Source: Terriglobia bacterium (GTDB lineage: Bacteria; Acidobacteriota; Terriglobia; Terriglobales; Acidobacteriaceae). Taken from it: a stretch of DNA of 64,000 nt. The notes under the pieces were generated by a model that was not told where the DNA came from, ran no database searches, and was given only the letters and a program-made list of their open reading frames with translations. The stretch is taken from NCBI GenBank assembly GCA_020073015.1, contig JAIQFZ010000009.1, positions 73 to 64,072 on the forward strand, written 5' to 3'. The position numbers and the translations under genes were made by a program. Every line of letters starts with the position of its first letter. The first letter of the stretch is position 1. Shown one piece after another: positions 1 through 64,000 of the stretch.

Positions 1-2456
1 GTTGGCAACGTCAGTCCGCTGAGCGAGAAAGCCGCTCCAGTGACATTGGCCTGGGATATGGTGACCGCGGATCCGCCGGTGTTGGTCACCGTCTCCGATT
101 TACTGCTGCTATTGCCCACCTGAACGCTGCCGAAAGAGAGACTGGTCGGATTTGCGGAAAGGGTTCCGGGTGTTACTCCTGTTCCGGACAGCGGAATGCT
201 CAGATTCGGATTCGCCCCATTGGAAGTGATGCTGATGCTGCCACTGGCTGCGCCGCTCGCGGTGGGAGCAAACAGCACGGTGAACGACGTGCTCTGTCCG
301 GCGTTCAAAGTAACCGGCACGGTTAAGCCACTCAGACTGAACCCGCTGCCACTGGCCGTTGCCGCGGAGATGGTCAGACTGCTTCCGCCGGAGTTCGTGA
401 GTGTTCCCGAGAGCGATTTCGAGCTTCCGGTCTGCACGGTGCCGAAACTGAAGCTGGACGGATTCGGCGAAATCTGGCCCGGCGTGATGCCCGTGCCCGA
501 GAGTGCGATCGTCAGGTTGGAATCGGAGGCATTGGAAGTGATGCTCACGTTTCCACTGGCCGCGCCGCTTGTAGTGGGTGCAAACAGGACGGTGAAGGAT
601 GTGCTCTGTCCGGCGTTCAAAGTGAGCGGTACGGTCAGGCCACTCATACTGAACCCGGTGCCGCTGACTGATGCGGCTGAAATCGTGACCGCGGATCCGC
701 CTGTGTTGGTCACCGTCTCTGACTTGCTGCTGCTAGTGCCCACCTGAACGCTGCCGAAAGAGAGACTGGACGGATTTGCGGAAAGGGTTCCGGGTGTTAC
801 TCCTGTTCCGGACAGCGGAATGCTCAGATTCGGATTCGCTCCATTGGAAGTGATGCTGATGCTGCCACTGGCTGCGCCGGCAGTGGTAGGAGCAAACAGT
901 ACGGTGAACGACGTGCTCTGTCCCGCATTCAAAGTAACCGGCACGGTTAAGCCACTCAGACTGAACCCGCTGCCACTGGCGGTTGCCGCGGAAATGGTGA
1001 CCGCGGTTCCGCCAGAATTTGTGAGTGTTCCCGAAAGCGATTTCGAGCTTCCGGTCTGCACGGTACCGAAACTGAAGCTGGAGGGGCTGGGCGAAAGCTG
1101 ACCTTGTGCGACGCCTGTCCCGGAGAGGGGCACCGAAAGAGTCGCGTTGCTGGCGTTCGAGTTGATCGTTAACGTGCCGCTGGCCGCGCCCGCCGCGGTG
1201 GGCGCAAAGATGGCACTAAACGTGGTTGATTGTCCCGCGTTGAGAGTCAGCGGCAAGTTTGGACCCGTGAAGCTGAATCCACTTCCGGATGCCGCGGCGC
1301 TCGAGACTGTGACGGTTGCACCGCCTGTGTTCGTGACGGATACGGAGACGGTCTTGTTGCTGCCCACCGTTACATTGCCAAAACTCGCACTGCTCGGATT
1401 CGCGGTCAGAGAGCCAGCCGCAAGTCCCGTACCGGAAAGCGCGATGTTGAGCGGTGAAGCGGGCGCGTCCGACACGATCGCCAGCGTGCCCGTGGCCGAG
1501 CCGGCGGTGGTGGGAGCGAAGCCCACGTTGAACGTGACGCTTTGGTTCGCCGCGAGCGTGACGGGGACAGACAAGCCGCTGACTGAAAATCCGGTGCCGC
1601 TCACGTTGGCTTGCGAGATGGTGACCGAACTCCCGCCGGTGTTGGTCAAGGTTTCGGACTGGCTGGAGCTGTTGCCGACTTGAACGCTGCCGAACGCCAG
1701 GCTGGAAGGGTTGGGGGTCAGTTGTCCGGCGGTAACGCCTGTTCCCGAGATTGGCAGGACCACGGTGCTGGAGTCGCTGTTGGTAAACGTAACCTTGCCG
1801 GTGAAGCTTCCAGCGCCAGTGGGAGCAAACGTCACGCTAAGCGAGGCGGTGCCGCCCGCGTGCAGCGTCAGCGGCAGGGACAGGTTGCTGGTCGAGAACC
1901 CTGTGCCACTCAAGGTGGCCTGGTTGACGATGATATCTGTTCCACCAGTATTGGAAAGAGTCACGCTGTTCGTCTGACTCGACCCGACCTTGATATTGCC
2001 GAAGGCGACGGACGATGGGTTGAGCGACAGTTGTCCAGAAGCGGCTGATGTGCCGGAGGCGGTCAGCGACACGAGAACCTCAGAACTTGCCCCCAAGAGC
2101 GAGAGGGTGCGCGACAGATTCTCAGGCGTTGATGGCTGAAACTGTACTTTGAAGGGAACGCTCGCCCCAGCCCCCAGAACCAGCGGGGGCGTAATCCCGA
2201 GAACCTGCAAGTCTGAACTCGAACCGGCGATCGAACTGACGGTGACGGCAGAGGCCGTGTTGTTCGACAGCGTGTTTTGCAGAGCCTTGCTGCTGCCAAC
2301 GGCAACGGTTCCAAAGTTGAGGCTGGAAGTCGCCACCACGACACTGCCGCCGCCCGGACCTCCGGCTGACAAGATTTGGCAACCAGCAAAGAATAGCGAG
2401 CACACGACGGTGAGAAACAGGCCGAGCCAGACGCCACGCAACTGATGAGCGTTCAC
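1..2456 (-). CDS. Large repetitive cell-surface lipoprotein, 3'-truncated by the window edge. Built of tandem ~100-aa beta-sandwich repeats of the choice-of-anchor-D / HYDIN-ASH-like type.
   Basis: Absent from the ORF track because no stop codon lies in the window. My reverse translation starts at GTG 2456, with GAGG 5 nt upstream. It gives VNAHQLRGVWLGLFLTVVCSLFFAGC (signal peptide plus lipobox Cys), then at least 8 repeats of the pattern LSFGSVQVG-S-S---VTNTGG--VTIS-A--SG-GFS-SGL--P-TLNAGQS--F-V-FAPT--G-ASG---I-SN----I-LSGTG. The frame was checked at positions 74, 1106 and 1685 and stays open to position 1. Plus-strand ORFs 196-2048 are its antisense shadows. Confidence 0.8.
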   Translation of the reverse strand, partial: MNAHQLRGVWLGLFLTVVCSLFFAGCQILSAGGPGGGSVVVATSSLNFGTVAVGSSKALQNTLSNNTASAVTVSSIAGSSSDLQVLGITPPLVLGAGASVPFKVQFQPSTPENLSRTLSLLGASSEVLVSLTASGTSAASGQLSLNPSSVAFGNIKVGSSQTNSVTLSNTGGTDIIVNQATLSGTGFSTSNLSLPLTLHAGGTASLSVTFAPTGAGSFTGKVTFTNSDSSTVVLPISGTGVTAGQLTPNPSSLAFGSVQVGNSSSQSETLTNTGGSSVTISQANVSGTGFSVSGLSVPVTLAANQSVTFNVGFAPTTAGSATGTLAIVSDAPASPLNIALSGTGLAAGSLTANPSSASFGNVTVGSNKTVSVSVTNTGGATVTVSSAAASGSGFSFTGPNLPLTLNAGQSTTFSAIFAPTAAGAASGTLTINSNASNATLSVPLSGTGVAQGQLSPSPSSFSFGTVQTGSSKSLSGTLTNSGGTAVTISAATASGSGFSLSGLTVPVTLNAGQSTSFTVLFAPTTAGAASGSISITSNGANPNLSIPLSGTGVTPGTLSANPSSLSFGSVQVGTSSSKSETVTNTGGSAVTISAASVSGTGFSMSGLTVPLTLNAGQSTSFTVLFAPTTSGAASGNVSITSNASDSNLTIALSGTGITPGQISPNPSSFSFGTVQTGSSKSLSGTLTNSGGSSLTISAATASGSGFSLSGLTVPVTLNAGQSTSFTVLFAPTASGAASGSISITSNGANPNLSIPLSGTGVTPGTLSANPTSLSFGSVQVGNSSSKSETVTNTGGSAVTISQANVTGAAFSLSGLTLP
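58..1100 (-). repeat. Tandem duplication inside the lipoprotein gene. The unit is 624 bp (two repeat domains); 58-476 and 682-1100 are near-identical.
   Basis: Direct comparison: 121-480 and 745-1100 align base for base at a 624-bp offset with only scattered mismatches. Older, diverged copies continue to about 2050. Confidence 0.85.
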
Positions 2457-2922
2457 AATGACCTCTGTGAGCCGTAGCATCGCTACGGCGGGGGATTCGG
2501 GTCACCGGAGCTCTGGCTGGCGGCTCCGGCAAAGAACAGTTTGGCGCCGGGGGGCAGGAAGTAATAGATTGCGAAAGGCTTAGCGGCTTATGGCATCCGG
2601 CCAAGGGGCGCTCGGTCCAAATCGCCGGGAGGGTATGAACTGGAGTACTGTAAAGTCCGCTCGTGTAGGGGTATGGAGACGGGCACGAGAAACTGGACGC
2701 AATGTGCAATACATTGCATATCACTGGGGCCCAGACTGGATTTTTCAGGATCTGCGGTTCTTGAGGCAAATCACAGGCCCGGCTATCTACTTGGGCGTCT
2801 TTGAGTTGTTGTCGGAGTGGTTTTTCTAAAGAGTGGGTTAATATAAGGCAGCTGAATGAGCGGGTATGGCAGGGTGCATGCACCCAATACTAGGAGCTCT
2901 AGGGCAAGGGAATTGCGTACAT

Positions 2923-3300
2923 ATGAGACATTTTCTGATTCTTGGATTCTCCCTCGCGGTTCTGACCGCGGCCAGCGCAGCGCAGGACAAGCAACCCCAA
3001 GTTAAACATTTTCACGACGGGACCAAGTCGGCAAAAAGTGTAGTGGTTGCCAAGACGCCGACTTCTACCGGCGCGGCGGCCAACCTGCGCCGGCTGGAAC
3101 AACAGTCAACCAAATTGTCGGCACCACAGAGAGTCAAGCGACCTGCGGGAGCAGCAGCCTTGCTGAAGACCGAAAGGGAAAAGCGGACTCCGCCGATCCG
3201 CATCTCTGGACCAAGCATCGGTGCCAAGGGTCCGGGTACGACCAATCAGGGTACAAACCCGTACCGCGGGCGCCTGCGTCAAAAGGGCTCCCATCACTAA
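2923..3300 (+). CDS. Small secreted hypothetical protein
   Basis: ATG 2923 lies inside ORF 2866..3300. MRHFLILGFSLAVLTAASAAQ looks like a Sec signal peptide, followed by a basic low-complexity tail. No family recognised. Confidence 0.4.
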   Translation: MRHFLILGFSLAVLTAASAAQDKQPQVKHFHDGTKSAKSVVVAKTPTSTGAAANLRRLEQQSTKLSAPQRVKRPAGAAALLKTEREKRTPPIRISGPSIGAKGPGTTNQGTNPYRGRLRQKGSHH

Positions 3301-3675
3301 GAATCAGCTCAAGCATGGGTGAGGGCCCCGAGGTCACGGATTCGACTTTGGATCCTTCGCGACCTTTGGTCGAGGATGTCGACTCGCAGCAATCCCTCCA
3401 AGCGAAAGCAATAAAGGCTGTGGCGCGCAACTTCCACGCCCGGGATTCCACTGCTCACAGAACCGGGCACTGCTCCAGGCACCTCTCTCCTCTCTCCGTC
3501 GGAGGTCCTCCCCGATTCCGTGCTCAATCGCTAGTCGATTTATGTTATTGACGGGCGCACGAGGCCGTGTATCAGCATTGTTTTGAGTTGTTTTGACGCT
3601 CTTTATCACCGCTTCCTGTGATCGGCGTCACCGATTGGCCGTAGGAGTGGGCCCTAGTCTCGACCGCGGCAAACA

Positions 3676-4551
3676 GTGATCTCCCAGTGGAACGGCCAGT
3701 TTTCTTGCTTTGACCTCGTAGCCAGGACCAACAGTCACGCTCGAAGCGTTGTTCCGGTTGGCGACATCGAGATCGGCGGCGATGATTTCATCGTCATGGC
3801 GGGTCCCTGCGCGGTCGAATCCGAGCGGCAACTCCTGCAAACGGCAGAGGCGGTGGCGGACGCCGGCGCCCGCATTCTGCGCGGGGGAGCCTACAAGCCT
3901 CGCTCTTCCCCCTATTCCTTCCAAGGCTTGGGCGTCGAAGGCCTGAAGATCCTGCGCAAGGCGCGAGAAATCACCGGGCTTGCGATCGTCACGGAAGTGA
4001 TGAGCGAGGAAGATGTCGAGGTGATCGCCGAATACGCCGACCTCATGCAGGTCGGCACGCGCAGCATGGAAAATTACGCACTGCTGGAAGCTCTGGGGCG
4101 ATGTGGGCGGCCGGTGCTGTTGAAGCGCGGCATGACCGCGACGCTGGAAGAGTTCCTTCGCTCGGCGCAGGTCATTGCCATGAATGGCAACCCGCAGATC
4201 GTTCTGTGCGAACGTGGAATCCGCACCTTTGAAACGGCAACCCGAAACACGCTCGACATTGCGGCCGTGCCGGTACTGAAGACGGTATCGCACCTTCCCG
4301 TGATCGTCGATCCCAGCCATGCCGCAGGCGTCCGGTGCCTGGTTCCCATCCTGTCGCGCGCGGCCGTCGCGGTGGGCGCGGACGGGCTGCTGGTGGAAGT
4401 GCACCCCACGCCTGACAAGGCTCTGAGTGACGGCGAGCAATCGATCAACTTCCGCGAGTTCCGCGACATGATGGACGACTTGCAGCCGTATCTGGACCTG
4501 CGGGACAAGCGAACTCAACCCCGCCTGGTGGCGGTGGGAGGAACGGACTAG
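3676..4551 (+). CDS. aroF: 3-deoxy-7-phosphoheptulonate (DAHP) synthase, type I-beta, short form without a regulatory domain
   Basis: ORF 3676..4551 with a GTG start. Contains [27 protein letters not shown] and VDPSHA motifs typical of the DAHPS/KDO8PS I-beta family. Confidence 0.85.
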
Positions 4552-5984
4552 TGCGGAGGCCGGCCATCGTAGGGCGGCTGCTTCTGCTTGCAGTCACCGC
4601 GCTTACTCTGTTTGCGATGGCGGTCGCTTTGGCTCCTCGCCAGTCTGCCGCCTCGTCGAGCACGGATTCTTCGCTCCTCTATACCGTGGCAGGTGGCTAC
4701 GACCCACTCGCCTGGATTCACGGTAGCGATCGATTCAGCGGCGGCGCCACCGTGGTGGTCAAAGACTCTCGCGGCCGCCATTCGCTGGTCGCGGATTTCG
4801 CAGCCTCGGCCGATCCTGCGGTTTCTTTTGACGGAGAGAACGCTCTGTTCGCCGGTAAGCAGAAGCCGCAGGACCGCTGGCAGATTTGGGAGATCTCTCT
4901 GGCAGGAGGCAAGCCCCGGCGCATCACCTCGTGTGTCGACGATTGCATCCGTTCCTTCTACCTGCCGGAGAATCGCATCGTTTATGCGAAGAAAGTCGAC
5001 GGCCGGTTTGTGGTGGAAGCGGCAACGCTGGTGGATGGCAAGGCGACCGCGCCCGTTGTCCGCCTGACCTACGGGCCGGGCAATTCTCTGCCCACCGATG
5101 TTCTTCGCGACGGACGCATTCTGTTTGAGGCCACGTTCCCGTTCGGATCTTCCTCCGACCCGAGCGCTACGCCCGAACTCTATACCGTGTATTCCGATGG
5201 CAGCGGCGTCGAGTCCTACCGCTGCGATCACGGCAAGGCGCGCCATGCGGGCAAGCAGATGAGTTCCGGCGATGTTGTGTTCGCGTCGGAGTCGGGCTTG
5301 GCGCGATTTACTTCTGCATTGGCGAAGGAAGCAGCCATTGCCGCCCCTGCCGGAGAATATGCGGGCGACCTTGCCGAGACCGCTGCCGGCGACTGGCTAG
5401 TCTCCTGGCGGCCGGATACCAGGAGCAGGTTTCAACTGATGCTGTGGACGGATCGTGTAGGGCGGACACTCCTGTCCGCCCATCAGGGCGCTCTGCGTCC
5501 GGTGGTCGTCGAGCCAAACGCAAACGTAATCCAACCGACTCCGATCGTTGCGCGTACTGCACCGAAACGGCACCCCTCGGCGCTGCATGACTGGTCCTAT
5601 GCCAATCTGCTCTGCCTGAACGCCTACACATCGAAATACAAGTTCGCCGCGGGATCGATCCATTCGGTACGGCTCTATGCCCGCGACGACGCCGGCCAGG
5701 CCAAGTTGCTGGGAACTGCGCCCGTGGAGACCGACGGCTCGTTCTTCCTCCAGGTGCCCGCCGATCAGCCTCTGCAATTCGAACTGGTGGACGGCTCCGG
5801 CAAGACTCTGAAGCGGGAGGCAGGGTGGTTCTGGATTCGCCGGGGCGAGCAGCGCGTCTGCGTTGGCTGTCACGCCGGTCCTGAGACGGCGCCCGAGAAT
5901 GCTGTCCCGATGATTCTCCAGAGGTCGACAACTCCGGCGGATATGACGGGCGCAACCGACCAGCACCCCAGCGGAGGCCACTAA
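4551..5984 (+). CDS. Secreted TolB/PD40-like beta-propeller protein with a C-terminal single c-type heme module. Resembles the hydrazine synthase alpha-subunit middle-domain family.
   Basis: GTG 4551 overlaps the aroF stop (TAGTG). The N-terminus MRRPAIVGRLLLLAVTALTLFAMAVALA is signal-peptide-like. PD40-like segments are present (DPAVSFDGENALFAGK...WQIWEISLAGGKPRRIT). The C-terminal part reads NLLCLNAYTSKY...FFLQVPADQPLQFELVDGSGKTLKREAGWFWIRRGEQRVCVGCH, with the CXXCH at 5859-5873. Confidence 0.65.
   Translation: MRRPAIVGRLLLLAVTALTLFAMAVALAPRQSAASSSTDSSLLYTVAGGYDPLAWIHGSDRFSGGATVVVKDSRGRHSLVADFAASADPAVSFDGENALFAGKQKPQDRWQIWEISLAGGKPRRITSCVDDCIRSFYLPENRIVYAKKVDGRFVVEAATLVDGKATAPVVRLTYGPGNSLPTDVLRDGRILFEATFPFGSSSDPSATPELYTVYSDGSGVESYRCDHGKARHAGKQMSSGDVVFASESGLARFTSALAKEAAIAAPAGEYAGDLAETAAGDWLVSWRPDTRSRFQLMLWTDRVGRTLLSAHQGALRPVVVEPNANVIQPTPIVARTAPKRHPSALHDWSYANLLCLNAYTSKYKFAAGSIHSVRLYARDDAGQAKLLGTAPVETDGSFFLQVPADQPLQFELVDGSGKTLKREAGWFWIRRGEQRVCVGCHAGPETAPENAVPMILQRSTTPADMTGATDQHPSGGH
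5455..5481 (+). repeat. REP family A hairpin (GGGCGGACA-CTCC-TGTCCGCCC) embedded in-frame in a CDS
   Basis: The 27-mer GTGTAGGGCGGACACTCCTGTCCGCCC is identical to the reverse complement of 18353-18379. Confidence 0.85.
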
Positions 5985-6034
5985 TGTCGCGACTTGGCAA
6001 TTCCCTGGCAGCCGCAAAGCGGCGAAAGAATGCA

Positions 6035-6056
6035 ACCCACGGCTTAAGCCGTGGGT
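6035..6056. repeat. Perfect 22-nt palindrome (REP-like)
   Basis: ACCCACGGC-TTAA-GCCGTGGGT, with a second small hairpin GCCGC-AAA-GCGGC at 6011-6023. Confidence 0.7.
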
Positions 6057-6067
6057 ATACGGGGGAA

Positions 6068-7756
6068 ATGAACGAGCCCCAGCGGGGCGAAAGAAGACTG
6101 CACGAGATGCGAGTTCCAGAGCGCCCATACCTCGGTGTCATCGTGCTCACCCTCGCCTTCGTGTTGCTCTCCACGGCTGTGCTTGCGCAAACCCCCGCCC
6201 CCGCCATTCGCTTCGAAGACGCTACGGCGAAGTCCGGCATTCAATTCACCCACAGCTTCGGCGCCCGGCAACTCGGTTCCTTGCTGGAAAGCACGGGCGG
6301 CGGCTGTGTCTGGTTTGATTTCAACAACGACGGCCTGCCCGATCTTTACGTCGCCAGCGGCAAACCGCTCGAAGGGGGAATTCATCCTTACCCGCTGAAG
6401 CAGCCGCCCGCGACACCTCCGCACAATCATCTTTATAAGAACAACGGCGACGGCACCTTCACCGACGTCACCGACCAGGCCGGCGTCGCGGCCAACATCT
6501 ATGGGATGGCGGCCATCGCTGCCGACTTCGACAACGATGGTTTCACCGATCTGTTCGTCACCGGCTATGGTCGCGCGATTCTCTATCGCAACAAAGGCGA
6601 TGGAACGTTCGAAGACGTCACCGCCAAGGCTGGCATCAAGGTGGACGGCTGGTCCATCAGTTCCGCCTGGCTCGACTACGATCGCGACGGCTGCGTGGAC
6701 TTGTTCGTCGGGCGGTATGTGAAGTTCGATCCGAAATACCGCAACTACTATGCGGCTGACAATTATCCCGGCCCGCTCGACTACGCGGCCGACACAAACC
6801 GTCTCTTCCGCAACAACTGCAACGGGACTTTTACCGATGTGACGGATAAATCCGGGATCGGCGCTTACAAAGGCCGCACCATGGGCGTCACCGCCGCGGA
6901 CTTTGACGGCGACGGCTATCCCGACATCTACGTGGCCAACGACAAGACGGAGAACTTCCTGTTCCACAACAAGCATGACGGCACGTTTGAAGAAATCGCG
7001 GCCGATCTGGGTGTGGCATACGGCCAGAACGGAGAGAACACTTCCGCCATGGGCCCGGTGTTTGCCGACATCGATGGCGATGGCCGAATGGACCTGTGGG
7101 TTACCGATTCGAAATACAACCGCCTGATGCGCAATACCGGACAGAACGGGTTCGAGGACATCGGCCCGAGTTCGGGAATTTCGCAAGCAACGGCGCAATA
7201 CACGAGTTGGGGAACGGGGATCTATGATTTCGATAACGATGGCTGGCTCGACATCCTTGTTTTTCACGGTGGCCTGATCCACATGGTTCCGCAGGAGCAG
7301 TCGCTGTTTCGCGGACTCGGCAATGGCAAGTTTGCCGACGTCTCGCGCGAGGCGGGCTCCGTGCTCGATGTGAAGACGGTGTCGCGTGGCGCCTGTTTTG
7401 CCGATTATGACAATGATGGCAAGACTGATGCTTTCGTCGTGAATCTGGGCGCACCCGCGACCCTGCTGCACAACACTTCACAAAACAACCATCACTGGCT
7501 GACCGTGCGCTTGCAGGGAAAAAAGAGCAATCGCGACGGGATCGGCGCGCACCTGGAGTTGCAGGCCGGGGGGCGTAAACCGGTGGCCGAACGCGTCGCT
7601 GGTTCGGGCTATTTGTCGCAGGACGATGGCCGCGTTCATTTCGGTTTGGGCAGCGCGGCGAAGGCCGACAAACTCACCATCCGCTGGCCGAGCGGACAAG
7701 AGCAGGTTCTGGAGAATCTGGCAGTGGATCGTGTGCTCACGGTGCAGGAACCATGA
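6068..7756 (+). CDS. CRTAC1-family protein (FG-GAP/VCBS repeats plus an ASPIC/UnbV C-terminal domain), secreted
   Basis: Repeated FDFNNDGLPDLYV / ADFDNDGFTDLFV / DYDRDGCVDLFV / ADFDGDGYPDIYV / ADIDGDGRMDLWV / YDFDNDGWLDILV motifs. The C-terminus reads NHHWLTVRLQGKKSNRDGIGAHLEL...GSGYLSQDDGRVHFGLG. The ORF opens at 5984 (TAATG overlap), but 6011-6056 is occupied by REP-like palindromes, so ATG 6068 or ATG 6107 (MRVPERPYLGVIVLTLAFVLLSTAVLAQ signal peptide) is more likely. Confidence 0.8.
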   Translation: MNEPQRGERRLHEMRVPERPYLGVIVLTLAFVLLSTAVLAQTPAPAIRFEDATAKSGIQFTHSFGARQLGSLLESTGGGCVWFDFNNDGLPDLYVASGKPLEGGIHPYPLKQPPATPPHNHLYKNNGDGTFTDVTDQAGVAANIYGMAAIAADFDNDGFTDLFVTGYGRAILYRNKGDGTFEDVTAKAGIKVDGWSISSAWLDYDRDGCVDLFVGRYVKFDPKYRNYYAADNYPGPLDYAADTNRLFRNNCNGTFTDVTDKSGIGAYKGRTMGVTAADFDGDGYPDIYVANDKTENFLFHNKHDGTFEEIAADLGVAYGQNGENTSAMGPVFADIDGDGRMDLWVTDSKYNRLMRNTGQNGFEDIGPSSGISQATAQYTSWGTGIYDFDNDGWLDILVFHGGLIHMVPQEQSLFRGLGNGKFADVSREAGSVLDVKTVSRGACFADYDNDGKTDAFVVNLGAPATLLHNTSQNNHHWLTVRLQGKKSNRDGIGAHLELQAGGRKPVAERVAGSGYLSQDDGRVHFGLGSAAKADKLTIRWPSGQEQVLENLAVDRVLTVQEP

Positions 7757-7773
7757 CGGTGATGGATTTCTGA

Positions 7774-9666
7774 ATGCGAAGCATGGCAACAATCACGGCG
7801 AAAGCGAAACTCGCGGCAAAGATTGCCCCGATTGCCGCTCTGCTTCTTTTTGCGGCGCTTGCGCGGCCCGCCGCGAATCCCGCCCGTTCTGGTATCAGCG
7901 AGCGTTACCTGTCTCCCATTGAAATGGTGCTGTCTCCGGATGGGCGCCAGCTGTACGTCGTCTGCCAGGGCAGCAACGAACTGCGCGTGGTGGATCTGGA
8001 ATCGGGCAAGGTCGTGTCGACCGTGCCCCTCGGCCGCGCGCCCCGCGGACTCACGATGTCGCCGGACAGCGCGCAAATCTATGTGACGAACTCCACCGAC
8101 GATACGGTGTCGGTGATCGACGCCGCCACGATGAGAGTGACGCGCACACTCGCCACCGGATTCGAACCCGCCGGCGTTGTAGCCGACCGGGCGGGCGAGA
8201 CTCTCTACGTTGCCAACCGGCTCAGTGGCGACATTTCGGTCATCAATGTGAAGACCGGCCAGGAAATCAAACGCCTTCTCGCCGGTCGCGGCGCCAGCTA
8301 CCTGGCACTCTCGCCGGATGGCAAGTTCGTTTACGGCACGCACATTTATCCGAAGCTGGGAGCATTTCGGAAGCAGCCGAACTCAGAAATCACCGTCATC
8401 GATACCGCGAGCCAGACCGTGGTCGAACGCAAACGCTTGCACAACGTAGCGGGAGTCTTTCACGTGGCGTTTTCGGCCGACGGCAAGTTGGGAGTGACCA
8501 CACAGCTTCGTCCCAAGAACCTGATTCCGCTGGCGCATGTCGAACACGGGTGGGTGTTCGGCAATTCGCTCACGTTGTTCGGCGAGGACGTCGGCGGAAC
8601 GGTCCAGGTCCCGATCGATGAACTCGACCGCTATTACTCTCTGCCCTGGGGCGTCATCATCACGCCCGATAAGTCGAAGATGTTCGTAACCACCGCCGCA
8701 TCGGAGAGCGTAACGGTCATCGATGTTCCCAAGCTGCTCAACTATGTGCGGGCGCGCCGCGAACCCTTTGTCAACGATCTCTCGGCGTCCGCCAACTATG
8801 TGACGGCCAGAATTCCCGTCGGCCACAATCCGCGCGGCGTCCTGCTGTCGAAAGATGCCAAGCGTCTCTACGTGGCCAACCGGCTCGACGACAACATCGC
8901 GGTGATCGATACAGCCGCGAATCGGGTCGTTTCTACCATCGATCTTGGTGGTCCGAAGACGATCAATCCTCTGCGCCGTGGCGAGCGCATCTTCTTCACC
9001 GCTGATTACGCGTTCCAGGGCCACTTCGGGTGTTCGAATTGCCATCTGGATGCAACCATCGACGGCCTGGAATGGGACCTTGAGCCGGACGGCTTCGGCA
9101 AAGATATTGTCGATAATCGCTCGCTCGAAGCTCTTTCCGGTACCGAGCCCTTCAAGTGGAACGGCGGCAATCCCGACCTGCCTACCGAATGCGGCCCACG
9201 CGTGGAAAAGTATTTCTTCCGCTCGCAGAGTTACGGCGATCACGAACTCACCGACCTGGTGACGTTTGTCTACTCGCTGCCGTATCGGCCAAATCGTTAC
9301 CGGCTCCCGAATAGCGAACTGTCGCCCGCTCAGGAACGTGGCAAAGCGATCTTCGAGAGGACGACCTACAAGAATGGCAAGCCGATTCCTCAGGCCAACC
9401 AGTGTGGGTACTGCCACAGCGGCCCGAAGTTTACGAACCGGCAGCAACTCGACGTCGGCACCGGCAAACCGACAGACCGCTCGCCGCTGGTCGACGTGCC
9501 ACACCTTCCCAATGTCGCCTATTCCGCGCCCTACCTGCACGACGGATCGGCGCAGTCGCTCGAAGAAATCTGGACCGTCTACAACCCGAAAGACCAGCAT
9601 GGAGTGAGCAACGATCTGACCAAAGACGAATTGAACGATTTGATCGAGTACCTGAAAACGTTATGA
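7774..9666 (+). CDS. Secreted YVTN-type beta-propeller fused to a di-heme cytochrome c peroxidase/MauG-like domain
   Basis: Signal peptide KIAPIAALLLFAALARPAA. Propeller repeats are present (QLYVVCQGSNELRVVD, QIYVTNSTDDTVSVID, TLYVANRLSGDISVIN, RLYVANRLDDNIAVID). Two CXXCH motifs: CSNCH at 9031-9045 and CGYCH at 9403-9417. CCP-like motifs CGYCHSGPKFTN and VPHLPNVAYSAPYLHDGS are also present. Confidence 0.8.
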   Translation: MRSMATITAKAKLAAKIAPIAALLLFAALARPAANPARSGISERYLSPIEMVLSPDGRQLYVVCQGSNELRVVDLESGKVVSTVPLGRAPRGLTMSPDSAQIYVTNSTDDTVSVIDAATMRVTRTLATGFEPAGVVADRAGETLYVANRLSGDISVINVKTGQEIKRLLAGRGASYLALSPDGKFVYGTHIYPKLGAFRKQPNSEITVIDTASQTVVERKRLHNVAGVFHVAFSADGKLGVTTQLRPKNLIPLAHVEHGWVFGNSLTLFGEDVGGTVQVPIDELDRYYSLPWGVIITPDKSKMFVTTAASESVTVIDVPKLLNYVRARREPFVNDLSASANYVTARIPVGHNPRGVLLSKDAKRLYVANRLDDNIAVIDTAANRVVSTIDLGGPKTINPLRRGERIFFTADYAFQGHFGCSNCHLDATIDGLEWDLEPDGFGKDIVDNRSLEALSGTEPFKWNGGNPDLPTECGPRVEKYFFRSQSYGDHELTDLVTFVYSLPYRPNRYRLPNSELSPAQERGKAIFERTTYKNGKPIPQANQCGYCHSGPKFTNRQQLDVGTGKPTDRSPLVDVPHLPNVAYSAPYLHDGSAQSLEEIWTVYNPKDQHGVSNDLTKDELNDLIEYLKTL

Positions 9667-10796
9667 AGCTGAAAATCTCGATTTCCGCGCTCGCTGTGTT
9701 GCTCGCGATTCCGCTGAGTAGCGCGGCCCAGGACATGCCGCGCTTCCGGTGGGAGAACTTCACCACCGCCAACGGCCTGCCCGACAATCACGTGTTTTGC
9801 GTTCTCGTCGATGGCAACCGCGTTTGGGCCGGCACTGAGAACGGTCTCGGCCTGTACGAGAACGGAACGTGGAAAATATTCCGCCCGGCCACCCGTGACG
9901 ATCAGCAGGGGTTGACGCATCAGGCTGTGCTTTCCCTTGCAGTGGATAAGCGCACCGGCGATGTGTGGGCGGGCACCATGGGAGGACTGAACCGCATCTC
10001 CGCGGGACGCATTGATAACTTCACCCAACTCAACTCCGGTCTAAGCAACGACATCGTGTACGGAGTCGGAGTGCAGGGAGATTTTGTTTGGACCGCCACC
10101 GCCGCTGGCGCCAGCCGCTTGGATACCCGCACAGGCCAGTGGGCGCTGTTCAACGAGCGCAATACGCCTATGTTTGAGATTTGGACCTACGCAGTGAGTC
10201 CGGCAGCGGACAAAGTTTATTACGCGGTGTGGGGCGGGGGCGTGCTCGAATACGATGTCGCCACCGAACGCTGGAAAGACTACAACGACCCCGACGGCGA
10301 AACCGAGATGGTGCTGATGAAGGATCAGGGTCTGATCCACGAGATCACCACCTCGGTCAGCTACGTGGACAAGATTCTCTGGGTCGCCACGTACTTCGGC
10401 GCCAGCCGCTACGATGGCCGTTACTGGCACAACTTCCTGCAGAAGGACAGCGGCCTGCCCAGCAACTTCCTGAATCAGATCAAGGGCGTCGATGGCAACC
10501 GCGCCTGGTTCTCCACCGACAAGGGGTTGGCCTACTTCGACGGCACAAACTGGGCCGTCTACCGGCCTGCGCTCGATACCCATAAGCCCGAAATGCTGGT
10601 ACGCGATGCGGAAGGCAAGGTGACTGCCATCCCGGTGGATAGCGCTCCCGCGCACAACTACATTCTCGGTGTCGACTTTCAGGGCGATGACCTCTGGGTC
10701 GCGACCGCCAAGGGATTGAGCCACGGAATTCGACAGCGTGGTTCGAACGAAACAGCAAAGGTGTCACAGGAACAAAAAGCAATCGGGAACAAGTAG
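9663..10796 (+). CDS. Secreted Reg_prop (two-component-regulator propeller) repeat protein
   Basis: ATG 9663 overlaps the upstream stop (ATGA). The signal peptide is MKLKISISALAVLLAIPLSSAAQ. Repeats of the NGLPDNHVFCVLVDGNRVWAGTENGL / DVWAGTMGGL / FVWTATAAGASRLD type are present. The longer ORF from 9402 is an out-of-frame overlap with the previous gene. Confidence 0.75.
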   Translation: MKLKISISALAVLLAIPLSSAAQDMPRFRWENFTTANGLPDNHVFCVLVDGNRVWAGTENGLGLYENGTWKIFRPATRDDQQGLTHQAVLSLAVDKRTGDVWAGTMGGLNRISAGRIDNFTQLNSGLSNDIVYGVGVQGDFVWTATAAGASRLDTRTGQWALFNERNTPMFEIWTYAVSPAADKVYYAVWGGGVLEYDVATERWKDYNDPDGETEMVLMKDQGLIHEITTSVSYVDKILWVATYFGASRYDGRYWHNFLQKDSGLPSNFLNQIKGVDGNRAWFSTDKGLAYFDGTNWAVYRPALDTHKPEMLVRDAEGKVTAIPVDSAPAHNYILGVDFQGDDLWVATAKGLSHGIRQRGSNETAKVSQEQKAIGNK

Positions 10797-10814
10797 AGAC
10801 CTAAGGAGCCATTT

Positions 10815-11297
10815 ATGAATGTTGCGGACTTGCTCGCAGAAGTGACCACGGGGCCAGTTGTGAAGCGGGCCATTACCAACCACAGCGTATTGAACGAAGC
10901 TTACGCTTACGGCAGCGCTTTCTCCCGCGGCATGCGCATCGATCTGAAAGGAGTCACCATCCTGCTGATCTCGGGCACCGCCAGCATCGACGAACAGGGC
11001 AACACTGTTCACGTCGGCGATCTTCGCGCTCAACTCCGCCGCACCTTCGACAACATCACGGGACTGCTCGCTTCCGAGGGTGCGACCTGGCACGATATTG
11101 TTCGCACCACCTGCTACCTTCGCGACATCGAGCGCGATTACAAGGAATTCAATGAAGAACGCGCGGCGTTCTACAAAGAGCAGGGACTCGATCCGCTCCC
11201 GGCTTCAACTGGCATCCAGGCCATCCTCTGCCGGCCGGATCTGCTGGTCGAGATTGAAGCGATCGCCATGTTCCGTCGCGAAACGCCCGCGGAGTAG
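10815..11297 (+). CDS. RidA/YjgF/L-PSP family (Rid) protein
   Basis: 160-aa ORF. Contains LLISGTASIDEQGNTV, TTCYLRDI and VEIEAIA motifs characteristic of the YjgF/RidA fold. Confidence 0.75.
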   Translation: MNVADLLAEVTTGPVVKRAITNHSVLNEAYAYGSAFSRGMRIDLKGVTILLISGTASIDEQGNTVHVGDLRAQLRRTFDNITGLLASEGATWHDIVRTTCYLRDIERDYKEFNEERAAFYKEQGLDPLPASTGIQAILCRPDLLVEIEAIAMFRRETPAE

Positions 11298-11301
11298 AAC
11301 C

Positions 11302-13227
11302 ATGCCCAGCATCCCGCGCCGCTTGCTTGTATCGACGATCGTTGCCGTGCTCGTGTCCACGGCGCTGGCCCAGACGCCTGCGCCCTGCGCCTGCGGCACC
11401 AATCCTCCAGGTCCGCCGCCGGCCCGCTCGCTGAAACCGTACACCGGTGCGCCCGAGGACCTGCGTCCGTTTTCAAAGTTCACCACTCCGTACTACGAGC
11501 ACTATCAGGACCTGATCGAATACAACGGCGCCGCGCGCGACATTCCAGACCCGGACCTCAAGGATCTCAATGAGATTCGTATTGGCTTTCTGGCCCCGCT
11601 CTACGACCACCCCGACCAGGTACTCGGGAATCGCATGCTGAATGGCGCAAAGCTGGCGATGGAAGAGGCCAATGCCGCCGGCGGTTACTGCGGTAAGCCT
11701 TTCCGCCTCGTGACTCACAACGACTATGACAACTGGCAGAACAGCAGCGCTGCCGTTGCGGGCGTTTCAAAGGATTCCGCCATCTGGGGCGCTGCCTCGA
11801 ACGACGCTGTCAGGATGATCTACGACGACAAGGTTTGGGCCATGTTCGGCTCCATTAGCTCCGAATCCACCCACATCGCCCTTCGCCTCACGCTGAAAGC
11901 CGAAACGCCCCTCGTGAATAGCGCCTCCACCGATCCCACCATCCCTGAGACCCTCATTCCCTGGTACTTCACCGACCTTCAGGATGATCGTGTACAGGGC
12001 TACACGCTCGCAAGGCACATCTATACGGAACTCGGCCTGAAGCGAGTGGCCCTGCTGCGCGTGAACGACCGATATGGCCGTTTTGGCGTCTTAAAGTTTC
12101 GCGATGCCTCGCGCCGCCTCGGTCACCCGGTTGTGATCGAGCAGAAGTTCATGCGGGGCGACACGGACTTTCGCCGCCAGCTCCAGGTCATACAGGACTC
12201 GCGCGTCGATGCGATCGTGCTTTGGACCGACATCGGCCCCGCCGCGGCCATCCTGCAGCAGATGCAGGAACTCGGGATGAAGCAGCGCGTGTTCGGTAGC
12301 CACCGCACCATCGGCGATGAACTCATCAAGCTCGCCGGACCCGCTGCCGAAGGCTTCGAAGCCGTGTTCCCCTACGATCCCACGCGCTCTGACGCGCGCT
12401 GGCTCGACTTCAACGCCCGCTACCAGGCGCGCTTCCACGAGAAGCCCGATCACTTCGCCTCGCTTGCCTACGATGCGATGCAAATTCTGCTCAATGCGAT
12501 TTGCCGCGCCGGTCTGAATCGCGGCCGCATCCGCGACGCGCTCACCGGCGTCACCAGCTACAAGGGTGTAACCGGCGACATGGTGTTCGACCCGAACTGC
12601 AAGAACATCGCGCCGCTGTACCTTGCGAAGGTGCATCACGGGAACATCGAGTATCGCCGCATTACCATGGAAAAAAGCACCAGCGGGACCCCCTACGCGC
12701 GTGTGGGCGAGGATGGAGTTCAGTACGCCGGACCGTCGCTGCCCGATCAGAAAAGCGGCGAGATTCCCATCGGTATTTTCGGACCCCACGCGGACGAGAT
12801 CGTGCGTTCGGTCGAAGTCATGCGTTTGATTACTGAAATGAGGGGCAAGGGCCAGCCCATTGCACTGATCCCGATTGCCTCCCAACTTTCCTGGGGCAGG
12901 GCGTCGAACGAACTCATCAAAGCGGTTTATCAGGACCACGCCCTGGCGCTAATCGCACTGGACCGCGCATCGAGCCACCTCGCGGAACAAATCGCGGTGA
13001 AATCGTTCCTGCCCGTGATGGCAATCTCTTCCGACCGAGCGCTCACGTCGACCAATATTCCCTGGATCTTCCGGCTTCCGGCAAACACTCCACTCGATCA
13101 GGTGCTGCGCTGCCTTGGCAATTCCATTGAACGCGCGGGACCCAACCGGGAGAGGGTCCGCGATCTTTTAGCGTCGGGTCAAGCCGTAGCGGGCTTGAGT
13201 TTTACATCGACCGGCGAACTTCGCTGA
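11302..13227 (+). CDS. Periplasmic amino-acid (LivK-type, PBP1) substrate-binding protein with an extra C-terminal partial PBP1-like module
   Basis: ATG 11302 gives MPSIPRRLLVSTIVAVLVSTALAQ (signal peptide). IRIGFLAPLY...GNRMLNGAKLAMEEANAAGGYCGKPFRLVTHND is typical of branched-chain amino-acid binding proteins. About 190 extra residues follow position ~12660. The ORF-track start at 11080 overlaps the rid gene. Confidence 0.75.
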   Translation: MPSIPRRLLVSTIVAVLVSTALAQTPAPCACGTNPPGPPPARSLKPYTGAPEDLRPFSKFTTPYYEHYQDLIEYNGAARDIPDPDLKDLNEIRIGFLAPLYDHPDQVLGNRMLNGAKLAMEEANAAGGYCGKPFRLVTHNDYDNWQNSSAAVAGVSKDSAIWGAASNDAVRMIYDDKVWAMFGSISSESTHIALRLTLKAETPLVNSASTDPTIPETLIPWYFTDLQDDRVQGYTLARHIYTELGLKRVALLRVNDRYGRFGVLKFRDASRRLGHPVVIEQKFMRGDTDFRRQLQVIQDSRVDAIVLWTDIGPAAAILQQMQELGMKQRVFGSHRTIGDELIKLAGPAAEGFEAVFPYDPTRSDARWLDFNARYQARFHEKPDHFASLAYDAMQILLNAICRAGLNRGRIRDALTGVTSYKGVTGDMVFDPNCKNIAPLYLAKVHHGNIEYRRITMEKSTSGTPYARVGEDGVQYAGPSLPDQKSGEIPIGIFGPHADEIVRSVEVMRLITEMRGKGQPIALIPIASQLSWGRASNELIKAVYQDHALALIALDRASSHLAEQIAVKSFLPVMAISSDRALTSTNIPWIFRLPANTPLDQVLRCLGNSIERAGPNRERVRDLLASGQAVAGLSFTSTGELR

Positions 13228-13373
13228 ACCAGTTCCAGGGCTTGAGAGAGCCAACTCCCGACTCTGCCGAGGCCGACGATAGTTTCCCGCTACTTCCGTC
13301 GTAAAATCACTTGGTTCGTTTTCCTCGCCGCCCACACCGGTGAGAAAATACGAAGCCATCGGACACAAATCCT

Positions 13374-14357
13374 GTGACCCCAAACCTCGGCAAAGAACTC
13401 CTTTACCTCTCTCAAGCCGACGTCGCCGCCTGCGGCCTGACCATGCTCGAGATCATCGCGGCCCTCGAATCCATGTTTCGCGAAAAAGGCGAAGGCCGCG
13501 TCGAGATGCCCCCGAAAATCGGCGTCCACACTATGCCCGACGCCTTCCTCCATGCCATGCCCGCGTCCATTCCGGCTCAAAGAGCTGTCGGAGTGAAATG
13601 GGTGGGCGGTTATCCCTCCAACGACGAGCGCGGCCTGCCTTACATCACGGGTTTGCTCATCCTCAACGACCCGGAAACCGGCGTCCCCATCGCGCTCATG
13701 GATGGCACTTGGATCACCGCGCAGCGCACGGGTGCGGCCACCGCGGTGGCCGCCAAGTACCTGGCGCGTCCCGACTCAACCACCGTCGGCATACTAGGCT
13801 GCGGCGTGCAGGGCCACAGCAATCTCGAGGCCCTGAAGACGGTGTTCCCGTTGAAAAAAGTGTTTGCCTACGATACGCACTGCGACCGGGCCGCCCGCTA
13901 CGCACAGGAAATGAGCAAGCAACTCGAAATCGAAGTTATCCCCGTCGCCGATCCCAAACAGGCAGTCGTCCAGAGCGACATGGTCGTTACGGCCGGCCCC
14001 ATTCTGCGCCAGCCCCACGCCACCATCCAGCCCGGATGGCTTGCCCAAGGCGCCTTCGCCTCGCTTGTCGACTTCGATTCCTACTGGCACCCGGACGCTC
14101 TTCACGAGGCCAGTAAGTTCACAACCGACGATGTACCCCAACTCCACCACTACCGCGACATTGGCTACTTCCAGAACATCCCGCCCATCCACGCCGACCT
14201 CGGAGAACTCGTCACCGCCCGCAAGCCCGGCCGCCAATCTCCCGACGAACGCACCATCGCCTGCAACCTCGGCCTCGCCCTCGACGATATCGCCGTCGCG
14301 CCCCTGATCTACGCGCGCGCTCTGGAGATGCGCATTGGGACTTGGCTACCCCTCTGA
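13374..14357 (+). CDS. Ornithine cyclodeaminase / mu-crystallin family protein
   Basis: 327-aa ORF with a GTG start. Contains GVKWVGGYPSN, WITAQRTGAATAVAAKYLAR and a Rossmann GILGCGVQG motif, typical of the OCD/ketimine reductase family. Confidence 0.8.
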   Translation: MTPNLGKELLYLSQADVAACGLTMLEIIAALESMFREKGEGRVEMPPKIGVHTMPDAFLHAMPASIPAQRAVGVKWVGGYPSNDERGLPYITGLLILNDPETGVPIALMDGTWITAQRTGAATAVAAKYLARPDSTTVGILGCGVQGHSNLEALKTVFPLKKVFAYDTHCDRAARYAQEMSKQLEIEVIPVADPKQAVVQSDMVVTAGPILRQPHATIQPGWLAQGAFASLVDFDSYWHPDALHEASKFTTDDVPQLHHYRDIGYFQNIPPIHADLGELVTARKPGRQSPDERTIACNLGLALDDIAVAPLIYARALEMRIGTWLPL

Positions 14358-14383
14358 CGACCGAAGTGCTATGACGCTGGCTC

Positions 14384-14773
14384 TCAATCGTGGGCTGGCA
14401 TCGCGGCGAGCCATGAGCAAGTGGCTTTGATCAGGCCTTGCGGATCGGGCTCGACAAATTGGAAGCCATAGCGAAAAGCGGTCTTGTACTTCACCAGGGC
14501 ACGAATGGCGACCGGGCCATCCGGAAGGTCGACCTCCAGCTGGACCACCTCGCCGACGGAAAGCGTCAGTTTCAGTATGGCGGAGATCCCCGCCTCGCTA
14601 ATGTCCGCGGTGTATCCTTTCAGCAAACCCACACTGCGAGAATAGACACGGATATCCGTCTCCAGCTTGAAGCGTCGATGGTGGCGTGCTTCGGCACCCA
14701 CGCTAGACTGTTGCGTTCCCGGCTGACCCTGGGCTTCCAACTCCTTGCTCCCTCCGGTTGGGCAAATCCACAA
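14384..14773 (-). CDS. PilZ domain protein (putative c-di-GMP receptor)
   Basis: RHHRRFKLE matches the RxxxR motif and GYTADISEAGIS matches the D-x-S-x-x-G motif. The listed start is TTG at 14773. An internal TTG or GTG after the GGAGGGAGCAAGGAG stretch is also possible. Confidence 0.7.
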   Translation of the reverse strand: MWICPTGGSKELEAQGQPGTQQSSVGAEARHHRRFKLETDIRVYSRSVGLLKGYTADISEAGISAILKLTLSVGEVVQLEVDLPDGPVAIRALVKYKTAFRYGFQFVEPDPQGLIKATCSWLAAMPAHD

Positions 14774-14951
14774 TGATTAATCGGCACAAACCCGGTGGAA
14801 CTCTAGTCGGACGCAATGCCTAGTGTCACTACCGACCGGGGGCGAGAACATAGGGTCATCGGCTCGGGTGGCTTCACCGGGGAGCAGGAGCGAGCTTGGC
14901 AGAGCGCCAACAGTAAGACTGGGAGTGCGGCTTTCATGCGTCCTCCGTCGA

Positions 14952-15665
14952 TCAGCGGGACGGGTTGCCCTTCTGGCCGAAACGGAACGTGACACCGCAA
15001 GAAAAGCGGTAATTGTTCTGCCAGCCCTTCAGAATGGGGAGCTGGCCCTGGGCGGGCGAGAAGTCCACGTTGTCCCGGCTCAGGTTGCTGTGGATCCAAT
15101 CAAACTGCACCAGGCGGACGGAGATCATCGGGTGGGCATGCCAGTCCAAGCCCCCGCCCACTCCGCTGGCGAATCCCGTCTCTCTGGCGAGGTCGAAGTG
15201 GTCTTGGTAGCAATAAACCGGGTATCCGCTACAGATCCAGTCGCCGTTAGGTACGGCATAGTGCCGGAAAGCCACCCCCACGAGTCCGTGCACAAACGGC
15301 GTCGCCTTCGCGCTGTTGCGGATGGTTAATTCTGGTCCGAACAGGAGTTGGTAATCGTTCGCTTTCGCTTGCTTCCCGTTTGTCCAAAAGATGTCTGTCT
15401 GGTGGCTCTGCGCGCCGAAGTCCGCCACCAGTCGCAAATTTCGGGCCACGTTGTACCCGAAACTCAACTGTGCACCGGGCGAGTTGTGCCGGTCCGTTCC
15501 GTACTCATTGTTGAGCACGGTAAAGCCAAAATAGCCTTCGGTGACTGGATATTGCTGCGCCTGAGCCTTGGGCACGCAGAGGAACAAAGCAAACAACAAC
15601 ACTCCCAGCACGAAAAGGAGTAGGAGCTTGAACCGACAAGGAAGAAGGTGGTAGGCAGCGGCCAT
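14952..15665 (-). CDS. Small outer-membrane beta-barrel protein (OmpA-barrel/OmpW-like class)
   Basis: Signal peptide ending KAQAQQ. Alternating amphipathic strands are present, and the C-terminal ...YRFSCGVTFRFG is typical of OMP barrels. Confidence 0.65.
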   Translation of the reverse strand: MAAAYHLLPCRFKLLLLFVLGVLLFALFLCVPKAQAQQYPVTEGYFGFTVLNNEYGTDRHNSPGAQLSFGYNVARNLRLVADFGAQSHQTDIFWTNGKQAKANDYQLLFGPELTIRNSAKATPFVHGLVGVAFRHYAVPNGDWICSGYPVYCYQDHFDLARETGFASGVGGGLDWHAHPMISVRLVQFDWIHSNLSRDNVDFSPAQGQLPILKGWQNNYRFSCGVTFRFGQKGNPSR

Positions 15666-15848
15666 AGCTCACCTCACGGGGGCGGCGGTCAGGCGATCCG
15701 GCGAACAATCTGCCAGTTTCCATGCTATCGCGCAGCTCGCCCCAAGCGTCAAGGAAGCAGGTCACACGATTCTGTGAGCTTTTGGGTTGGAGGTTGAGTC
15801 ACAATTCCCAAACGGACGAGCGGCTTCAGCAATCACTTCTGTTTTCCC

Positions 15849-17216
15849 TTACTTCGCCTGGAACCGGATCGTCACGTCCACCGTCTTATCCTTCGCGTTC
15901 ACCGCTTCGTGAATGCTGACCTCCCACGCCACACCACCGGGAAGCAGTTGGTCCGTCTCGGCCACAAATTTCTTTGCGTAATCCGCGTTGTAAGGCTCCC
16001 CCTCATGCAGGGTCCAGGTGTTCTCCAGATGCGCCTTCGCCTGCGTGTCGAGCCCCACAATCTCCAATTCACCCATCTTGTACTGGTCCCCTTCAGAGAT
16101 ATTCAGGTCGTAGTGCACAGTACTCTTTTCGTCATCGATCGCAGCCGCGGGCGTTACCTGCGCCGCCATGTAGCCGCGACCGCGGTAGAGCCGGCGCACG
16201 CTCTCCAGGTCGCTCATCAAGCGCACCGCGTTGGCAGGTTGGCCAGCCGGCATGTGGATGAGCCCTCGCAACTCCTCAATCTTCACGGCGGAATTGCCTT
16301 TCCAGACCACGTCCGAAGTCGCGTACACCTTCCCCGGTGTGACGGGCAGGATCGCATCCACCTGCACTTCCGTAGGGCCTTGTTCTCCGGAAGAAGGCTC
16401 CTTCACGACCCGAGCGCTCGATGGGCTAAACGATGCTTTCAAATATCCCCGCTGCAGGTACACCAGTAGCAGGTCAATCGGCGCCACCACGGCCAGCGAG
16501 GATCGCGCATACTCTGCTCCAATCAGCTTGCGCGCTGCGGTCGTCAGCAGCCCCGCCTGCTCCGGGGATGCCCCCGGAAACTCGAAGCCTCGAATCTGGA
16601 TTTCAACATCGGTGACCCGGTACGCAATCCCGGTCAGGTCTCCTCCCTCTTGCTTGCTTTCCCGCAGATAATCCACGTGGCCGGGGAGTTGGCGCTCCCC
16701 GAGGATTGCTTGCAGCGCATCTGAAATCCGGTCGGGCAGAACGCCCGCAACCGGAACAAATCCTTTAAACAGTGGCACCCGTGTCTGGAGTTCGTTCAGC
16801 AGCTCTGCGTCCGTAAACCACACGAAGTTTTCGAAATCGGCCGGAACCAGTTTGCTCTTCTCCACGTCGGTGAGCTGCAGCTCGAGCTTGGTTTCCGACC
16901 CAGAGTACGAATAGGAATAAACCACGTCGCTGAACAGGCCGGTATCGCCCAGGCGTCGAGCCGCTTCTTTGAAGTCACCCTCACCCACGCTCTGACCCAG
17001 TTGCAGGCCGCTCGCGGGAAGGATTTCCTTTTCCGTGTACCGCTGCGAGCCGGTGACCTTGAGGGCGACCAGTTTGCCGGCGGCAGGCGAGGAGGATTTG
17101 CTGTTGGCGGGGAATTTTCGGGTGGACTGCTTTCCGCTGGGAGCCGCAGTTTGGGCCGGAGCCATCGACACCAGGAGCGCCAGAATAACGAAACCGATGT
17201 TCACTCTTATTTTCAT
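15849..17216 (-). CDS. POTRA-repeat protein without an Omp85 barrel
   Basis: Signal peptide MKIRVNIGFVILALLVSMAPAQ. Repeated POTRA-like modules are present (LKVTGSQRYTEKEILPASGLQLGQSV...; IEELRGLIHMPAGQPANAVRLMSDLESVRRLYRGRGYMAAQV; NISEGDQYKMGELEIVGL). The ORF ends after 455 aa with no barrel region. Confidence 0.65.
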   Translation of the reverse strand: MKIRVNIGFVILALLVSMAPAQTAAPSGKQSTRKFPANSKSSSPAAGKLVALKVTGSQRYTEKEILPASGLQLGQSVGEGDFKEAARRLGDTGLFSDVVYSYSYSGSETKLELQLTDVEKSKLVPADFENFVWFTDAELLNELQTRVPLFKGFVPVAGVLPDRISDALQAILGERQLPGHVDYLRESKQEGGDLTGIAYRVTDVEIQIRGFEFPGASPEQAGLLTTAARKLIGAEYARSSLAVVAPIDLLLVYLQRGYLKASFSPSSARVVKEPSSGEQGPTEVQVDAILPVTPGKVYATSDVVWKGNSAVKIEELRGLIHMPAGQPANAVRLMSDLESVRRLYRGRGYMAAQVTPAAAIDDEKSTVHYDLNISEGDQYKMGELEIVGLDTQAKAHLENTWTLHEGEPYNADYAKKFVAETDQLLPGGVAWEVSIHEAVNAKDKTVDVTIRFQAK

Positions 17217-18127
17217 CGGGAGCGTCGGGAAGCCGTGGCCGCCGCAAAGTTCCTTTGCTTTACCGCAATCTCCATGAACGCCTTCGCGGCCCGGCTCAGT
17301 GACTTGTCTTTCCGGAACACCAGTGCCAGGTCGCGCCGGATCTGGGCGTCCGCCAGCGCGATCGCTGCCAGCGCCTTCGCGCGGATGTCTTCTTCGATGT
17401 TGGAGCGTGCAATAAATCCCACGCCCACATCCGCCGCCACAAAACGCTTCAGCAACTCACTTGAATCCAGTTCCATCGCAAAATTTGGCTTCAGGTTGTG
17501 ATCGTAGAACAGCGTGTCGAGCGCATCCCGAGTGTGCCCCAGCTTCGGAACCACGAGCGGGAAAGCCGCCACCTCGGCCACGGTAACGGTCTTCTTCGCC
17601 GCCAGCGGATGTGCCGGCGGAGTAATGACCACCAGTTCGTCGCGGTGAATCAACTCCGCCTGTAGACGATTGTCATTCACCGGCAGCGACACCACCCCGA
17701 AGTCCACCACGTTCTCCAGGATGGATTCGAGAATCTTGGCGTAGTCCGCACGCTTGATGCTGACCGACACGTTGGGGTAGTCGCGTTTGAATTGCGCGAA
17801 CACTTCGGGCAGGATGTGCAGGCACGTGCCTTCGTTCGCACCCACCACGATCTCACCGCGCGGGACGCGCTCGGTCTCCGCGATTTCCGTGACGATGATC
17901 TTGCGCCGCTCCAGCGTCTCCTCGGCGTACTTGAAAAACAATTTTCCCGCCGCGGTGAGTGAGACTTTTCCTCCCGACCGGTCCAGCAGGCGCGCGCCCA
18001 CTTCTTCTTCCAGCGCGCGAATCTGGGATGAGATGGCGGGTTGCGTGCGAAAGCGTTTCTCGGCGGCGCGCGAGAAGCTGGCGAGGCGCGCCACCTCCAG
18101 AAAGATTTCGAGCTGATCGAAGTCCAT
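17213..18127 (-). CDS. LysR-family transcriptional regulator
   Basis: The N-terminal wHTH reads MDFDQLEIFLEVARLASFSRAAEKRFRTQPAISSQIRALEEEVGARLLDR. The stop overlaps the POTRA gene start (ATGA at 17213-17216). Confidence 0.9.
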   Translation of the reverse strand: MDFDQLEIFLEVARLASFSRAAEKRFRTQPAISSQIRALEEEVGARLLDRSGGKVSLTAAGKLFFKYAEETLERRKIIVTEIAETERVPRGEIVVGANEGTCLHILPEVFAQFKRDYPNVSVSIKRADYAKILESILENVVDFGVVSLPVNDNRLQAELIHRDELVVITPPAHPLAAKKTVTVAEVAAFPLVVPKLGHTRDALDTLFYDHNLKPNFAMELDSSELLKRFVAADVGVGFIARSNIEEDIRAKALAAIALADAQIRRDLALVFRKDKSLSRAAKAFMEIAVKQRNFAAATASRRSR

Positions 18128-18352
18128 TTGCGGGTTGGCCCCTCACACTATAGCGGGGCCAGGGCGCGGACGGAAGGGGAGCCAAAAGCGTCTTCGAGTG
18201 AAGATTCGCGCTATGCTTGTAAGCTATTGACAGACAGTGGGTTGCGGCGGACACAGTGAGACGCGGCGTCATTGAGCTGACGGGACCATTCTTGAAATGG
18301 CGGAGGGTTTCGCATACTCCTCCCGGTGAAGAATTTGGGTGGTGCGTGCTTT

Positions 18353-18379
18353 GGGCGGACAGGAGTGTCCGCCCTACAC
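18353..18379 (-). repeat. REP family A single hairpin, just downstream of the mdh stop
   Basis: GGGCGGACAGGAGTGTCCGCCC followed by TACAC. It is the exact inverted copy of 5455-5481. Confidence 0.85.
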
Positions 18380-18388
18380 TCACGAAGC

Positions 18389-19315
18389 CTAGACGTTGAT
18401 GATAGCGACCAGTTCCTTTACGGCGGCTGCGCTCTTATCGAGAGCGGCTTTCTCTTCAGGCGTCAATTTGATCTCGATGATCTGCTCGATGCCTTTGGCG
18501 CCGAGTTTCACAGGAACGCCGACGTAAAGACCGTTGATCCCGTACTCTCCGTTGAGATAGGCGGCGCAGGGAAGAATTTTCTTCTTGTCTTTCAGGATGG
18601 CCTCGACCATCTCGGTAGCGGCCGCGGAGGGCGCGTAGTAAGCCGAACCGGTCTTCAAGTACTTGACAATCTCGGCGCCGCCGTCGCGTGTGCGTTGGAC
18701 GAGCCGGTCGAGAGTGGCTTTGTCCATCAACTCGGTAATTGGAATTCCGGCGACCGTGGAGTAACGGGGAAGCGGGACCATGGTGTCACCGTGTCCGCCG
18801 AGCACGAAAGCATTGACATTCTCGACGCTAACGTTGAGTTCCTGGGCGATAAAGGTGCGGAAGCGGGAGGAGTCGAGCACACCGGCCATTCCGATGACGC
18901 GCTCACGGGAGAATCCGCTCAGCTTGTAGGCAGCCTGCGCCATGGCGTCGAGCGGGTTGGAGACGATAATCAGAATGCAGTGCGGCGAGTGCTGGACGAC
19001 CTTGCCCACCACGTCGCTCATGATCTTGTAGTTGGTGTTGAGGAGGTCGTCGCGGCTCATACCGGGCTTGCGAGGAATGCCGGCGGTAATGACGACGATG
19101 TCGGAGTTGGCGGTGTCGGCGTAATCCTGGGTGCCGAGGACGTGGGAATCCCGTTTTTCGATTGGCATGGCCTCCAGCAAGTCAAGACCTTTGCCCTGCG
19201 GCACGCCTTCGATGATGTCGATGAGCACTACGTCGGCCAATTCTTTCGAAGCGATCCAATGAGCCGCGGTCGCACCTACGTTTCCAGAACCTACAATCGT
19301 TACTTTTCTGCGCAT
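18389..19315 (-). CDS. mdh: Malate dehydrogenase (LDH-like type)
   Basis: [20 protein letters not shown]..., [19 protein letters not shown] and [11 protein letters not shown] motifs. ATG 19315 follows an AAAGGAAA ribosome-binding site. The ORF-track start at 19408 is an upstream extension. Confidence 0.9.
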
Positions 19316-19328
19316 GAAGTTTCCTTTC

Positions 19329-19348
19329 GCCCCGCAACGGAGCGGGGC
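19329..19348 (-). other. Stem-loop in the icd-mdh spacer, directly upstream of the mdh ribosome-binding site
   Basis: GCCCCGC-AACGGA-GCGGGGC. On the minus strand it is followed by GAAAGGAAACTTC-ATG. No U-tract is present, so it is not a canonical terminator. Confidence 0.4.
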
Positions 19349-19437
19349 ATAAATCGACAAGAACTGCGGATCGCCCGCCTTCGGCTTCGCGCAAGGTCGG
19401 GATGACAACTACAAAGACAAGCTCGATCTAACTGCGG

Positions 19438-20859
19438 TTAGCGGCCTGCGCCGACCGGCACATCCATGTTGTCGATCATGCAGGTGGCGAACTCGCTGGT
19501 CTTGACCTTGGTGGCGCCCTCCATCAGGCGCTCGAAATCGTACGTGACCTTTTTCTGGTCGATGGTGCGTTCCAGGCTCTGTTCGATGAGATCGGCGGCT
19601 TCCGTCCAGCCGAGGAAACGGAACATCATCACGCCGGAAAGCATGACCGAACCCGGATTGATGACGTCCTTGTCAGCATACTTGGGAGCCGTGCCGTGCG
19701 TGGCCTCGAAGATGGCGTAGCCGTCGCCCACGTTCGCGCCGGGGGCGATGCCCAGCCCGCCGACCTGAGCGGCGCAGGCATCGGAAATGTAGTCGCCGTT
19801 GAGATTCGGGGTCGCGAGAACGCTGTATTCATCGGCGCGCGTGACCACCTGCTGGAAGATGGAGTCGGCGATGCGATCGTTGATCATCAGCTTCTTCTTC
19901 CAGGCGCCGTGGCCGTGGGTGGAATAGATGGAGTCGAGCGTGCCTTTGACTTCCTTGTAAAGCGCCTGGCGGAAGTCGTCGGTGGCAAACTCCAGCCCGG
20001 GCTCGATCAGGCTGGCGTTCTGCTCGACGGTGAGGCCGGCGTTCTTGTCTTTGTTGTCGAGGATCCAGCTCTCGCGCTCAGTGACGACCTTGTCGCGGAA
20101 CTCTTCGGTGGCAAGTTCGTAGCCCCACTTGCGGAACGCGCCTTCGGTGAACTTCTGGATGTTGCCTTTGTGGACCAGGGTGACGGTCCTGCATCCGTGA
20201 TCGAGGGCATGCTGAATGGCCATACGAACCAGACGCTTGGTACCGCTCACGGACATGGGCTTAATGCCGATCCCGGAATCAAGGCGGATTTGCTTTTTGC
20301 CGCCTTTCAGCATGTCTTTGTTGAGGAATTCGATGAGCCGGGCGACTTCCGGCGTGCCCTGTTCCCATTCGATGCCGGCGTAGACGTCTTCCGTGTTCTC
20401 GCGGAAGATGACGATATTCATGCGTTCGGGATGCTTTACGGGCGAGGGGACGCCGCGGTAGTACTTTACTGGGCGGATACAGGAGTACAGATCAAGGAGC
20501 TGGCGCAGGGCGACGTTGAGGGAGCGGATGCCGCCGCCAACGGGCGTGGTGAGCGGTCCCTTGATGGCAACGCGGAATTCGCGGATGGCGTTGACGGTGT
20601 CGTCGGGAAGCCAGTTCTGGAATTTTGCTTTGGATTTCTCGCCGGCAAAGACTTCATACCAGGCGACGGCGCGTTTCCCGTCGTAGGCTTTGGCGACGGC
20701 GGCGTCGAAGACGCGGACCGAAGCTTTCCAGATGTCGCGTCCGGTGCCGTCTCCTTCGATGAAGGGGATGATCGGGCGATCGGGGACGCGGTACTTGCCA
20801 TTGCTGTATTCGATCTTCTCCCCGCTGGGCGGGACGGGGACTCCGTTGAACGACGCCAT
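19438..20859 (-). CDS. icd: NADP-dependent isocitrate dehydrogenase
   Basis: 473-aa ORF. Contains [34 protein letters not shown] and [10 protein letters not shown] motifs of the prokaryotic homodimeric IDH. Confidence 0.9.
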
Positions 20860-21020
20860 GCACTAACCTCCGGAACCTGAAAAGGGAAACAATCATTATA
20901 AAGAATAAAGGTGAGGCCGGAGCACGACGTGGCGTCAAAATCACTTACGCAGGTGACGACGCTCACAGCATGGCGTGACAAAAGGCGGGCGGGCAGACAG
21001 CTGCCACGAATCGCTGTTCA

Positions 21021-21076
21021 TGTGGACATCCGTTGCGTTCGCGGAGGCGGACGCGGATAGGAATGTCCGCGCCACA
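21021..21076 (+). repeat. REP family A, compact two-hairpin copy
   Basis: ...GGACATCCGTTGCGTTCGCG...GACGCGGATAGGAATGTCCGCGCCACA aligns with both halves of the copies at 29347 and 52844. Confidence 0.7.
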
Positions 21077-21085
21077 TGTTCAGCG

Positions 21086-21496
21086 CTACTTCTTGCGTTC
21101 TTTCTCCGCCAGCCGCGCCCTCACCAGCTTTTTCACTAGAGTGGCCGGCAGAGGCTTGTCTACCGGGAAGCGGATGGTGCCTTTGGAGGTGTGGTAGGCC
21201 TTGAGTTCGTCCTTGAACGCTGCCATCACGGCGAGACTTCCAGGAAAGAAGCTGCAATGGTTTGAGAATGCGGCGAACCACACGAGCGCTCCTTTGTACT
21301 TGAACATGGGAATCCGATAGCTGATGCCCTCCGTGGCCTCCGGTGGCACAGCGGACCGAATGGCCGCGCGCACCTTGTTCAAGGTGCTGCGGGCGGGTTC
21401 CGGGACACTTGCGAGGTACTCCTTCACGCTCTTCGGAGCTACGTTGCCTTTCGAAGTCGAACCTTTATTACTAGAATTCGCTTTTTTTGTGCGCAC
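21086..21496 (-). CDS. DUF1801 (YdhG-like) domain protein
   Basis: VKEYLASVPEPARSTLNKVRAAIRSAVPPEATEGISYRIPMFKYKGALVWFAAFSNHCSFFP is typical of DUF1801. The start is uncertain (GTG 21496 or GTG 21508). The ORF-track start at 21565 runs through a REP hairpin. Confidence 0.65.
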   Translation of the reverse strand: MRTKKANSSNKGSTSKGNVAPKSVKEYLASVPEPARSTLNKVRAAIRSAVPPEATEGISYRIPMFKYKGALVWFAAFSNHCSFFPGSLAVMAAFKDELKAYHTSKGTIRFPVDKPLPATLVKKLVRARLAEKERKK

Positions 21497-21535
21497 GGAT
21501 ATGCTCACCCTGCATCGAGTGGAGTTTGCAGCAGC

Positions 21536-21562
21536 GACGCGGACAGGAATGTCCGCGCCACA
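21536..21562 (+). repeat. REP family A, right-half copy
   Basis: GACGCGGACAGGAATGTCCGCGCCACA lies between the DUF1801 gene and the cyclophilin gene. Confidence 0.75.
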
Positions 21563-21566
21563 CAAG

Positions 21567-22094
21567 CTATGTTCGTTCTATGGCTACGGTTTGCACTACT
21601 ACGTCTTTGTTGGGGCGGTCCTGACGGTTGCGGGGTACCTTCGAGACTTTTTCCACGATGTCGTGCCCTTCTACGACCTCGCCAAAGATAGTGTGCTTGC
21701 CCGTCAGCCATTCCGTGTTGGCGACGGTGATGAAGAACTGCGAGCCATTGGTGTTGGGGCCCGCGTTCGCCATGGCCAATTTACCGGGCTTGTCGAAGCG
21801 GTGGGGCGAGCCTTTAGTTTCGTCTTCGAATTGATAGCCGGGGCCGCCCATTCCGGTGCCTTGCGGGTCTCCGCCCTGAATCATGAAATCCGGGATCACG
21901 CGGTGGAAGATAGTGCCGTGATAAAGCGGGTCTTTCGTTTTCTTCCGGGTAGTGGGATGCGTCCACTCGCGTTTTCCCTCGGCGAGTTCGACGAAGTTGG
22001 CTACCGTTTTCGGCGCGTCCTCTTCAAAAAGACGGCAAACGATGTTGCCTTCGCTGGTTTGGAACACTGCATAGGTGCCGGGTGTGCGTGGCAT
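21567..22094 (-). CDS. Cyclophilin-type peptidyl-prolyl cis-trans isomerase (cytoplasmic)
   Basis: FHRVIPDFMIQGGDP and LAMANAGPNTNGSQFFIT motifs. Confidence 0.9.
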   Translation of the reverse strand: MPRTPGTYAVFQTSEGNIVCRLFEEDAPKTVANFVELAEGKREWTHPTTRKKTKDPLYHGTIFHRVIPDFMIQGGDPQGTGMGGPGYQFEDETKGSPHRFDKPGKLAMANAGPNTNGSQFFITVANTEWLTGKHTIFGEVVEGHDIVEKVSKVPRNRQDRPNKDVVVQTVAIERT

Positions 22095-22129
22095 AGACTC
22101 CCTTCGAATTCTGGATTTGATTTTCCGTA

Positions 22130-22151
22130 GAGACGAGGCTTGCCTCGTCTC
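22130..22151. repeat. Palindromic stem-loop between the two cyclophilin genes
   Basis: GAGACGAGG-CTTG-CCTCGTCTC, a 9-bp stem. No U-tract follows on either strand. Confidence 0.6.
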
Positions 22152-22171
22152 AGCTGCGGCAAGCCGCGCGG

Positions 22172-22879
22172 CTACGTGGGTTTCTTCACGCCCGCCGATG
22201 GTTTGGGCGCCGCCTCCGCTGGCATGGCGCTGGATACCCCGCCGCCGTGGATTTCGATGTGCGTGATCTTGACAGGACGGACCGGGCGTTCGCCGTCCGT
22301 GGCCATGCGAGCGATTCTCTTAACCATTTCGACGGCGGCCCCATCGCACTGGCCGAAAATGGTATAGCCGCCGTTGAGGCTCGGGTAGGGAACTTCGGTG
22401 ATAAAAAACTGCGAGCCGTTGGTATCGGGTCCGGCGTTGGCGTAGGCGAGCCGCCCGGGGCGATCGAACTTGACGGCGGGCGAAGTCTCATTCTTGAATT
22501 TGTACCCCGGATCGCCTGTCCCATCGCCTTTGGGGTCTCCACCCTGAATCATGAATTGGGGAATCACACGATGAAAGATGGTGCCATCGTAGAGTGGAAC
22601 GCCGTGCTTCTTGGCGTGCGAGACCGGGCTGGTCCAGTCTTTGGTGCCGTTAGCGAGGCCAATGAAGTTCTCGACTCCGATCGGAGCGATTTTCGGGAAC
22701 AGCGTGCAGTGCAGGTCGCCAGCGGTGGTGTGGATGATGGCGGTGGGCTCAGCGATCGAGGCGGAGGCCGCGGGGGTTCTGACGGGCGGTTTGGCGGCCG
22801 GGGTTGCGGTTGAGGCTTGGCCCAGGCTGTGCAGGGAAGTGGACAGTATTATGACTGCAGTGCAAATGAGTGTTCGCAT
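22172..22879 (-). CDS. Cyclophilin-type peptidyl-prolyl isomerase, secreted paralogue
   Basis: ATG 22879 follows AAGGAG. The signal peptide is MRTLICTAVIILSTSLHSLGQA. FHRVIPQFMIQGGDP and LAYANAGPDTNGSQFFIT motifs are present. Confidence 0.85.
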   Translation of the reverse strand: MRTLICTAVIILSTSLHSLGQASTATPAAKPPVRTPAASASIAEPTAIIHTTAGDLHCTLFPKIAPIGVENFIGLANGTKDWTSPVSHAKKHGVPLYDGTIFHRVIPQFMIQGGDPKGDGTGDPGYKFKNETSPAVKFDRPGRLAYANAGPDTNGSQFFITEVPYPSLNGGYTIFGQCDGAAVEMVKRIARMATDGERPVRPVKITHIEIHGGGVSSAMPAEAAPKPSAGVKKPT

Positions 22880-22926
22880 GGATGCTCCTTTGGTGGTGAT
22901 TGGCAGTTCTTGATTGTACGACAAGC

Positions 22927-22996
22927 CGCGAGGGCAAGGTGCCCTCGCCCTTCGACTTCGCTCAGGGCAGGCTAGCCGGCAAGCTGCCGGCGCTAC
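22927..22996 (+). repeat. Family D double hairpin
   Basis: GCGAGGGCAAGGTGCCCTCGC ... GCCGGCAAGCTGCCGGCGCTAC. Confidence 0.75.
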
Positions 22997-24249
22997 TTCG
23001 CCTGCAATTCGCGGCTCACGCGCTCGGCTTCCCGGAAGACTCGAAGCAGGTTGCCGCCCAGGATTTTACGGATGTCGTCGGCGCTGTAGCGCCGGTCGAG
23101 CAGGGCCTGCGTGATCTTGGGCAAGTCGGCGGCCGAGTCGATGCCCTGGGGAGTTGCGCCGCTGACGCCGTCGAAGTCAGAGCCGAGGCCGACGTGATCG
23201 ACGCCGGCTACTTTGGCGACGTGCTCGATGTGATCGATGAGTGAACTCAGCGGCGGGCGTGGGATCTTCGCCGCCCACTCACGCTCGATGCGGTCAGTGT
23301 CGAGATAGGTGCCCGTTTTCCCTGCGGCTTTGAGTTGCTCGCCGTAGGCCTTGACGGCGGCGTCACGATCCTTGGCCTGGGCTTCGGCGGCCTTGCGATA
23401 GTTCTCATCGATAAAGGCGTTGTAGAAGTTTACCTGGACGACGCCACCATTCTTGGCAACGGCGTGAAGCATGTCGTCGGTCATGTTGCGCGGATGGTTG
23501 GTAAGGGCACGAGCGGAAGAGTGCGAGGCGATAACGGGCGCTTTGGTGACGGCGATCGTATCGTAGAACGTCTTGTCGGCGACGTGGGAAATATCAACCA
23601 GCATGCCCAGACGGTTCATCTCGAGAACAATCTGCTTGCCGCCTTCGGTGAGGCCGTTGTGGTGCTCGATCTTGGGGTTGTTGATGTCGCCGGAGGAGTC
23701 GGCCCACTCGTTGGTGTTGGACCAGCTCAGGGTCATGTAGCGCACGCCCAGCCGGTAGAAATCGCGGAGGAGGCGGACATCGTTCTCGATGGAGTGTCCG
23801 CCTTCGATGCCCAGGAGCGCCGCGAGCTTATGCTCGCGGTGGGCGCGCTCCATGTCGGCGACGCTGAAAGCCATCATCATGCGGTCGGGATGCCGGGCTG
23901 CCTGCTCGTAGACGGAATCGATCAGGTCAAGCGTATGGTGGGCGAAGTGGCCTTGGTTCGTCTCAGGATCAACCCAAATGGAAAAGAACTCGGCGCCAAG
24001 ATTTCCGGCCTTGGCCTTATCGAGGCTGATGTGACCGTGATCTTTCGGGTCGGTCGAACCGATATCGTAATTTTCGTCCAGAAAACGCTGCGGCGTGTCG
24101 GCGTGAGTGTCGACGATGAGGGCGGAGTTTTGGATCTCGCGGGCCCTCTCGCTGACAGCGGACTGGGCGTAGCCGGGAACGGCTAGGGCGAGTAAGAGTG
24201 CGACGGCAAGGATGCGCTGGTTCATGGTGAGCGTCTTCATAGTGAACAA
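22993..24249 (-). CDS. Membrane dipeptidase (peptidase family M19)
   Basis: Signal peptide, then VDTHADTP, GIEGGHSIEN, VDISHVADK, ASHSSARAL and HVGLGSDFDG motifs typical of renal-dipeptidase-like enzymes. Confidence 0.85.
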   Translation of the reverse strand: MFTMKTLTMNQRILAVALLLALAVPGYAQSAVSERAREIQNSALIVDTHADTPQRFLDENYDIGSTDPKDHGHISLDKAKAGNLGAEFFSIWVDPETNQGHFAHHTLDLIDSVYEQAARHPDRMMMAFSVADMERAHREHKLAALLGIEGGHSIENDVRLLRDFYRLGVRYMTLSWSNTNEWADSSGDINNPKIEHHNGLTEGGKQIVLEMNRLGMLVDISHVADKTFYDTIAVTKAPVIASHSSARALTNHPRNMTDDMLHAVAKNGGVVQVNFYNAFIDENYRKAAEAQAKDRDAAVKAYGEQLKAAGKTGTYLDTDRIEREWAAKIPRPPLSSLIDHIEHVAKVAGVDHVGLGSDFDGVSGATPQGIDSAADLPKITQALLDRRYSADDIRKILGGNLLRVFREAERVSRELQAK

Positions 24250-24276
24250 GGATTCTATACGAGACTGGCGTTTCTC

Positions 24277-24789
24277 TCAGGACAAGGCGGCGAGCGCTAG
24301 CTGGAGGCAGCGATCGAGGGGTTGGTCGGTGTCGAGGACGGTTTTGGCGTAGCTGATGGGCTCGAAGCGGGCTTTCACTTCGAGGTAGAGGGCGAAGTTG
24401 CGGTTGTCTGCGGGGTGGGATGGGGCGGGTTCGAGGTCGAGACGGTGGTGGGCGGATTCGTTGGAGCAGGCGCATTCAAGAATCGCCCAGGGCTGGCTGA
24501 GTGCGCGGGCGAATTCGAGGACGCGGTCGATCTGGTAGCGACGGGAGAAGGACCGGCCGTCGAGGAAGACGTTGCGGGCGGGCGTTCTGTTGAGCTGGAA
24601 GCGGGCGGCTTGGAGCATGACTTCCATGACGAAGTCATCCTGAACGGTCGAGTAGTCGATATCTTCCGGGGAGAACAGGGCGGCGCGGATTTCGTCCTTG
24701 CTGAGCACGCAACCGTGCGTGCGGCGTGCCAATTCGCGGGCGAGCGTGGTTTTGCCGGTTCCTGGTAGCCCGGCCATGGGAACAATCAT
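24277..24789 (-). CDS. P-loop kinase-like ATPase (AAA_33 / zeta-toxin-like fold class)
   Basis: Walker A motif MAGLPGTGKTTLAREL at the N-terminus. 170 aa long. Confidence 0.6.
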   Translation of the reverse strand: MIVPMAGLPGTGKTTLARELARRTHGCVLSKDEIRAALFSPEDIDYSTVQDDFVMEVMLQAARFQLNRTPARNVFLDGRSFSRRYQIDRVLEFARALSQPWAILECACSNESAHHRLDLEPAPSHPADNRNFALYLEVKARFEPISYAKTVLDTDQPLDRCLQLALAALS

Positions 24790-24817
24790 CGGGTGGAGAC
24801 TGCAGCGGAGGCAGTAC

Positions 24818-25576
24818 TCAGTTGGAGCCGCTCTGGGCGGTCACCGCGTCCTCCGCAGGATGATGCGGGAAGACAGTTTGGCTCTGGCGCCAGTCGCTGT
24901 ACCGGTCGGAGACCATCACGTGGAAGCACCAGTGACGGCGTTCCTCCTCCGGCTCTACCAGTCCGAGCTCGTGGAGATAGAACAAGTAGCGTTCGACGAA
25001 GCGAATCTGCTCTTTCGACATGCCCCTGCGCTGCAGATCGACGGTGATGCCAGCCAGGTGCGACGATGCCGTTTCGCCTTCCGCCGGGGCGGCATTGCGA
25101 TTGTGACGGCGAAGCTTCTTCTGGACCTTCACGGTGCGCACGGCCGAGTTGACTTGAATCTGCTCGTGGAACTGGCGGTAATAGACCTCGGAAAGATCCT
25201 GCACGAAGTCGCGGGTCCAGGGGCGGCAATAGCGGCGCGACGGATCGAGACTGTGTTGGATCCGCAGCGTTTCACTTTCCTCAATGGGAACCAGGGCGTG
25301 CGAGGCTTTCAGTTCTTCCAGTTGGTCGTCGTCCTGAATGCGGGGCAACTGGAGGCGGTCGACTTCTTCATTTTGGCGAAGCAGGGATTCGTGCGACGGG
25401 CGGAACATCGGATTCCAGCGCAAGCGGCGTCCATGGTGCGAGCTGCGCTTGAGTTTGCGTGGCGCGTTGGCACGGTGCAGGGCGAAGGCGCTTGCGTGCG
25501 CGCCGATCACGAAGATCAGCGAGAAGAGCAGCGCGCACAGTGTCCCGAACTTTCTGGGCCCTTGGGTCATTAGCAA
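24818..25576 (-). CDS. Secreted or membrane-anchored LAS/M15-like metallopeptidase-fold protein
   Basis: N-terminal hydrophobic segment FGTLCALLFSLIFVIGAHA. SSHLAGITVDL fits the S-x-H-x-x-G-x-A/T-x-D signature of VanY/M15-type peptidases, and a later HWCFH is present. Confidence 0.5.
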   Translation of the reverse strand: MLMTQGPRKFGTLCALLFSLIFVIGAHASAFALHRANAPRKLKRSSHHGRRLRWNPMFRPSHESLLRQNEEVDRLQLPRIQDDDQLEELKASHALVPIEESETLRIQHSLDPSRRYCRPWTRDFVQDLSEVYYRQFHEQIQVNSAVRTVKVQKKLRRHNRNAAPAEGETASSHLAGITVDLQRRGMSKEQIRFVERYLFYLHELGLVEPEEERRHWCFHVMVSDRYSDWRQSQTVFPHHPAEDAVTAQSGSN

Positions 25577-25768
25577 AGTTCCCTCGTATCGGGAAAAAGC
25601 CCGATAGGCCAGGAGGAGTTGCTATTGTAAACGACAGATGAACGATTGTGTAAAGCAATCGGCGTAAACGCCATTACGGAAGAAAGTTACTGGTAATGGT
25701 TACTGGAGTAGGTTTCAGGTGTCAGGGCTCAGCTTCTGGGAAAGACCCCGAAACGACGTTGAAAGACG

Positions 25769-25810
25769 TCCAACACCCAAAGCCGAGCGCCAAGAGCCCA
25801 AAGCCGACGG
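25769..25810. repeat. Degenerate heptanucleotide tandem array next to the sdhB stop
   Basis: The plus strand reads CCCAAAG CCGAGCG CCAAGAG CCCAAAG CCGACGG (period 7). It ends 1-2 nt before the TAG at 25812-25814. Confidence 0.65.
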
Positions 25811-25811
25811 C

Positions 25812-26564
25812 CTATTTTCGGAACAAATCGCCGACCGCCTGCTTCATCACCTGCCCGCCGACTTCGGAGATGGACTTGGTCAGCGGGATGTCCTTCGGGC
25901 AGATCTCCACGCAGTTCTGGGCGTAGCCGCATTCCTGGATGCCGCCGTCTCCCATCAGGGCCGACAGCCGTTCGCGCTTCAGGGCCTGGCCCGTGGGATG
26001 CGTGTTGAACAGGCGCACTTGCGAGATGGTGGCGGCGCCCACGAATCCGGTGTCTTCGTTGAATTGCGGGCAGGCTTCCATGCAGCAGCAGCAGGAGATG
26101 CAGCGCGAGAGCGGATAGGCCTCTTCCTGGGCCTCGGCAGTCAAGCGCGGGCCGGAGCCGAGGTCGTAGGTGCCGTCAACCGGGACCCAGGCTTTCACCT
26201 TCTTCAGGTTCTCGAAGATCACGCTGCGGTCCACCGACAGATCGCGCACAACGGGAAACTTCGAAAATGGCTCGAGCTTAATGGGCTGATCGAGTTGATC
26301 GAGCAGGGCAGAGCAGGCCATGCGCGCTCGGCCGTTGATCAGCATGGCGCAGGAGCCGCAGACCTCTTCCAGGCAATTCGAATCGTAGGTGATGGGCGTG
26401 GTCTTCTTGCCGTCGCGCGTGACGGGGTTGGCCGCGATCTCCATCAGCGCCGAAGTGACGTTCATGTTCGGCTTGTAGGGGATCTCGAATTCTTCCCACG
26501 TCGGCTTGGCGTCGGGGGTGAGTTGGCGTTTGATTTTGATGATGACGGTCTTGTTGTTAGCCAT
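25812..26564 (-). CDS. sdhB: Succinate dehydrogenase/fumarate reductase iron-sulfur subunit
   Basis: CLEEVCGSCAM, CISCCCCMEACP and CGYAQNCVEICP cysteine clusters. Confidence 0.9.
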   Translation of the reverse strand: MANNKTVIIKIKRQLTPDAKPTWEEFEIPYKPNMNVTSALMEIAANPVTRDGKKTTPITYDSNCLEEVCGSCAMLINGRARMACSALLDQLDQPIKLEPFSKFPVVRDLSVDRSVIFENLKKVKAWVPVDGTYDLGSGPRLTAEAQEEAYPLSRCISCCCCMEACPQFNEDTGFVGAATISQVRLFNTHPTGQALKRERLSALMGDGGIQECGYAQNCVEICPKDIPLTKSISEVGGQVMKQAVGDLFRK

Positions 26565-26592
26565 TAGCTTCTAGCCTTTAGCTCCTAGCTCA
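26565..26592. repeat. Degenerate heptanucleotide tandem array immediately upstream of the sdhB start
   Basis: TAGCTTC TAGCCTT TAGCTCC TAGCTCA (period 7). Confidence 0.7.
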
Positions 26593-26594
26593 AA

Positions 26595-26700
26595 CTTTGT
26601 CATTCAGCTCAAATTTGTCATTCTGAGCGAAGCGAAGAACCTATGCACTCTGCTGATACCGACAAAATGCATGGGTCCTTCGCTTCGCTCAGGATGACAG
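26595..26700. repeat. Family C inverted-repeat element in the sdhA-sdhB spacer
   Basis: TGTCATTCTGAGCGAAGCGAAGAACC (26616-26641) pairs with GGTCCTTCGCTTCGCTCAGGATGACA (26674-26699); 24 of 26 positions pair. A partial extra arm lies at 26595-26610. Confidence 0.85.
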
Positions 26701-26721
26701 CCTATTTTTCGCTCCGCGCTC

Positions 26722-28488
26722 TCAATACTTCCTCGGCCGCGGCGGAATCAGCCCCGCATCCACCGGCTCAAACTCAAACTTCGGCTCGTCGGCATCGGGC
26801 GCGAACGTTGCCTTCGTTGTTTTCATCCAGTTCTTGTCGTCGCGCTCGGGGAAGTCCGGCTTGTAATGCGAGCCGCGCGACTCGTCGCGCATGGCCGCAC
26901 CCTGCGCGATCACTCGCGACAGCTGCAACATGTTGTAGAGCTGGCGCGCGAACGCCACGGTCGTATTCGCCCACTGCGAGCGGTCGCTCAGGTTGATCTT
27001 CTGGAAGCGTTGCAGTAGTTCCAGCACTTTGGCGTCCGCTGCCTGACACTTCTTGTTGTAGCGGATGACCGTGCAGTTCGCGGTCATGACTTCGCCCAGT
27101 TCGCGCCAGAGCAGGAAAGGATTCTCGTTGCCGTCGGCGCTCATCAGACCGGCATTGATTTCTTGCTGACGCTTGCGCTCGGCGTCGAAGTGGCCGTTGC
27201 CGGGCGCGGCTTGGAGGTTTTTCGCGTACTGCACGGCATTGGGCCCAGAGACGAACCCGCCAAAAATGCACGAGACCAGCGAATTGGCACCCAACCGGTT
27301 GGCACCGTGGTACTGGTATTCGCATTCGCCAGCAGCAAAAACGCCCGGGATGTTCGTCGACTGCTTGTAGTCCACCCAGAGTCCGCCCATGGTGTAGTGC
27401 ATGCCCGGGAAAATCTTCATGGGCACGTCGCGCGGGTCGTCGCCCACAAACTTTTCGTAAATCTCCAGGATGCCTTCAAGCTTGCGGTCGAGAGTCTTGC
27501 GGTCGATGTGGGTGAGGTCGAGGTACACCATCGGTTTGCCGTCGATGCCGAGGTTATGCTCGAACACCACTTTGAAAATGGCGCGCGTAGCGACGTCGCG
27601 CGGCACCAGGTTGCCGTATTTCGGATACCACTCTTCGAGGAAGTACCAGCGCTCATTCTGCGGGATGGACTTGGGATCGCGTTTGTCGCCCGGAGTTTTG
27701 GGAACCCAGACGCGTCCGCCTTCGCCGCGCGCCGATTCCGACATCAGGCGCAGCTTATCTTCGCCGGGGATGCAGGTAGGATGCACTTGGATGAACTCGC
27801 CGTTCGCGTAGTAGCAGCCCTGCTGGTAGAGCGCGGACTGCGCCGATCCCGTGCACACGACCGAGTTTGTGGACTTGCCAAAGATGGCGCCACAGCCGCC
27901 GGTGGCAATGATGACGGCATCGGCGGGGAAAGTTCGGATCTCCATGGTGCGCAGGTCCATGGCACAGATGCCGCGGGCGACGCGCGTTCCGTCGAGTACA
28001 GCGGAGAGAAACTCCCAGTGCTCGAATTTCTTGACCTTACCCTCGGCCTCAAAGCGGCGCACCTGCTCATCGAGCGCGTAGAGCAGTTGCTGGCCGGTAG
28101 TGGCGCCGGCGAAGGCGGTGCGGTTGTAGAGCGTTCCTCCAAAACGGCGGAAGTCCAGCAGTCCCTCGGGAGTGCGGTTGAACGGAACGCCCATGCGGTC
28201 GAGCAGATCGATGATGCCGGGGGCAGCGTCGCACATGGCTTTGACGGGCGGCTGGTTGGCGAGGAAGTCGCCGCCGTAGATGGTGTCGTCGAAGTGCTGC
28301 CAGGTGGAGTCGCCCTCGCCCTTCAAATTCTTGGCCGCGTTGATGCCGCCCTGTGCACAAACTGAGTGCGAGCGCTTGACCGGGACGATCGAGAACAGGT
28401 CAACCTCGCCGCCCATTTCCGCGATTTTGATGACGGCGGCGAGGCCGGCGAGGCCGCCACCTACGACGATGATTTTCGGAGCTGCCAT
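26722..28488 (-). CDS. sdhA: Succinate dehydrogenase/fumarate reductase flavoprotein subunit
   Basis: VVGGGLAGLAA FAD-binding fold, the covalent-FAD region RSHSVCAQGGINAA, HYTMGGLWVD and RGSHY motifs. Confidence 0.9.
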   Translation of the reverse strand: MAAPKIIVVGGGLAGLAAVIKIAEMGGEVDLFSIVPVKRSHSVCAQGGINAAKNLKGEGDSTWQHFDDTIYGGDFLANQPPVKAMCDAAPGIIDLLDRMGVPFNRTPEGLLDFRRFGGTLYNRTAFAGATTGQQLLYALDEQVRRFEAEGKVKKFEHWEFLSAVLDGTRVARGICAMDLRTMEIRTFPADAVIIATGGCGAIFGKSTNSVVCTGSAQSALYQQGCYYANGEFIQVHPTCIPGEDKLRLMSESARGEGGRVWVPKTPGDKRDPKSIPQNERWYFLEEWYPKYGNLVPRDVATRAIFKVVFEHNLGIDGKPMVYLDLTHIDRKTLDRKLEGILEIYEKFVGDDPRDVPMKIFPGMHYTMGGLWVDYKQSTNIPGVFAAGECEYQYHGANRLGANSLVSCIFGGFVSGPNAVQYAKNLQAAPGNGHFDAERKRQQEINAGLMSADGNENPFLLWRELGEVMTANCTVIRYNKKCQAADAKVLELLQRFQKINLSDRSQWANTTVAFARQLYNMLQLSRVIAQGAAMRDESRGSHYKPDFPERDDKNWMKTTKATFAPDADEPKFEFEPVDAGLIPPRPRKY

Positions 28489-28525
28489 CTTGTATGAGTC
28501 CGATCTGCCGGGCTGCGCCCGGTCG

Positions 28526-29257
28526 TTACTTCATTACGATATTTTCCGACGAGTCCGGAGGGTGATACGGAACCTTCAGGAATCCATACATGCTGGCTGC
28601 GCCGATGGACACCAGGCCAAGCGCCAACAACAGGCAAACATAGCCAAAGCGGCGGCGCGCCTTCTCGCCGGTGGTAATGCCCCACTTGGCGGCGAACAGC
28701 CACAGCCCGTAGCAGAAGTGCCAGGAAGCGGCGATGATGCCGACCGCGTAGAAAGCGATCATCCACGGGTTCTGGAATTCTCCCTGCACCTTGACGAACG
28801 CGAGATCCGGACGCGTAGGCAGGTGCCAGCCAGTGAAGCGCAGGTAATAAGTATGCTGCGCAATGTAGACAAGGGCGATGATGCCGGTCCAACGCTGGGC
28901 CGTGTAGAGCCAGTTGCCCGTCCAGGGATAGTCGCCGACGTTGCTATCGCCGCGCCACCAAATGACGATCCCGTAGGTAGCGTGATAGAGAATCGGAATC
29001 CAGATGCCGAACAACTCGAGTCCGACTACGAACGGCAGGCTGTTCAGAAACGCGACTTGCTTGCCATAGGCCTCCGCGCCCTTGAAGGCCTCCATGTTCG
29101 AGATGAAGTGTTCGAGAAGAAAGAGTCCGATGGGAACGATGCCAGTGAGGGAATGCAAACGGCGCAGCAGGAACGAGTAACCTTCACCGGCGCGCAGGGG
29201 AGCGACGCCGGGCTTGATCTTTGGAACTGGAGCGACAGAACTGGCTGATGACGCCAC
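28526..29257 (-). CDS. sdhC: Succinate dehydrogenase cytochrome b subunit (b558, single-subunit anchor type)
   Basis: Five hydrophobic helices with conserved His residues. GTG 29257 lies 8 nt after AAGGAG. The ORF-track start at 29425 reads through a REP element (MWRGHSCPR...). Confidence 0.75.
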   Translation of the reverse strand: MASSASSVAPVPKIKPGVAPLRAGEGYSFLLRRLHSLTGIVPIGLFLLEHFISNMEAFKGAEAYGKQVAFLNSLPFVVGLELFGIWIPILYHATYGIVIWWRGDSNVGDYPWTGNWLYTAQRWTGIIALVYIAQHTYYLRFTGWHLPTRPDLAFVKVQGEFQNPWMIAFYAVGIIAASWHFCYGLWLFAAKWGITTGEKARRRFGYVCLLLALGLVSIGAASMYGFLKVPYHPPDSSENIVMK

Positions 29258-29346
29258 GATGACAGCTCCTTGCGTGGTCGGATGTGAAAACTTTCCATTA
29301 TCAGTGTGCACGGCGGCATGCGTCAAGCGAAGTAGCGCCGGCAAGC

Positions 29347-29425
29347 GTGTAGCGCGGACACTCCCGTCCGCGCCCGCATGCAGTGCGAGTGTGCCGACAC
29401 GCGGACAAGAGTGTCCGCGCCACAC
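29347..29425 (+). repeat. REP family A, full two-hairpin element (~79 bp)
   Basis: GTGTAGCGCGGACACTCCCGTCCGCGCC...spacer...GACACGCGGACAAGAGTGTCCGCGCCACAC. It lies upstream of sdhC. Confidence 0.85.
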
Positions 29426-29481
29426 GGCACCGTCGCGGGTGGGGGCGGAGAAACGCCTCTACCGACCACCGGGGCCCGGCG

Positions 29482-30105
29482 CTACGCCTGTTGCTGGTAC
29501 CACGACAGGAACATTCGAAACGCGGCACCGCGATGGCTGTACTGCGCCTTCTCCTCTGCGCTCAGTTCGGCGAAAGTCTTGCCGATCTGCGGGAAGTAGA
29601 ACAATGGGTCGTATCCGAAGCCATGCTGGCCTCGCGGGGCTTCCAGAATAACGCCTTCGGCAGTGCCGCGGAAGGTTTGGAGTGTCCGGCCGTCTTTAGC
29701 GACGGCGATTACGCAGACAAACCGAGCGGCACGGTCTTCGTGCGGAACATTTCCTAACTCGCGCAGGACACGCGCGTTGTTGGCTTCGTCATCCGTGTTG
29801 CTCTCCGCCGCGTGCGGCTCCTCAGCAGCATAGCGCGCGGAATGAATGCCGGGCGCTCCACCGAGCGCGTCGATCTCCAGGCCCGAGTCGTCGGCAAGAA
29901 CGAGTTCTCCTGGCGCTGCCAAACTGTAGGCTTCGGCTTTCTTGCGCGCGTTGGCCTCGAAGGTGGTGCCGTCTTCGACGACTGGGGGCAGGGAAGAGAA
30001 GCCAGGAATGCCGGCGATGGTGATGGCGTAAGCCGCAGCCGCTCCCGCGAAATCGCGGAGTTTACCGGGATTGGACGTCGCGATTAGAACCGTACGTGCG
30101 GTCAT
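29482..30105 (-). CDS. rdgB: RdgB/HAM1 non-canonical purine NTP pyrophosphatase
   Basis: MTARTVLIATSNPGKLRDF..., DDSGLEIDALGGAPGIHSARY and FGYDPLF motifs. ATG 30105 overlaps the upstream stop (ATGA). Confidence 0.85.
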   Translation of the reverse strand: MTARTVLIATSNPGKLRDFAGAAAAYAITIAGIPGFSSLPPVVEDGTTFEANARKKAEAYSLAAPGELVLADDSGLEIDALGGAPGIHSARYAAEEPHAAESNTDDEANNARVLRELGNVPHEDRAARFVCVIAVAKDGRTLQTFRGTAEGVILEAPRGQHGFGYDPLFYFPQIGKTFAELSAEEKAQYSHRGAAFRMFLSWYQQQA

Positions 30106-31766
30106 GCGGTTGCGCTCGTGATGTTCTGAGCACGAGTTTTGATCCAGGCTGCGAGCAGCAGAATCAAACTGATTACTGAGACGATGTCCCCGATAGTGCG
30201 ATCGAGAGTGCGACCGAAGTGAATGCGCACGTCGCTTTGTCCCGCGGTGACGGGGATGAGCATCTGGCCGGTCACGTCCATGGTTCCAGCTTGCACTGGT
30301 CGACCATTCACCGCGACCTCCCACGCCGGATAGTTAAAAAGCCGCAGAGTCAGATTTTCCGGCTGCGAAACGTGGACGATGAAGTGCTTTTCGATGGGCC
30401 CCCAGTTGATTATTTGTGCGGGAACTGCTGTTCCGGAGGGGGCGGTGACCCGCGGCAGATTCTGGTTCACCTCGTACGGGTCGGCGCCGGCGGGAACATA
30501 TTCGTCAATGCCCTCGTTGCCAGTGCCGCTGGACATCGCCTCGCTCATTTCCAGAATGTCGCTGGCATTATCCCACCAGGGTGCCTGGAGGCGATGGCCA
30601 ACCATGAAGAGCACGGCGAGCAAGGCAGCCGCGGCCAGCGCACGGGTGAGCCAACGCCGGGTCGACATCGCCAGCAACAAGGCCAGCGCAGCATTCAGAC
30701 AAAGCAGCCAGCGAAAGGGAAGCTGGACAAAACGGAACTTGGGTAGATACTGCCAAACCGGATTGCTGATCGAGAACATCACCAGGGTCGTGACGCCTCC
30801 CCAGGCAGAAAGCAGCAACCAGAACGGCTCCTTCTTCAATCGTGCAGCGTGCGAGCGCCATATTGCCAACACCATGATTCCGATTTCAGCCAGAGCCACA
30901 TACGACACCAGCAAGTTAAAGCGATTGTGATCCACGTCCGCAATCGTGGTGAAAAGAAAGTTGTCCTGTGGCCGGACCCCGAGTGCGAGCACCTCGCCGA
31001 TGTTGATCCATTTCTCTTCGAGAATTGCGGGCAACAGGTAGAACGATGCCAGCCCAATCCCAAGTGCAATGGCCAGACCCGTCCGCGTGAGCATCCGCCA
31101 CGATCGTTCGCGCACGGCGAGCAGGACGGCCAGACCCGCCGCAGAGTAGTGAATCATCACGGCCGCGGGAGCGTTGGTGAGCCAAGCCGCGGCAAGAATC
31201 AGGCCCAACCCAAGCACAGGGCGGGAGCCAGGCTCACGCAGCCGCAGAAGGGCGGCCACCAGCAGTGGCAACAGGGCAGCGGCCGACAGCTCCGCATAAG
31301 CACTGCGCCAGTAGACGATCACCAGGTGATAGGGATTCACCGCATAAAAGGCCGCGGCAAACAGCGCGTCCCTCGCGGGCAGCCACTCGCGGGCCAGGCG
31401 ATACATGGATGCTCCCGCAAGCATGAGCGCAATCCAGCAATATGCACCGGGCACCAGCTTCCAGGGAAGAATCGCCCCGAGCGCCGCTCCCAGCGTCCAG
31501 GAGGCTGGTGGATAGAACAGGAAACGCGCCTCGCCATATCCCCAATGCGCTAGCGCCGCCCATCGCGGATACACAATACCTAGCTTCCACTGGCCGAGGA
31601 CTTCCATCCAGGAGAACATGTGGAACTCGAAATCATGGCCGGAAGGAATTCCTTGCCAGAAAAACGGGGTGAGGGCGAGAAAGCAGACTCCAGCCAGCAC
31701 GAGGGCATGCGAAATGGAAATCCTGATCGATGAAGGTGGCATGAACCGGGTGTGCGCGGCTCCCAA
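30102..31766 (-). CDS. Polytopic membrane protein, GT-C-like (PTPS-related / family-39-like glycosyltransferase fold class)
   Basis: About 12 hydrophobic segments, then a soluble C-terminal domain. The N-terminal GIPSGHDFEFHMFSWMEV...YPRWAALAHWGYGEARFLFYPP resembles the membrane PTPS-related protein family. Confidence 0.55.
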   Translation of the reverse strand: MGAAHTRFMPPSSIRISISHALVLAGVCFLALTPFFWQGIPSGHDFEFHMFSWMEVLGQWKLGIVYPRWAALAHWGYGEARFLFYPPASWTLGAALGAILPWKLVPGAYCWIALMLAGASMYRLAREWLPARDALFAAAFYAVNPYHLVIVYWRSAYAELSAAALLPLLVAALLRLREPGSRPVLGLGLILAAAWLTNAPAAVMIHYSAAGLAVLLAVRERSWRMLTRTGLAIALGIGLASFYLLPAILEEKWINIGEVLALGVRPQDNFLFTTIADVDHNRFNLLVSYVALAEIGIMVLAIWRSHAARLKKEPFWLLLSAWGGVTTLVMFSISNPVWQYLPKFRFVQLPFRWLLCLNAALALLLAMSTRRWLTRALAAAALLAVLFMVGHRLQAPWWDNASDILEMSEAMSSGTGNEGIDEYVPAGADPYEVNQNLPRVTAPSGTAVPAQIINWGPIEKHFIVHVSQPENLTLRLFNYPAWEVAVNGRPVQAGTMDVTGQMLIPVTAGQSDVRIHFGRTLDRTIGDIVSVISLILLLAAWIKTRAQNITSATA

Positions 31767-31968
31767 GAAACAGACGGCGATCGCCCGCCGGACGCGTCAG
31801 CAATTCTAATGGCAGCCGGGAATTCGCGGGAAATTAACCGTAGCGCAATCAAACAGGGTAGGGATTTGAGTTAGGGTCTGGTCATCGAGGTGGAACAGAC
31901 CGCCGGGGATTGGACCGCATCAGTGACGGAATGAGGTCCGGTTCCCGGTTTTTGTTTGCGAAGCCATA

Positions 31969-32098
31969 ATTCACCACAGAATCACAGAGGGAAAGCAGAG
32001 CCTAGCTCTTGTTGGCTGCGTCCAGTGACGACGCCCATCCTCGAACCAGTGAGACAGAAGAAGGTCTTTCTCTGTGACTCTGTGTCTCTGGGGTGAGA
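31969..32098. repeat. Family B long-hairpin (MITE-like) element
   Basis: The left arm ATTCACCACAGAATCACAGAGGGAAAGCAGAG pairs with the right arm TCTTTCTCTGTGACTCTGTGTCTCTGGGGTGAGA. Confidence 0.75.
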
Positions 32099-32134
32099 TT
32101 TGCGGCGTGCTTGCGACACTGAACCGCCGGGGGA

Positions 32135-33271
32135 CTACTGCGCTACTTCGGCGGAACCGCGCTGGCGGTGAAGCTGCGCGAGAAAATCCAGCTCGTCGAG
32201 CGCATCGCCGCTGCGCAGAAGTTCAAGAAGGGGGTCGTCGAGGTCAGTGCCAGCGCTCAATACAGGGTTGAGCTCTTCGGCGCTCGCACGAAGTGCACGA
32301 GGCGAGCTTTCCAATTCGGGCGTCGCTCCGGGACGGCTGGTCAGAAACTCGATGAAGTCGCCCACACTCTTGCGTTGCTCTGCGGTCCGTGCGGGAAATT
32401 CAATTCCCATGCCGCGACCGGGATGCATGACCCGAACTAACCCCTCCGTGTGGATCTCCATCCCAGCCGCTCGCAGGCACAGATCCACGGCCGAGGACTG
32501 CGGGAAGGGAGACTGGGTTTCGACATAGCATCCCCCCAGGCTGAGGTCGGTCAGTTTGCATGAGCAAACCGAATCCGGTTCCTCCGGCAGAGCCTCGTGA
32601 GAATGGCTGGTGAGCCACTCGCGAAGTTGCTCGCGTACCTTGGGATCCATATCCAGAAAGCGCAGTCCGGTTTGTCCGTTGGGGCTTCCCCATGCGACCT
32701 CGGCGTCGCCTTCGAGAATGATGCCGCTCTCGGGAAGCTCAAACGTAAAGCGAACCAGCGCCGCGGAGGGCAGAGGTTTGGCCGCCAGAACATCCATGCC
32801 ACCGTTGCTGAGGTCGAGAAGAATCCCCTCCAGGACAGTGCTGTCGTCCATCCGGATCGAAATGGCAGCTTGGACGGCCACGCGGAACGATTGCCGCCGC
32901 TCCCGTTTCAGCAAGGCGGTGGAGGCGCGCAAAGTGCTCTCCGCTTGTTCCGGGCTGATCGGTTTGGTGAGAATGAAGTGGGCGCCCGAGCCGAGAATGC
33001 TCCGAATCTGCGAAGCATCGTGCACCAAGGCGACGGTGACGGGAGCAGTGCGATCGGGACCGGGCTGGCGGCAAGCTTCGAGGAGGGCAGCAGCAGTTTC
33101 CGGATCGTCGAAGTCCACGATGACCTGGTCGAAGCGCTCTTCCGCCAACCGGGCCTGCGCGACGTCAGCCGCGCTGGACCGATCGACGGCGACGCCGAAT
33201 TGCGCCAACGCCTGGATCAGTGTCTCCGCGGCCTGATCATCCTTGGAAACCAGCAGTGCCTGCAAAATCAT
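32135..33271 (-). CDS. Receiver-domain protein with two PilZ-like domains
   Basis: The N-terminal REC-like region contains ALLVSKDD, VIVDFDD and FILTKP. The first PilZ-like domain has RERRQSFRV and DLSNGGMDV. The second has TDLSLGGCYVE but no clear RxxxR motif. Confidence 0.7.
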   Translation of the reverse strand: MILQALLVSKDDQAAETLIQALAQFGVAVDRSSAADVAQARLAEERFDQVIVDFDDPETAAALLEACRQPGPDRTAPVTVALVHDASQIRSILGSGAHFILTKPISPEQAESTLRASTALLKRERRQSFRVAVQAAISIRMDDSTVLEGILLDLSNGGMDVLAAKPLPSAALVRFTFELPESGIILEGDAEVAWGSPNGQTGLRFLDMDPKVREQLREWLTSHSHEALPEEPDSVCSCKLTDLSLGGCYVETQSPFPQSSAVDLCLRAAGMEIHTEGLVRVMHPGRGMGIEFPARTAEQRKSVGDFIEFLTSRPGATPELESSPRALRASAEELNPVLSAGTDLDDPLLELLRSGDALDELDFLAQLHRQRGSAEVAQ

Positions 33272-33303
33272 TCGAACCGAGCCTCCCGCCCTATTTCCGC
33301 GCT

Positions 33304-33561
33304 CTACGGCCAGCGCGGAGTTGTGCGCGCCGGCTTGGGTGCGGCAGCCGAGGGCTGGGCGCTGGCCTTGGCGGCCATCGCATTCGAGTTTTCTTCCTCG
33401 ACTTCCGACAAGACGACAGCATCGTCTTCGGCTTCGACTTCGGCCAGCAGCGGCGCAACTTCCCGCAGTTTCTCAGCCGCTTGCTGCAACATTTCGATCT
33501 GCTTGCCCAACTGTGCGTACTGCGCCTGCTTGCGGCGCAACACCTCATGGATATCCTTCAT
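33304..33561 (-). CDS. Small coiled-coil hypothetical protein
   Basis: ATG 33561 follows AGGGGG. It has heptad-like sequence (LRRKQAQYAQLGKQIEMLQQAAEKLREV) and an acidic tail. It lies 32 nt upstream of the REC-PilZ gene. Confidence 0.45.
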   Translation of the reverse strand: MKDIHEVLRRKQAQYAQLGKQIEMLQQAAEKLREVAPLLAEVEAEDDAVVLSEVEEENSNAMAAKASAQPSAAAPKPARTTPRWP

Positions 33562-33796
33562 ACAACCCCCTGCGCCTGAATGTAGGTTTGGGCGGCAGTA
33601 ACGTCAACGGTAATCCCCCTCTGCGCCATTACGCCGGTAACGCGTTGCGACTCTCCGAGTAAGGGCGACGAGAACTCCACACCAACGCACTCGCCGAGGA
33701 AGGCGCCCATCAAATGACAGTTCGATGCAGGATCGTAACGCGTGGGGGTGGGTCGGCCCGGTCTGAAGGAGACGTAGGGTGGGTGCCGAAGAGATC

Positions 33797-33820
33797 AAAA
33801 GCCCCGCCTTTCGGCGGGGC
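33797..33820 (-). terminator. Rho-independent terminator of the PEP-CTERM gene
   Basis: GCCCCGCC-TTTC-GGCGGGGC perfect 8-bp stem at 33801-33820. On the minus strand it is followed by TTTTGATC. It lies 43 nt downstream of the stop at 33863. Confidence 0.75.
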
Positions 33821-33862
33821 CATGAGTTGAGTGTCGTTGTACCGGAAGCGGCCAGACTTCGA

Positions 33863-34483
33863 TTACGCCGTTAGGAACTTACGACGGAACACGCCTGCGA
33901 TTCCGACTAGGCCTGTCCCAAGTAATCCGAGTGTTCCCGGTTCAGGCACCACCAGGTTCGTGTTGCCCACACGAATGTGGCCCACGCCCATCGCAAGCTG
34001 CCCAGCCACTGTGAAGATGTTCTGGGTGGTGGTTCCGCTTGTCCACCGACCGTTGTACAGCATACCTTCGATCGTGCCGCTGATCGTGTAGGTAAGATTC
34101 TTGGCCCCCGGAGGGCTCGTCAGCGTCCAGGTGATCGGGCCTACGAAACTGCCCGAGAAGATTACCCCATGGTGGATAGCGGGATTGCAGCAGCCGGTTA
34201 CGACGAAGCTGGAACCGACGCTGGAGAAGGTGGCGCTATCGCCAGGAATACCACTCCCGTTACAACCCGAAAGGCAAACGCCGGTCGAGAAACTGACCGA
34301 ACCGAGCGAATGTCCCGGAGCTGCTGTAATACCGTTAAAGGACCTCAGCTGGGATCCATGGGAACTGATCCCTGCCGCAGAAATCGTAATGGAGCCAAAT
34401 TTGTTGGTAAGATCAATCCCGTTTCCCCAAGCGGCAATCGGCAGAGCCAACGCCAACAGTGCTAGAACGAACACTCGCTTCAT
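33863..34483 (-). CDS. PEP-CTERM sorting-signal secreted protein
   Basis: ATG 34483 follows GGGAGG. The signal peptide is MKRVFVLALLALALPIAAWG. The C-terminal VPEPGTLGLLGTGLVGIAGVFRRK is a canonical PEP-CTERM anchor. Confidence 0.8.
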   Translation of the reverse strand: MKRVFVLALLALALPIAAWGNGIDLTNKFGSITISAAGISSHGSQLRSFNGITAAPGHSLGSVSFSTGVCLSGCNGSGIPGDSATFSSVGSSFVVTGCCNPAIHHGVIFSGSFVGPITWTLTSPPGAKNLTYTISGTIEGMLYNGRWTSGTTTQNIFTVAGQLAMGVGHIRVGNTNLVVPEPGTLGLLGTGLVGIAGVFRRKFLTA

Positions 34484-35061
34484 TGTTTTATTCCCTCCCA
34501 GAACTCTGTTCTTAAACGTTTGCTGTCTTTTCCCCACAACCAAGGGCCGTCCAAGGTATAGGTTGCCTTTGTCGTTTAGTGCACTTCCCATTCCAGAGCT
34601 ACTGATTCCAGAATACCCATCATTATCAATCACTTACTGTCCTGCTCAGAATTGGGCTGGGCTGCCGCAGCTGCAATCTTATGCACACTAGCAACAAATC
34701 CGCATTCCGCTAGCCCAACTCAGCTGAACCCCGTAAACGGAGTCTTTCCCAGAACGAATAAGTCAGCTGAAATGGCTCGGAAAGGTAGGGGGGAACGCAC
34801 CCTGCATCCTCAAGGTGCCCGCTTCCAGAACCTGGGACGAATGGGTTAGTACCCAATCGTTGGTGACTGATGTTACCAAAACTTCCCGTTTTGGCAAGTG
34901 GCTCTTTCGTGCCATGCCTGACCCTCGAAAGTGGGATTCCCCAACCCGCCTCGTTTTCGTATCTTGGCATTGAGCAGTTCTGGGGGAGGGCTGTTCGGGC
35001 GTCCCGTGATTCTAACGAATCCGGGGCGCTTCTTATTTGGAGCCCACCTTAGGGGGCACTC

Positions 35062-36066
35062 CTACTTCGCCAGGATCGTGACATCCTCAGCTTTTCCGGA
35101 AGACAGGCTACGGTAGGCACTGTCGAGGATCAACTGATTCTGCCAGCCCTCTTCTCCCGGGACCGGAAACGGAGGCGATCCTTCGATCGCGCTGGCGAAG
35201 GCATCTACCTGGCGCGCGTAGGCCAAGTGATTCGAAGCGGCTTCGGTGGCCACCAACTTCCCCTCGCGCCACAATTCCAGGGAAACGGGCCGGTCCACCG
35301 TAAGGCCATCCTCGGCGCGCAATGTTCCTCCATCTCCAACAAACTCCAGCGGAGTCCGGTATTGCGCACGGGTTGAGACCAGCACGGTGGCGAGTGTCCC
35401 GCGCTGGAACTCCAAGGTAAGGATTGCCGCCGCTTCAACTCGGCCGGAGCCTTGGTCCCGGTGCCCTTGAGCGGAGACGCGCCGGGGTTCGTCCTGCAAG
35501 ATGTAGCGTAAGGCGTCGATGCAATGTACACCCACATCGGCGATCGGGCCGCCCGCAGCAATGGAGGGGTCGTAAAGCCACGTCCGCGCGTGGCCAGTTC
35601 CAGGATAAGAGAACTCCGCCCGCGCGAAAACAGGATGTCCAATGTCTCCGGCGGCGATCCGTTCTCTGAGTCGTGCGGTGCTCTCCTCAAAGCGAAAAAT
35701 CTGGGCCACTCCCAGCAGAACCCCGGCCTCGCGCGCTGCCTCCACCATCTGGCGACATTCCCCAGCATTCATAGCCATGGGCTTTTCGCATAGCACCGGC
35801 TTGCCCGCACGAACGGCGGCCAGGACGTCGGAGCAGTGGCACGCATCCGGGGTAGTCACCAGCACCGCGTCCACTTCAGGACAGCGGCAGAGTTCCTCCG
35901 TGGAACCGAAGGTGTTGGGAATGGAGTACTGCTGGGCAGCCTCGCGGGCCTTTTTCGGATCGCGCCGCGAGAGCGCCACCACCTGACACTTCTGGGCGAG
36001 TTTGAACCCCGGCATCAGGCGCCGAACCGCGTGCAATCCAAAACCTGCAATACCAAAACGAATCAT
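35062..36066 (-). CDS. Gfo/Idh/MocA family NAD(P)-dependent oxidoreductase
   Basis: MIRFGIAGFGLHAVRRLMPGF and EKPMAMN motifs. 334 aa long. Confidence 0.85.
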   Translation of the reverse strand: MIRFGIAGFGLHAVRRLMPGFKLAQKCQVVALSRRDPKKAREAAQQYSIPNTFGSTEELCRCPEVDAVLVTTPDACHCSDVLAAVRAGKPVLCEKPMAMNAGECRQMVEAAREAGVLLGVAQIFRFEESTARLRERIAAGDIGHPVFARAEFSYPGTGHARTWLYDPSIAAGGPIADVGVHCIDALRYILQDEPRRVSAQGHRDQGSGRVEAAAILTLEFQRGTLATVLVSTRAQYRTPLEFVGDGGTLRAEDGLTVDRPVSLELWREGKLVATEAASNHLAYARQVDAFASAIEGSPPFPVPGEEGWQNQLILDSAYRSLSSGKAEDVTILAK

Positions 36067-36091
36067 GGTGTTAGCTCTGTGCTTTCAACTA

Positions 36092-37438
36092 TTACGTGTA
36101 GGGGTAGAAAATGAAGAACAACAGCGACAACACGGTCAAGGCCCAAAGCGCGGGCCGGATTTCGCGGGCCCGCCCCGCGACAATCTTGCAGAAAGGATAA
36201 AGGACAAAACCCGCCGTCATCCCGATGCCGACGTTATAGGTAAAGGTCATCAGGACAATCACCCCGAACGCCGGCACCAACTCCGTGAGGTCGTCGAAGT
36301 GAATGCGAGTAATGGGCGCGAGCATCAGCAACCCAACGAAGATCAGCGCCGGTCCATAGGCCTGCGGCGGAATCGCGGAGATGAACGGCGCAAAAAATAG
36401 GGCTCCGACAAAGCACAAAGCGGTGGTCACCGCGGTCAGCCCGGTTCTGCCGCCTGCTTCGACGCCGGTTGCCGATTCAATGTAGGCTCCCGAGGTGGTG
36501 GTGCCAACCAGGGCGGCGAAGGTAGTGGCGAGGGCGTCGGCCATCATCGGGCGTTCGATCTGGGGCAGATTGCCGTCCTTATCGAGAAACCCGGCGCGCG
36601 CGGAAACGCCGATCAGCGTGCCCATGGTGTCGACAAAAGCGATCACGAAGATGGTCAGGACTACTGGAAAAAATCCCCACGTGAACAGGCTATGCAAATC
36701 GAACTTGAGAAACACGGGTTGCAGACTGGGAGGGCGGCCGACCCATGCGGAGGGCGCCGGAGCCACGCGCGTTAGAAAGGCCAGAATGGCAGTGCCCAGC
36801 ACGCCCGTGAGAATCGCGGCCGGGAACCGGCGAATGGTGAGCACGGTCATCAGCAAAAATCCGAAGATCGAAAGCAGCACAGAAGCCGACGTGAGGTGAC
36901 CGGGCCGGACGGGCGCTCCCGGGACACCCAAGGCAACAATGCCGGTCTGGTTGAGGCCAACAAACGCCAGAAAAAGGCCGATGCCGGCGGCATAGCTGTA
37001 GCGCAGCGTGGGAGGAATGGCGTCGACCATCCACTGCCGCAGTCGAAAAATAGTGAGCAGGATGAATAGGATTCCAGCCAGTAGAACCGCTCCGAGCGCA
37101 CTCTGCCACGAGTAGCCGAGCACCCGCACCACCGTGAAGGCGATGAACGCGTTCTCGCCCATGTATGGGCCAATCGCGAACGGACGCTTGGCATATAGGC
37201 CCATCAGAAGCGTGCCGAAGATGGCAGTCAGAATCGTGGCTGTGACAGACGCGTCGGTTGGCATCCCCGCGGTTGCCAGGATGGCCGGGTTGACCGCCAC
37301 AATGTAGGCCATCGTGAAGAATGTCGTCAGTCCGGCCAGCACTTCCTGACGGACCGTGGTCTGGTGCTGGGAGAGTCCAAAGAACCGATCGAGCCAGTGG
37401 GTCAAGTTGTCCTCGGGTGGGAACTCAGGATTGTACAT
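36092..37438 (-). CDS. NCS2-family purine permease (AzgA-like adenine/guanine/hypoxanthine transporter)
   Basis: ATG 37438 gives MYNPEF...TTVRQEVLAGLTTFFTMAYIVAVNPAIL, typical of the AzgA/PbuG class. About 12 transmembrane segments. The ORF-track start at 37630 reads through a REP element. Confidence 0.8.
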   Translation of the reverse strand: MYNPEFPPEDNLTHWLDRFFGLSQHQTTVRQEVLAGLTTFFTMAYIVAVNPAILATAGMPTDASVTATILTAIFGTLLMGLYAKRPFAIGPYMGENAFIAFTVVRVLGYSWQSALGAVLLAGILFILLTIFRLRQWMVDAIPPTLRYSYAAGIGLFLAFVGLNQTGIVALGVPGAPVRPGHLTSASVLLSIFGFLLMTVLTIRRFPAAILTGVLGTAILAFLTRVAPAPSAWVGRPPSLQPVFLKFDLHSLFTWGFFPVVLTIFVIAFVDTMGTLIGVSARAGFLDKDGNLPQIERPMMADALATTFAALVGTTTSGAYIESATGVEAGGRTGLTAVTTALCFVGALFFAPFISAIPPQAYGPALIFVGLLMLAPITRIHFDDLTELVPAFGVIVLMTFTYNVGIGMTAGFVLYPFCKIVAGRAREIRPALWALTVLSLLFFIFYPYT

Positions 37439-37476
37439 TCGCTGCCCGCGAAGCACGAACCGAGCCGAAGGCTTTC

Positions 37477-37525
37477 GTAGCGCCGGCAACTTGCCGGCTG
37501 TCGCGAGGGCAACCTGCCCTCGCAG
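37477..37525 (-). repeat. Family D double hairpin (inverted copy) in the 5' leader of the purine permease gene
   Basis: The reverse complement reads GCGAGGGCAGGTTGCCCTCGC GACA GCCGGCAAGTTGCCGGCGCTAC. Confidence 0.75.
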
Positions 37526-37565
37526 ATCGGCGCAAGGATGTCTCGCGGCACCTAGCAATCGAAAG

Positions 37566-38534
37566 CTAGCTCTTGCGGAGCTCCGCAAGCATCCGGGGAT
37601 CGATATTCCCGCCACTGATGACCGCGACATGGATCTTCGCGGGTGGCAGTTCGCTGGCGTGAAACAGAAACGCAGCTGTAGCGACGGCGCCGCTCGGCTC
37701 CGCGACCGTCTTGGAGTTCCCGCTGAGGGCGTGCATCGCCTGCCGAATTTCGTCTTCCCTGACGGTCACGATGTCATCCACGTAGGCGCGGATGTGCTCG
37801 AAGTTGATCTCCCCGATGCTCTGCGTACGCAAGCCATCGGCGAGCGTTTGCGTGACCTGCTCGGCGGGGGCTGAAACGATGTGTCCGGCGCGCAAGCTGG
37901 CTTGGGCATCGGCGGCCAGCTCGGGTTCCACACCAATCACTTTCACTTTGGGATTGGTGAGCTTGATGGCCGCCGAAATCCCGCTGATCAGTCCGCCGCC
38001 GCCGACTGGGGCAAGCACAGTCTCTACTGCAGGCAGGTCCTCAAGGATTTCCAATCCCACCGTCCCTTGCCCGGCGACGATCTTCTCGTCGTTGTAGGGA
38101 GGCACGATCACATAGCCATGTTCAGCCGCAAGTTCCTCGGCGCGCAGACGACGTTCTTCGCTGCTGGGACCGACGATGATGACCTCAGCACCAAGTGCCG
38201 CTGTGGCCTCCAGTTTGTTCCTGGGAGCATTGCCCGGCATGACGATGATCGCCTTCATCCCCAGCGTACGCGCCGCGTAGGCCACGCCTTGCCCGTGATT
38301 CCCGCTGGAGTAGGAGATAACGCCGCGCCGTCGCTCCTGGTCAGTCAGTGAAGCAACCTTGTTGTAAGCCCCGCGCAGCTTGAACGCCCCGATAGGCTGC
38401 AGGTTCTCGAGCTTCAGGTAGAGCTTGCGGGTATCGGCGGAGCCAGTCCATTCGAGCAAAGGCGTGCGGACGGCGATGCCGCGGAGGAGGGCTTGGGCCG
38501 CGCGAATGTCATCGAGAGAGACCATCATTTCCAT
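37566..38534 (-). CDS. PLP-dependent threonine/serine dehydratase family enzyme (short form)
   Basis: LENLQPIGAFKLRGA (PLP lysine), SSGNHGQGVA and PVGGGGLISG motifs. No ACT-like regulatory domain is present. Confidence 0.8.
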   Translation of the reverse strand: MEMMVSLDDIRAAQALLRGIAVRTPLLEWTGSADTRKLYLKLENLQPIGAFKLRGAYNKVASLTDQERRRGVISYSSGNHGQGVAYAARTLGMKAIIVMPGNAPRNKLEATAALGAEVIIVGPSSEERRLRAEELAAEHGYVIVPPYNDEKIVAGQGTVGLEILEDLPAVETVLAPVGGGGLISGISAAIKLTNPKVKVIGVEPELAADAQASLRAGHIVSAPAEQVTQTLADGLRTQSIGEINFEHIRAYVDDIVTVREDEIRQAMHALSGNSKTVAEPSGAVATAAFLFHASELPPAKIHVAVISGGNIDPRMLAELRKS

Positions 38535-38562
38535 TTCTCTGGTTCAGCTTCAGGATAAAACA

Positions 38563-38662
38563 GAAAAGACAAAGAGAACCACGAAGGACACCAAGTATCA
38601 CGAAGGCTTGGAGTCTTCCAGGTATCCTTCGTGTGACTTCGTGTCCTTTGTGCTTGAGGTTT
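38563..38662. repeat. Family B-like long hairpin
   Basis: CACGAAGGACACCAAGTATCACGAAGG pairs with CCTTCGTGTGACTTCGTGTCCTTTGTG across a ~19-nt loop. It lies between rnj and the dehydratase gene. Confidence 0.7.
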
Positions 38663-38737
38663 AGTCGGCGTAGACGAGGCGGTTCATCTGGTGCAGCATC
38701 TGGATGTCCCTCGGCGCCTCGGCGGTACAAGCGTCTC

Positions 38738-40423
38738 TCAGATCTCCAATATCACCGGCATAATCAGCGGACGCCGCTGCGTCTGCTTGGAGATGTAGCG
38801 CTTCAAATCGGCGCGAATCTTCTCTTTGATCACGCCGTAGTCCGCCTTCTCTTCGTCGCTCGAAAGCTCCAGCGTCTCCATGACAATCTCCCGCGCCCGC
38901 TCGATCACACCGTTTTCCCCCGGCGCGAAGCCGCGCGTCACAATCTCGGGCGAGGTCTCCACGCGCCCGGTAATCTTGTTGATCGCAATGATCGGAAGGA
39001 CGAAACCGTCTTCGCTTAGGTGACGTCGGTCTTTGATCACTAGATCTTCGACCACGTCGGTGCGCGAGCCCGAGTCAATACACACGCGTCCTACGTTGAT
39101 CCGGCCCGCCTTGCGCGCCCCCAGTTCGTCAATCTCCAGCACGTCTCCGCTTTCAATCAGCATGACGTTGCCGACCGAACTGCGCATGGTTCCAGCGAGT
39201 TCAGCATGCAGCTTCAGTTGCCGGTACTCGCCGTGGATCGGAATGAAATACTTTGGCCGCACCAGGTTGATGATCAGCTTGAGTTCTTCCTGGCTGGCGT
39301 GTCCCGAGACGTGCACCGGAGGATACGAGCCGTCGTCGTAGATGACGTGCGCCTCGCGCCGGAACAGGTGGTCCACCATCCGGAAGATGGCTTTTTCGTT
39401 GCCGGGAATGATGCGCGACGACAGCACCACCGTGTCGCCCTTTTCGATCTTGGCGTGTTTGTGGTTGTCGACGGCAGCGCGCGACAGGGCCGACATCGGC
39501 TCACCCTGTGTGCCGCTGATCAGCACGCAGACTTTCTCGGGCGCGAAGTTCTTCATCTCGCCGGGATTGATCAGCAGACCTTCCGGAAGCTGGATGTACC
39601 CGAGGTCTTCCGCGATCTCGGCAGAACTGTTCATCGAGCGCCCGATGAAGCAGATCTTGCGCCCATGTTCCCAGGCCAGATCAACCGTCAACTTGATGCG
39701 GTGAATCGACGACGAAAAGCATGAAATGAACAAACGGCGCTGCGTGCGCGCAAACACTTCATCAAACTTCCGGCGCACGGCGCGCTCGCTCGGCGTGTAG
39801 CCCTTGCGCTCGACGTTGGTCGAATCCTGCAGCAGCGCCAGCACCCCTTCCTTGCCATACTCGGCGAACGAATGCAGATCGAAGAGCCGGTTGTCGGTCG
39901 GCGTCGGATCGACTTTAAAGTCGCCCGTGTGCAGCACGACGCCGAGCGGCGTGTGAATCGCCAGCGCCACGCAATCCACCAGGCTATGCGTGACCTGAAT
40001 CGGATGCACCGTGAAGGGCCCGATCTTGAAACGCTCGCCCGGTCGAATCTCGCGCAGGTCGGCGTCGTCCAGCAGTTGGTGTTCGTCGAGCTTGTCTTCG
40101 ACGTAGGCCAGCGTGAACTCCGTGCCCCAGATCGGCACGTTCAGTTCGCTCAGAATCCATGGCAGAGCGCCAATGTGGTCCTCGTGTCCATGCGTGAGGA
40201 CGATGGCGCGCACATGCTTGCGGTTCTCGAGAAGGTAAGAAATGTCGGGGACAACAATGTCCACGCCCAGCAGTTCGGCTTCCGGGAACATGAGGCCGGC
40301 ATCGACGACGATGATGTCGTCGCCCCAGCGGAGGGCCATACAGTTCATGCCAAACTCGCCCAACCCGCCCAGCGGTACGATATGCAGTTTGCCTGATGGC
40401 ATTCGAAACCTTGATGCTAGCAC
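38738..40423 (-). CDS. rnj: Ribonuclease J
   Basis: Metallo-beta-lactamase/beta-CASP motifs: LTHGHEDHIG, IHTGDFK, ISGHAS. About 555 aa. An alternative start exists at 40402. Confidence 0.9.
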   Translation of the reverse strand: MLASRFRMPSGKLHIVPLGGLGEFGMNCMALRWGDDIIVVDAGLMFPEAELLGVDIVVPDISYLLENRKHVRAIVLTHGHEDHIGALPWILSELNVPIWGTEFTLAYVEDKLDEHQLLDDADLREIRPGERFKIGPFTVHPIQVTHSLVDCVALAIHTPLGVVLHTGDFKVDPTPTDNRLFDLHSFAEYGKEGVLALLQDSTNVERKGYTPSERAVRRKFDEVFARTQRRLFISCFSSSIHRIKLTVDLAWEHGRKICFIGRSMNSSAEIAEDLGYIQLPEGLLINPGEMKNFAPEKVCVLISGTQGEPMSALSRAAVDNHKHAKIEKGDTVVLSSRIIPGNEKAIFRMVDHLFRREAHVIYDDGSYPPVHVSGHASQEELKLIINLVRPKYFIPIHGEYRQLKLHAELAGTMRSSVGNVMLIESGDVLEIDELGARKAGRINVGRVCIDSGSRTDVVEDLVIKDRRHLSEDGFVLPIIAINKITGRVETSPEIVTRGFAPGENGVIERAREIVMETLELSSDEEKADYGVIKEKIRADLKRYISKQTQRRPLIMPVILEI

Positions 40424-40476
40424 AGTGAGTCGCGAGTCGTGAGTGGCGGCGCCTCTCCTGATAGACTGCGATCAGA

Positions 40477-41175
40477 ATGCCGGACGGCGAAAACAAATCG
40501 TGGCTGCGGCGGCGCGTCGAAGGCGCGGTCCGCGGCGGCCTGACCCGCGCCTACCAGACCGTGCGGGTCGATCCCGGACGCTTCCTGATCCAGTTGCGCA
40601 TCGCCCACCGGCTGCCGATCGCCAGCTTTCGCGGTGTGTACACCGTCCCGGTCGAGCAACTGGACGGCGTGGCGACATCGGTGATTCGTGCGGGCATGAA
40701 ACTGGCTGCGGCCGAAGGGGCGGGCTTCGGGCTGGGTGGCGTTCTCACTATCGTGCCCGACCTCGGCATTCTCTCGGCCATCACCATGCGCACGATCCAG
40801 AAGCTCAGCCTGATTTACGGGTTCGAGATGAACACCGACGAAGAGATCGCCGAACTCTGGATCGCTGCCGCCAGCGCTGCGGGCGTGGACATCAGCCGCG
40901 AGCTGCTCGAAAAAGAAGTGGTCAACCGCTTCGTGCCCAAGGTGATTCAGCGCATCGCCGCCCGCGCCAGCGCCGAGGTCGTAGAGAAGTGGGCCGGACG
41001 CCTGATCCCACTGACCAGCTCCGTCATCGGATGCGCGCTGAATTACTACTTCGTGCGGGCCTGGGGACAGCGGGCGCTGGAACACTTCCGCAGGAAGCAC
41101 CTGGAAGCACGGCAGAGGTTTGCCGAGGAACAAGCCAAGCTGCCGGGCGCGTCCGAGACGCGGATGCTCTCCTGA
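40477..41175 (+). CDS. EcsC family protein
   Basis: The 232-aa ORF contains VPDLGILSAITMRTIQKLSLIYGFEM..., typical of the EcsC family. Confidence 0.6.
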   Translation: MPDGENKSWLRRRVEGAVRGGLTRAYQTVRVDPGRFLIQLRIAHRLPIASFRGVYTVPVEQLDGVATSVIRAGMKLAAAEGAGFGLGGVLTIVPDLGILSAITMRTIQKLSLIYGFEMNTDEEIAELWIAAASAAGVDISRELLEKEVVNRFVPKVIQRIAARASAEVVEKWAGRLIPLTSSVIGCALNYYFVRAWGQRALEHFRRKHLEARQRFAEEQAKLPGASETRMLS

Positions 41176-41293
41176 CTAGCGACTTTAGACATGAGCTTCT
41201 CCGTCGTGCGTCGCAACAATTTACACGGAGACTGGTGTTAAGCAAGGAAAATCGTATTCCGGGAGCGCTCCCCGCTCGAGATCCGGTGTTTGT

Positions 41294-41806
41294 TCAGATC
41301 CGGTAGGACGGTGGCCGAATGCCTTTGTCCCGCAGATAGATTTCAGCCTGGCCGCGATGATGCGCCACGTGAATGTACATGGCGAGCAGGATCTCGCGCC
41401 CGAGAAGCCGTCCGTCGGGAGAGTTGTGCGGCTGGTTGAGCTGCTCGTCCGTAAGGTTTGGAATCACGGCCGAGCAATAGGCGAAGGAATCACTCAGGAA
41501 CTTGACGACCGCGTCCTTGTCGGTGGGTGCAGGCAAGGCAGGCGGGTCGGAATCCTTCAGACCAGCGCAGAATTGGTAGTTGGTGGTCGCGATGTGCGAG
41601 ATCAATTGGCCAAAGTTCATGGATTCGGGGTGAGGACGGAAAGCATACTGCTCAGCAGGCATGGTCTGCGCGACCGCGATCGACAGTTCACTGAGAGCGC
41701 CAAAGTGCTTGGCACATTCCGCGCTCGCGGGGGCCGCGGCGGGATTCGCAGTCAAGAGCGACAGCGGAAGCAGAGTAGCGAGAGCAACAACCGCACGACG
41801 TAGCAT
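41294..41806 (-). CDS. DinB-family protein with an N-terminal signal peptide
   Basis: Four-helix-bundle His triad context (FGQLISHIATTNYQF ... YIHVAHHRGQAEIYLR). Confidence 0.75.
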   Translation of the reverse strand: MLRRAVVALATLLPLSLLTANPAAAPASAECAKHFGALSELSIAVAQTMPAEQYAFRPHPESMNFGQLISHIATTNYQFCAGLKDSDPPALPAPTDKDAVVKFLSDSFAYCSAVIPNLTDEQLNQPHNSPDGRLLGREILLAMYIHVAHHRGQAEIYLRDKGIRPPSYRI

Positions 41807-41920
41807 AAAGAGCTCCTTGGAGGATGGTTTTCACGGCGGCGCCTACGACCAGAGACTTTCTTGCTGGACGTTGGACGATTCCGAGGCCAGCTCGTTAGCG
41901 GTCGTGTTGGGTGCGGCTGC

Positions 41921-41955
41921 CCCATCCTTTTCGCGTACTTTGCGAAAAGGGTGGG
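41921..41955. repeat. Family E hairpin
   Basis: CCCATCCTTTTCGCG-TACTT-TGCGAAAAGGGTGGG, preceded by GGCTGCC. Confidence 0.75.
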
Positions 41956-41976
41956 TGACGGCGCGTTGGACAATTC

Positions 41977-42489
41977 CTAGGTCCGCTTGTTAGCGGTCGT
42001 CTTGGGTGCCTTTGCCCGCTTCGAGGATTTAGCCGCCTTCCTGGCCCCCGGTCCCGAGGCCCGCCGCGCCCCCGGCACCTTTCCGATGCGAGGATCCCCA
42101 GCCAGAACGAGTTCGCAGGCGTGCAGCGCTGCTTGCTCGAACTCCTCGGCATCGGCCGGAAGCACCTGCCAGCCCGTCACCTTCTTCCCCAACGCCTGGA
42201 TGGATCGCATGTGGGGGAATTCCCGCCGCAGACTCTGGTGGTGCTCCGCGGTGGTGGCGAGCCACACCCCGTTGTCGGCCGCCTGACTTCGATCGCGTTT
42301 GTCGCGGAGGATAAGGACAATCTTGTCCCCGACATAGATCGCGAGACAGCCAAACATGGGGCGCGTCACGGGCGACAGCGAAGCAAGCGCCTCAAGCACA
42401 AATTCATGCGGGACAGGCTTGCGCTGCTTGACAGGGAAGAGAGAGCCGTCCAGCGAAAGCAAGGTCGTATTGCGACGGGTCTTCGACAT
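41977..42489 (-). CDS. TfoX/Sxy N-terminal-domain-like protein with a basic tail
   Basis: VLEALASLSPVTRPMFGCLAIYVGDKIVLILRDK resembles the TfoX_N core. The C-terminus is Lys/Ala-rich. Confidence 0.5.
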   Translation of the reverse strand: MSKTRRNTTLLSLDGSLFPVKQRKPVPHEFVLEALASLSPVTRPMFGCLAIYVGDKIVLILRDKRDRSQAADNGVWLATTAEHHQSLRREFPHMRSIQALGKKVTGWQVLPADAEEFEQAALHACELVLAGDPRIGKVPGARRASGPGARKAAKSSKRAKAPKTTANKRT

Positions 42490-42578
42490 GGGATCTAGGT
42501 TACAACGTCGTGGATTTCGTCGAGGCTACGGGTCGTTCTAGAATTTCTGTGCTGCGTCCAGCGTGGCTGCGTGGCTGC

Positions 42579-42611
42579 CCCATCCTTGCGCGTTCTGCGC
42601 GCAAGGATGGG
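42579..42611. repeat. Family E hairpin
   Basis: CCCATCCTTGCGCG-TTC-TGCGCGCAAGGATGGG, preceded by GGCTGCC. Confidence 0.75.
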
Positions 42612-42660
42612 ATTCCACGGCAGCTGATCCCTCAGGAGCTTGTTGAAAAATACAAGGAAT

Positions 42661-42692
42661 TGTCATCCCGAGCGCAGCGAGGGATCTGCAGT
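42661..42692 (+). repeat. Family C single arm
   Basis: TGTCATCCCGAGCGCAGCGAGGGATCTGCAGT lies just downstream of the stop at 42696. Confidence 0.75.
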
Positions 42693-42695
42693 TTG

Positions 42696-44114
42696 TCAGA
42701 TGGGCGGAGGGGCGTTAAGAGTTCTCTTCGGCTTTGGCAGCCTTGACGCTCTCGTGTCCGGCAAAGGCAGCCTCAGCCTGATTGCTGTGGCCCTTCGTCT
42801 CTCAGGCCTAAAACAGTTTGCTGGTTTTTCCCTCACGGTATTCGTGGAACTTTGCAGGACCGTGCGCAACTCACTTCTACCGAACGGCTTGAGCAGGATT
42901 GGAATATGAATCAATTGGCTCGGGCGGACTACTTCTTCTTCACTACTATAAGTCGTAGTGATGATCATCCTTTGCGTTGGATTTTTCTTGAAAATGTCCG
43001 TCGCAAGCCCGACTCCGTTCAGATTGGGTGAATAGCTAATCATGACGACATCAAACGGGCTGCACTCCCAATACAAACGGAGCCCTTCGCCACTATCGCA
43101 AGTCGTACACACCGCGTAACCCATTTGCTTCAGCAATCTCTCGACAAGCCGCCCTACTTGATCGTGTTCCTCGATGACCAGTGCGGATTTTTGGCAACGG
43201 ATTTGCTTCAGCGCAGCCTCGTAGTGTCGTTTCGTCAAGTTATGCTCTTGCATGATTTCACGCGCCGTCGTCATGCCCTCCAACCGTGCCTGAAGTACTG
43301 CGATGGCCTCTTTGTCGTTCGCAAAGATTTTGAACCTTCGCTCGATTTCTTCTTTTACGCTTAGACATTGGTCTGCTGCGGGCTCGCTTGAGGCGACATT
43401 TTCAAACGGAGACATTTCATCCGCTTCAGGATTGGAGATAATGACTTCGGATTCCAACCAGGGTTCCCGTTCGCTAAACTTCTCCTTCCAGCCCCAGGAA
43501 ATACGTCGCATGGCGCCCTTCAGATAGCCTATGAAATCAACTCTACTTTTTTTCCAGTGCCTGCCCTTGCCGGCGTCCTCAGCACCAGTCCATGTCGAAA
43601 GGAGCGCTTCCTGAAGCAGATCTTCCCCAGTTCTGCCACGGCCGGCCCGCCCGAGACCGTGCACTCGGTAGTCGGCGGAGTTCCGGAGTTCTCGCCGCTC
43701 CGCAGGCGTCAACATTTCGAATGCCTGTTCGATTTCGTCTTTTGTCGCGATTCTCTCTGGCCGCTGTTGCGAATCGTATTCGCGACGAACACACTCGGCA
43801 CATTCCAATCTGACGAGAACCTTCTCCACCATCAAATTTATGGTCGGCGACTTCTCGCTGTATTTGCTCATACGGATGCGGAACGTTTCACGAACGTCCA
43901 CTTGCGTCCTGCAACAGTCACAGCAGGTTTGCGCTTCTAGCCTCTCCAGTGCAATCTTGCGATCCTCAATTTCGTTTTCTAATAATTCTTCCTCCGCTGC
44001 CGAACTCTCGTATCGGTGTTGCGCTGTGCGAATGTTGATCAGCCGCTTCTGGCGATCGGTCATTTCGTTTTCTAGTTGTTGCTTCGCGTCAAGGAAGGAG
44101 TAGGAGTCAGCCAT
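42696..44114 (-). CDS. ECF-sigma-like domain fused to a C-terminal receiver-like (pseudo-receiver) domain, with a ~150-aa coiled-coil/Cys-rich N-terminal extension (PhyR-like domain order)
   Basis: - Sigma region-2-like: TGEDLLQEALLSTWTG...FIGYLKGAMRRISWGW.
- Region-4-like HTH: EAIAVLQARLEGMTTAREIMQEHNLTKRHYEAALKQIR.
- REC-like: ALVIEEHD...FDVVMISYSP...MIITTTY...LLKPF, where the expected phospho-acceptor Asp position reads Ser.
- N-terminal extension: CCDCC...CAEC cluster within predicted coiled coil.
- The region is low-GC. Confidence 0.7.
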   Translation of the reverse strand: MADSYSFLDAKQQLENEMTDRQKRLINIRTAQHRYESSAAEEELLENEIEDRKIALERLEAQTCCDCCRTQVDVRETFRIRMSKYSEKSPTINLMVEKVLVRLECAECVRREYDSQQRPERIATKDEIEQAFEMLTPAERRELRNSADYRVHGLGRAGRGRTGEDLLQEALLSTWTGAEDAGKGRHWKKSRVDFIGYLKGAMRRISWGWKEKFSEREPWLESEVIISNPEADEMSPFENVASSEPAADQCLSVKEEIERRFKIFANDKEAIAVLQARLEGMTTAREIMQEHNLTKRHYEAALKQIRCQKSALVIEEHDQVGRLVERLLKQMGYAVCTTCDSGEGLRLYWECSPFDVVMISYSPNLNGVGLATDIFKKNPTQRMIITTTYSSEEEVVRPSQLIHIPILLKPFGRSELRTVLQSSTNTVREKPANCFRPERRRATAIRLRLPLPDTRASRLPKPKRTLNAPPPI

Positions 44115-44616
44115 TTACTTTCTCCGCTCGGGGATGTGGACGCAACCCGGAGCCTACTAGAACTGGTCCCATAAATACCTTTGTGGAAAGGCGGGGCTTC
44201 AGCCGTGACGCCCAAGCCCAATAAAGATCTGGCTTTAGCCCCCGAGGTCCAAGCCTCGGACCTCGCAGAAGCCCACTTATGAGAAGGTTCTAATCTGACA
44301 ATGCCACTTTAGTGCTGTGTGCCTCCTCAAAACATACGGCCTGAGAGTTACGGGGGTAACTTTCGAACCGCCAGACCCAATCGGCCCAGCAAAATAGGCA
44401 AGGGCACGCAGGATTACTTAAGTGGTTTTCCGGGTGCAAGCGCTTGGGAGGCGATGCTCTGTGCCTTTAACTCGTTGGTGGCAGGGATCACGCTAATTTC
44501 TGGGGCTATTGCGGAGCACGGTTGTCACTCTGCCGCAGTGGCGAATGGTGCACACGGCCGCTTTCCCAGAGCGATCTGACGCTCACCGTTCGGAAGCTTG
44601 ACCATGTCTTCCTCCA

Positions 44617-45165
44617 TCAGTGCTGCTCTTGTGTTTGAGACGCGAGGAATCGGAGCACGAATTCGAGCAACGTTTCTCCTTCGCCTCGCAGAGGCAGGTT
44701 CTCGTGTGGCATGTCTCTGACACTGGGCGAAGCGGGTTCCGCGGTCTGGAACAGCGCAGTCCATTCGGGGGTTCGAAAACGCACTACCTTGTTGCTTTCC
44801 CGTGCGCAAGCCACCGCTTCCGGATAGGTCTCGAAACGCATCCACGTTGCCCAAGTCCAGTGGTCGCCCACCCTAATTCGAGTCATTACGGCGTACCCGG
44901 AATCGCGGCTCGCTTCTGCTGACGGTTGTACCGTGGTATCCAGCGCCGGCGCCGGCTTGTCGGCCGAATCACCTCGAATAACAGATTGAAACTCAGACTC
45001 TTCCTCTGCTGTCAAAGAGCGCATGACACCATTCTCGACGCCGACAACATAGCCGCCAGAGCATGGAATACAGGACGCAGCTTCCTTTACCGTTATGTGC
45101 TCGTGCCAGCAACCCATAAAGCACCCACATTCAGTCCAAGCTGCGGAGTAGTAAATTGAGCTCAT
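44617..45165 (-). CDS. Cys/His-rich hypothetical protein
   Basis: ATG 45165 gives MSSIYYSAAWTECGCFMGCWHEHITVKEAASCIPCSGGYVVGVENG... No family recognised. The longer ORF start at 45411 would overlap the divergent receiver gene. Confidence 0.5.
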   Translation of the reverse strand: MSSIYYSAAWTECGCFMGCWHEHITVKEAASCIPCSGGYVVGVENGVMRSLTAEEESEFQSVIRGDSADKPAPALDTTVQPSAEASRDSGYAVMTRIRVGDHWTWATWMRFETYPEAVACARESNKVVRFRTPEWTALFQTAEPASPSVRDMPHENLPLRGEGETLLEFVLRFLASQTQEQH

Positions 45166-45365
45166 CGCTTCTCTCGGTAACGGCGGGCTTACCATGCAGC
45201 CTGAAACTCCCCGACTGAAGTTTCTTGGTTTCGCACCCAGTACCCTAATGCCCGATTCTGAATAAATTTGAACAGAGCCCAAAAGTTGTTTCTCACCTTC
45301 GCGAATTTCGGCATAAGGAGGTAGGACGAGGGTGCCAAAGTCGGAAGCTTTAGGAGGGAGGTCGC

Positions 45366-45821
45366 GTGAATAGGGCAGCAGCTGTGACCCGGCGAACAGA
45401 TGGCAGGACAAGGCGGCTAAGAAAGCCGGAGCGCATTCTCGTCGTGGATGATGCCGACGCCGTGCGTGAATTCATATCCTTCATCTTGACTGGGGCAGGC
45501 TACGAGTGCCGGGCAGTTAGTTCCGGTTGTGAGGCTCTGGCTCTGCTGAAGTCTGGCGAGCGATTCGATCTGATGCTGTGCGATCTATTAAATAATCCGC
45601 ACGGGATCGTTTTGCTGGAGCGCACCAAGAAAAGCTACCCGGGAATGCCAGTGATCATAGCCACCGCTCCATTTTGCGTGTGTACGGCGCGATTCGCGGT
45701 CAACGGCTTGGGTGCCAGCGGCTATCTGCTGAAACCCTTTCAAGCCAAGGCATTATTGACCACGGTCTGGCGCACCCTCGCGGGTCGGTCAATCAGTGGT
45801 GCCACGTTTGGAACGGCATAG
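45366..45821 (+). CDS. Single-domain response regulator (CheY-like receiver)
   Basis: ILVVDDADAV, the acceptor context FDLMLCDL, VIIATA and YLLKPF. GTG start; the exact start is uncertain. Confidence 0.7.
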   Translation: MNRAAAVTRRTDGRTRRLRKPERILVVDDADAVREFISFILTGAGYECRAVSSGCEALALLKSGERFDLMLCDLLNNPHGIVLLERTKKSYPGMPVIIATAPFCVCTARFAVNGLGASGYLLKPFQAKALLTTVWRTLAGRSISGATFGTA

Positions 45822-45924
45822 TGACTCCGCGTTGGGAGGCGGACCTCACAGGCGTGCCCCAAGCGGACCGAAGGTGAATCCGGTTCTGAAAGAATTTGTG
45901 CTGTGAAGTTGGCGGAACCCAGCG

Positions 45925-46770
45925 CTACCGCAGCCAGTCTTCCAGTTCGATCCCGCGCGCGGTTTTCTCGTCGCGATACTTGACGATCACGGGCGTGTAG
46001 AGCGACAGGTTCCACTCCGCACCTTTGCCCTTGGTCACGGCTCGCGAGCCGGGGACGACCACGGCATTTTCGGGGACTTCGAGTGGGTGGTCGGGAGTGG
46101 CTCGATAAACTTCTCCTCGGACGAGGTCGTAGAGCGGAGTGGAACGGGTCAGGATGGTGCCCGCTCCGAGGACGGCTCGGGATCGCACCAGCGTTCCCTC
46201 GAAGACACCGCAATTGCCGCCGACCAGCACGTCGTCTTCGATGATGACCGGGGCGGCGTTGATGGGTTCGAGCACGCCTCCGATTTGGGCGGCGGCGCTG
46301 AGGTGGACGCGCTTGCCGATCTGCGCGCAGGAGCCGACCAGGGCGTGCGAATCGACCATGGTGCCCTCGTCCACGTAGGCGCCGACGTTGATGAACATCG
46401 GCGGCATGCAGACGACGGACGCTGCGACATAGGCGCCTTCACGGATGGACGAACCGCCCGGGACGACGCGGACGCGGTCGGCGAGGGTGATGCGGCGGGC
46501 AGGGAAGGTGTCCTTGTCGAGGAAACTGAGGACGTCGCCGTCGGACATTTCCTTGAGTTCACCGAGGCGGAAGCCGAGCAGGATGCCTTGCTTGACCCAG
46601 GCGTTTGTGGTCCAGCGGGTGTTGATGCGCTCGGCGGCGCGGATCTCGCCGCGAGTCAGGCGGGCGCGGAAGGCGGCGAAGGTGCGGCGGGCGGCGGCGG
46701 GGTCCGTGATGGTGGCGGACGCGTAGAGGGTTTCGATGGCGGACTTGAGTTCGTGTATGGAATCGCGCAT
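45925..46770 (-). CDS. dapD: 2,3,4,5-tetrahydropyridine-2,6-dicarboxylate N-succinyltransferase
   Basis: Hexapeptide-repeat core (VDEGTMVDSHALVGSCAQIGKRVHLSAAAQIGGVLEP...IIEDDVLVGGNCGVFEG). The N-terminal and C-terminal contexts are typical of DapD. Confidence 0.85.
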   Translation of the reverse strand: MRDSIHELKSAIETLYASATITDPAAARRTFAAFRARLTRGEIRAAERINTRWTTNAWVKQGILLGFRLGELKEMSDGDVLSFLDKDTFPARRITLADRVRVVPGGSSIREGAYVAASVVCMPPMFINVGAYVDEGTMVDSHALVGSCAQIGKRVHLSAAAQIGGVLEPINAAPVIIEDDVLVGGNCGVFEGTLVRSRAVLGAGTILTRSTPLYDLVRGEVYRATPDHPLEVPENAVVVPGSRAVTKGKGAEWNLSLYTPVIVKYRDEKTARGIELEDWLR

Positions 46771-46806
46771 AAGAAGTTAAGCAATGGATCGTCGCGAACT
46801 CGGCGG

Positions 46807-46838
46807 ACTGCAGATCCCTCACTCCGCTCAGGATGACA
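46807..46838 (-). repeat. Family C single arm, inverted relative to 42661-42692
   Basis: The reverse complement TGTCATCCTGAGCGGAGTGAGGGATCTGCAGT matches the 42661 copy at about 28 of 32 positions. Confidence 0.75.
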
Positions 46839-46868
46839 ATCTTATAGAGTCTGGAGCTCAACCGAAAA

Positions 46869-46903
46869 GCTCGTAGCTAGAAGCTAGAAGCTCGGAGCTG
46901 CTT
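46869..46903. repeat. Degenerate heptanucleotide tandem array next to the dapA stop
   Basis: GCTCGTA GCTAGAA GCTAGAA GCTCGGA GCTGCTT (period 7). Confidence 0.7.
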
Positions 46904-46905
46904 TC

Positions 46906-48042
46906 CTACGCCACGCACTTGCACTCGCTGCGAATCAGCACTCCGGCCATGTGGTGCGACGCCTCGCGGGCTTCGGTGGCAGTGGAGTACGGACCGTGCC
47001 AGCGCGAATGAGTGGGATCGTGGCCGGCGGGACGTCCCTTGCCCGAGCTGCACTGCCCGCAAGAGGCGCGGTGCACCACCGCTTTGTGCGGCCCCGCCGC
47101 CCAGTTTTCATAGACGTAGAACTCACTGGGGGCTGGGGTAGGGGCTGCATTGGCAGGCTTGGTCACGAGTCCTGCGTCGGTGGCGACTCGCTGCAGCTTC
47201 GAGCGCGTGTCGCGGCGCATGGGCAGCAGCGGCAGGCGGTACACTTCTTCGATCTTGCCCATCATGGCGAGCACGGCCTTCACCGGCAGCGGGCTCGACT
47301 CGATAAAGTTGGCCTGCATCAGCGGAAGATATTTGCGGTGAAGCGTGCGCGCGGTCTGCCAGTCGTTCGCGAGCGCAGCGCGTGTCATCTCCGCCATCTC
47401 GCGGGGGATTTCGTTGGACGCTACCGAAATCACACCTACGCCGCCGAGCGCGATCACCGGCAAGGTGACGGCGTCATCGCCGGACAATACCACGAAGCCC
47501 TCCGGGACCACGTTCAACACCTCGGCGATCTGCGTCATGTTGCCGCTGGCTTCCTTCACCCCGGCGATGTTGGGAACCTCGCACAGGCGCGCCAGGGTTG
47601 CCGGCTCCAGATTGGCGCTCGTCCGGCCCGGAACGTTGTAGAGAATAACCGGCTTGTCCACGGCTTCGGCGATGGCGCGGAAATGGCGGTACTGGCCCTC
47701 CTGCGTCGGCTTGTTGTAATAGGGCGACGCGGTGAGGATGGCGTTGACGCCGGGGCGCGCGGCGACTTCTTTTGCCTTCGCCACGGCTTCCTGCGTCGAG
47801 TTCGACGTTGCGCCGGCGACGATGGGGACACGGCCGGCAGCTACTTCGATGGTTACGTCAATCACGTGCAGCCACTCATCGTGGTTGAGCGTGGGAGTTT
47901 CGCCGGTGGTGCCGCAGGGGATCAGGAAATCGATGCCCGATTCCACCTGCCAGGCCACCAGATTCCGGAGTGCGTTTTCGTCGATCGCGCCGTCCTGGGA
48001 GAACGGTGTGACAAGAGCGGTGCCACATCCTCGCAGTTGCAT
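46906..48042 (-). CDS. dapA: 4-hydroxy-tetrahydrodipicolinate synthase with an ~85-aa C-terminal Cys4 extension
   Basis: GTALVTPF, CGTTGE, YNVPGRT and GVKEASG (Schiff-base Lys) motifs. After the DapA core ends (...ATDAGLV) the frame continues TKPANAAPTPAPSEFYVYENWAAGPHKAVVHRASCGQCSSGKG...WHGPYSTATEAREA...IRSECKCVA. The start is ATG 48042; ATG 48078 is an alternative. Confidence 0.85.
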   Translation of the reverse strand: MQLRGCGTALVTPFSQDGAIDENALRNLVAWQVESGIDFLIPCGTTGETPTLNHDEWLHVIDVTIEVAAGRVPIVAGATSNSTQEAVAKAKEVAARPGVNAILTASPYYNKPTQEGQYRHFRAIAEAVDKPVILYNVPGRTSANLEPATLARLCEVPNIAGVKEASGNMTQIAEVLNVVPEGFVVLSGDDAVTLPVIALGGVGVISVASNEIPREMAEMTRAALANDWQTARTLHRKYLPLMQANFIESSPLPVKAVLAMMGKIEEVYRLPLLPMRRDTRSKLQRVATDAGLVTKPANAAPTPAPSEFYVYENWAAGPHKAVVHRASCGQCSSGKGRPAGHDPTHSRWHGPYSTATEAREASHHMAGVLIRSECKCVA

Positions 48043-48092
48043 GGCACAAGGATAACTCTTAACGCTACCTCTGTGCATGTGCTGGGGCGTGC

Positions 48093-48773
48093 TCAGAGCT
48101 CGCGCCAGATTTCGCGAAATTCGAAGAAGCCCGTTTTCCCGGCTAGCCACTCGGCGGCGCGGACCGCACCCTCGGCGAACCCGCGGCGGGACTTGGCGTC
48201 GTGGCAGAGATAGATGCGGTCGTTGGGAGAATCGAAGGTGACCTCGTGCATGCCCACCACGTCGCCTTCACGAAACGAGACGATCTCAAGTTCCTGGCCG
48301 CCGGACTGGCGCGCGATGTTTTGAATCGTGATCGCGGTGCCGGAGGGGGCGTCTTTTTTGGTTGTGTGATGACGCTCGAAGATCTGGCCGGAATAGTCAA
48401 ACTTCGACGCCGCGGCGGCGGTGGCTACGATCTCGAAAAACAAGTTCACGCCGATCGAGAAATTCGAGCCGTACAGGAAGCCGGTCTGGGCGGAGAGAAC
48501 CATTTGGCGCAGGCGCGGTACCTGGTCGTACCAGCCTGTCGTTCCGACCACCATCTTCTTGCCCACCCGGATGCAGGCCTCGGCGTTGGCGACGACCGCA
48601 GCGGGCGTGGTGAAGTCGATGACTACGTCGACCGGGGCGAGGAAGGCGGGAGTCAGGGCGGAAGCATTCGCGTTTTCGTCAGCGTCCAGGGTGGTGACAT
48701 GGTGGCGGCGCGCGTGGGCAACTTCGGCGACCAGCGAACCCGTCTTGCCGCGGCCGAGGATCAGGAGATTCAT
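48093..48773 (-). CDS. dapB: 4-hydroxy-tetrahydrodipicolinate reductase
   Basis: MNLLILGRGKTGS, VVIDFTTP and ERHHTTKKDAPSGTA motifs. Confidence 0.85.
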   Translation of the reverse strand: MNLLILGRGKTGSLVAEVAHARRHHVTTLDADENANASALTPAFLAPVDVVIDFTTPAAVVANAEACIRVGKKMVVGTTGWYDQVPRLRQMVLSAQTGFLYGSNFSIGVNLFFEIVATAAAASKFDYSGQIFERHHTTKKDAPSGTAITIQNIARQSGGQELEIVSFREGDVVGMHEVTFDSPNDRIYLCHDAKSRRGFAEGAVRAAEWLAGKTGFFEFREIWREL

Positions 48774-48784
48774 GGAGAAGCCTT

Positions 48785-48885
48785 TTCACCGGCGAGACGC
48801 CGAGGTCGCAGAGAAAACGCAGAAATCATACAGCTGTGACTCCAATCCCGTTCTCCCTCGGCGATCTTGGCGTCTCGGCGGTGAT
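48785..48885. repeat. Family B-like long hairpin between lysC and dapB
   Basis: TTCACCGGCGAGACGCCGAGGTCGCAGAGAAAACG pairs with CGTTCTCCCTCGGCGATCTTGGCGTCTCGGCGGTGA. Confidence 0.75.
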
Positions 48886-48896
48886 GTGTCAGCATT

Positions 48897-50270
48897 TCAC
48901 GCGAACACTTCCGGGTCTGCTTCGGCAAAGTAGGCCTGGTGCAGGCGGCGGACGACCTCGGCCGCGTCGTCTTCCTCGATCACAAACGTCAGATTAATCT
49001 CCGAAGCGCCCTGGGAGATCATCCGAATTTTTACATCTTCCAGAAGCCCGAAAACCTTGGCGGCGATGCCGGGAGTATCACGCAGATTTTCTCCCACCAG
49101 GCAGACGATTGCTTTCCGGCCCTCATACTTTACGTCGGCCAGCTTGGCCAGGTCGGCGGCCAGCGCGGGAATCGCTTCGTTCGTCTCGGCCGTAACCGAG
49201 ACGCTTACCTCGGATGTCGAAACCACGTCCACCGCCACGTTGTGGTTGTCGAATGCCTCGAAGATCGATTTCAAGTAGCCGTGCACCAGCAACCGGCGAG
49301 GCGCCGCCACATCGACCAGCGTAATCTTTTTCTTGAGCGCGATGGCTTTGAAGATATTCGAACAACGCGGAGCGCGCGCCGTGATCTTCGTTCCCTCGCA
49401 TGTGGGATTCTGCGAGTTCAGAACGTAAACCGGAATGTTCTTCTGAATGGCAGGCAACACCGTCGCGGGGTGCAAAACCTTGGCGCCGAAGTAGGCGAGT
49501 TCTGCGGCTTCGTCGAAGCTGATGACCTTGATGCGGCGGGCGTCGGGACAGAGGCGCGGATCGGTCGTCATCATGCCGTCGACGTCCGTCCAGATCTCGA
49601 TGCGCTCCGCGTCGAGGCCGGCACCAAAAATCGCGGCCGAGAAGTCGGACCCTCCGCGCCCAATGGTCGTGGTGATGCCGGCACGGTTGGAACCGATGAA
49701 CCCGCCCATGACCGGAACTTTCCCAGCGTCAAGCAGCGGCTTTACTTTCTTCTGCAGGCGCTCATTGGTCTCGTCGAACTGGGGAACCGCTCGCATGAAG
49801 GCGTTATCGGTCAGCAGACACTGCCGCGAATCCACATGGACCCCCGGCAGTCCGCGCGCCGCGAAGGCGGCGGCGACAATCTTGCTCGACAGCATCTCAC
49901 CGAAGGACGCCACGTTGTCGTACGTGCGCGGGGTGATTTCGCCGACGGCGCCGATGCCACGCAGCAGTTCGTCCAGATCTTCGAAGTCGGCGCCTAGATC
50001 GCCATGAAATTCAGTAAACAGGGCGGTGCCGAGGAGTTCTCCCGCAGTTTCGTAGTGGCGTTCGCGGAGGGCGCGGGCCATCTTGAGAGCGGCCTTGCGA
50101 TCGCCGCTGCCGGCGGCCTTGCCCATCGCCAGCAGGGCATCGGTAACCTTCGCCATGGCACTGACGACCACCACCGGCCGGTCGGCCAAGCGGCCCTGGA
50201 CGATCTGGGCCACGCGGTCGATTGCCTTGGCGTCTTGCACGGAGGTCCCGCCGAACTTCATGACAATCAT
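48897..50270 (-). CDS. lysC: Aspartate kinase
   Basis: MIVMKFGGTSV, VVVVSAM and GRGGSD motifs, plus C-terminal ACT domains. Confidence 0.9.
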   Translation of the reverse strand: MIVMKFGGTSVQDAKAIDRVAQIVQGRLADRPVVVVSAMAKVTDALLAMGKAAGSGDRKAALKMARALRERHYETAGELLGTALFTEFHGDLGADFEDLDELLRGIGAVGEITPRTYDNVASFGEMLSSKIVAAAFAARGLPGVHVDSRQCLLTDNAFMRAVPQFDETNERLQKKVKPLLDAGKVPVMGGFIGSNRAGITTTIGRGGSDFSAAIFGAGLDAERIEIWTDVDGMMTTDPRLCPDARRIKVISFDEAAELAYFGAKVLHPATVLPAIQKNIPVYVLNSQNPTCEGTKITARAPRCSNIFKAIALKKKITLVDVAAPRRLLVHGYLKSIFEAFDNHNVAVDVVSTSEVSVSVTAETNEAIPALAADLAKLADVKYEGRKAIVCLVGENLRDTPGIAAKVFGLLEDVKIRMISQGASEINLTFVIEEDDAAEVVRRLHQAYFAEADPEVFA

Positions 50271-50300
50271 GGGCGGGAATACCTCCGGCGATAAGACACT

Positions 50301-50481
50301 AATTCACCACAGAGACACAGAGACAGAGAGAAAGACCGGGGTAAGTGCTCTTGGTCCAAAGTTGGACTGATCGAACTGGTTAATTGTCGGGTTCCAGGAA
50401 TTTTCACCGCTTCGGACACACTTGGAAGCGCGAGATCCTGGGCAGATTTTTCTTTGTGCCTCTGTGTCTCTGTGGTGAAAA
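50301..50481. repeat. Family B long-hairpin (MITE-like) element between asd and lysC
   Basis: The terminal inverted repeats are AATTCACCACAGAGACACAGAGACAGAGAGAAAG and TTCTTTGTGCCTCTGTGTCTCTGTGGTGAAAA, about 110 bp apart. Confidence 0.8.
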
Positions 50482-50487
50482 CTGTTC

Positions 50488-51540
50488 TCACCCGAGATAC
50501 CCCTTCGCCTTGAGAAGTTCGGCATTGAGCAGTGCGGCCCCGGCGGCGCCGCGAATGGTGTTGTGCGACAGCACCGTGAATTTCCAGTCCAGCACGTTGC
50601 AGCGCCGCAACCGTCCGACGGCCGTCGTCATGCCGGCGCCCAGGTCGCAGTCAAAACGCGGCTGCGGACGATCGTGCGCTATCATGTAAACAACCGGCTG
50701 TGGCGGCGCGCTGGGCAGACGAAGTTGCTGCGGTTCGGCCTGGAAATCATTCCAGGCGGCAATAATCTCTTCGGGTTCGACCTTCTTCTTCAGCTTGATC
50801 GCCACCGACTCCGTGTGCCCATCTTCGACGGCGACGCGATTGCACTGCGCGCTCATGGCGAACGGCGCCGGCTTCACATGCGACCCGCTCAGCGTTCCCA
50901 GCAGTTTTTGCGTCTCCTCCTCCATCTTTTCTTCTTCTTTCCCGATGTAGGGGATGACGTTGCCCAGAATGTCGAGCGAGGCCACTCCGGGATAGCCCGC
51001 ACCGCTGACCGCTTGCATGGTGACGGCCATCACGGTCTCAAGATGGAACGCGCGATGCAAGGGAGCCAGCGCGAGGACCAGGCCAATGGCAGAGCAATTG
51101 GGGTTGGTGACGACATAGCCACCCGACTTGGCGCGCCAGCATTGTTTTTCGATCAACCCAATGTGGTCGGCGTTGACCTCCGGAATCACCAGGGGAACGT
51201 CGGGCTGCATGCGCAAGGCGCTCGAGTTGGAAACGACCGCGCACCCGGCGGCGGCAAACTGTGGTTCCAATTCACGGGCGATGCCTGCATCGAGCGCGGC
51301 AAAGATGATCTTCGGCGCACCCTCAGGCTTGGCCGGCGACACTGTCATGTTTGCGATGGAGGCGGGGATGGCAGTTTTTAAGCGCCAGCGGGCGGCTTCG
51401 GCATACGCCCGGCCTTCCGAACGGTCGGACGCGGCCAGCCACGACACTTCAAACCACGGGTGATGTTCGAGCATTTGGATAAATCTCTGCCCGACGATGC
51501 CCGTGGCACCGAGAATTCCTACAGAAAGTTTGGTGGACAT
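50488..51540 (-). CDS. asd: Aspartate-semialdehyde dehydrogenase
   Basis: ATG 51540 gives MSTKLSVGILGATGIVGQRF. Contains NPNCSAIG (active-site Cys) and AVSGAGY motifs. Confidence 0.9.
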   Translation of the reverse strand: MSTKLSVGILGATGIVGQRFIQMLEHHPWFEVSWLAASDRSEGRAYAEAARWRLKTAIPASIANMTVSPAKPEGAPKIIFAALDAGIARELEPQFAAAGCAVVSNSSALRMQPDVPLVIPEVNADHIGLIEKQCWRAKSGGYVVTNPNCSAIGLVLALAPLHRAFHLETVMAVTMQAVSGAGYPGVASLDILGNVIPYIGKEEEKMEEETQKLLGTLSGSHVKPAPFAMSAQCNRVAVEDGHTESVAIKLKKKVEPEEIIAAWNDFQAEPQQLRLPSAPPQPVVYMIAHDRPQPRFDCDLGAGMTTAVGRLRRCNVLDWKFTVLSHNTIRGAAGAALLNAELLKAKGYLG

Positions 51541-51768
51541 GTTGAACTTTGATTTTATACCAGCAACTTTTCTTAGGGGAATTCCGCCGCGGACTGCGAA
51601 TGACGGAATTAACCACCAGGGATACACGCGAGCAGGAGTGGAAACCGTTTGCGGGAGTCACCCTTGGAAGCCGATTTTCTAAGCCAGTTCTAATGAATCT
51701 CAAGAATAGGGCCTTTGGTGCCTGTTCGTTGCCGGAGCGGAAGCGTAGGCTTTGCCTAGGAGTGATCC

Positions 51769-52803
51769 ATGTCAGAGCTTCGCCAGAATTTTGCTACCAA
51801 AGAATGGGTTGTGATCGCCACCGAGCGCGCCCGCCGTCCGGAAGAAATGGCGCGCCATCGCGACCGCAAACCGGTGGCATCGTTCGTCGCCAACTGCCCT
51901 TTTTGTCCTGGAAATGAGAAGCTGACTCCACCAGAAGTTCTGCGGGTGCCGGCTTCGATGGATGTTCCGTGGCATGTGCGCGTGATCCCGAACAAGTTTG
52001 CGGCTCTTTCCCGCGACGTGCAGCCGACGCGCACGGTCCACCGTTCGCGCCGGGTGGTGAACGGCTTCGGGGTTCACGATGTGATCATTGAGACGCCCGA
52101 CCATTCGCAGGTTCTGGCCCTGATGCCCGATTCCTACGTAGCGGAGATCCTCCGCATCTACAAGACCCGCTACGATGAGCTCAGCCTCGACCCGCGCATC
52201 GCACACATCACGATCTTTAAAAATCACGGGCCGGACGCGGGCACGAGCCTGGAACACCCGCACTCCCAGATGATTGCGACTCCCGTGATCTCGCTCCAGG
52301 TGCGCGAGCGCTTTCAACACGCGTTGCGGCACTTTGACGACTATGGCGAGTGCATGTTTTGTCAGATGCTCGAAGAGGAACTGGAAGAACAAACCCGCAT
52401 CGTGATGGTTTCCGAACATTTCGTCGCGCTCGAACTGTATGCCTCGCCGGCTCCATTCTGTACCCACATTTATCCGCGGCGGCACATGGCCAGCTTCGGA
52501 GATGTGAGTACTGCGGAGATGAACGATCTGGCGCGCATGTTGCGCTCGACGCTGGCCAAGCTCTACCACGGGCTGGCAGACCCGGATTTCAACTTTACGA
52601 TTCGAAGCGCTCCCGCCGAAAACGTCGGCGTGAAGTACTTTCACTGGTACTTGAGTGTGATCCCGCGGCTGACGCGGGTGGCCGGATTTGAACTGGGCTC
52701 AGGAATGTTCATCAACACGGTGCTGCCGGAAGCCGCGGCCGAGTTTCTCCGCAAAGTCGATGTGGAGATCGCCAAGGACGCAGCCGCGGGTGCCACGCCA
52801 TAA
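51769..52803 (+). CDS. galT: Galactose-1-phosphate uridylyltransferase family (HIT superfamily) enzyme
   Basis: CPFCPGNE zinc motif, GVHDVIIETPDH and LEHPHSQ (H-x-H-x-Q active site). Confidence 0.8.
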   Translation: MSELRQNFATKEWVVIATERARRPEEMARHRDRKPVASFVANCPFCPGNEKLTPPEVLRVPASMDVPWHVRVIPNKFAALSRDVQPTRTVHRSRRVVNGFGVHDVIIETPDHSQVLALMPDSYVAEILRIYKTRYDELSLDPRIAHITIFKNHGPDAGTSLEHPHSQMIATPVISLQVRERFQHALRHFDDYGECMFCQMLEEELEEQTRIVMVSEHFVALELYASPAPFCTHIYPRRHMASFGDVSTAEMNDLARMLRSTLAKLYHGLADPDFNFTIRSAPAENVGVKYFHWYLSVIPRLTRVAGFELGSGMFINTVLPEAAAEFLRKVDVEIAKDAAAGATP

Positions 52804-52843
52804 TGGGCGCGGTTGAACGAACCCGGCATCTGCCGCAGGCTCC

Positions 52844-52923
52844 CTGTAGGGCGGACACTCTTGTTCGCGTGCCGGCGGCATTTGCACTGCATACAGACGC
52901 GGACAAGAGTGTCCGCGCCACAC
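52844..52923 (+). repeat. REP family A, full two-hairpin element (~80 bp)
   Basis: CTGTAGGGCGGACACTCTTGTTCGCG...spacer...GACGCGGACAAGAGTGTCCGCGCCACAC. It has the same architecture and orientation as 29347-29425. Confidence 0.85.
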
Positions 52924-52927
52924 CATC

Positions 52928-54160
52928 CTACGTTCTCCCTCGTCCCAACTCTTGCGGGAACGAGTACTCATTGAGGGGGCCGAACTTGCGTTTTTCCGCG
53001 TAGATGCGCCAGCGCCGCCAGACGATCCGCAAACTGGCCATCACCGGGATGGAAAGATAAACACCGAGCACTCCGGCAATTTCACCCCCCGCGAGAATGC
53101 CGAACAAGGCCGCCAGGGGATGCAGTTCGACACTTCCTCCCATGACGCGCGGCGAGATCACGTAGTCCTGCACCAAGCGCCAGAGGATCAGAAACAGCAG
53201 CACCACAGGCCAGTGCGGGTAGCCGGTGAGGATCGCGACCGCCATCATCGCGGCTCCCGCCAGAAGTGGGCCGACGACCGGCACAAATTCCATCGCGCCT
53301 CCGGCCGTGCCCAGCATCAGCGCGTACGGCATTCGCAGAACGCCAAGAACTGAGCTGTAGGCCAGGAACGACAGTGCGGCCAGGGTCAACTGGGCGCGAA
53401 TAAACTGGGCAAGCATCTGGTTCATATCGCGCAGCACATCCTGAAGAAACTCCCGCTGGTTGCGGGACTGCACCATCGCGAGCAGAACTTCGTGGAACGA
53501 GCTGCCGTCGCGAAGGAAGAAGATAGCAAGGATGGGAACCAGGAACAGGACCCAAAGCTCCTTGGCTGACTCGGCGGCGCGAACGCCGATGCGCTGGGCC
53601 AGGTGAGACAAGTCTTCGCGATGGTTCTTCAGAAAATTCTGGATGCCGTTCTGGGTGGCGTCGCTCCAGCCACGCTGGTGCCCGAACTCGACGGCAATCT
53701 GGCCGATCTGGCCCGAAATCTGCCCGGTGCTCGCCTTATCCATCAGCCCGGGCAGAGCGTCGCCCAGGCGAGCGGCTTGGCGGGCAATTCTGGGGCCGAC
53801 GAGGAAGCCGAACACCGCCAAACCAATGAGCAGGAGAAGATAGATGACCGCGATGGCGCGGCCGCGGCCGCGCACCAGTTTCTCCAGCCGTAGAACAGCG
53901 GGATTGATCAAGTAGGCGAAAAAGATTGCGAACAGGAACAGAATTAATGTCCGGCGCGCCGCGTAGACGAAGCCAAACCCCACGGCAAACAGGAAAGCCG
54001 TGATCAGAACGCGCGACGTACGTGAATCGAGGATGGTCAAAAACTGATCCTGCCGCCCGAGTCCGCCAGCCGTTGACCGGACCCGGTGCCCCACTATCGT
54101 AGCGCGTTCCGGGGAAGGCCATCCAAGTTCCGAAAGGGGCTGACCTTCAGCCCGGCGCAA
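52928..54160 (-). CDS. AI-2E family (PerM/YhhT-like) transporter
   Basis: Multi-transmembrane protein with the typical FVPVVGPLLAG segment. The listed start is TTG at 54160; an internal TTG or GTG near 54050 is possible. Confidence 0.7.
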   Translation of the reverse strand: MRRAEGQPLSELGWPSPERATIVGHRVRSTAGGLGRQDQFLTILDSRTSRVLITAFLFAVGFGFVYAARRTLILFLFAIFFAYLINPAVLRLEKLVRGRGRAIAVIYLLLLIGLAVFGFLVGPRIARQAARLGDALPGLMDKASTGQISGQIGQIAVEFGHQRGWSDATQNGIQNFLKNHREDLSHLAQRIGVRAAESAKELWVLFLVPILAIFFLRDGSSFHEVLLAMVQSRNQREFLQDVLRDMNQMLAQFIRAQLTLAALSFLAYSSVLGVLRMPYALMLGTAGGAMEFVPVVGPLLAGAAMMAVAILTGYPHWPVVLLFLILWRLVQDYVISPRVMGGSVELHPLAALFGILAGGEIAGVLGVYLSIPVMASLRIVWRRWRIYAEKRKFGPLNEYSFPQELGRGRT

Positions 54161-54163
54161 GCC

Positions 54164-54922
54164 TCAGTCGCGGAGCACTTCAGTATTCTCTCCCTCAATG
54201 GAAATGCGCATCAACTTGAATTGATCGTGATCATCCACCCAGAGATACCAGGTTCCGGAGTCGGTCGTCAGCTCAAGCTTGATCAGTTCCTGTTCTGTCC
54301 CCTTCACAACCGCTTTCTCCCGGCCCAGAGCCACCATTGTGCCCGGCGCCGAAGAATGCTGATGGGGGTTCAAGGTAGCGAACTTTACGCGCTGTTTGAC
54401 TGGGCACTGCACCTGCCCCTTTTCCTGCTTGCAGGCCATGCCCAAGAATTTCCAGGCCAGCACTTCGCGGTGCACAAAAAAGTAGTCGTCGAGTATGGCG
54501 GTGGAAGGTGGGAGCAGGTAAGGTTGCTCCCCTTCCTTTTCCTGCGGCCCGGCGATCCACTTCTGCATCAGAAACTGGTCGTTGGGGACAATGGTCAGCT
54601 GTGACTTGCCGGGGCTCAGTTCCCGCCAATCGTAGCGCCGGATTTCGCCCGATCCGGTGAGCCGCATCTCCGAGTCTTGCGTGGCTGCAGGCGCCGCCGA
54701 TCCCTCGGTTTTGAACTCCGATTCAATGACGCTCCCGTTCTGGCTCTGGTAGATGGAAAACGTCTCCGTTCCGACGCGATGACCGCCTATGAACACGCCG
54801 AAAGAGCCCGAGTCGACCTTCTGACCCTCGTGTTCGTTCTCTTTGTCCTTGGCCGCGGCGAATCCGGAAACAACCAAAGTCAGCGTGCACGCATACGCAA
54901 ACAAACAGCGAGACAACTTCAC
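54164..54922 (-). CDS. Secreted hypothetical protein
   Basis: GTG 54922 overlaps the aroK stop (GTGA). The signal peptide is MKLSRCLFAYACTLTLVVSGFAAA. No family recognised. Confidence 0.55.
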   Translation of the reverse strand: MKLSRCLFAYACTLTLVVSGFAAAKDKENEHEGQKVDSGSFGVFIGGHRVGTETFSIYQSQNGSVIESEFKTEGSAAPAATQDSEMRLTGSGEIRRYDWRELSPGKSQLTIVPNDQFLMQKWIAGPQEKEGEQPYLLPPSTAILDDYFFVHREVLAWKFLGMACKQEKGQVQCPVKQRVKFATLNPHQHSSAPGTMVALGREKAVVKGTEQELIKLELTTDSGTWYLWVDDHDQFKLMRISIEGENTEVLRD

Positions 54923-55500
54923 GGAGATTCTCCTGGTCTAGAGTTGGGGGAAGGAGACGCGGCCGAATCCTGCCGGCTGCCTTCGGACGGTGTTCGAAGC
55001 TGCAACGCCCCTTCAATCTCGGTGCAGATCGAAGCCACCTCTCGGCCTGAGGTTTCCACAGTGAGGGTGGCCTGCCGGTAGAAGGGAATGCGCTCGGCGT
55101 GCAACTGGGCGAACTGGTTCCGATCTTTCCGCAACGGGCGGTCGACGCCGTCGGCCTGGCTTCGCTGCCATAATTCTTCCACCGGCGCGTTCAGGAATAC
55201 AGAAGGCCAGTCTCGAAGCAAGGCACGGTTGTTGGCTTGCACGAACGCTCCACCTCCGAGCGCGACCACGCTGTGGCGCTCGAGAGATTGGATGAGATGC
55301 AGGAGGGCATTGCTTTCGGCGAACCGGAAGCCGGCTTCACCATGGTCGCGAAGAATGTCTGGAACGCTTTTCCGCTCGCGCACCTCAATGGTGGCATCGA
55401 GGTCGACGAAATCCCAGCCCAGGCGCCGGGCGAGTTCCGGACCAACCGTACTCTTTCCTGATGCCATGAATCCTACCAAAAACACCGCCCGCGCTCCCAT
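54919..55500 (-). CDS. aroK: Shikimate kinase
   Basis: MGARAVFLVGFMASGKSTVG Walker A motif, plus DLD and GGG motifs. The start is taken at ATG 55500. Confidence 0.8.
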   Translation of the reverse strand: MGARAVFLVGFMASGKSTVGPELARRLGWDFVDLDATIEVRERKSVPDILRDHGEAGFRFAESNALLHLIQSLERHSVVALGGGAFVQANNRALLRDWPSVFLNAPVEELWQRSQADGVDRPLRKDRNQFAQLHAERIPFYRQATLTVETSGREVASICTEIEGALQLRTPSEGSRQDSAASPSPNSRPGESP

Positions 55501-55575
55501 GACACACCATGACGCCGGAAAGCCAGTCATTCAACCGGCCTTCCGCGCCGCTCTCTTTCTTCTTGCGCTTGATGA

Positions 55576-56427
55576 TCAGCGTTGCTTGAGGCGGATTTTA
55601 CCACTGAACGACCGCATCACGACCGCCGACGCGGCTTTGCCGGCAGTACCAATGAAGGCACGCGTCGCATCCAGGGAGATATGAGAGTGCTGCTTCGGCT
55701 GGAGAGGGAAATCATTCTGCACCTGCCCTTGCAGCGATTGGGCACTGAATTCGGCCGAAGCGCTCGCCGGCACCAGGGCCTCGATGTCACCGGTATGGGT
55801 GCTGAATCGGTAGTCGCCGCCCGATCCGAAATCGCCGCTGTAGAAAATCCTGCCGTTTGTGGATTCTACTTTGACCAGTTGTGCGGTCACGGAATTGAGG
55901 TGGATATCCCCGCTGATGGAGGTGATTTCGACGTGTCCGTTATGAACGTTGTTGAGTGTGATCGGTCCGCTCATAGTCTGAACGACCAGGTGGCCGCGAT
56001 TCAGGTTGCGCGCTTCCACCTGGGCGCCGGCACCCTCCAGCGTCACGTCTCCCTGTAAACCATCGGCGGTGATGGGACCTGTCGAAGAACGGAGGTGCAC
56101 GGTCGCGTCCGGGGGAACCGACAGTTCGTAATCCACGCGTCCGCTTTGCGGATCAGCCCCCGGGCGCAGGCGCGACCCCACTTCGACGCGGTTGCCGTTC
56201 TGCTGGCTCTCCACGTCTACCTTGTCCCCTTTGGCGATGGCGGTGATGAGGACTTGATTCGCACTGCCCGGCTTGACTGAGACTGCCCCGTACTGGGCGT
56301 CCACGGAAACATTGGCCTGCGGGCCAACGTTGTATCGGTATTCTTTCCGGCTTTCGGCGATCGCAACCGACGCCAAACACATTGCCAGAACCAACCCTGC
56401 CACTGCGGTGCGCTGCATGCTCTCCAT
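55576..56427 (-). CDS. DUF4097-type beta-helical putative adhesin, secreted
   Basis: Signal peptide, then repeated G-P/D-I-T/H-L/V modules (TGPITADGLQGDVTLE, SGPITLNNVHNGHVEI, SGDIHLNSV, TGDIEAL, SGKIRL). Confidence 0.65.
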   Translation of the reverse strand: MESMQRTAVAGLVLAMCLASVAIAESRKEYRYNVGPQANVSVDAQYGAVSVKPGSANQVLITAIAKGDKVDVESQQNGNRVEVGSRLRPGADPQSGRVDYELSVPPDATVHLRSSTGPITADGLQGDVTLEGAGAQVEARNLNRGHLVVQTMSGPITLNNVHNGHVEITSISGDIHLNSVTAQLVKVESTNGRIFYSGDFGSGGDYRFSTHTGDIEALVPASASAEFSAQSLQGQVQNDFPLQPKQHSHISLDATRAFIGTAGKAASAVVMRSFSGKIRLKQR

Positions 56428-56472
56428 GACTGCCCCTAAACTAAACCGGATTCTACCCGATTCACCCTTGTT

Positions 56473-57183
56473 TTATTGAACATGATCTAACGCCATCTGG
56501 TATAGCATCGCCTTCTGCTGGTACGCCTCAATGAGGTGCTGGCGCGCATCCTCATCGTCCGGATTCTGATCCAGGTAGGCCTGTGCATCCCGGATGTAGT
56601 TGTTCACCGAACGCAGCTGGTTTTCATACGTAACGCGCATTCCAGGAGCGCGCTGGGAAACCTCACTCAGAAACTGCTGATCTTCCGCACTCGACGCCTC
56701 GGCTACCTCGCGATTCTTTGCGTTCTGCGGAGAGGAGGCTTTCGCCGCAGGTGCCTGAGCCACCGTAGCCGGGGGCTGACTGGCGGGAGCCGCCGGAGTG
56801 GTAACCGCCGGACCCTGCTGGCCCGCCACTTGCGGGGCCGGCTTATGGGTCACGATGTACGACGCGCCTGCCAACAGCGCTGCCGCCACCGGCACCAGCC
56901 ACCAGGCGCTCCAACTGCGCCGCGACGTAGTTGCGGGAGCCGGAGTGGCCGCCTCCGGCTCCCGGATTACCCCTTCGGCCCGCAACTCGGCAGCAATCCG
57001 GACCCAGACTCGTGGAGCTGGTTCGTCGGAAGCCGACAGCTGCCGCGCCTCACTCGAGATAAGCTTCAGGTCCGAGACCAGTTCCGAGCAAGCGGGACAG
57101 GACTTGAGGTGAGCTTCCAACTCACCGTCCTGCCGATTCTCGATCACCTCGGGCAGGACTCGCTGAACGTCCGCGCACTTCAT
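56473..57183 (-). CDS. Anti-sigma factor (zf-HC2 type, single transmembrane segment)
   Basis: MKCADVQRVLPEVIE...HLKSCPACSELV (H-x3-C-x2-C), with a central transmembrane segment WWLVPVAAALLAGASYIV. Confidence 0.8.
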   Translation of the reverse strand: MKCADVQRVLPEVIENRQDGELEAHLKSCPACSELVSDLKLISSEARQLSASDEPAPRVWVRIAAELRAEGVIREPEAATPAPATTSRRSWSAWWLVPVAAALLAGASYIVTHKPAPQVAGQQGPAVTTPAAPASQPPATVAQAPAAKASSPQNAKNREVAEASSAEDQQFLSEVSQRAPGMRVTYENQLRSVNNYIRDAQAYLDQNPDDEDARQHLIEAYQQKAMLYQMALDHVQ

Positions 57184-57215
57184 AACGACCTCTCTCCCCG
57201 ATACCGCAACCTCAC

Positions 57216-57809
57216 TTACGTGTTCCCGGCCTTTTCGGCTCTCATAAACTTCAAATAATCCCGCAGCTTCAATCTTGCCTTATGAAGTTGCGACTTGCTG
57301 TTGCCAATCGAGCACCCCACCAATTCGGCGATTTCGTTGTGCTCGAATCCTTCGACATCGTGCAACACAAAAACCGTTTTGTAGCCCGGCGGCAGACGGT
57401 CAATGGCCCGCTGCAGCTGCAGGCGATCGATCGAACCCGTCAGCTTCACGTCCTGGGCTCCCAGTTCCTTCTTCGGCGTTTCTTCCTCGGTCTCCAGCGT
57501 TTCTTCCAGCGAGACCAGCGGCAGGCCCTTCTTGCGCAGTTGCATCAGGACGACATTGACGGTCATCCGGTGAAGCCAGGTGGAGAACGCCGACTCGCCG
57601 CGGAACGTGCTGATTTTGCGAAAGAGCTGGAGAAAGGCTTCCTGCGCCAAGTCTTCGGCTTGCGCCGGATTGGAGAGCATGCGCAAACATAACGAATACA
57701 CGCGGCGTTTATGCAGGTGATACAGGATCTCGAAAGCTGCTTCGTCGCCCTGCTTGGCCCGCTCGATCGCCTCAGCTTCTGTGATACTTCCTGGTTTCGG
57801 GTCGGTCAA
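57216..57809 (-). CDS. ECF-family RNA polymerase sigma factor
   Basis: Region 2 reads [38 protein letters not shown]. Region 4 reads [36 protein letters not shown] start at 57809 after GGAAAAGG. Confidence 0.9.
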
Positions 57810-58069
57810 GTAACCTTTTCCGGCCGCTACTGGGTCAGATGCGGCTTGAAACTCTTTTCGTTGTATAAATTTGCGAATAGAGCAGATGGAACGCTCTTCG
57901 CCTTACAAGCAGCCGTTCAGAATACCAAAAACAGTAGCTGAGCGAGGCTGGCAGCTCCGAAATTCGGGAACCAGTTCGTTAAGCAGATCACTTTCGTAAC
58001 CGTCTGCCGACTTCGCGGCTCCCCGTGGCTCTCAGTCCCTCCTGTGGTTAAGTCTAGGAGCCCGCGTTC

Positions 58070-59479
58070 CTACGTCTTACCGATCGTAATCGTCTCCAGC
58101 CCGTGACCGTGGGGACCGGTTTCGCGGAGCCGCAGCAGGATCGCGAAGGCCATACCCACAAACCCCAGGGTAGAGAAGATCCACATCCCCAAGGCGTACC
58201 CACCCGGATTGGCCAACCCGGCGTGAGCGTAGTCGTTGGCCTTGCCAATCAGCAGGTTCATGATAAAGAACCCGATCTGCTGAATCAGCGTCATCAAAGC
58301 GTAGGCCGTGCCAAGTCTCGACTGGTCCACGATGTATGCGACCGAGGGCCACATGACCGCCGGAATCAGCGAGAACGCCACTCCCATCATGCAGATCGGG
58401 ACGAAAAGCGTGACGTTGCTGTAAGCCATCATCAGGTAGACGGGCATCAGCAGGATCGAACTGAACATCATCAGGAGGGCGCGTTTGCCCAGCTTATCGG
58501 CCAGCAAGCCGAACAAAGGCGTGGCGATCATAGCCGAAAAGGGAAGCAGGCTATTGAAGAACCCTGCGCGCTCGTGGGACAGCACCCGAATTGCCTCCGA
58601 GGCGCTGATGCCACCGTGGGCCGCCAGAATCTTGTTGGTGAAGAAGTCGATGGCAAAGGTCCGGAACGGGAAGATTGCCGAATAAAACGTGAAGCACAGG
58701 CCGACGACAAACCAGTAGGAGGGGTTGAAGCGAAGCATTTCCATTAGGCCGTGCCAAATCTGAATAATAGCTTGTCTAAGCGTCAATCCACGGATGCGGA
58801 AAACCTGCCCGAATTCCAACTTGTCGATGGAGCCGGCCTGCCCGAGTTCGTACCGCCGCTCCGCCCGGCTTTCAAGGGACCAGTAGATGGCGGAGCAGAC
58901 CACGGCCAGGACCCCAGCACCCACGGCGATCAATAACGGTCCCTGCCAACTCGGTTCGCCCCCTGGCCCATTGGGATAGAACGCCTTGTTGGCCCAAGTG
59001 GGGGAGTTGTCGGCGGCCACCGAAGCGAGGCGGGCGATGGTCAGGTTGATGCCGAACGCGAAGCTGAGTTCCTTCCCCTTGAACCATTTCGCCAGTGCGG
59101 TGGTGACGGCGACGATCATCGATTCGGCGCCGAGGCCAAGCACCGTCCGTCCGGCAATCATTAGCCCGACCTGCCCGCGTGCGGCCGTCAGCGCGGCGCC
59201 CAGCAGGCAAAGGAGAGCAAAGAAGGTGATTGCCTTCTTCGTGCCGATACGGTCGATGATGATGCCGCCGATCAGAAGGGTTGCCACCGCCGCCACGCTG
59301 TACGACGAGTTCAGCCAGCCAAAGGCCGTGGCGGAGTAGCCCAGTTTGTCGATGAAAATGCGTTCCAGCGGATTGATGCTGTCGTAGATGTAGTAGTTCC
59401 CACCCATCGCCACACTGATGAACAGAAGTACAGCCCAGCGGTAAAAGCGGGAAGGTTCTGGGCGAGACGTGTCAACCAT
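58070..59479 (-). CDS. MFS transporter
   Basis: 469 aa with about 12 transmembrane segments. An MFS loop motif is present (GGIIIDRIGTKK). Confidence 0.8.
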   Translation of the reverse strand: MVDTSRPEPSRFYRWAVLLFISVAMGGNYYIYDSINPLERIFIDKLGYSATAFGWLNSSYSVAAVATLLIGGIIIDRIGTKKAITFFALLCLLGAALTAARGQVGLMIAGRTVLGLGAESMIVAVTTALAKWFKGKELSFAFGINLTIARLASVAADNSPTWANKAFYPNGPGGEPSWQGPLLIAVGAGVLAVVCSAIYWSLESRAERRYELGQAGSIDKLEFGQVFRIRGLTLRQAIIQIWHGLMEMLRFNPSYWFVVGLCFTFYSAIFPFRTFAIDFFTNKILAAHGGISASEAIRVLSHERAGFFNSLLPFSAMIATPLFGLLADKLGKRALLMMFSSILLMPVYLMMAYSNVTLFVPICMMGVAFSLIPAVMWPSVAYIVDQSRLGTAYALMTLIQQIGFFIMNLLIGKANDYAHAGLANPGGYALGMWIFSTLGFVGMAFAILLRLRETGPHGHGLETITIGKT

Positions 59480-59639
59480 TCAGAACACTCATCCTCGGCG
59501 CAGCGGCGCCTGCGTTTCATTGGTGAAGAAGAGTAACCGCAAGAAGATAGCAGATTGGACTCGATGATGTCCGGTTTTGATGGGGAAGCGGATCAGTGAC
59601 CCAGAGATGACAATGGCTCTCGATCGCAGCCAGCGAGCC

Positions 59640-59685
59640 GCGACCGAGAGCCGAAAGCCCAGAGCCTAGCGCCGAACGCCTGCTC
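59640..59685. repeat. Degenerate heptanucleotide tandem array next to the stop of the 59686 gene
   Basis: ...GCCGAAA GCCCAGA GCCTAGC GCCGAAC GCCTGCT (period 7). Confidence 0.6.
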
Positions 59686-60234
59686 CTACATCTTTTCCGT
59701 CTTGCCGCCGTGCTTCACCGTCCCGTTGGTCTGGTTCTGGCGCTCGACGTCTTCGTTGGTGTAGACGTGCGCGGCCTTCTTGAAACCTTTGGCGGCACTG
59801 GCCGCAGCCGCCGCACTGGCCGTGTGTTCCGAGCCGCTGAAGTACAGCCATCCACCGTGTTCTTCACCATGGTCTTCCCGCATCGGGCGCATTTGGTGGC
59901 CGATCGGTTCCCGCAACAAATGAATTCGGGACGTCATCAGAGGAGCGTCGCCGCCCTGGTACCACACAGCTTCGGTGTACACCGAACTCGTCGATCCCTG
60001 AATCTGGGAGAGCGTCGAATTAGTGGCACCGGCGACCAGTCCCGTGGTTGCGTTGGTCGCTCCCACTGGGTTCGGCGAGATCGTCTGCAGGGACACCATC
60101 GGTGTCGTGAGAAGCGGGACGTACGGGCCACACCCGTAGAGGCAGGGGCTGTAAATCCGAGGAGAAGCGGGCTGTTGCCCGAAGGCTGCTACTGCAATCA
60201 GAACCACCGCACACAGAACCAAAAAGGGTCGCAT
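59686..60234 (-). CDS. Secreted hypothetical protein
   Basis: The signal peptide is MRPFLVLCAVVLIAVAAFGQQ. No family recognised. Confidence 0.5.
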   Translation of the reverse strand: MRPFLVLCAVVLIAVAAFGQQPASPRIYSPCLYGCGPYVPLLTTPMVSLQTISPNPVGATNATTGLVAGATNSTLSQIQGSTSSVYTEAVWYQGGDAPLMTSRIHLLREPIGHQMRPMREDHGEEHGGWLYFSGSEHTASAAAAASAAKGFKKAAHVYTNEDVERQNQTNGTVKHGGKTEKM

Positions 60235-60429
60235 ACTACCTCCACAGGGGCTACCGATCTCCGCCTCTAAGTGCAGTTTCCGTGCCAGTCGCGGCTGCCG
60301 GCCGGCCTACGACAATGTTCGGAGATTTCCGGTGACTCACGGCCAAAGTCCTGTAATCCCAAGTCGCGCCCGGCGCAGCCTGGTGCAAATTCATGCGCAC
60401 AACCTGCAAGCTAGTTGCGCGTTCGGATT

Positions 60430-61452
60430 TCAGCTGCCGACGTAGCGCGCGTACAAACTCCGAGCGATAGCCGTATCGGTGGTGCCTTTGATGATGGCCC
60501 GCCCATCGGGAAATAGCGTCATTTCGTAGGGTTCCCGCCAGAACTTCAACACGAACTCGTTGTGCCGAACCGTGCCGAGAGGCTCGAGGCGTGCACTCAT
60601 CTCGGCAAAATCCACCGGCCGTTGCCGCTCGTGGATCTGCACCGAGTTCCGGCCGCACAGAGTGATGTGCGGCCGCCCCTCACCTGCCAGGTGGACAAAG
60701 TTCCGCTCCCCACAAGCCCGACACCCCGCTCGCGGACGGTTCGCCGACACCTCCGCTTGTTCGTTCCTCCAGACATCCCACGAGAGCAGCGTGCGTCGCA
60801 TCTCGGACCGCGCCCCCACCAGAAATTTCAGGGCCTCCGTCGCCGCCAGAGAGGCCACCAGGTTCACGGCCGAATTCAGGATGCCTGCGGTCTCGCAGGT
60901 CTCGACGGTCCCGCGCGGAGCGTCCGGAAAAATACAGGTCAGACACGCGCTTTCCCCAGGCAGGATATTCATCGTTACCGCATAACTGCCGACCGCCGCC
61001 GCATAGATCCAGGGGGCGGAATTCTTCACGGCATAGTCGTTGATCAGATAGCGAGTTTCGAAATTGTCCGTGCCGTCGAGAATTAAATCGGCCCGGCCCA
61101 GCAGGGGGTCGGCATTCGCCGGTGTCAGGTCGGCGACATGGGGTTCGATGACGATCTGCGAATTGAAGCGAGCGATCTGCCGCGCCGCGGCCACGGCCTT
61201 GGGCACGGATTCGCGGGCGTCGTGTTCATCGAACAACGATTGCCTCTGCAGATTGCTGCTCTCGACATAGTCGCGATCCACGATCCGCAGCGTTCCCACC
61301 CCCGACCGCGCCAGCAGGGAGGCTACCGCCGAGCCCGTCGCTCCACATCCGACGATCACCGCACGGGCCTGCGCCAGCTTTTTCTGGCCTTCCGGTCCAA
61401 TCTCGCGGAACAGCGTCTGACGGGAGTAACGATCGTCCAGTTCCAAAGGCAT
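60430..61452 (-). CDS. thiF: ThiF/MoeB-type adenylyltransferase, long (Bacillus ThiF-like) form
   Basis: RYSRQTLF, VIVGCGATGSAVA, DRDYVESSNLQRQ, the CLTC...CRAC zinc site, and a C-terminal LCGRNSVQI...LFPDGRAIIKGTTD domain. ATG 61452 follows GGAAAGG. Confidence 0.75.
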   Translation of the reverse strand: MPLELDDRYSRQTLFREIGPEGQKKLAQARAVIVGCGATGSAVASLLARSGVGTLRIVDRDYVESSNLQRQSLFDEHDARESVPKAVAAARQIARFNSQIVIEPHVADLTPANADPLLGRADLILDGTDNFETRYLINDYAVKNSAPWIYAAAVGSYAVTMNILPGESACLTCIFPDAPRGTVETCETAGILNSAVNLVASLAATEALKFLVGARSEMRRTLLSWDVWRNEQAEVSANRPRAGCRACGERNFVHLAGEGRPHITLCGRNSVQIHERQRPVDFAEMSARLEPLGTVRHNEFVLKFWREPYEMTLFPDGRAIIKGTTDTAIARSLYARYVGS

Positions 61453-61560
61453 TACCTTTCCGAGGCTTCCCACCAATTATTATAGGTGCAGGTCCTCATT
61501 CTTCTCTGTGGCGAGCAACACGTGCCGTCTGCGGCTCCATTGAACACGATAGGTCTCGCA

Positions 61561-64000
61561 ATGCAACGCCCGGAATTCGGGGAGGGACGGTTGCGCGCAG
61601 CGGGCGTGGTTCTGATCTTCTTCGCGGTGACGCTTGCGCCGCAGGCTGGCTGGGGCATAGGCCAGCAACCATCCGAATCGCCCAACCCGGAGTCATCCTC
61701 CCAGCAGCCTGACACCGAAGCGCCCTCCAATTTTGGGGCGATCACACCCTACCTCGGCCTGACGATCGACGAAATCGAATTTCCCCGGGTTGCCGCCGAC
61801 GAATCCGCTTCGCTGCTAACCACCACCCAACTCAAGATCGGCGGACCGCTGACGCGCGACGGCTTGCACAATGCGATGCAGGCGTTGTTTGCCACCGGCC
61901 GCTTTGCCGACCTTCAAGCCGAAGCCGAGCGCACCGTTACGGCAGGGGTACGGCTGCGCTTCCTGACGGTTCCGAATTATTTCGTTGGTCAGGTCATCGT
62001 GGAAGGTGTTTCGGTCAATCCATCTGCGAACCAGCTCGCCACCGCGACCCGCCTCCAGCTCGGCGAACTTTACTCTCGGGAAAAGCTCGACCGCGCTTTG
62101 GCCGGCATCGAGCGCGTGCTCGAAGATAACGGATTCCACCAGGCCAAGCTGACCAACTCCGAACAGCGCGACGAGACCCAGCACCAGGTCAACCTCACCT
62201 TTCACGTCCACACGGGCACACGGGCCGTAGTCGGGCGAATCACGTTACAAGGCGATGCGGGCTATTCCATGGAGGAAATCATTAACGGCGCCGGCAATTT
62301 TCACACGGGCGATCCCGTGATCTCGACCCGTCTGACGCGCGCTCTGCAGCGCATCCGCGCCCGCTATCAGAAGCAGGCTCGCCTGCTCGCCCAAGTCTCC
62401 GTCGCCAGCCGGGACTACCACCCGGAGCGCAACGCCGTGGACTACGAGTTCCAGATCGAGCGCGGCCCGGTGGTGCGGATCGACACGGAGGGATTCAAGA
62501 TCAGCCATCTGCGGCTCCGCAAGCTGGTCCCCATTTACGAAGAAGGCGCAGTGGATGACGACCTGCTCAACGAGGGCCGCCGGAATATTCAGAACCACCT
62601 GCAGACGCTCGGCTATTTCGACGCCACGGTCAGCGTGAGCCAGCACGCGGTCCAGGACGGCAAGGAACTGCAAGTCCTGTACGCGATTACCCCGGGCGAC
62701 CGGCACAGATTACGCGCCGTTCAGATTCGTGGCAATCAAATGTTCTCCGAGGACCTGATCCGAGTACGCATGCAATGCCAGCCCGCGGGCCGTCTCTTTA
62801 GTCATGGCCGCTATAGCGAAGCGTTGCTGCAAGCGGATGTGCGGGCGATTCAGGATCTGTATCGCTCCAACGGCTACCGCCAGGCGGATGTTAGCAGCAG
62901 ACTGATCAACGGCTATCAGGGCGATCTGTCGCAGTTGGCCATCGAATTGAACATCAAAGAAGGGCCGCAAACCCGCGTCGCCTGGGTCCGAATCGACGGA
63001 GACTACACCCTGCCGTCCGAGCAGGTGCTGCCCTTCATCTCGACCGAGGAAGGGCAGGGCTTCAACGAATCGAGTCTGGCCGATGATCGCGACACGATTC
63101 TGGAAAAGTATTTCAACAACGGCTTTTCCAACGCCACCGTCGATGTTTCCTACGTACCCGTGGTTCCGTCCCCGGACGAAGCGCCGCGGGTGGGCGTGAC
63201 CTTTTCCATCCAGGAAGGCGAGCAGTTCTTCGCCAACCGCGTATTTCTAAATGGCCTTTACTACACCCGTGCGGGGGTGGCGCGCCGGGAAATACAGGTC
63301 CAGGCAGCTGCACCCCTGAGCCAGCAGGATATGCTCGAATCGCAGCGCCGTCTGTACGGCCTGGGACTGTTTAACGAGGTGGACACGGCCATTCAGAACC
63401 CGGAAGGAACCGAATCACGCAAGAACGTGCTTGTGTCCATGCACGAAGCCAAGCGGTACACCTTCGATTATGGAGTTGGGTTCGAATTTCAGACTGGACA
63501 ACCTTCGGTGGGCACCAACCAACCACTCGGGCAAACGGGTGTCAGCCCCAGAGTCTCGTTTGGCATGACCAGGATCAACTTCGGGGGGCGCCACCAGACG
63601 GTGACCGCCAAGACCAACCTCAGCCGCCTGCAACAGCGCGGTCTCATCAGTTTCGAAGCTCCAAAACTCCTGAACCGGGATCTGAGATTTTCCGCGATCG
63701 GCTTCTACGACAACACGGTGGACGTATCCACGTTTACTTCGGAGCGCCTAGAGGGAACGGTGCAGACCGTGCAGGTGCTGAAAAAAGACCTGGCCGGAAA
63801 CCGCGATTTAACCAGCATCGCCTACCGCTTTTCCTACCGCCGCGTGCAAGCCAGCAACATCGAGGTTTCCGACAACTTGGTCCCGCTCTTGTCGAAACCC
63901 ACGCGCGTGGGTGAACCCAACTTTATCTACGTCCGCAACCGGCGCGACAACGACCTGGAAACCAAGCATGGCAATTACACGACCATCGAAGGAGGCGTGG
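61561..64000 (+). CDS. bamA: Outer membrane protein assembly factor BamA (POTRA repeats plus the start of the Omp85 barrel), 3'-truncated by the window edge
   Basis: Not in the ORF track because no stop codon lies in the window. My translation from ATG 61561 gives MQRPEFGEGRLRAAGVVLIFFAVTLAPQAGWG, then POTRA modules (e.g. LRAVQIRGNQMFSEDLIRVRM..., ELNIKEGPQTRV...), then the barrel onset (YTFDYGVGFEFQ...RVSFGMTRINFGGRHQ). Confidence 0.85.
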   Translation, partial: MQRPEFGEGRLRAAGVVLIFFAVTLAPQAGWGIGQQPSESPNPESSSQQPDTEAPSNFGAITPYLGLTIDEIEFPRVAADESASLLTTTQLKIGGPLTRDGLHNAMQALFATGRFADLQAEAERTVTAGVRLRFLTVPNYFVGQVIVEGVSVNPSANQLATATRLQLGELYSREKLDRALAGIERVLEDNGFHQAKLTNSEQRDETQHQVNLTFHVHTGTRAVVGRITLQGDAGYSMEEIINGAGNFHTGDPVISTRLTRALQRIRARYQKQARLLAQVSVASRDYHPERNAVDYEFQIERGPVVRIDTEGFKISHLRLRKLVPIYEEGAVDDDLLNEGRRNIQNHLQTLGYFDATVSVSQHAVQDGKELQVLYAITPGDRHRLRAVQIRGNQMFSEDLIRVRMQCQPAGRLFSHGRYSEALLQADVRAIQDLYRSNGYRQADVSSRLINGYQGDLSQLAIELNIKEGPQTRVAWVRIDGDYTLPSEQVLPFISTEEGQGFNESSLADDRDTILEKYFNNGFSNATVDVSYVPVVPSPDEAPRVGVTFSIQEGEQFFANRVFLNGLYYTRAGVARREIQVQAAAPLSQQDMLESQRRLYGLGLFNEVDTAIQNPEGTESRKNVLVSMHEAKRYTFDYGVGFEFQTGQPSVGTNQPLGQTGVSPRVSFGMTRINFGGRHQTVTAKTNLSRLQQRGLISFEAPKLLNRDLRFSAIGFYDNTVDVSTFTSERLEGTVQTVQVLKKDLAGNRDLTSIAYRFSYRRVQASNIEVSDNLVPLLSKPTRVGEPNFIYVRNRRDNDLETKHGNYTTIEGGV

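Follow-up and report, generated by a model that had tools for sequence, protein, structure and literature searches.

The gene cluster at positions 3676–13227 of this Terriglobia MAG probably represents a member of the hydrazine synthase (HZS)-homologue clusters of non-anammox bacteria, with the architecture of their clade II, encoding an HZS-like periplasmic heme redox complex. Two of its genes (genes 1 and 3) are true but distant homologues of HZS subunits, and the conserved unit to which they belong is larger than reported before, adding a DAHP synthase, a Rid-family protein, and a LivJ-type solute-binding protein. Judged by the residues of its heme proteins, the cluster does not make hydrazine.

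Layout and conservation of the unit

On the forward strand, the unit comprises, in this order, genes for a DAHP synthase (3676–4551), an HZS alpha-like protein (gene 1, 4551–5984), an FG-GAP/ASPIC protein (gene 2, 6107–7756, with a maximal ORF from 5984), an HZS beta-gamma-like protein (gene 3, 7774–9666), a Reg_prop propeller (gene 4, 9663–10796), a Rid-family protein (10815–11297), and a LivJ-type binding protein (11302–13227), and across it start and stop codons overlap or lie 4–26 nt apart. In an ORF analysis of the window (the whole 64 kb stretch of DNA analysed here), the open reading frames and junctions of the segment 4551–10796 match those described by the first-pass annotation, which had pointed to four tightly packed genes: the aroF stop codon (TAG, 4549–4551) overlaps the GTG start of gene 1 at 4551 by 1 nt, 17 nt separate the gene 2 stop codon from ATG 7774 of gene 3 (although gene callers prefer ATG 7783), and genes 3 and 4 meet in an ATGA overlap at 9663–9666. 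A further overlap, between the gene 1 stop codon (TAA, 5982–5984) and an ATG at 5984, is present in the letters, but is probably an artefact of ORF extension, as the start of gene 2 probably lies at 6107. The end of the unit had been placed at 10796. It extends beyond that point, since aroF, its probable first gene, and the genes for the Rid-family and binding proteins are joined to the rest by the 1-nt overlap and by gaps of 18 and 4 nt, respectively, and are syntenic elsewhere. Signal-peptide-like N-termini had been ascribed to all four products; a simple heuristic recovers them for genes 1, 3, and 4, as well as for the downstream binding protein, whereas in gene 2 the signal is missing from the 5984 start and is seen only from ATG 6107.

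Conservation was assessed in 80 species-level acidobacterial genomes, with denominators that vary by gene. From gene 1 through to the binding protein, the genes keep their order in about 95–100% of them (gene 1, 72/72; gene 2, 75/75; gene 4, 76/78; Rid, 72/76; binding protein, 67/69), and aroF precedes gene 1 in 52 of 68. Gene order is retained down to identities of 59% for gene 3 and 43% for gene 1. The same parts, in rearranged order, occur in contigs of other lineages, where the beta-gamma protein is 40–48% identical to gene 3 (tblastn), and the source names of two proteins from these distant clusters point to Chlorobiota and Anaerolineales. Among such loci, L087 and L089–L091 hold three CXXCH motifs and place the FG-GAP gene first, resembling clade III, while L088 holds ten CXXCH motifs and resembles clade I. 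The four-gene order recognized in the first pass is therefore conserved in related acidobacterial genomes, and its parts recur in distant lineages.

Two homologues of hydrazine synthase subunits

Genes 1 and 3 hold the only CXXCH motifs (one and two, respectively) in real genes of the whole 64 kb window, and no further c-heme gene, such as one for an octaheme hydrazine dehydrogenase or HAO, is found in it. By sequence, chains A, B, and C of the HZS structure from ‘Ca. Kuenenia stuttgartiensis’ (5C2V) are either the top-ranking or the sole specific matches in the PDB, and chains A and B rank first by fold as well. Among NCBIfam models, the specific matches that rank highest are hydrazine_BC, beta, gamma, and alpha. 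With 5C2V as the best solved-structure match for both by sequence, the earlier proposal that genes 1 and 3 mirror HzsA plus HzsBC, the form in which beta and gamma are fused in ‘Ca. Scalindua’, is well founded. In common with the Kuenenia enzyme, these secreted proteins hold the alpha propeller and middle domain, the seven-bladed beta propeller, the gamma di-heme fold, the motifs for hemes alpha-I, gamma-I, and gamma-II, and a third cysteine to heme gamma-I. Unlike HZS, they lack alpha-Tyr591, the heme alpha-II domain, and gamma-Asp168, hold a Trp in place of gamma-His144, and do not conserve beta-Glu253; moreover, the alpha gene lies upstream rather than downstream, and the unit contains extra FG-GAP/ASPIC and Reg_prop partner genes.

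Gene 1 encodes a secreted relative of HzsA that combines a PD40/TolB-type propeller with an HZS_alpha middle domain and carries one c-heme motif. It matches Pfam HZS_alpha (E = 9e-17; 61.8 bits, gathering score 26.6), and 5c2v_A (HzsA) is the sole significant match in the PDB sequence search (E = 6e-11). HzsA is also the best fold match of its model in Foldseek (E = 1e-13, compared with 3e-8 for TolB; 16–17% identity in the alignment), in a model of low confidence with pLDDT 64 overall and below 35 after residue 428, the region of the heme site. The resemblance to the alpha-subunit middle domain that had been noted in the first pass thus reflects real homology. The heme-binding motif CVGCH (5859–5873, C437–H441) is equivalent to that of heme alpha-I, aligns to CSGCH of HzsA, and is followed by only 36 residues to the end of the protein. 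These begin with AGPETAPEN and contain neither a Tyr at the position of alpha-Tyr591 nor a heme alpha-II domain; without this Tyr, the heme presumably has ordinary His ligation. No obvious electron relay is seen for it.

Gene 3 encodes a secreted protein in which a seven-bladed YVTN propeller of HzsB type (residues ~45–382) is fused to an HzsC-like di-heme domain (residues ~400–630), where the first-pass annotation had read a YVTN propeller joined to a di-heme CCP/MauG-like domain. It matches NCBIfam hydrazine_BC (E = 1e-62), hydrazine_beta (E = 2.5e-52), and hydrazine_gamma (E = 6e-22). The propeller aligns over its full length with HzsB (5c2v_B, E = 1.5e-46), which is also the best fold match (Foldseek E = 1e-32, TM 0.89, 29% identity) of an AF2 model with pLDDT 85 and pTM 0.86. 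The protein matches 5c2v_C in the PDB sequence search (E = 6e-18), and the alignment of its C-terminal domain with HzsC spans both heme motifs (E = 3e-19, against 5e-8 or weaker for CCP/MauG proteins). The Pfam domains that had been expected are present, well beyond chance, as HZS_alpha, UnbV_ASPIC, FG-GAP, and Reg_prop, whereas CCP_MauG is found in gene 3 just short of its gathering score (25.4 versus 25.6 bits).

The first heme motif of gene 3, CSNCH (9031–9045, C420–H424), aligns to CASCH of HzsC and is equivalent to that of the catalytic heme gamma-I, and the second, CGYCH (9403–9417, C544–H548), aligns to CLECH and is equivalent to that of the electron-entry heme gamma-II. Between them, Trp462 (codon 9157–9159), within an FKW that aligns to FRH, stands where HzsC has His144 and where CCP and MauG have their inter-heme Trp, and Cys473 (codon 9190–9192), within an ECGPR that aligns to VCG-RD, is equivalent to HzsC Cys165, the third thioether of heme gamma-I. 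Both CSNCH and Trp462 are invariant in 75/75 family members, while the position of Cys473 holds a Cys in 55 and an Asp in 20 of these 75. The invariant residues of the family are C420, C423, H424, K461, W462, C544, C547, H548, H589, and H609, and no Asp is found at the position of gamma-Asp168. From its conservation and the alignment, the invariant His609 (codon 9598–9600) is a candidate distal ligand, probably that of the second heme.

The accompanying genes

Genes 2 and 4, which had been taken for a CRTAC1/ASPIC-UnbV protein and a Reg_prop propeller, are identified as such by Pfam. The secreted, CRTAC1-like propeller encoded by gene 2 matches FG-GAP_3 (E = 2.5e-61) and UnbV_ASPIC (E = 2.7e-21). 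Its true start is probably ATG 6107 (M42 of the maximal ORF), since a signal peptide, MRVPERPYLGVIVLTLAFVLLSTAVLA, is seen only from there, orthologues are ~546 residues long, and the segment 5984–6106 holds an RNA motif, although a GGAGG stands before ATG 5984. This motif, Acido-Lenti-1 (Rfam RF01687), lies on the reverse strand at 6010–6055 in the spacer between genes 1 and 2, antisense to the operon, and matches over its full length (46/46), scoring 45.5 bits (gathering score 37). It is absent from the same place in six related loci. A perfect 22-nt palindrome (6035–6056) overlaps it. The secreted beta-propeller encoded by gene 4 matches the sensor propeller of a Bacteroides hybrid two-component system (4a2l, E = 6e-26), and its homologues in the distant clusters are 45–53% identical.

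The cytoplasmic, aroF-like DAHP synthase belongs to type I-beta and passes the NCBIfam cut-offs of TIGR01361 (373 bits versus 268) and NF006421 (420 versus 335). Three distant lineages, L087, L089, and L092, also carry it within their clusters, and it is missing from L090. The Rid/YjgF-family protein, likewise cytoplasmic, matches Pfam Ribonuc_L-PSP (E = 1.5e-19), and every NCBIfam match falls under its cut-off. It lacks the catalytic Arg of RidA, holding the motif PAST where RidA structures carry PAR(S/V), and this position is a Ser in 81/81 cluster-linked homologues. The last gene encodes a secreted LivJ-type (Peripla_BP_6) binding protein of 641 residues with N- and C-terminal extensions, which matches Peripla_BP_6 over residues 91–445 (E = 6e-48) and 4gnr in the PDB (E = 3e-30). 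One or two genes of this type lie downstream in the distant clusters, and the called genes adjoining the cluster include neither an ABC permease nor an ATPase.

Published relatives and proposed role

Clusters of HZS homologues outside anammox bacteria, including clade II, have been described by Hagglund et al. (2025, Genome Biol Evol; PMC12758564), and ‘hzs-like’ pairs of hzsA and fused hzsBC in Phycisphaerae UBA1845 MAGs by Dalcin Martins et al. (2023; PMC10732223). The arrangement of an alpha-homologue, an FG-GAP/CRTAC1 gene, and a fused beta-gamma-homologue is therefore already published, and the hit tables of the former study include beta-gamma homologues from Sulfotelmatobacter, Granulicella, and Terracidiphilus, while its main text does not name Terriglobia or Acidobacteriota. 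The architecture found here matches its clade II on the described features, rather than on a joint tree: the alpha gene is the upstream one of the two HZS-like genes, with an FG-GAP gene separating them, a single CXXCH is present in the alpha-like protein, whose C-terminal domain is missing, and the beta-gamma-like protein contains exactly two. As in the clade II that its text describes, binding-protein genes follow downstream, the alpha-like protein lacks heme alpha-II, the C-terminal ~100 residues, and alpha-Tyr591, and a Trp takes the position of gamma-His144 in a beta-gamma-like protein with only two C-terminal heme motifs; this Trp is reported there for clades I–III. On the other hand, the equivalent of gamma-Cys165 is reported there for clade I only, whereas here it is held by a clade II-type protein too.

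By analogy with HZS, the cluster likely encodes a periplasmic two-site heme redox complex, the heme roles being borrowed from HZS biochemistry (PMC12607021). In this scheme, the products of genes 1–4, all secreted, would come together in the periplasm as an HZS-like assembly that carries three c-hemes. A soluble cytochrome would deliver electrons to the second heme of gene 3, ligated by His548 and, on the distal side, probably by His609. As in cytochrome c peroxidases and MauG, the invariant Trp462 would relay them to the first heme, which would be ligated by His424 and probably anchored by a third thioether bond through Cys473. At this heme a small ligand would be turned over, for example NO, hydroxylamine, or peroxide; the first-pass annotation had suggested that an N-oxide, hydroxylamine, or peroxide may be the substrate. 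The heme of gene 1, presumably with normal His ligation, may serve as a second reaction or binding site, and an amine-like or aromatic co-substrate may be brought in by the binding protein.

A rather unlikely alternative is that the beta-gamma-like protein is a MauG/CCP-type enzyme, working either as a peroxidase or as a protein-oxidising maturase; with H2O2 or O2 as oxidant, the latter would introduce a cross-link or quinone cofactor into a co-encoded propeller. The likeness of the protein to HZS would then reflect shared ancestry only, and not a two-site small-molecule mechanism. Its di-heme domain shares with CCP, MauG, and MbnH the relative positions of the two CXXCH motifs, the PY(L/F)HDG motif, and an inter-heme Trp where HZS has His144 (PMC12758564, in its description of these homologues); it also matches CCP_MauG, MbnH, MauG, and di-heme peroxidases weakly, lacks gamma-Asp168, the residue suggested to donate the proton when NO is reduced, and comes with three strictly co-conserved partner propellers. 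However, HzsC is by far the better match and CCP_MauG stays under its gathering score, the protein carries the HZS-specific third heme cysteine and the YVTN propeller fusion, and in the alignment the invariant His609 appears to take the position of the Met or Tyr distal ligand, as in the bis-His heme gamma-II. Less probable still is a biosynthetic, shikimate-linked unit, in which the DAHP synthase would raise flux, a distantly chorismatase-like Rid protein would convert an intermediate, and the periplasmic proteins and the binding protein would oxidise, couple, or polymerise an aromatic product. The recurrence of the DAHP synthase, at differing positions, within distant clusters would fit such a role, as would the Arg-less Rid protein with its weak match to FkbO/Hyg5 chorismatases (E = 7e-10), and the PDB relatives of the binding protein include 4ey3, 3tx6, and 3ukj, which we take to be binders of lignin-derived aromatic acids from Rhodopseudomonas palustris. 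Yet this chorismatase match, with 39 bits against a cut-off of 325, reflects the generic YjgF fold only, no other shikimate or chorismate-using gene lies in any locus, and the DAHP synthase, which 16 of the 68 acidobacterial loci and L090 lack, could simply be a housekeeping copy.

That the cluster encodes a true hydrazine synthase, producing hydrazine or sustaining a cryptic anammox-like reaction, is very improbable, even though all three subunit types are represented by adjacent genes and gamma-Cys165 is conserved. This reading was rejected on the NCBIfam equivalog scores, far under their cut-offs (59 versus 800 and 212 versus 1250), and on the missing catalytic residues (alpha-Tyr591, gamma-His144, and gamma-Asp168), and the lack of the heme alpha-II domain and of any other c-heme gene in the window likewise speaks against it; the caution of the first-pass annotation against an anammox role was right. 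Hagglund et al. reach the same conclusion for these clades, in which key HZS residues are reported not to be conserved (PMC12758564, as its text describes them). Practically negligible, finally, is the probability that unrelated secreted propeller and cytochrome genes lie together by chance, without forming a functional unit: propeller and CXXCH proteins are indeed common in Acidobacteria, and YVTN repeats alone give thousands of matches, but the conserved order, the rearranged reappearance of the gene set in other lineages, and the tight junctions refute it.

An HZS-like periplasmic heme redox complex remains the preferred reading. A simple periplasmic redox role leaves the cytoplasmic DAHP synthase and Rid-family genes, as well as the transporter-less binding proteins, unaccounted for. 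A term search of the main text of PMC12758564 finds mention of FG-GAP and ABC-transporter binding-protein genes, but neither of a Reg_prop propeller nor of a DAHP synthase or a Rid protein without the Arg. What is new here is a larger co-conserved unit, in which the HZS-like genes are accompanied by a Reg_prop propeller, an Arg-less Rid protein, a DAHP synthase, and a binding protein.

Homology of genes 1 and 3 to hydrazine synthase

The product of gene 1 (4551-5984, forward strand) holds the Pfam HZS_alpha middle domain (E=9e-17, 61.8 bits, gathering score 26.6), and its sole significant sequence match in the PDB is HzsA, the alpha subunit of hydrazine synthase (HZS; 5c2v_A), over the propeller and the region around the heme motif. 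Its AlphaFold model is mediocre (pLDDT 64) and was used for fold ranking only, where HzsA comes first (E=1e-13) and TolB propellers follow five orders of magnitude behind. The resemblance to HZS alpha pointed out in the first-pass annotation is thus one of real homology, by sequence as well as by fold. The protein is considerably shorter than its counterpart: it comprises 477 residues, with a single CXXCH and an end 36 residues after it, compared to the 782 residues of the HzsA chain in the PDB. The propeller and the middle domain are present, while the C-terminal cytochrome domain with the bis-His heme alpha-II is absent. In HZS, this heme lies too far from the remaining ones for electron transfer, and no role has been assigned to it (PMC12607021), so that its absence need not alter the chemistry.

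The reference features of HZS are those described in PMC12607021 and in the available text of PMC12758564, where heme alpha-I has Tyr591 as its ligand and the His587 of its CXXCH motif faces a zinc ion shared with Cys303. In gene 1, the residues directly after CVGCH (AGPETAPENAVPM) do not include a Tyr at the position of alpha-Tyr591, whose equivalent is missing in all seven alpha homologues aligned. Because of this, the gene 1 heme is probably normally His-ligated, and without the Tyr ligand it should be reducible, unlike heme alpha-I of HZS. Neither fragment nor profile searches aligned the region around HzsA Cys303 to gene 1. Cys225, which is not alignable to HzsA, falls within a few residues of the expected Cys303 position and is part of a YRCDH motif (residues 223-227, 5217-5231) that is invariant in 50 acidobacterial HzsA-like proteins and absent from alpha homologues resembling those of clade III, one of the published clades discussed below. 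The motif is a possible metal or heme-pocket site.

Gene 3 (7774-9666), whose database copy (P0001) begins at M4 of the ORF starting with ATG 7774, finds its top specific NCBIfam matches in the hydrazine synthase BC fusion (E=1e-62), beta (E=2.5e-52), and gamma (E=6e-22) families. Residues 47-382 cover the full length of HzsB (E=1.5e-46), and the structural model (pLDDT 85, pTM 0.86) has HzsB as its best Foldseek match (E=1e-32, TM 0.89, rmsd 2.9 A), with the cofactor-free seven-bladed propeller of HZS beta matched over its whole length. As the Foldseek list consists mostly of propellers, the gamma-like domain was assessed by sequence alignment. The last 230 residues match HzsC through both heme motifs (E=3e-19), followed at a distance by MbnH (5e-8). 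The HzsBC-like arrangement previously proposed for this protein therefore reflects true homology. The Pfam searches also returned the expected families for the other three genes (HZS_alpha, FG-GAP/UnbV_ASPIC, and Reg_prop), but the anticipated CCP_MauG domain (PF03150) of gene 3 reaches 25.4 bits, just below the gathering score of 25.6, and over profile positions 22-87 of 149 only.

Cys473 of gene 3 (ECGPR) aligns with HzsC Cys165 (VCGRD), which forms the third thioether bond to heme gamma-I, so that gene 3 is predicted to keep one HZS-specific feature. Across the gene 3 family, this position is Cys in 55 of 75 proteins and Asp in the remaining 20. Two other gamma positions have diverged. Trp462, invariant across the family, takes the place of gamma-His144, which in HZS stands between the hemes, and gamma-Asp168, the distal residue at heme gamma-I, corresponds to Val or Glu in gene 3 and to Phe, Ala, or Ser across the family. 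The loop of beta-Glu253 (blade 6, 245-260) can be aligned, with variable columns and no conserved acidic residue; gene 3 has G-E-D there, one position off.

These substitutions bear on whether the proteins could constitute a true hydrazine synthase (EC 1.7.2.7). Their NCBIfam equivalog scores remain far below the cut-offs, at 59 bits for alpha (cut-off 800), 212 for the BC fusion (1250), 178 for beta (560), and 78 for gamma (625); Tyr591 and heme alpha-II are missing, His144 is replaced by Trp462, and Asp168 is lost. As to an anammox gene context (hydrazine dehydrogenase, HAO paralogues), the 64 kb window holds no further CXXCH gene. This assignment was rejected on scores and catalytic residues alike, in agreement with the earlier caution that the locus does not indicate anammox.

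Extent and organisation of the unit

Gene calls place seven co-directional genes at 3676-13227 on the forward strand. The first is aroF (3676-4551), whose product is a genuine DAHP synthase of type I-beta that has no regulatory domain; its stop codon overlaps the start of gene 1 (TAG/GTG at 4551). The remaining junctions described from the sequence were also found, namely TAA/ATG at 5984, a 17-nt gap before ATG 7774, and ATGA at 9663-9666, together with the three CXXCH sites at 5859-5873, 9031-9045, and 9403-9417; no other CXXCH motif occurs in a real gene of the 64 kb window. Upstream of aroF, 2481-3675 is a stretch of approximately 1.2 kb without a called gene, with no Rfam match and no sigma-70-like promoter. 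It is bordered by a divergent gene (2-2480, reverse strand) that runs off the start of the window and encodes a large secreted protein with repeated ASH/HYDIN/DUF1573 Ig-like domains (Cep192_D4, E=6e-90). A tRNA gene lies upstream of aroF in two related loci, L059 and L007.

The overlap at 5984, taken originally as the junction between genes 1 and 2, is probably not a real one. Signal-peptide-like N-termini were proposed for all four products, and a simple heuristic recovers them in all four, but in gene 2 only from Met42 (ATG 6107). This start is also favoured by the length of the orthologues (~546 residues) and by an RNA motif lying in the 123 nt that separate the stop codon of gene 1 from 6107. 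The motif, a full-length Acido-Lenti-1 RNA (RF01687; 6010-6055, reverse strand; 45.5 bits, gathering score 37), is antisense to the operon and contains a perfect 22-nt palindrome at 6035-6056, with a T-rich tail on the minus strand. Since it was not found at the orthologous position in six related loci examined, it looks like a local insertion. A sigma-70 promoter scan found none, and terminator-like sites were uninformative. As initially described, gene 2 (6107-7756) encodes an FG-GAP/UnbV_ASPIC protein of the CRTAC1 type, and gene 4 (9663-10796) a Reg_prop propeller, which resembles the periplasmic sensor domains of Bacteroides hybrid two-component systems.

Two further genes follow gene 4. 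A Rid/YjgF-family gene (10815-11297) begins 18 nt after it, and 4 nt beyond lies the gene for a LivJ-type binding protein of 641 residues (11302-13227). This protein has a signal peptide and two additional portions, one of about 90 residues at the N-terminus (with CACG and a Pro-rich stretch) and another of about 195 residues at the C-terminus without a Pfam match. Of the called genes adjoining the cluster, none encodes an ABC permease or ATPase. The Rid protein was considered as a RidA enamine/imine deaminase and rejected as such: where four RidA structures have PARS or PARV, it has PAST (LPASTGI), and all 81 cluster-linked homologues have Ser at the place of the catalytic Arg105 of RidA (E. 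coli numbering). This Arg is essential to RidA. The cluster Rid proteins are 60-69% identical even in distant lineages, being better conserved than the heme proteins, and may represent a distinct Rid subfamily. A weak chorismatase-like match was also obtained.

The ornithine cyclodeaminase gene further downstream (13374-14354) was discarded as a member of the unit, given that it is syntenic in no other locus. Elsewhere in the window are genes of central metabolism that say little on the oxygen relations of the organism: malate/lactate and isocitrate dehydrogenases at ~18.4-20.9 kb, and the flavoprotein and b558-type cytochrome b subunits of succinate dehydrogenase (26722-29425).

Conservation of the cluster and published clades

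Relatives of gene 3 were sought in one genome per GTDB species with a 10-sequence alignment as the query, and at least 530 species-level genomes hold one. The best 80 of these relatives all belong to Acidobacteriota (Terriglobales, Bryobacterales, Acidiferrales, and Solibacteraceae), and their loci derive mostly from peat, fen, palsa, and soil MAGs. In loci with enough flanking sequence, and counting neighbours in the same order and strand, gene 1 is syntenic in 72/72, gene 2 in 75/75, and gene 4 in 76/78, so that the expected conservation of the four genes in Acidobacteriota was indeed observed. The Rid gene follows in 72/76 and the binding-protein gene in 67/69, while aroF accompanies the cluster in 52/68 and is missing from Bryobacterales-type loci. 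Synteny persists in loci where identity falls to 59% (gene 3) and 43% (gene 1). Nitrogen assimilation was also considered as a possible link, as genes for glutamate synthase, a PALP enzyme, and an ammonium transporter adjoin the cluster upstream in Sulfotelmatobacter; it was dismissed because only a small sub-clade of 9-11 closely related loci, among 92, has them in this position.

A search of a representative protein library with gene 3 yielded 2,687 clusters at E<=1e-30, many of them unrelated YVTN-repeat proteins. As giant proteins of this kind dominate the results, only full-length matches in a single stretch were kept. Distant contexts were obtained through a profile search for beta-gamma homologues and the contigs encoding them, in which the beta-gamma protein shares 40-48% identity with gene 3 (tblastn). 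Among these distant clusters (L087-L092), source names suggest Chlorobiota for L090 and, via a cluster mate, Anaerolineales for L091. L087, L089, and L092 hold FG-GAP/ASPIC, HZS_alpha, beta-gamma, Reg_prop-like, Rid, and DAHP synthase genes and one or two Peripla_BP_6 genes; neither DAHP synthase nor Rid is encoded in L088 and L090, and L091 does not extend past the beta-gamma gene. In place of the single long binding protein of the window, distant clusters can encode two separate ones. The type I-beta DAHP synthase gene (14191-15048 in L087, 14134-14991 in L089, and 11871-12758 in L092) is placed differently in these clusters, which makes a chance neighbour unlikely. Proteins of ~1,100-1,190 residues combining TPR, FG-GAP, and ASPIC domains, and extra FG-GAP/ASPIC paralogues, flank the non-acidobacterial clusters (16432-19995 in L087; 16649-19995 in L089; 1-2567 and 14802-18353 in L090).

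Clusters of this kind have been described before. In Phycisphaerae MAGs, hzsA-like genes adjoin fused hzsBC-like genes, and a broader HZS-like enzyme family has been proposed (Dalcin Martins et al. 2023, PMC10732223). A GTDB survey distinguishes four clades of co-localised HZS homologues (Hagglund et al. 2025, PMC12758564). According to its available text, clades I and II have the gene order alpha, FG-GAP/CRTAC1, beta-gamma; the alpha proteins of clades II and III are devoid of heme alpha-II and the last ~100 residues; the beta-gamma proteins hold no extra heme in clade II, one in clade III, and eight in clade I; and all of these clades lack alpha-Tyr591 and have Trp at gamma-His144. The same text places binding-protein genes downstream, notes a gamma-Cys165 equivalent for clade I only, and lists in its tables beta-gamma homologues from Sulfotelmatobacter, Granulicella, and Terracidiphilus, including the cultured Granulicella sp. 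L46 and Terracidiphilus gaucii. The locus studied here shares with clade II the FG-GAP/CRTAC1 gene between an upstream alpha gene and a fused beta-gamma gene, the single CXXCH in gene 1 and the two in gene 3, and the absence of heme alpha-II; judged by the features described in that text, it fits clade II on every stated point. The distant loci L087 and L089-L091, with three CXXCH motifs and the FG-GAP gene first, fit clade III, and L088, with ten CXXCH motifs, fits clade I. The core of the locus is hence a further case of homologue clusters already published and functionally uncharacterised; the literature searched yielded no discussion of them beyond these two papers.

Possible functions and significance

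Homology to HZS, signals for secretion, the heme motifs, and a strictly joint inheritance of the parts have been shown. In the mechanism considered most likely, the four secreted products would assemble in the periplasm into an HZS-like complex with three c-hemes. The second heme of gene 3 would receive electrons, which would pass via Trp462, as in CCP/MauG, to the first heme, predicted to be triply linked, where a small ligand would be turned over; the gene 1 heme would provide a second site. By analogy, NO, hydroxylamine, and peroxide are candidate substrates. A peroxidase or protein-modifying role of the MauG/CCP type is a less probable rival explanation. At the position where peroxidases and MauG would place a Met or Tyr ligand, gene 3 has the invariant His609, which suggests that its second heme is bis-His-ligated as in HZS.

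The other, improbable rival is a shikimate-linked biosynthetic role. The presence of a DAHP synthase in the unit speaks for it, as does a Rid protein that has invariably lost its catalytic Arg and shows some likeness to chorismatases, and the recurrence of DAHP synthase in HZS-like clusters hints at a link to the shikimate pathway that is accounted for by no current model. A chance gene neighbourhood, by comparison, was rejected in view of the near-universal synteny and of the parts recurring in distant lineages. Within the HZS-like assembly preferred here, the most far-reaching proposal would be that soil Acidobacteria and other phyla possess a widespread, novel enzyme of the nitrogen cycle: the gamma-like heme would convert NO to hydroxylamine, as in HZS, and the alpha-like heme would either reduce hydroxylamine further, to ammonium that is then assimilated, or join it to an amine or amino acid supplied by the LivJ-type binding protein, so creating an N-N bond in bacteria other than those of anammox. 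We consider this proposal very improbable.

To our knowledge, HZS was long thought to be without relatives, and the evolution of its chemistry can now be approached only through its homologues outside anammox bacteria. In hundreds of Acidobacteria from soil and peat, one type of these homologues proves to be encoded by a regular operon that is closely conserved and in which the heme proteins travel with fixed partners: a Reg_prop propeller, a Rid protein lacking the Arg, a binding protein of the LivJ type and, in many cases, a DAHP synthase. Apart from the binding protein, these partners are absent from the main text of the published surveys (PMC12758564), as far as it is available. The present analysis adds the true extent of the unit and its near-universal synteny in Terriglobia, the predicted gamma-Cys165 equivalent that this clade retains, an unusual Rid subfamily, and the recurrence of DAHP synthase, as well as the corrected start of gene 2 and the antisense Acido-Lenti-1 motif in the gap before it. 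The existence of the family is no surprise to specialists; it is abundant, tied to an iconic enzyme, and open to experiment. If its substrate is NO or hydroxylamine, it would represent a sink or conversion step that has been overlooked in the nitrogen cycle of soils, and if the substrate is another, the result would still define the role of the HZS ancestor.
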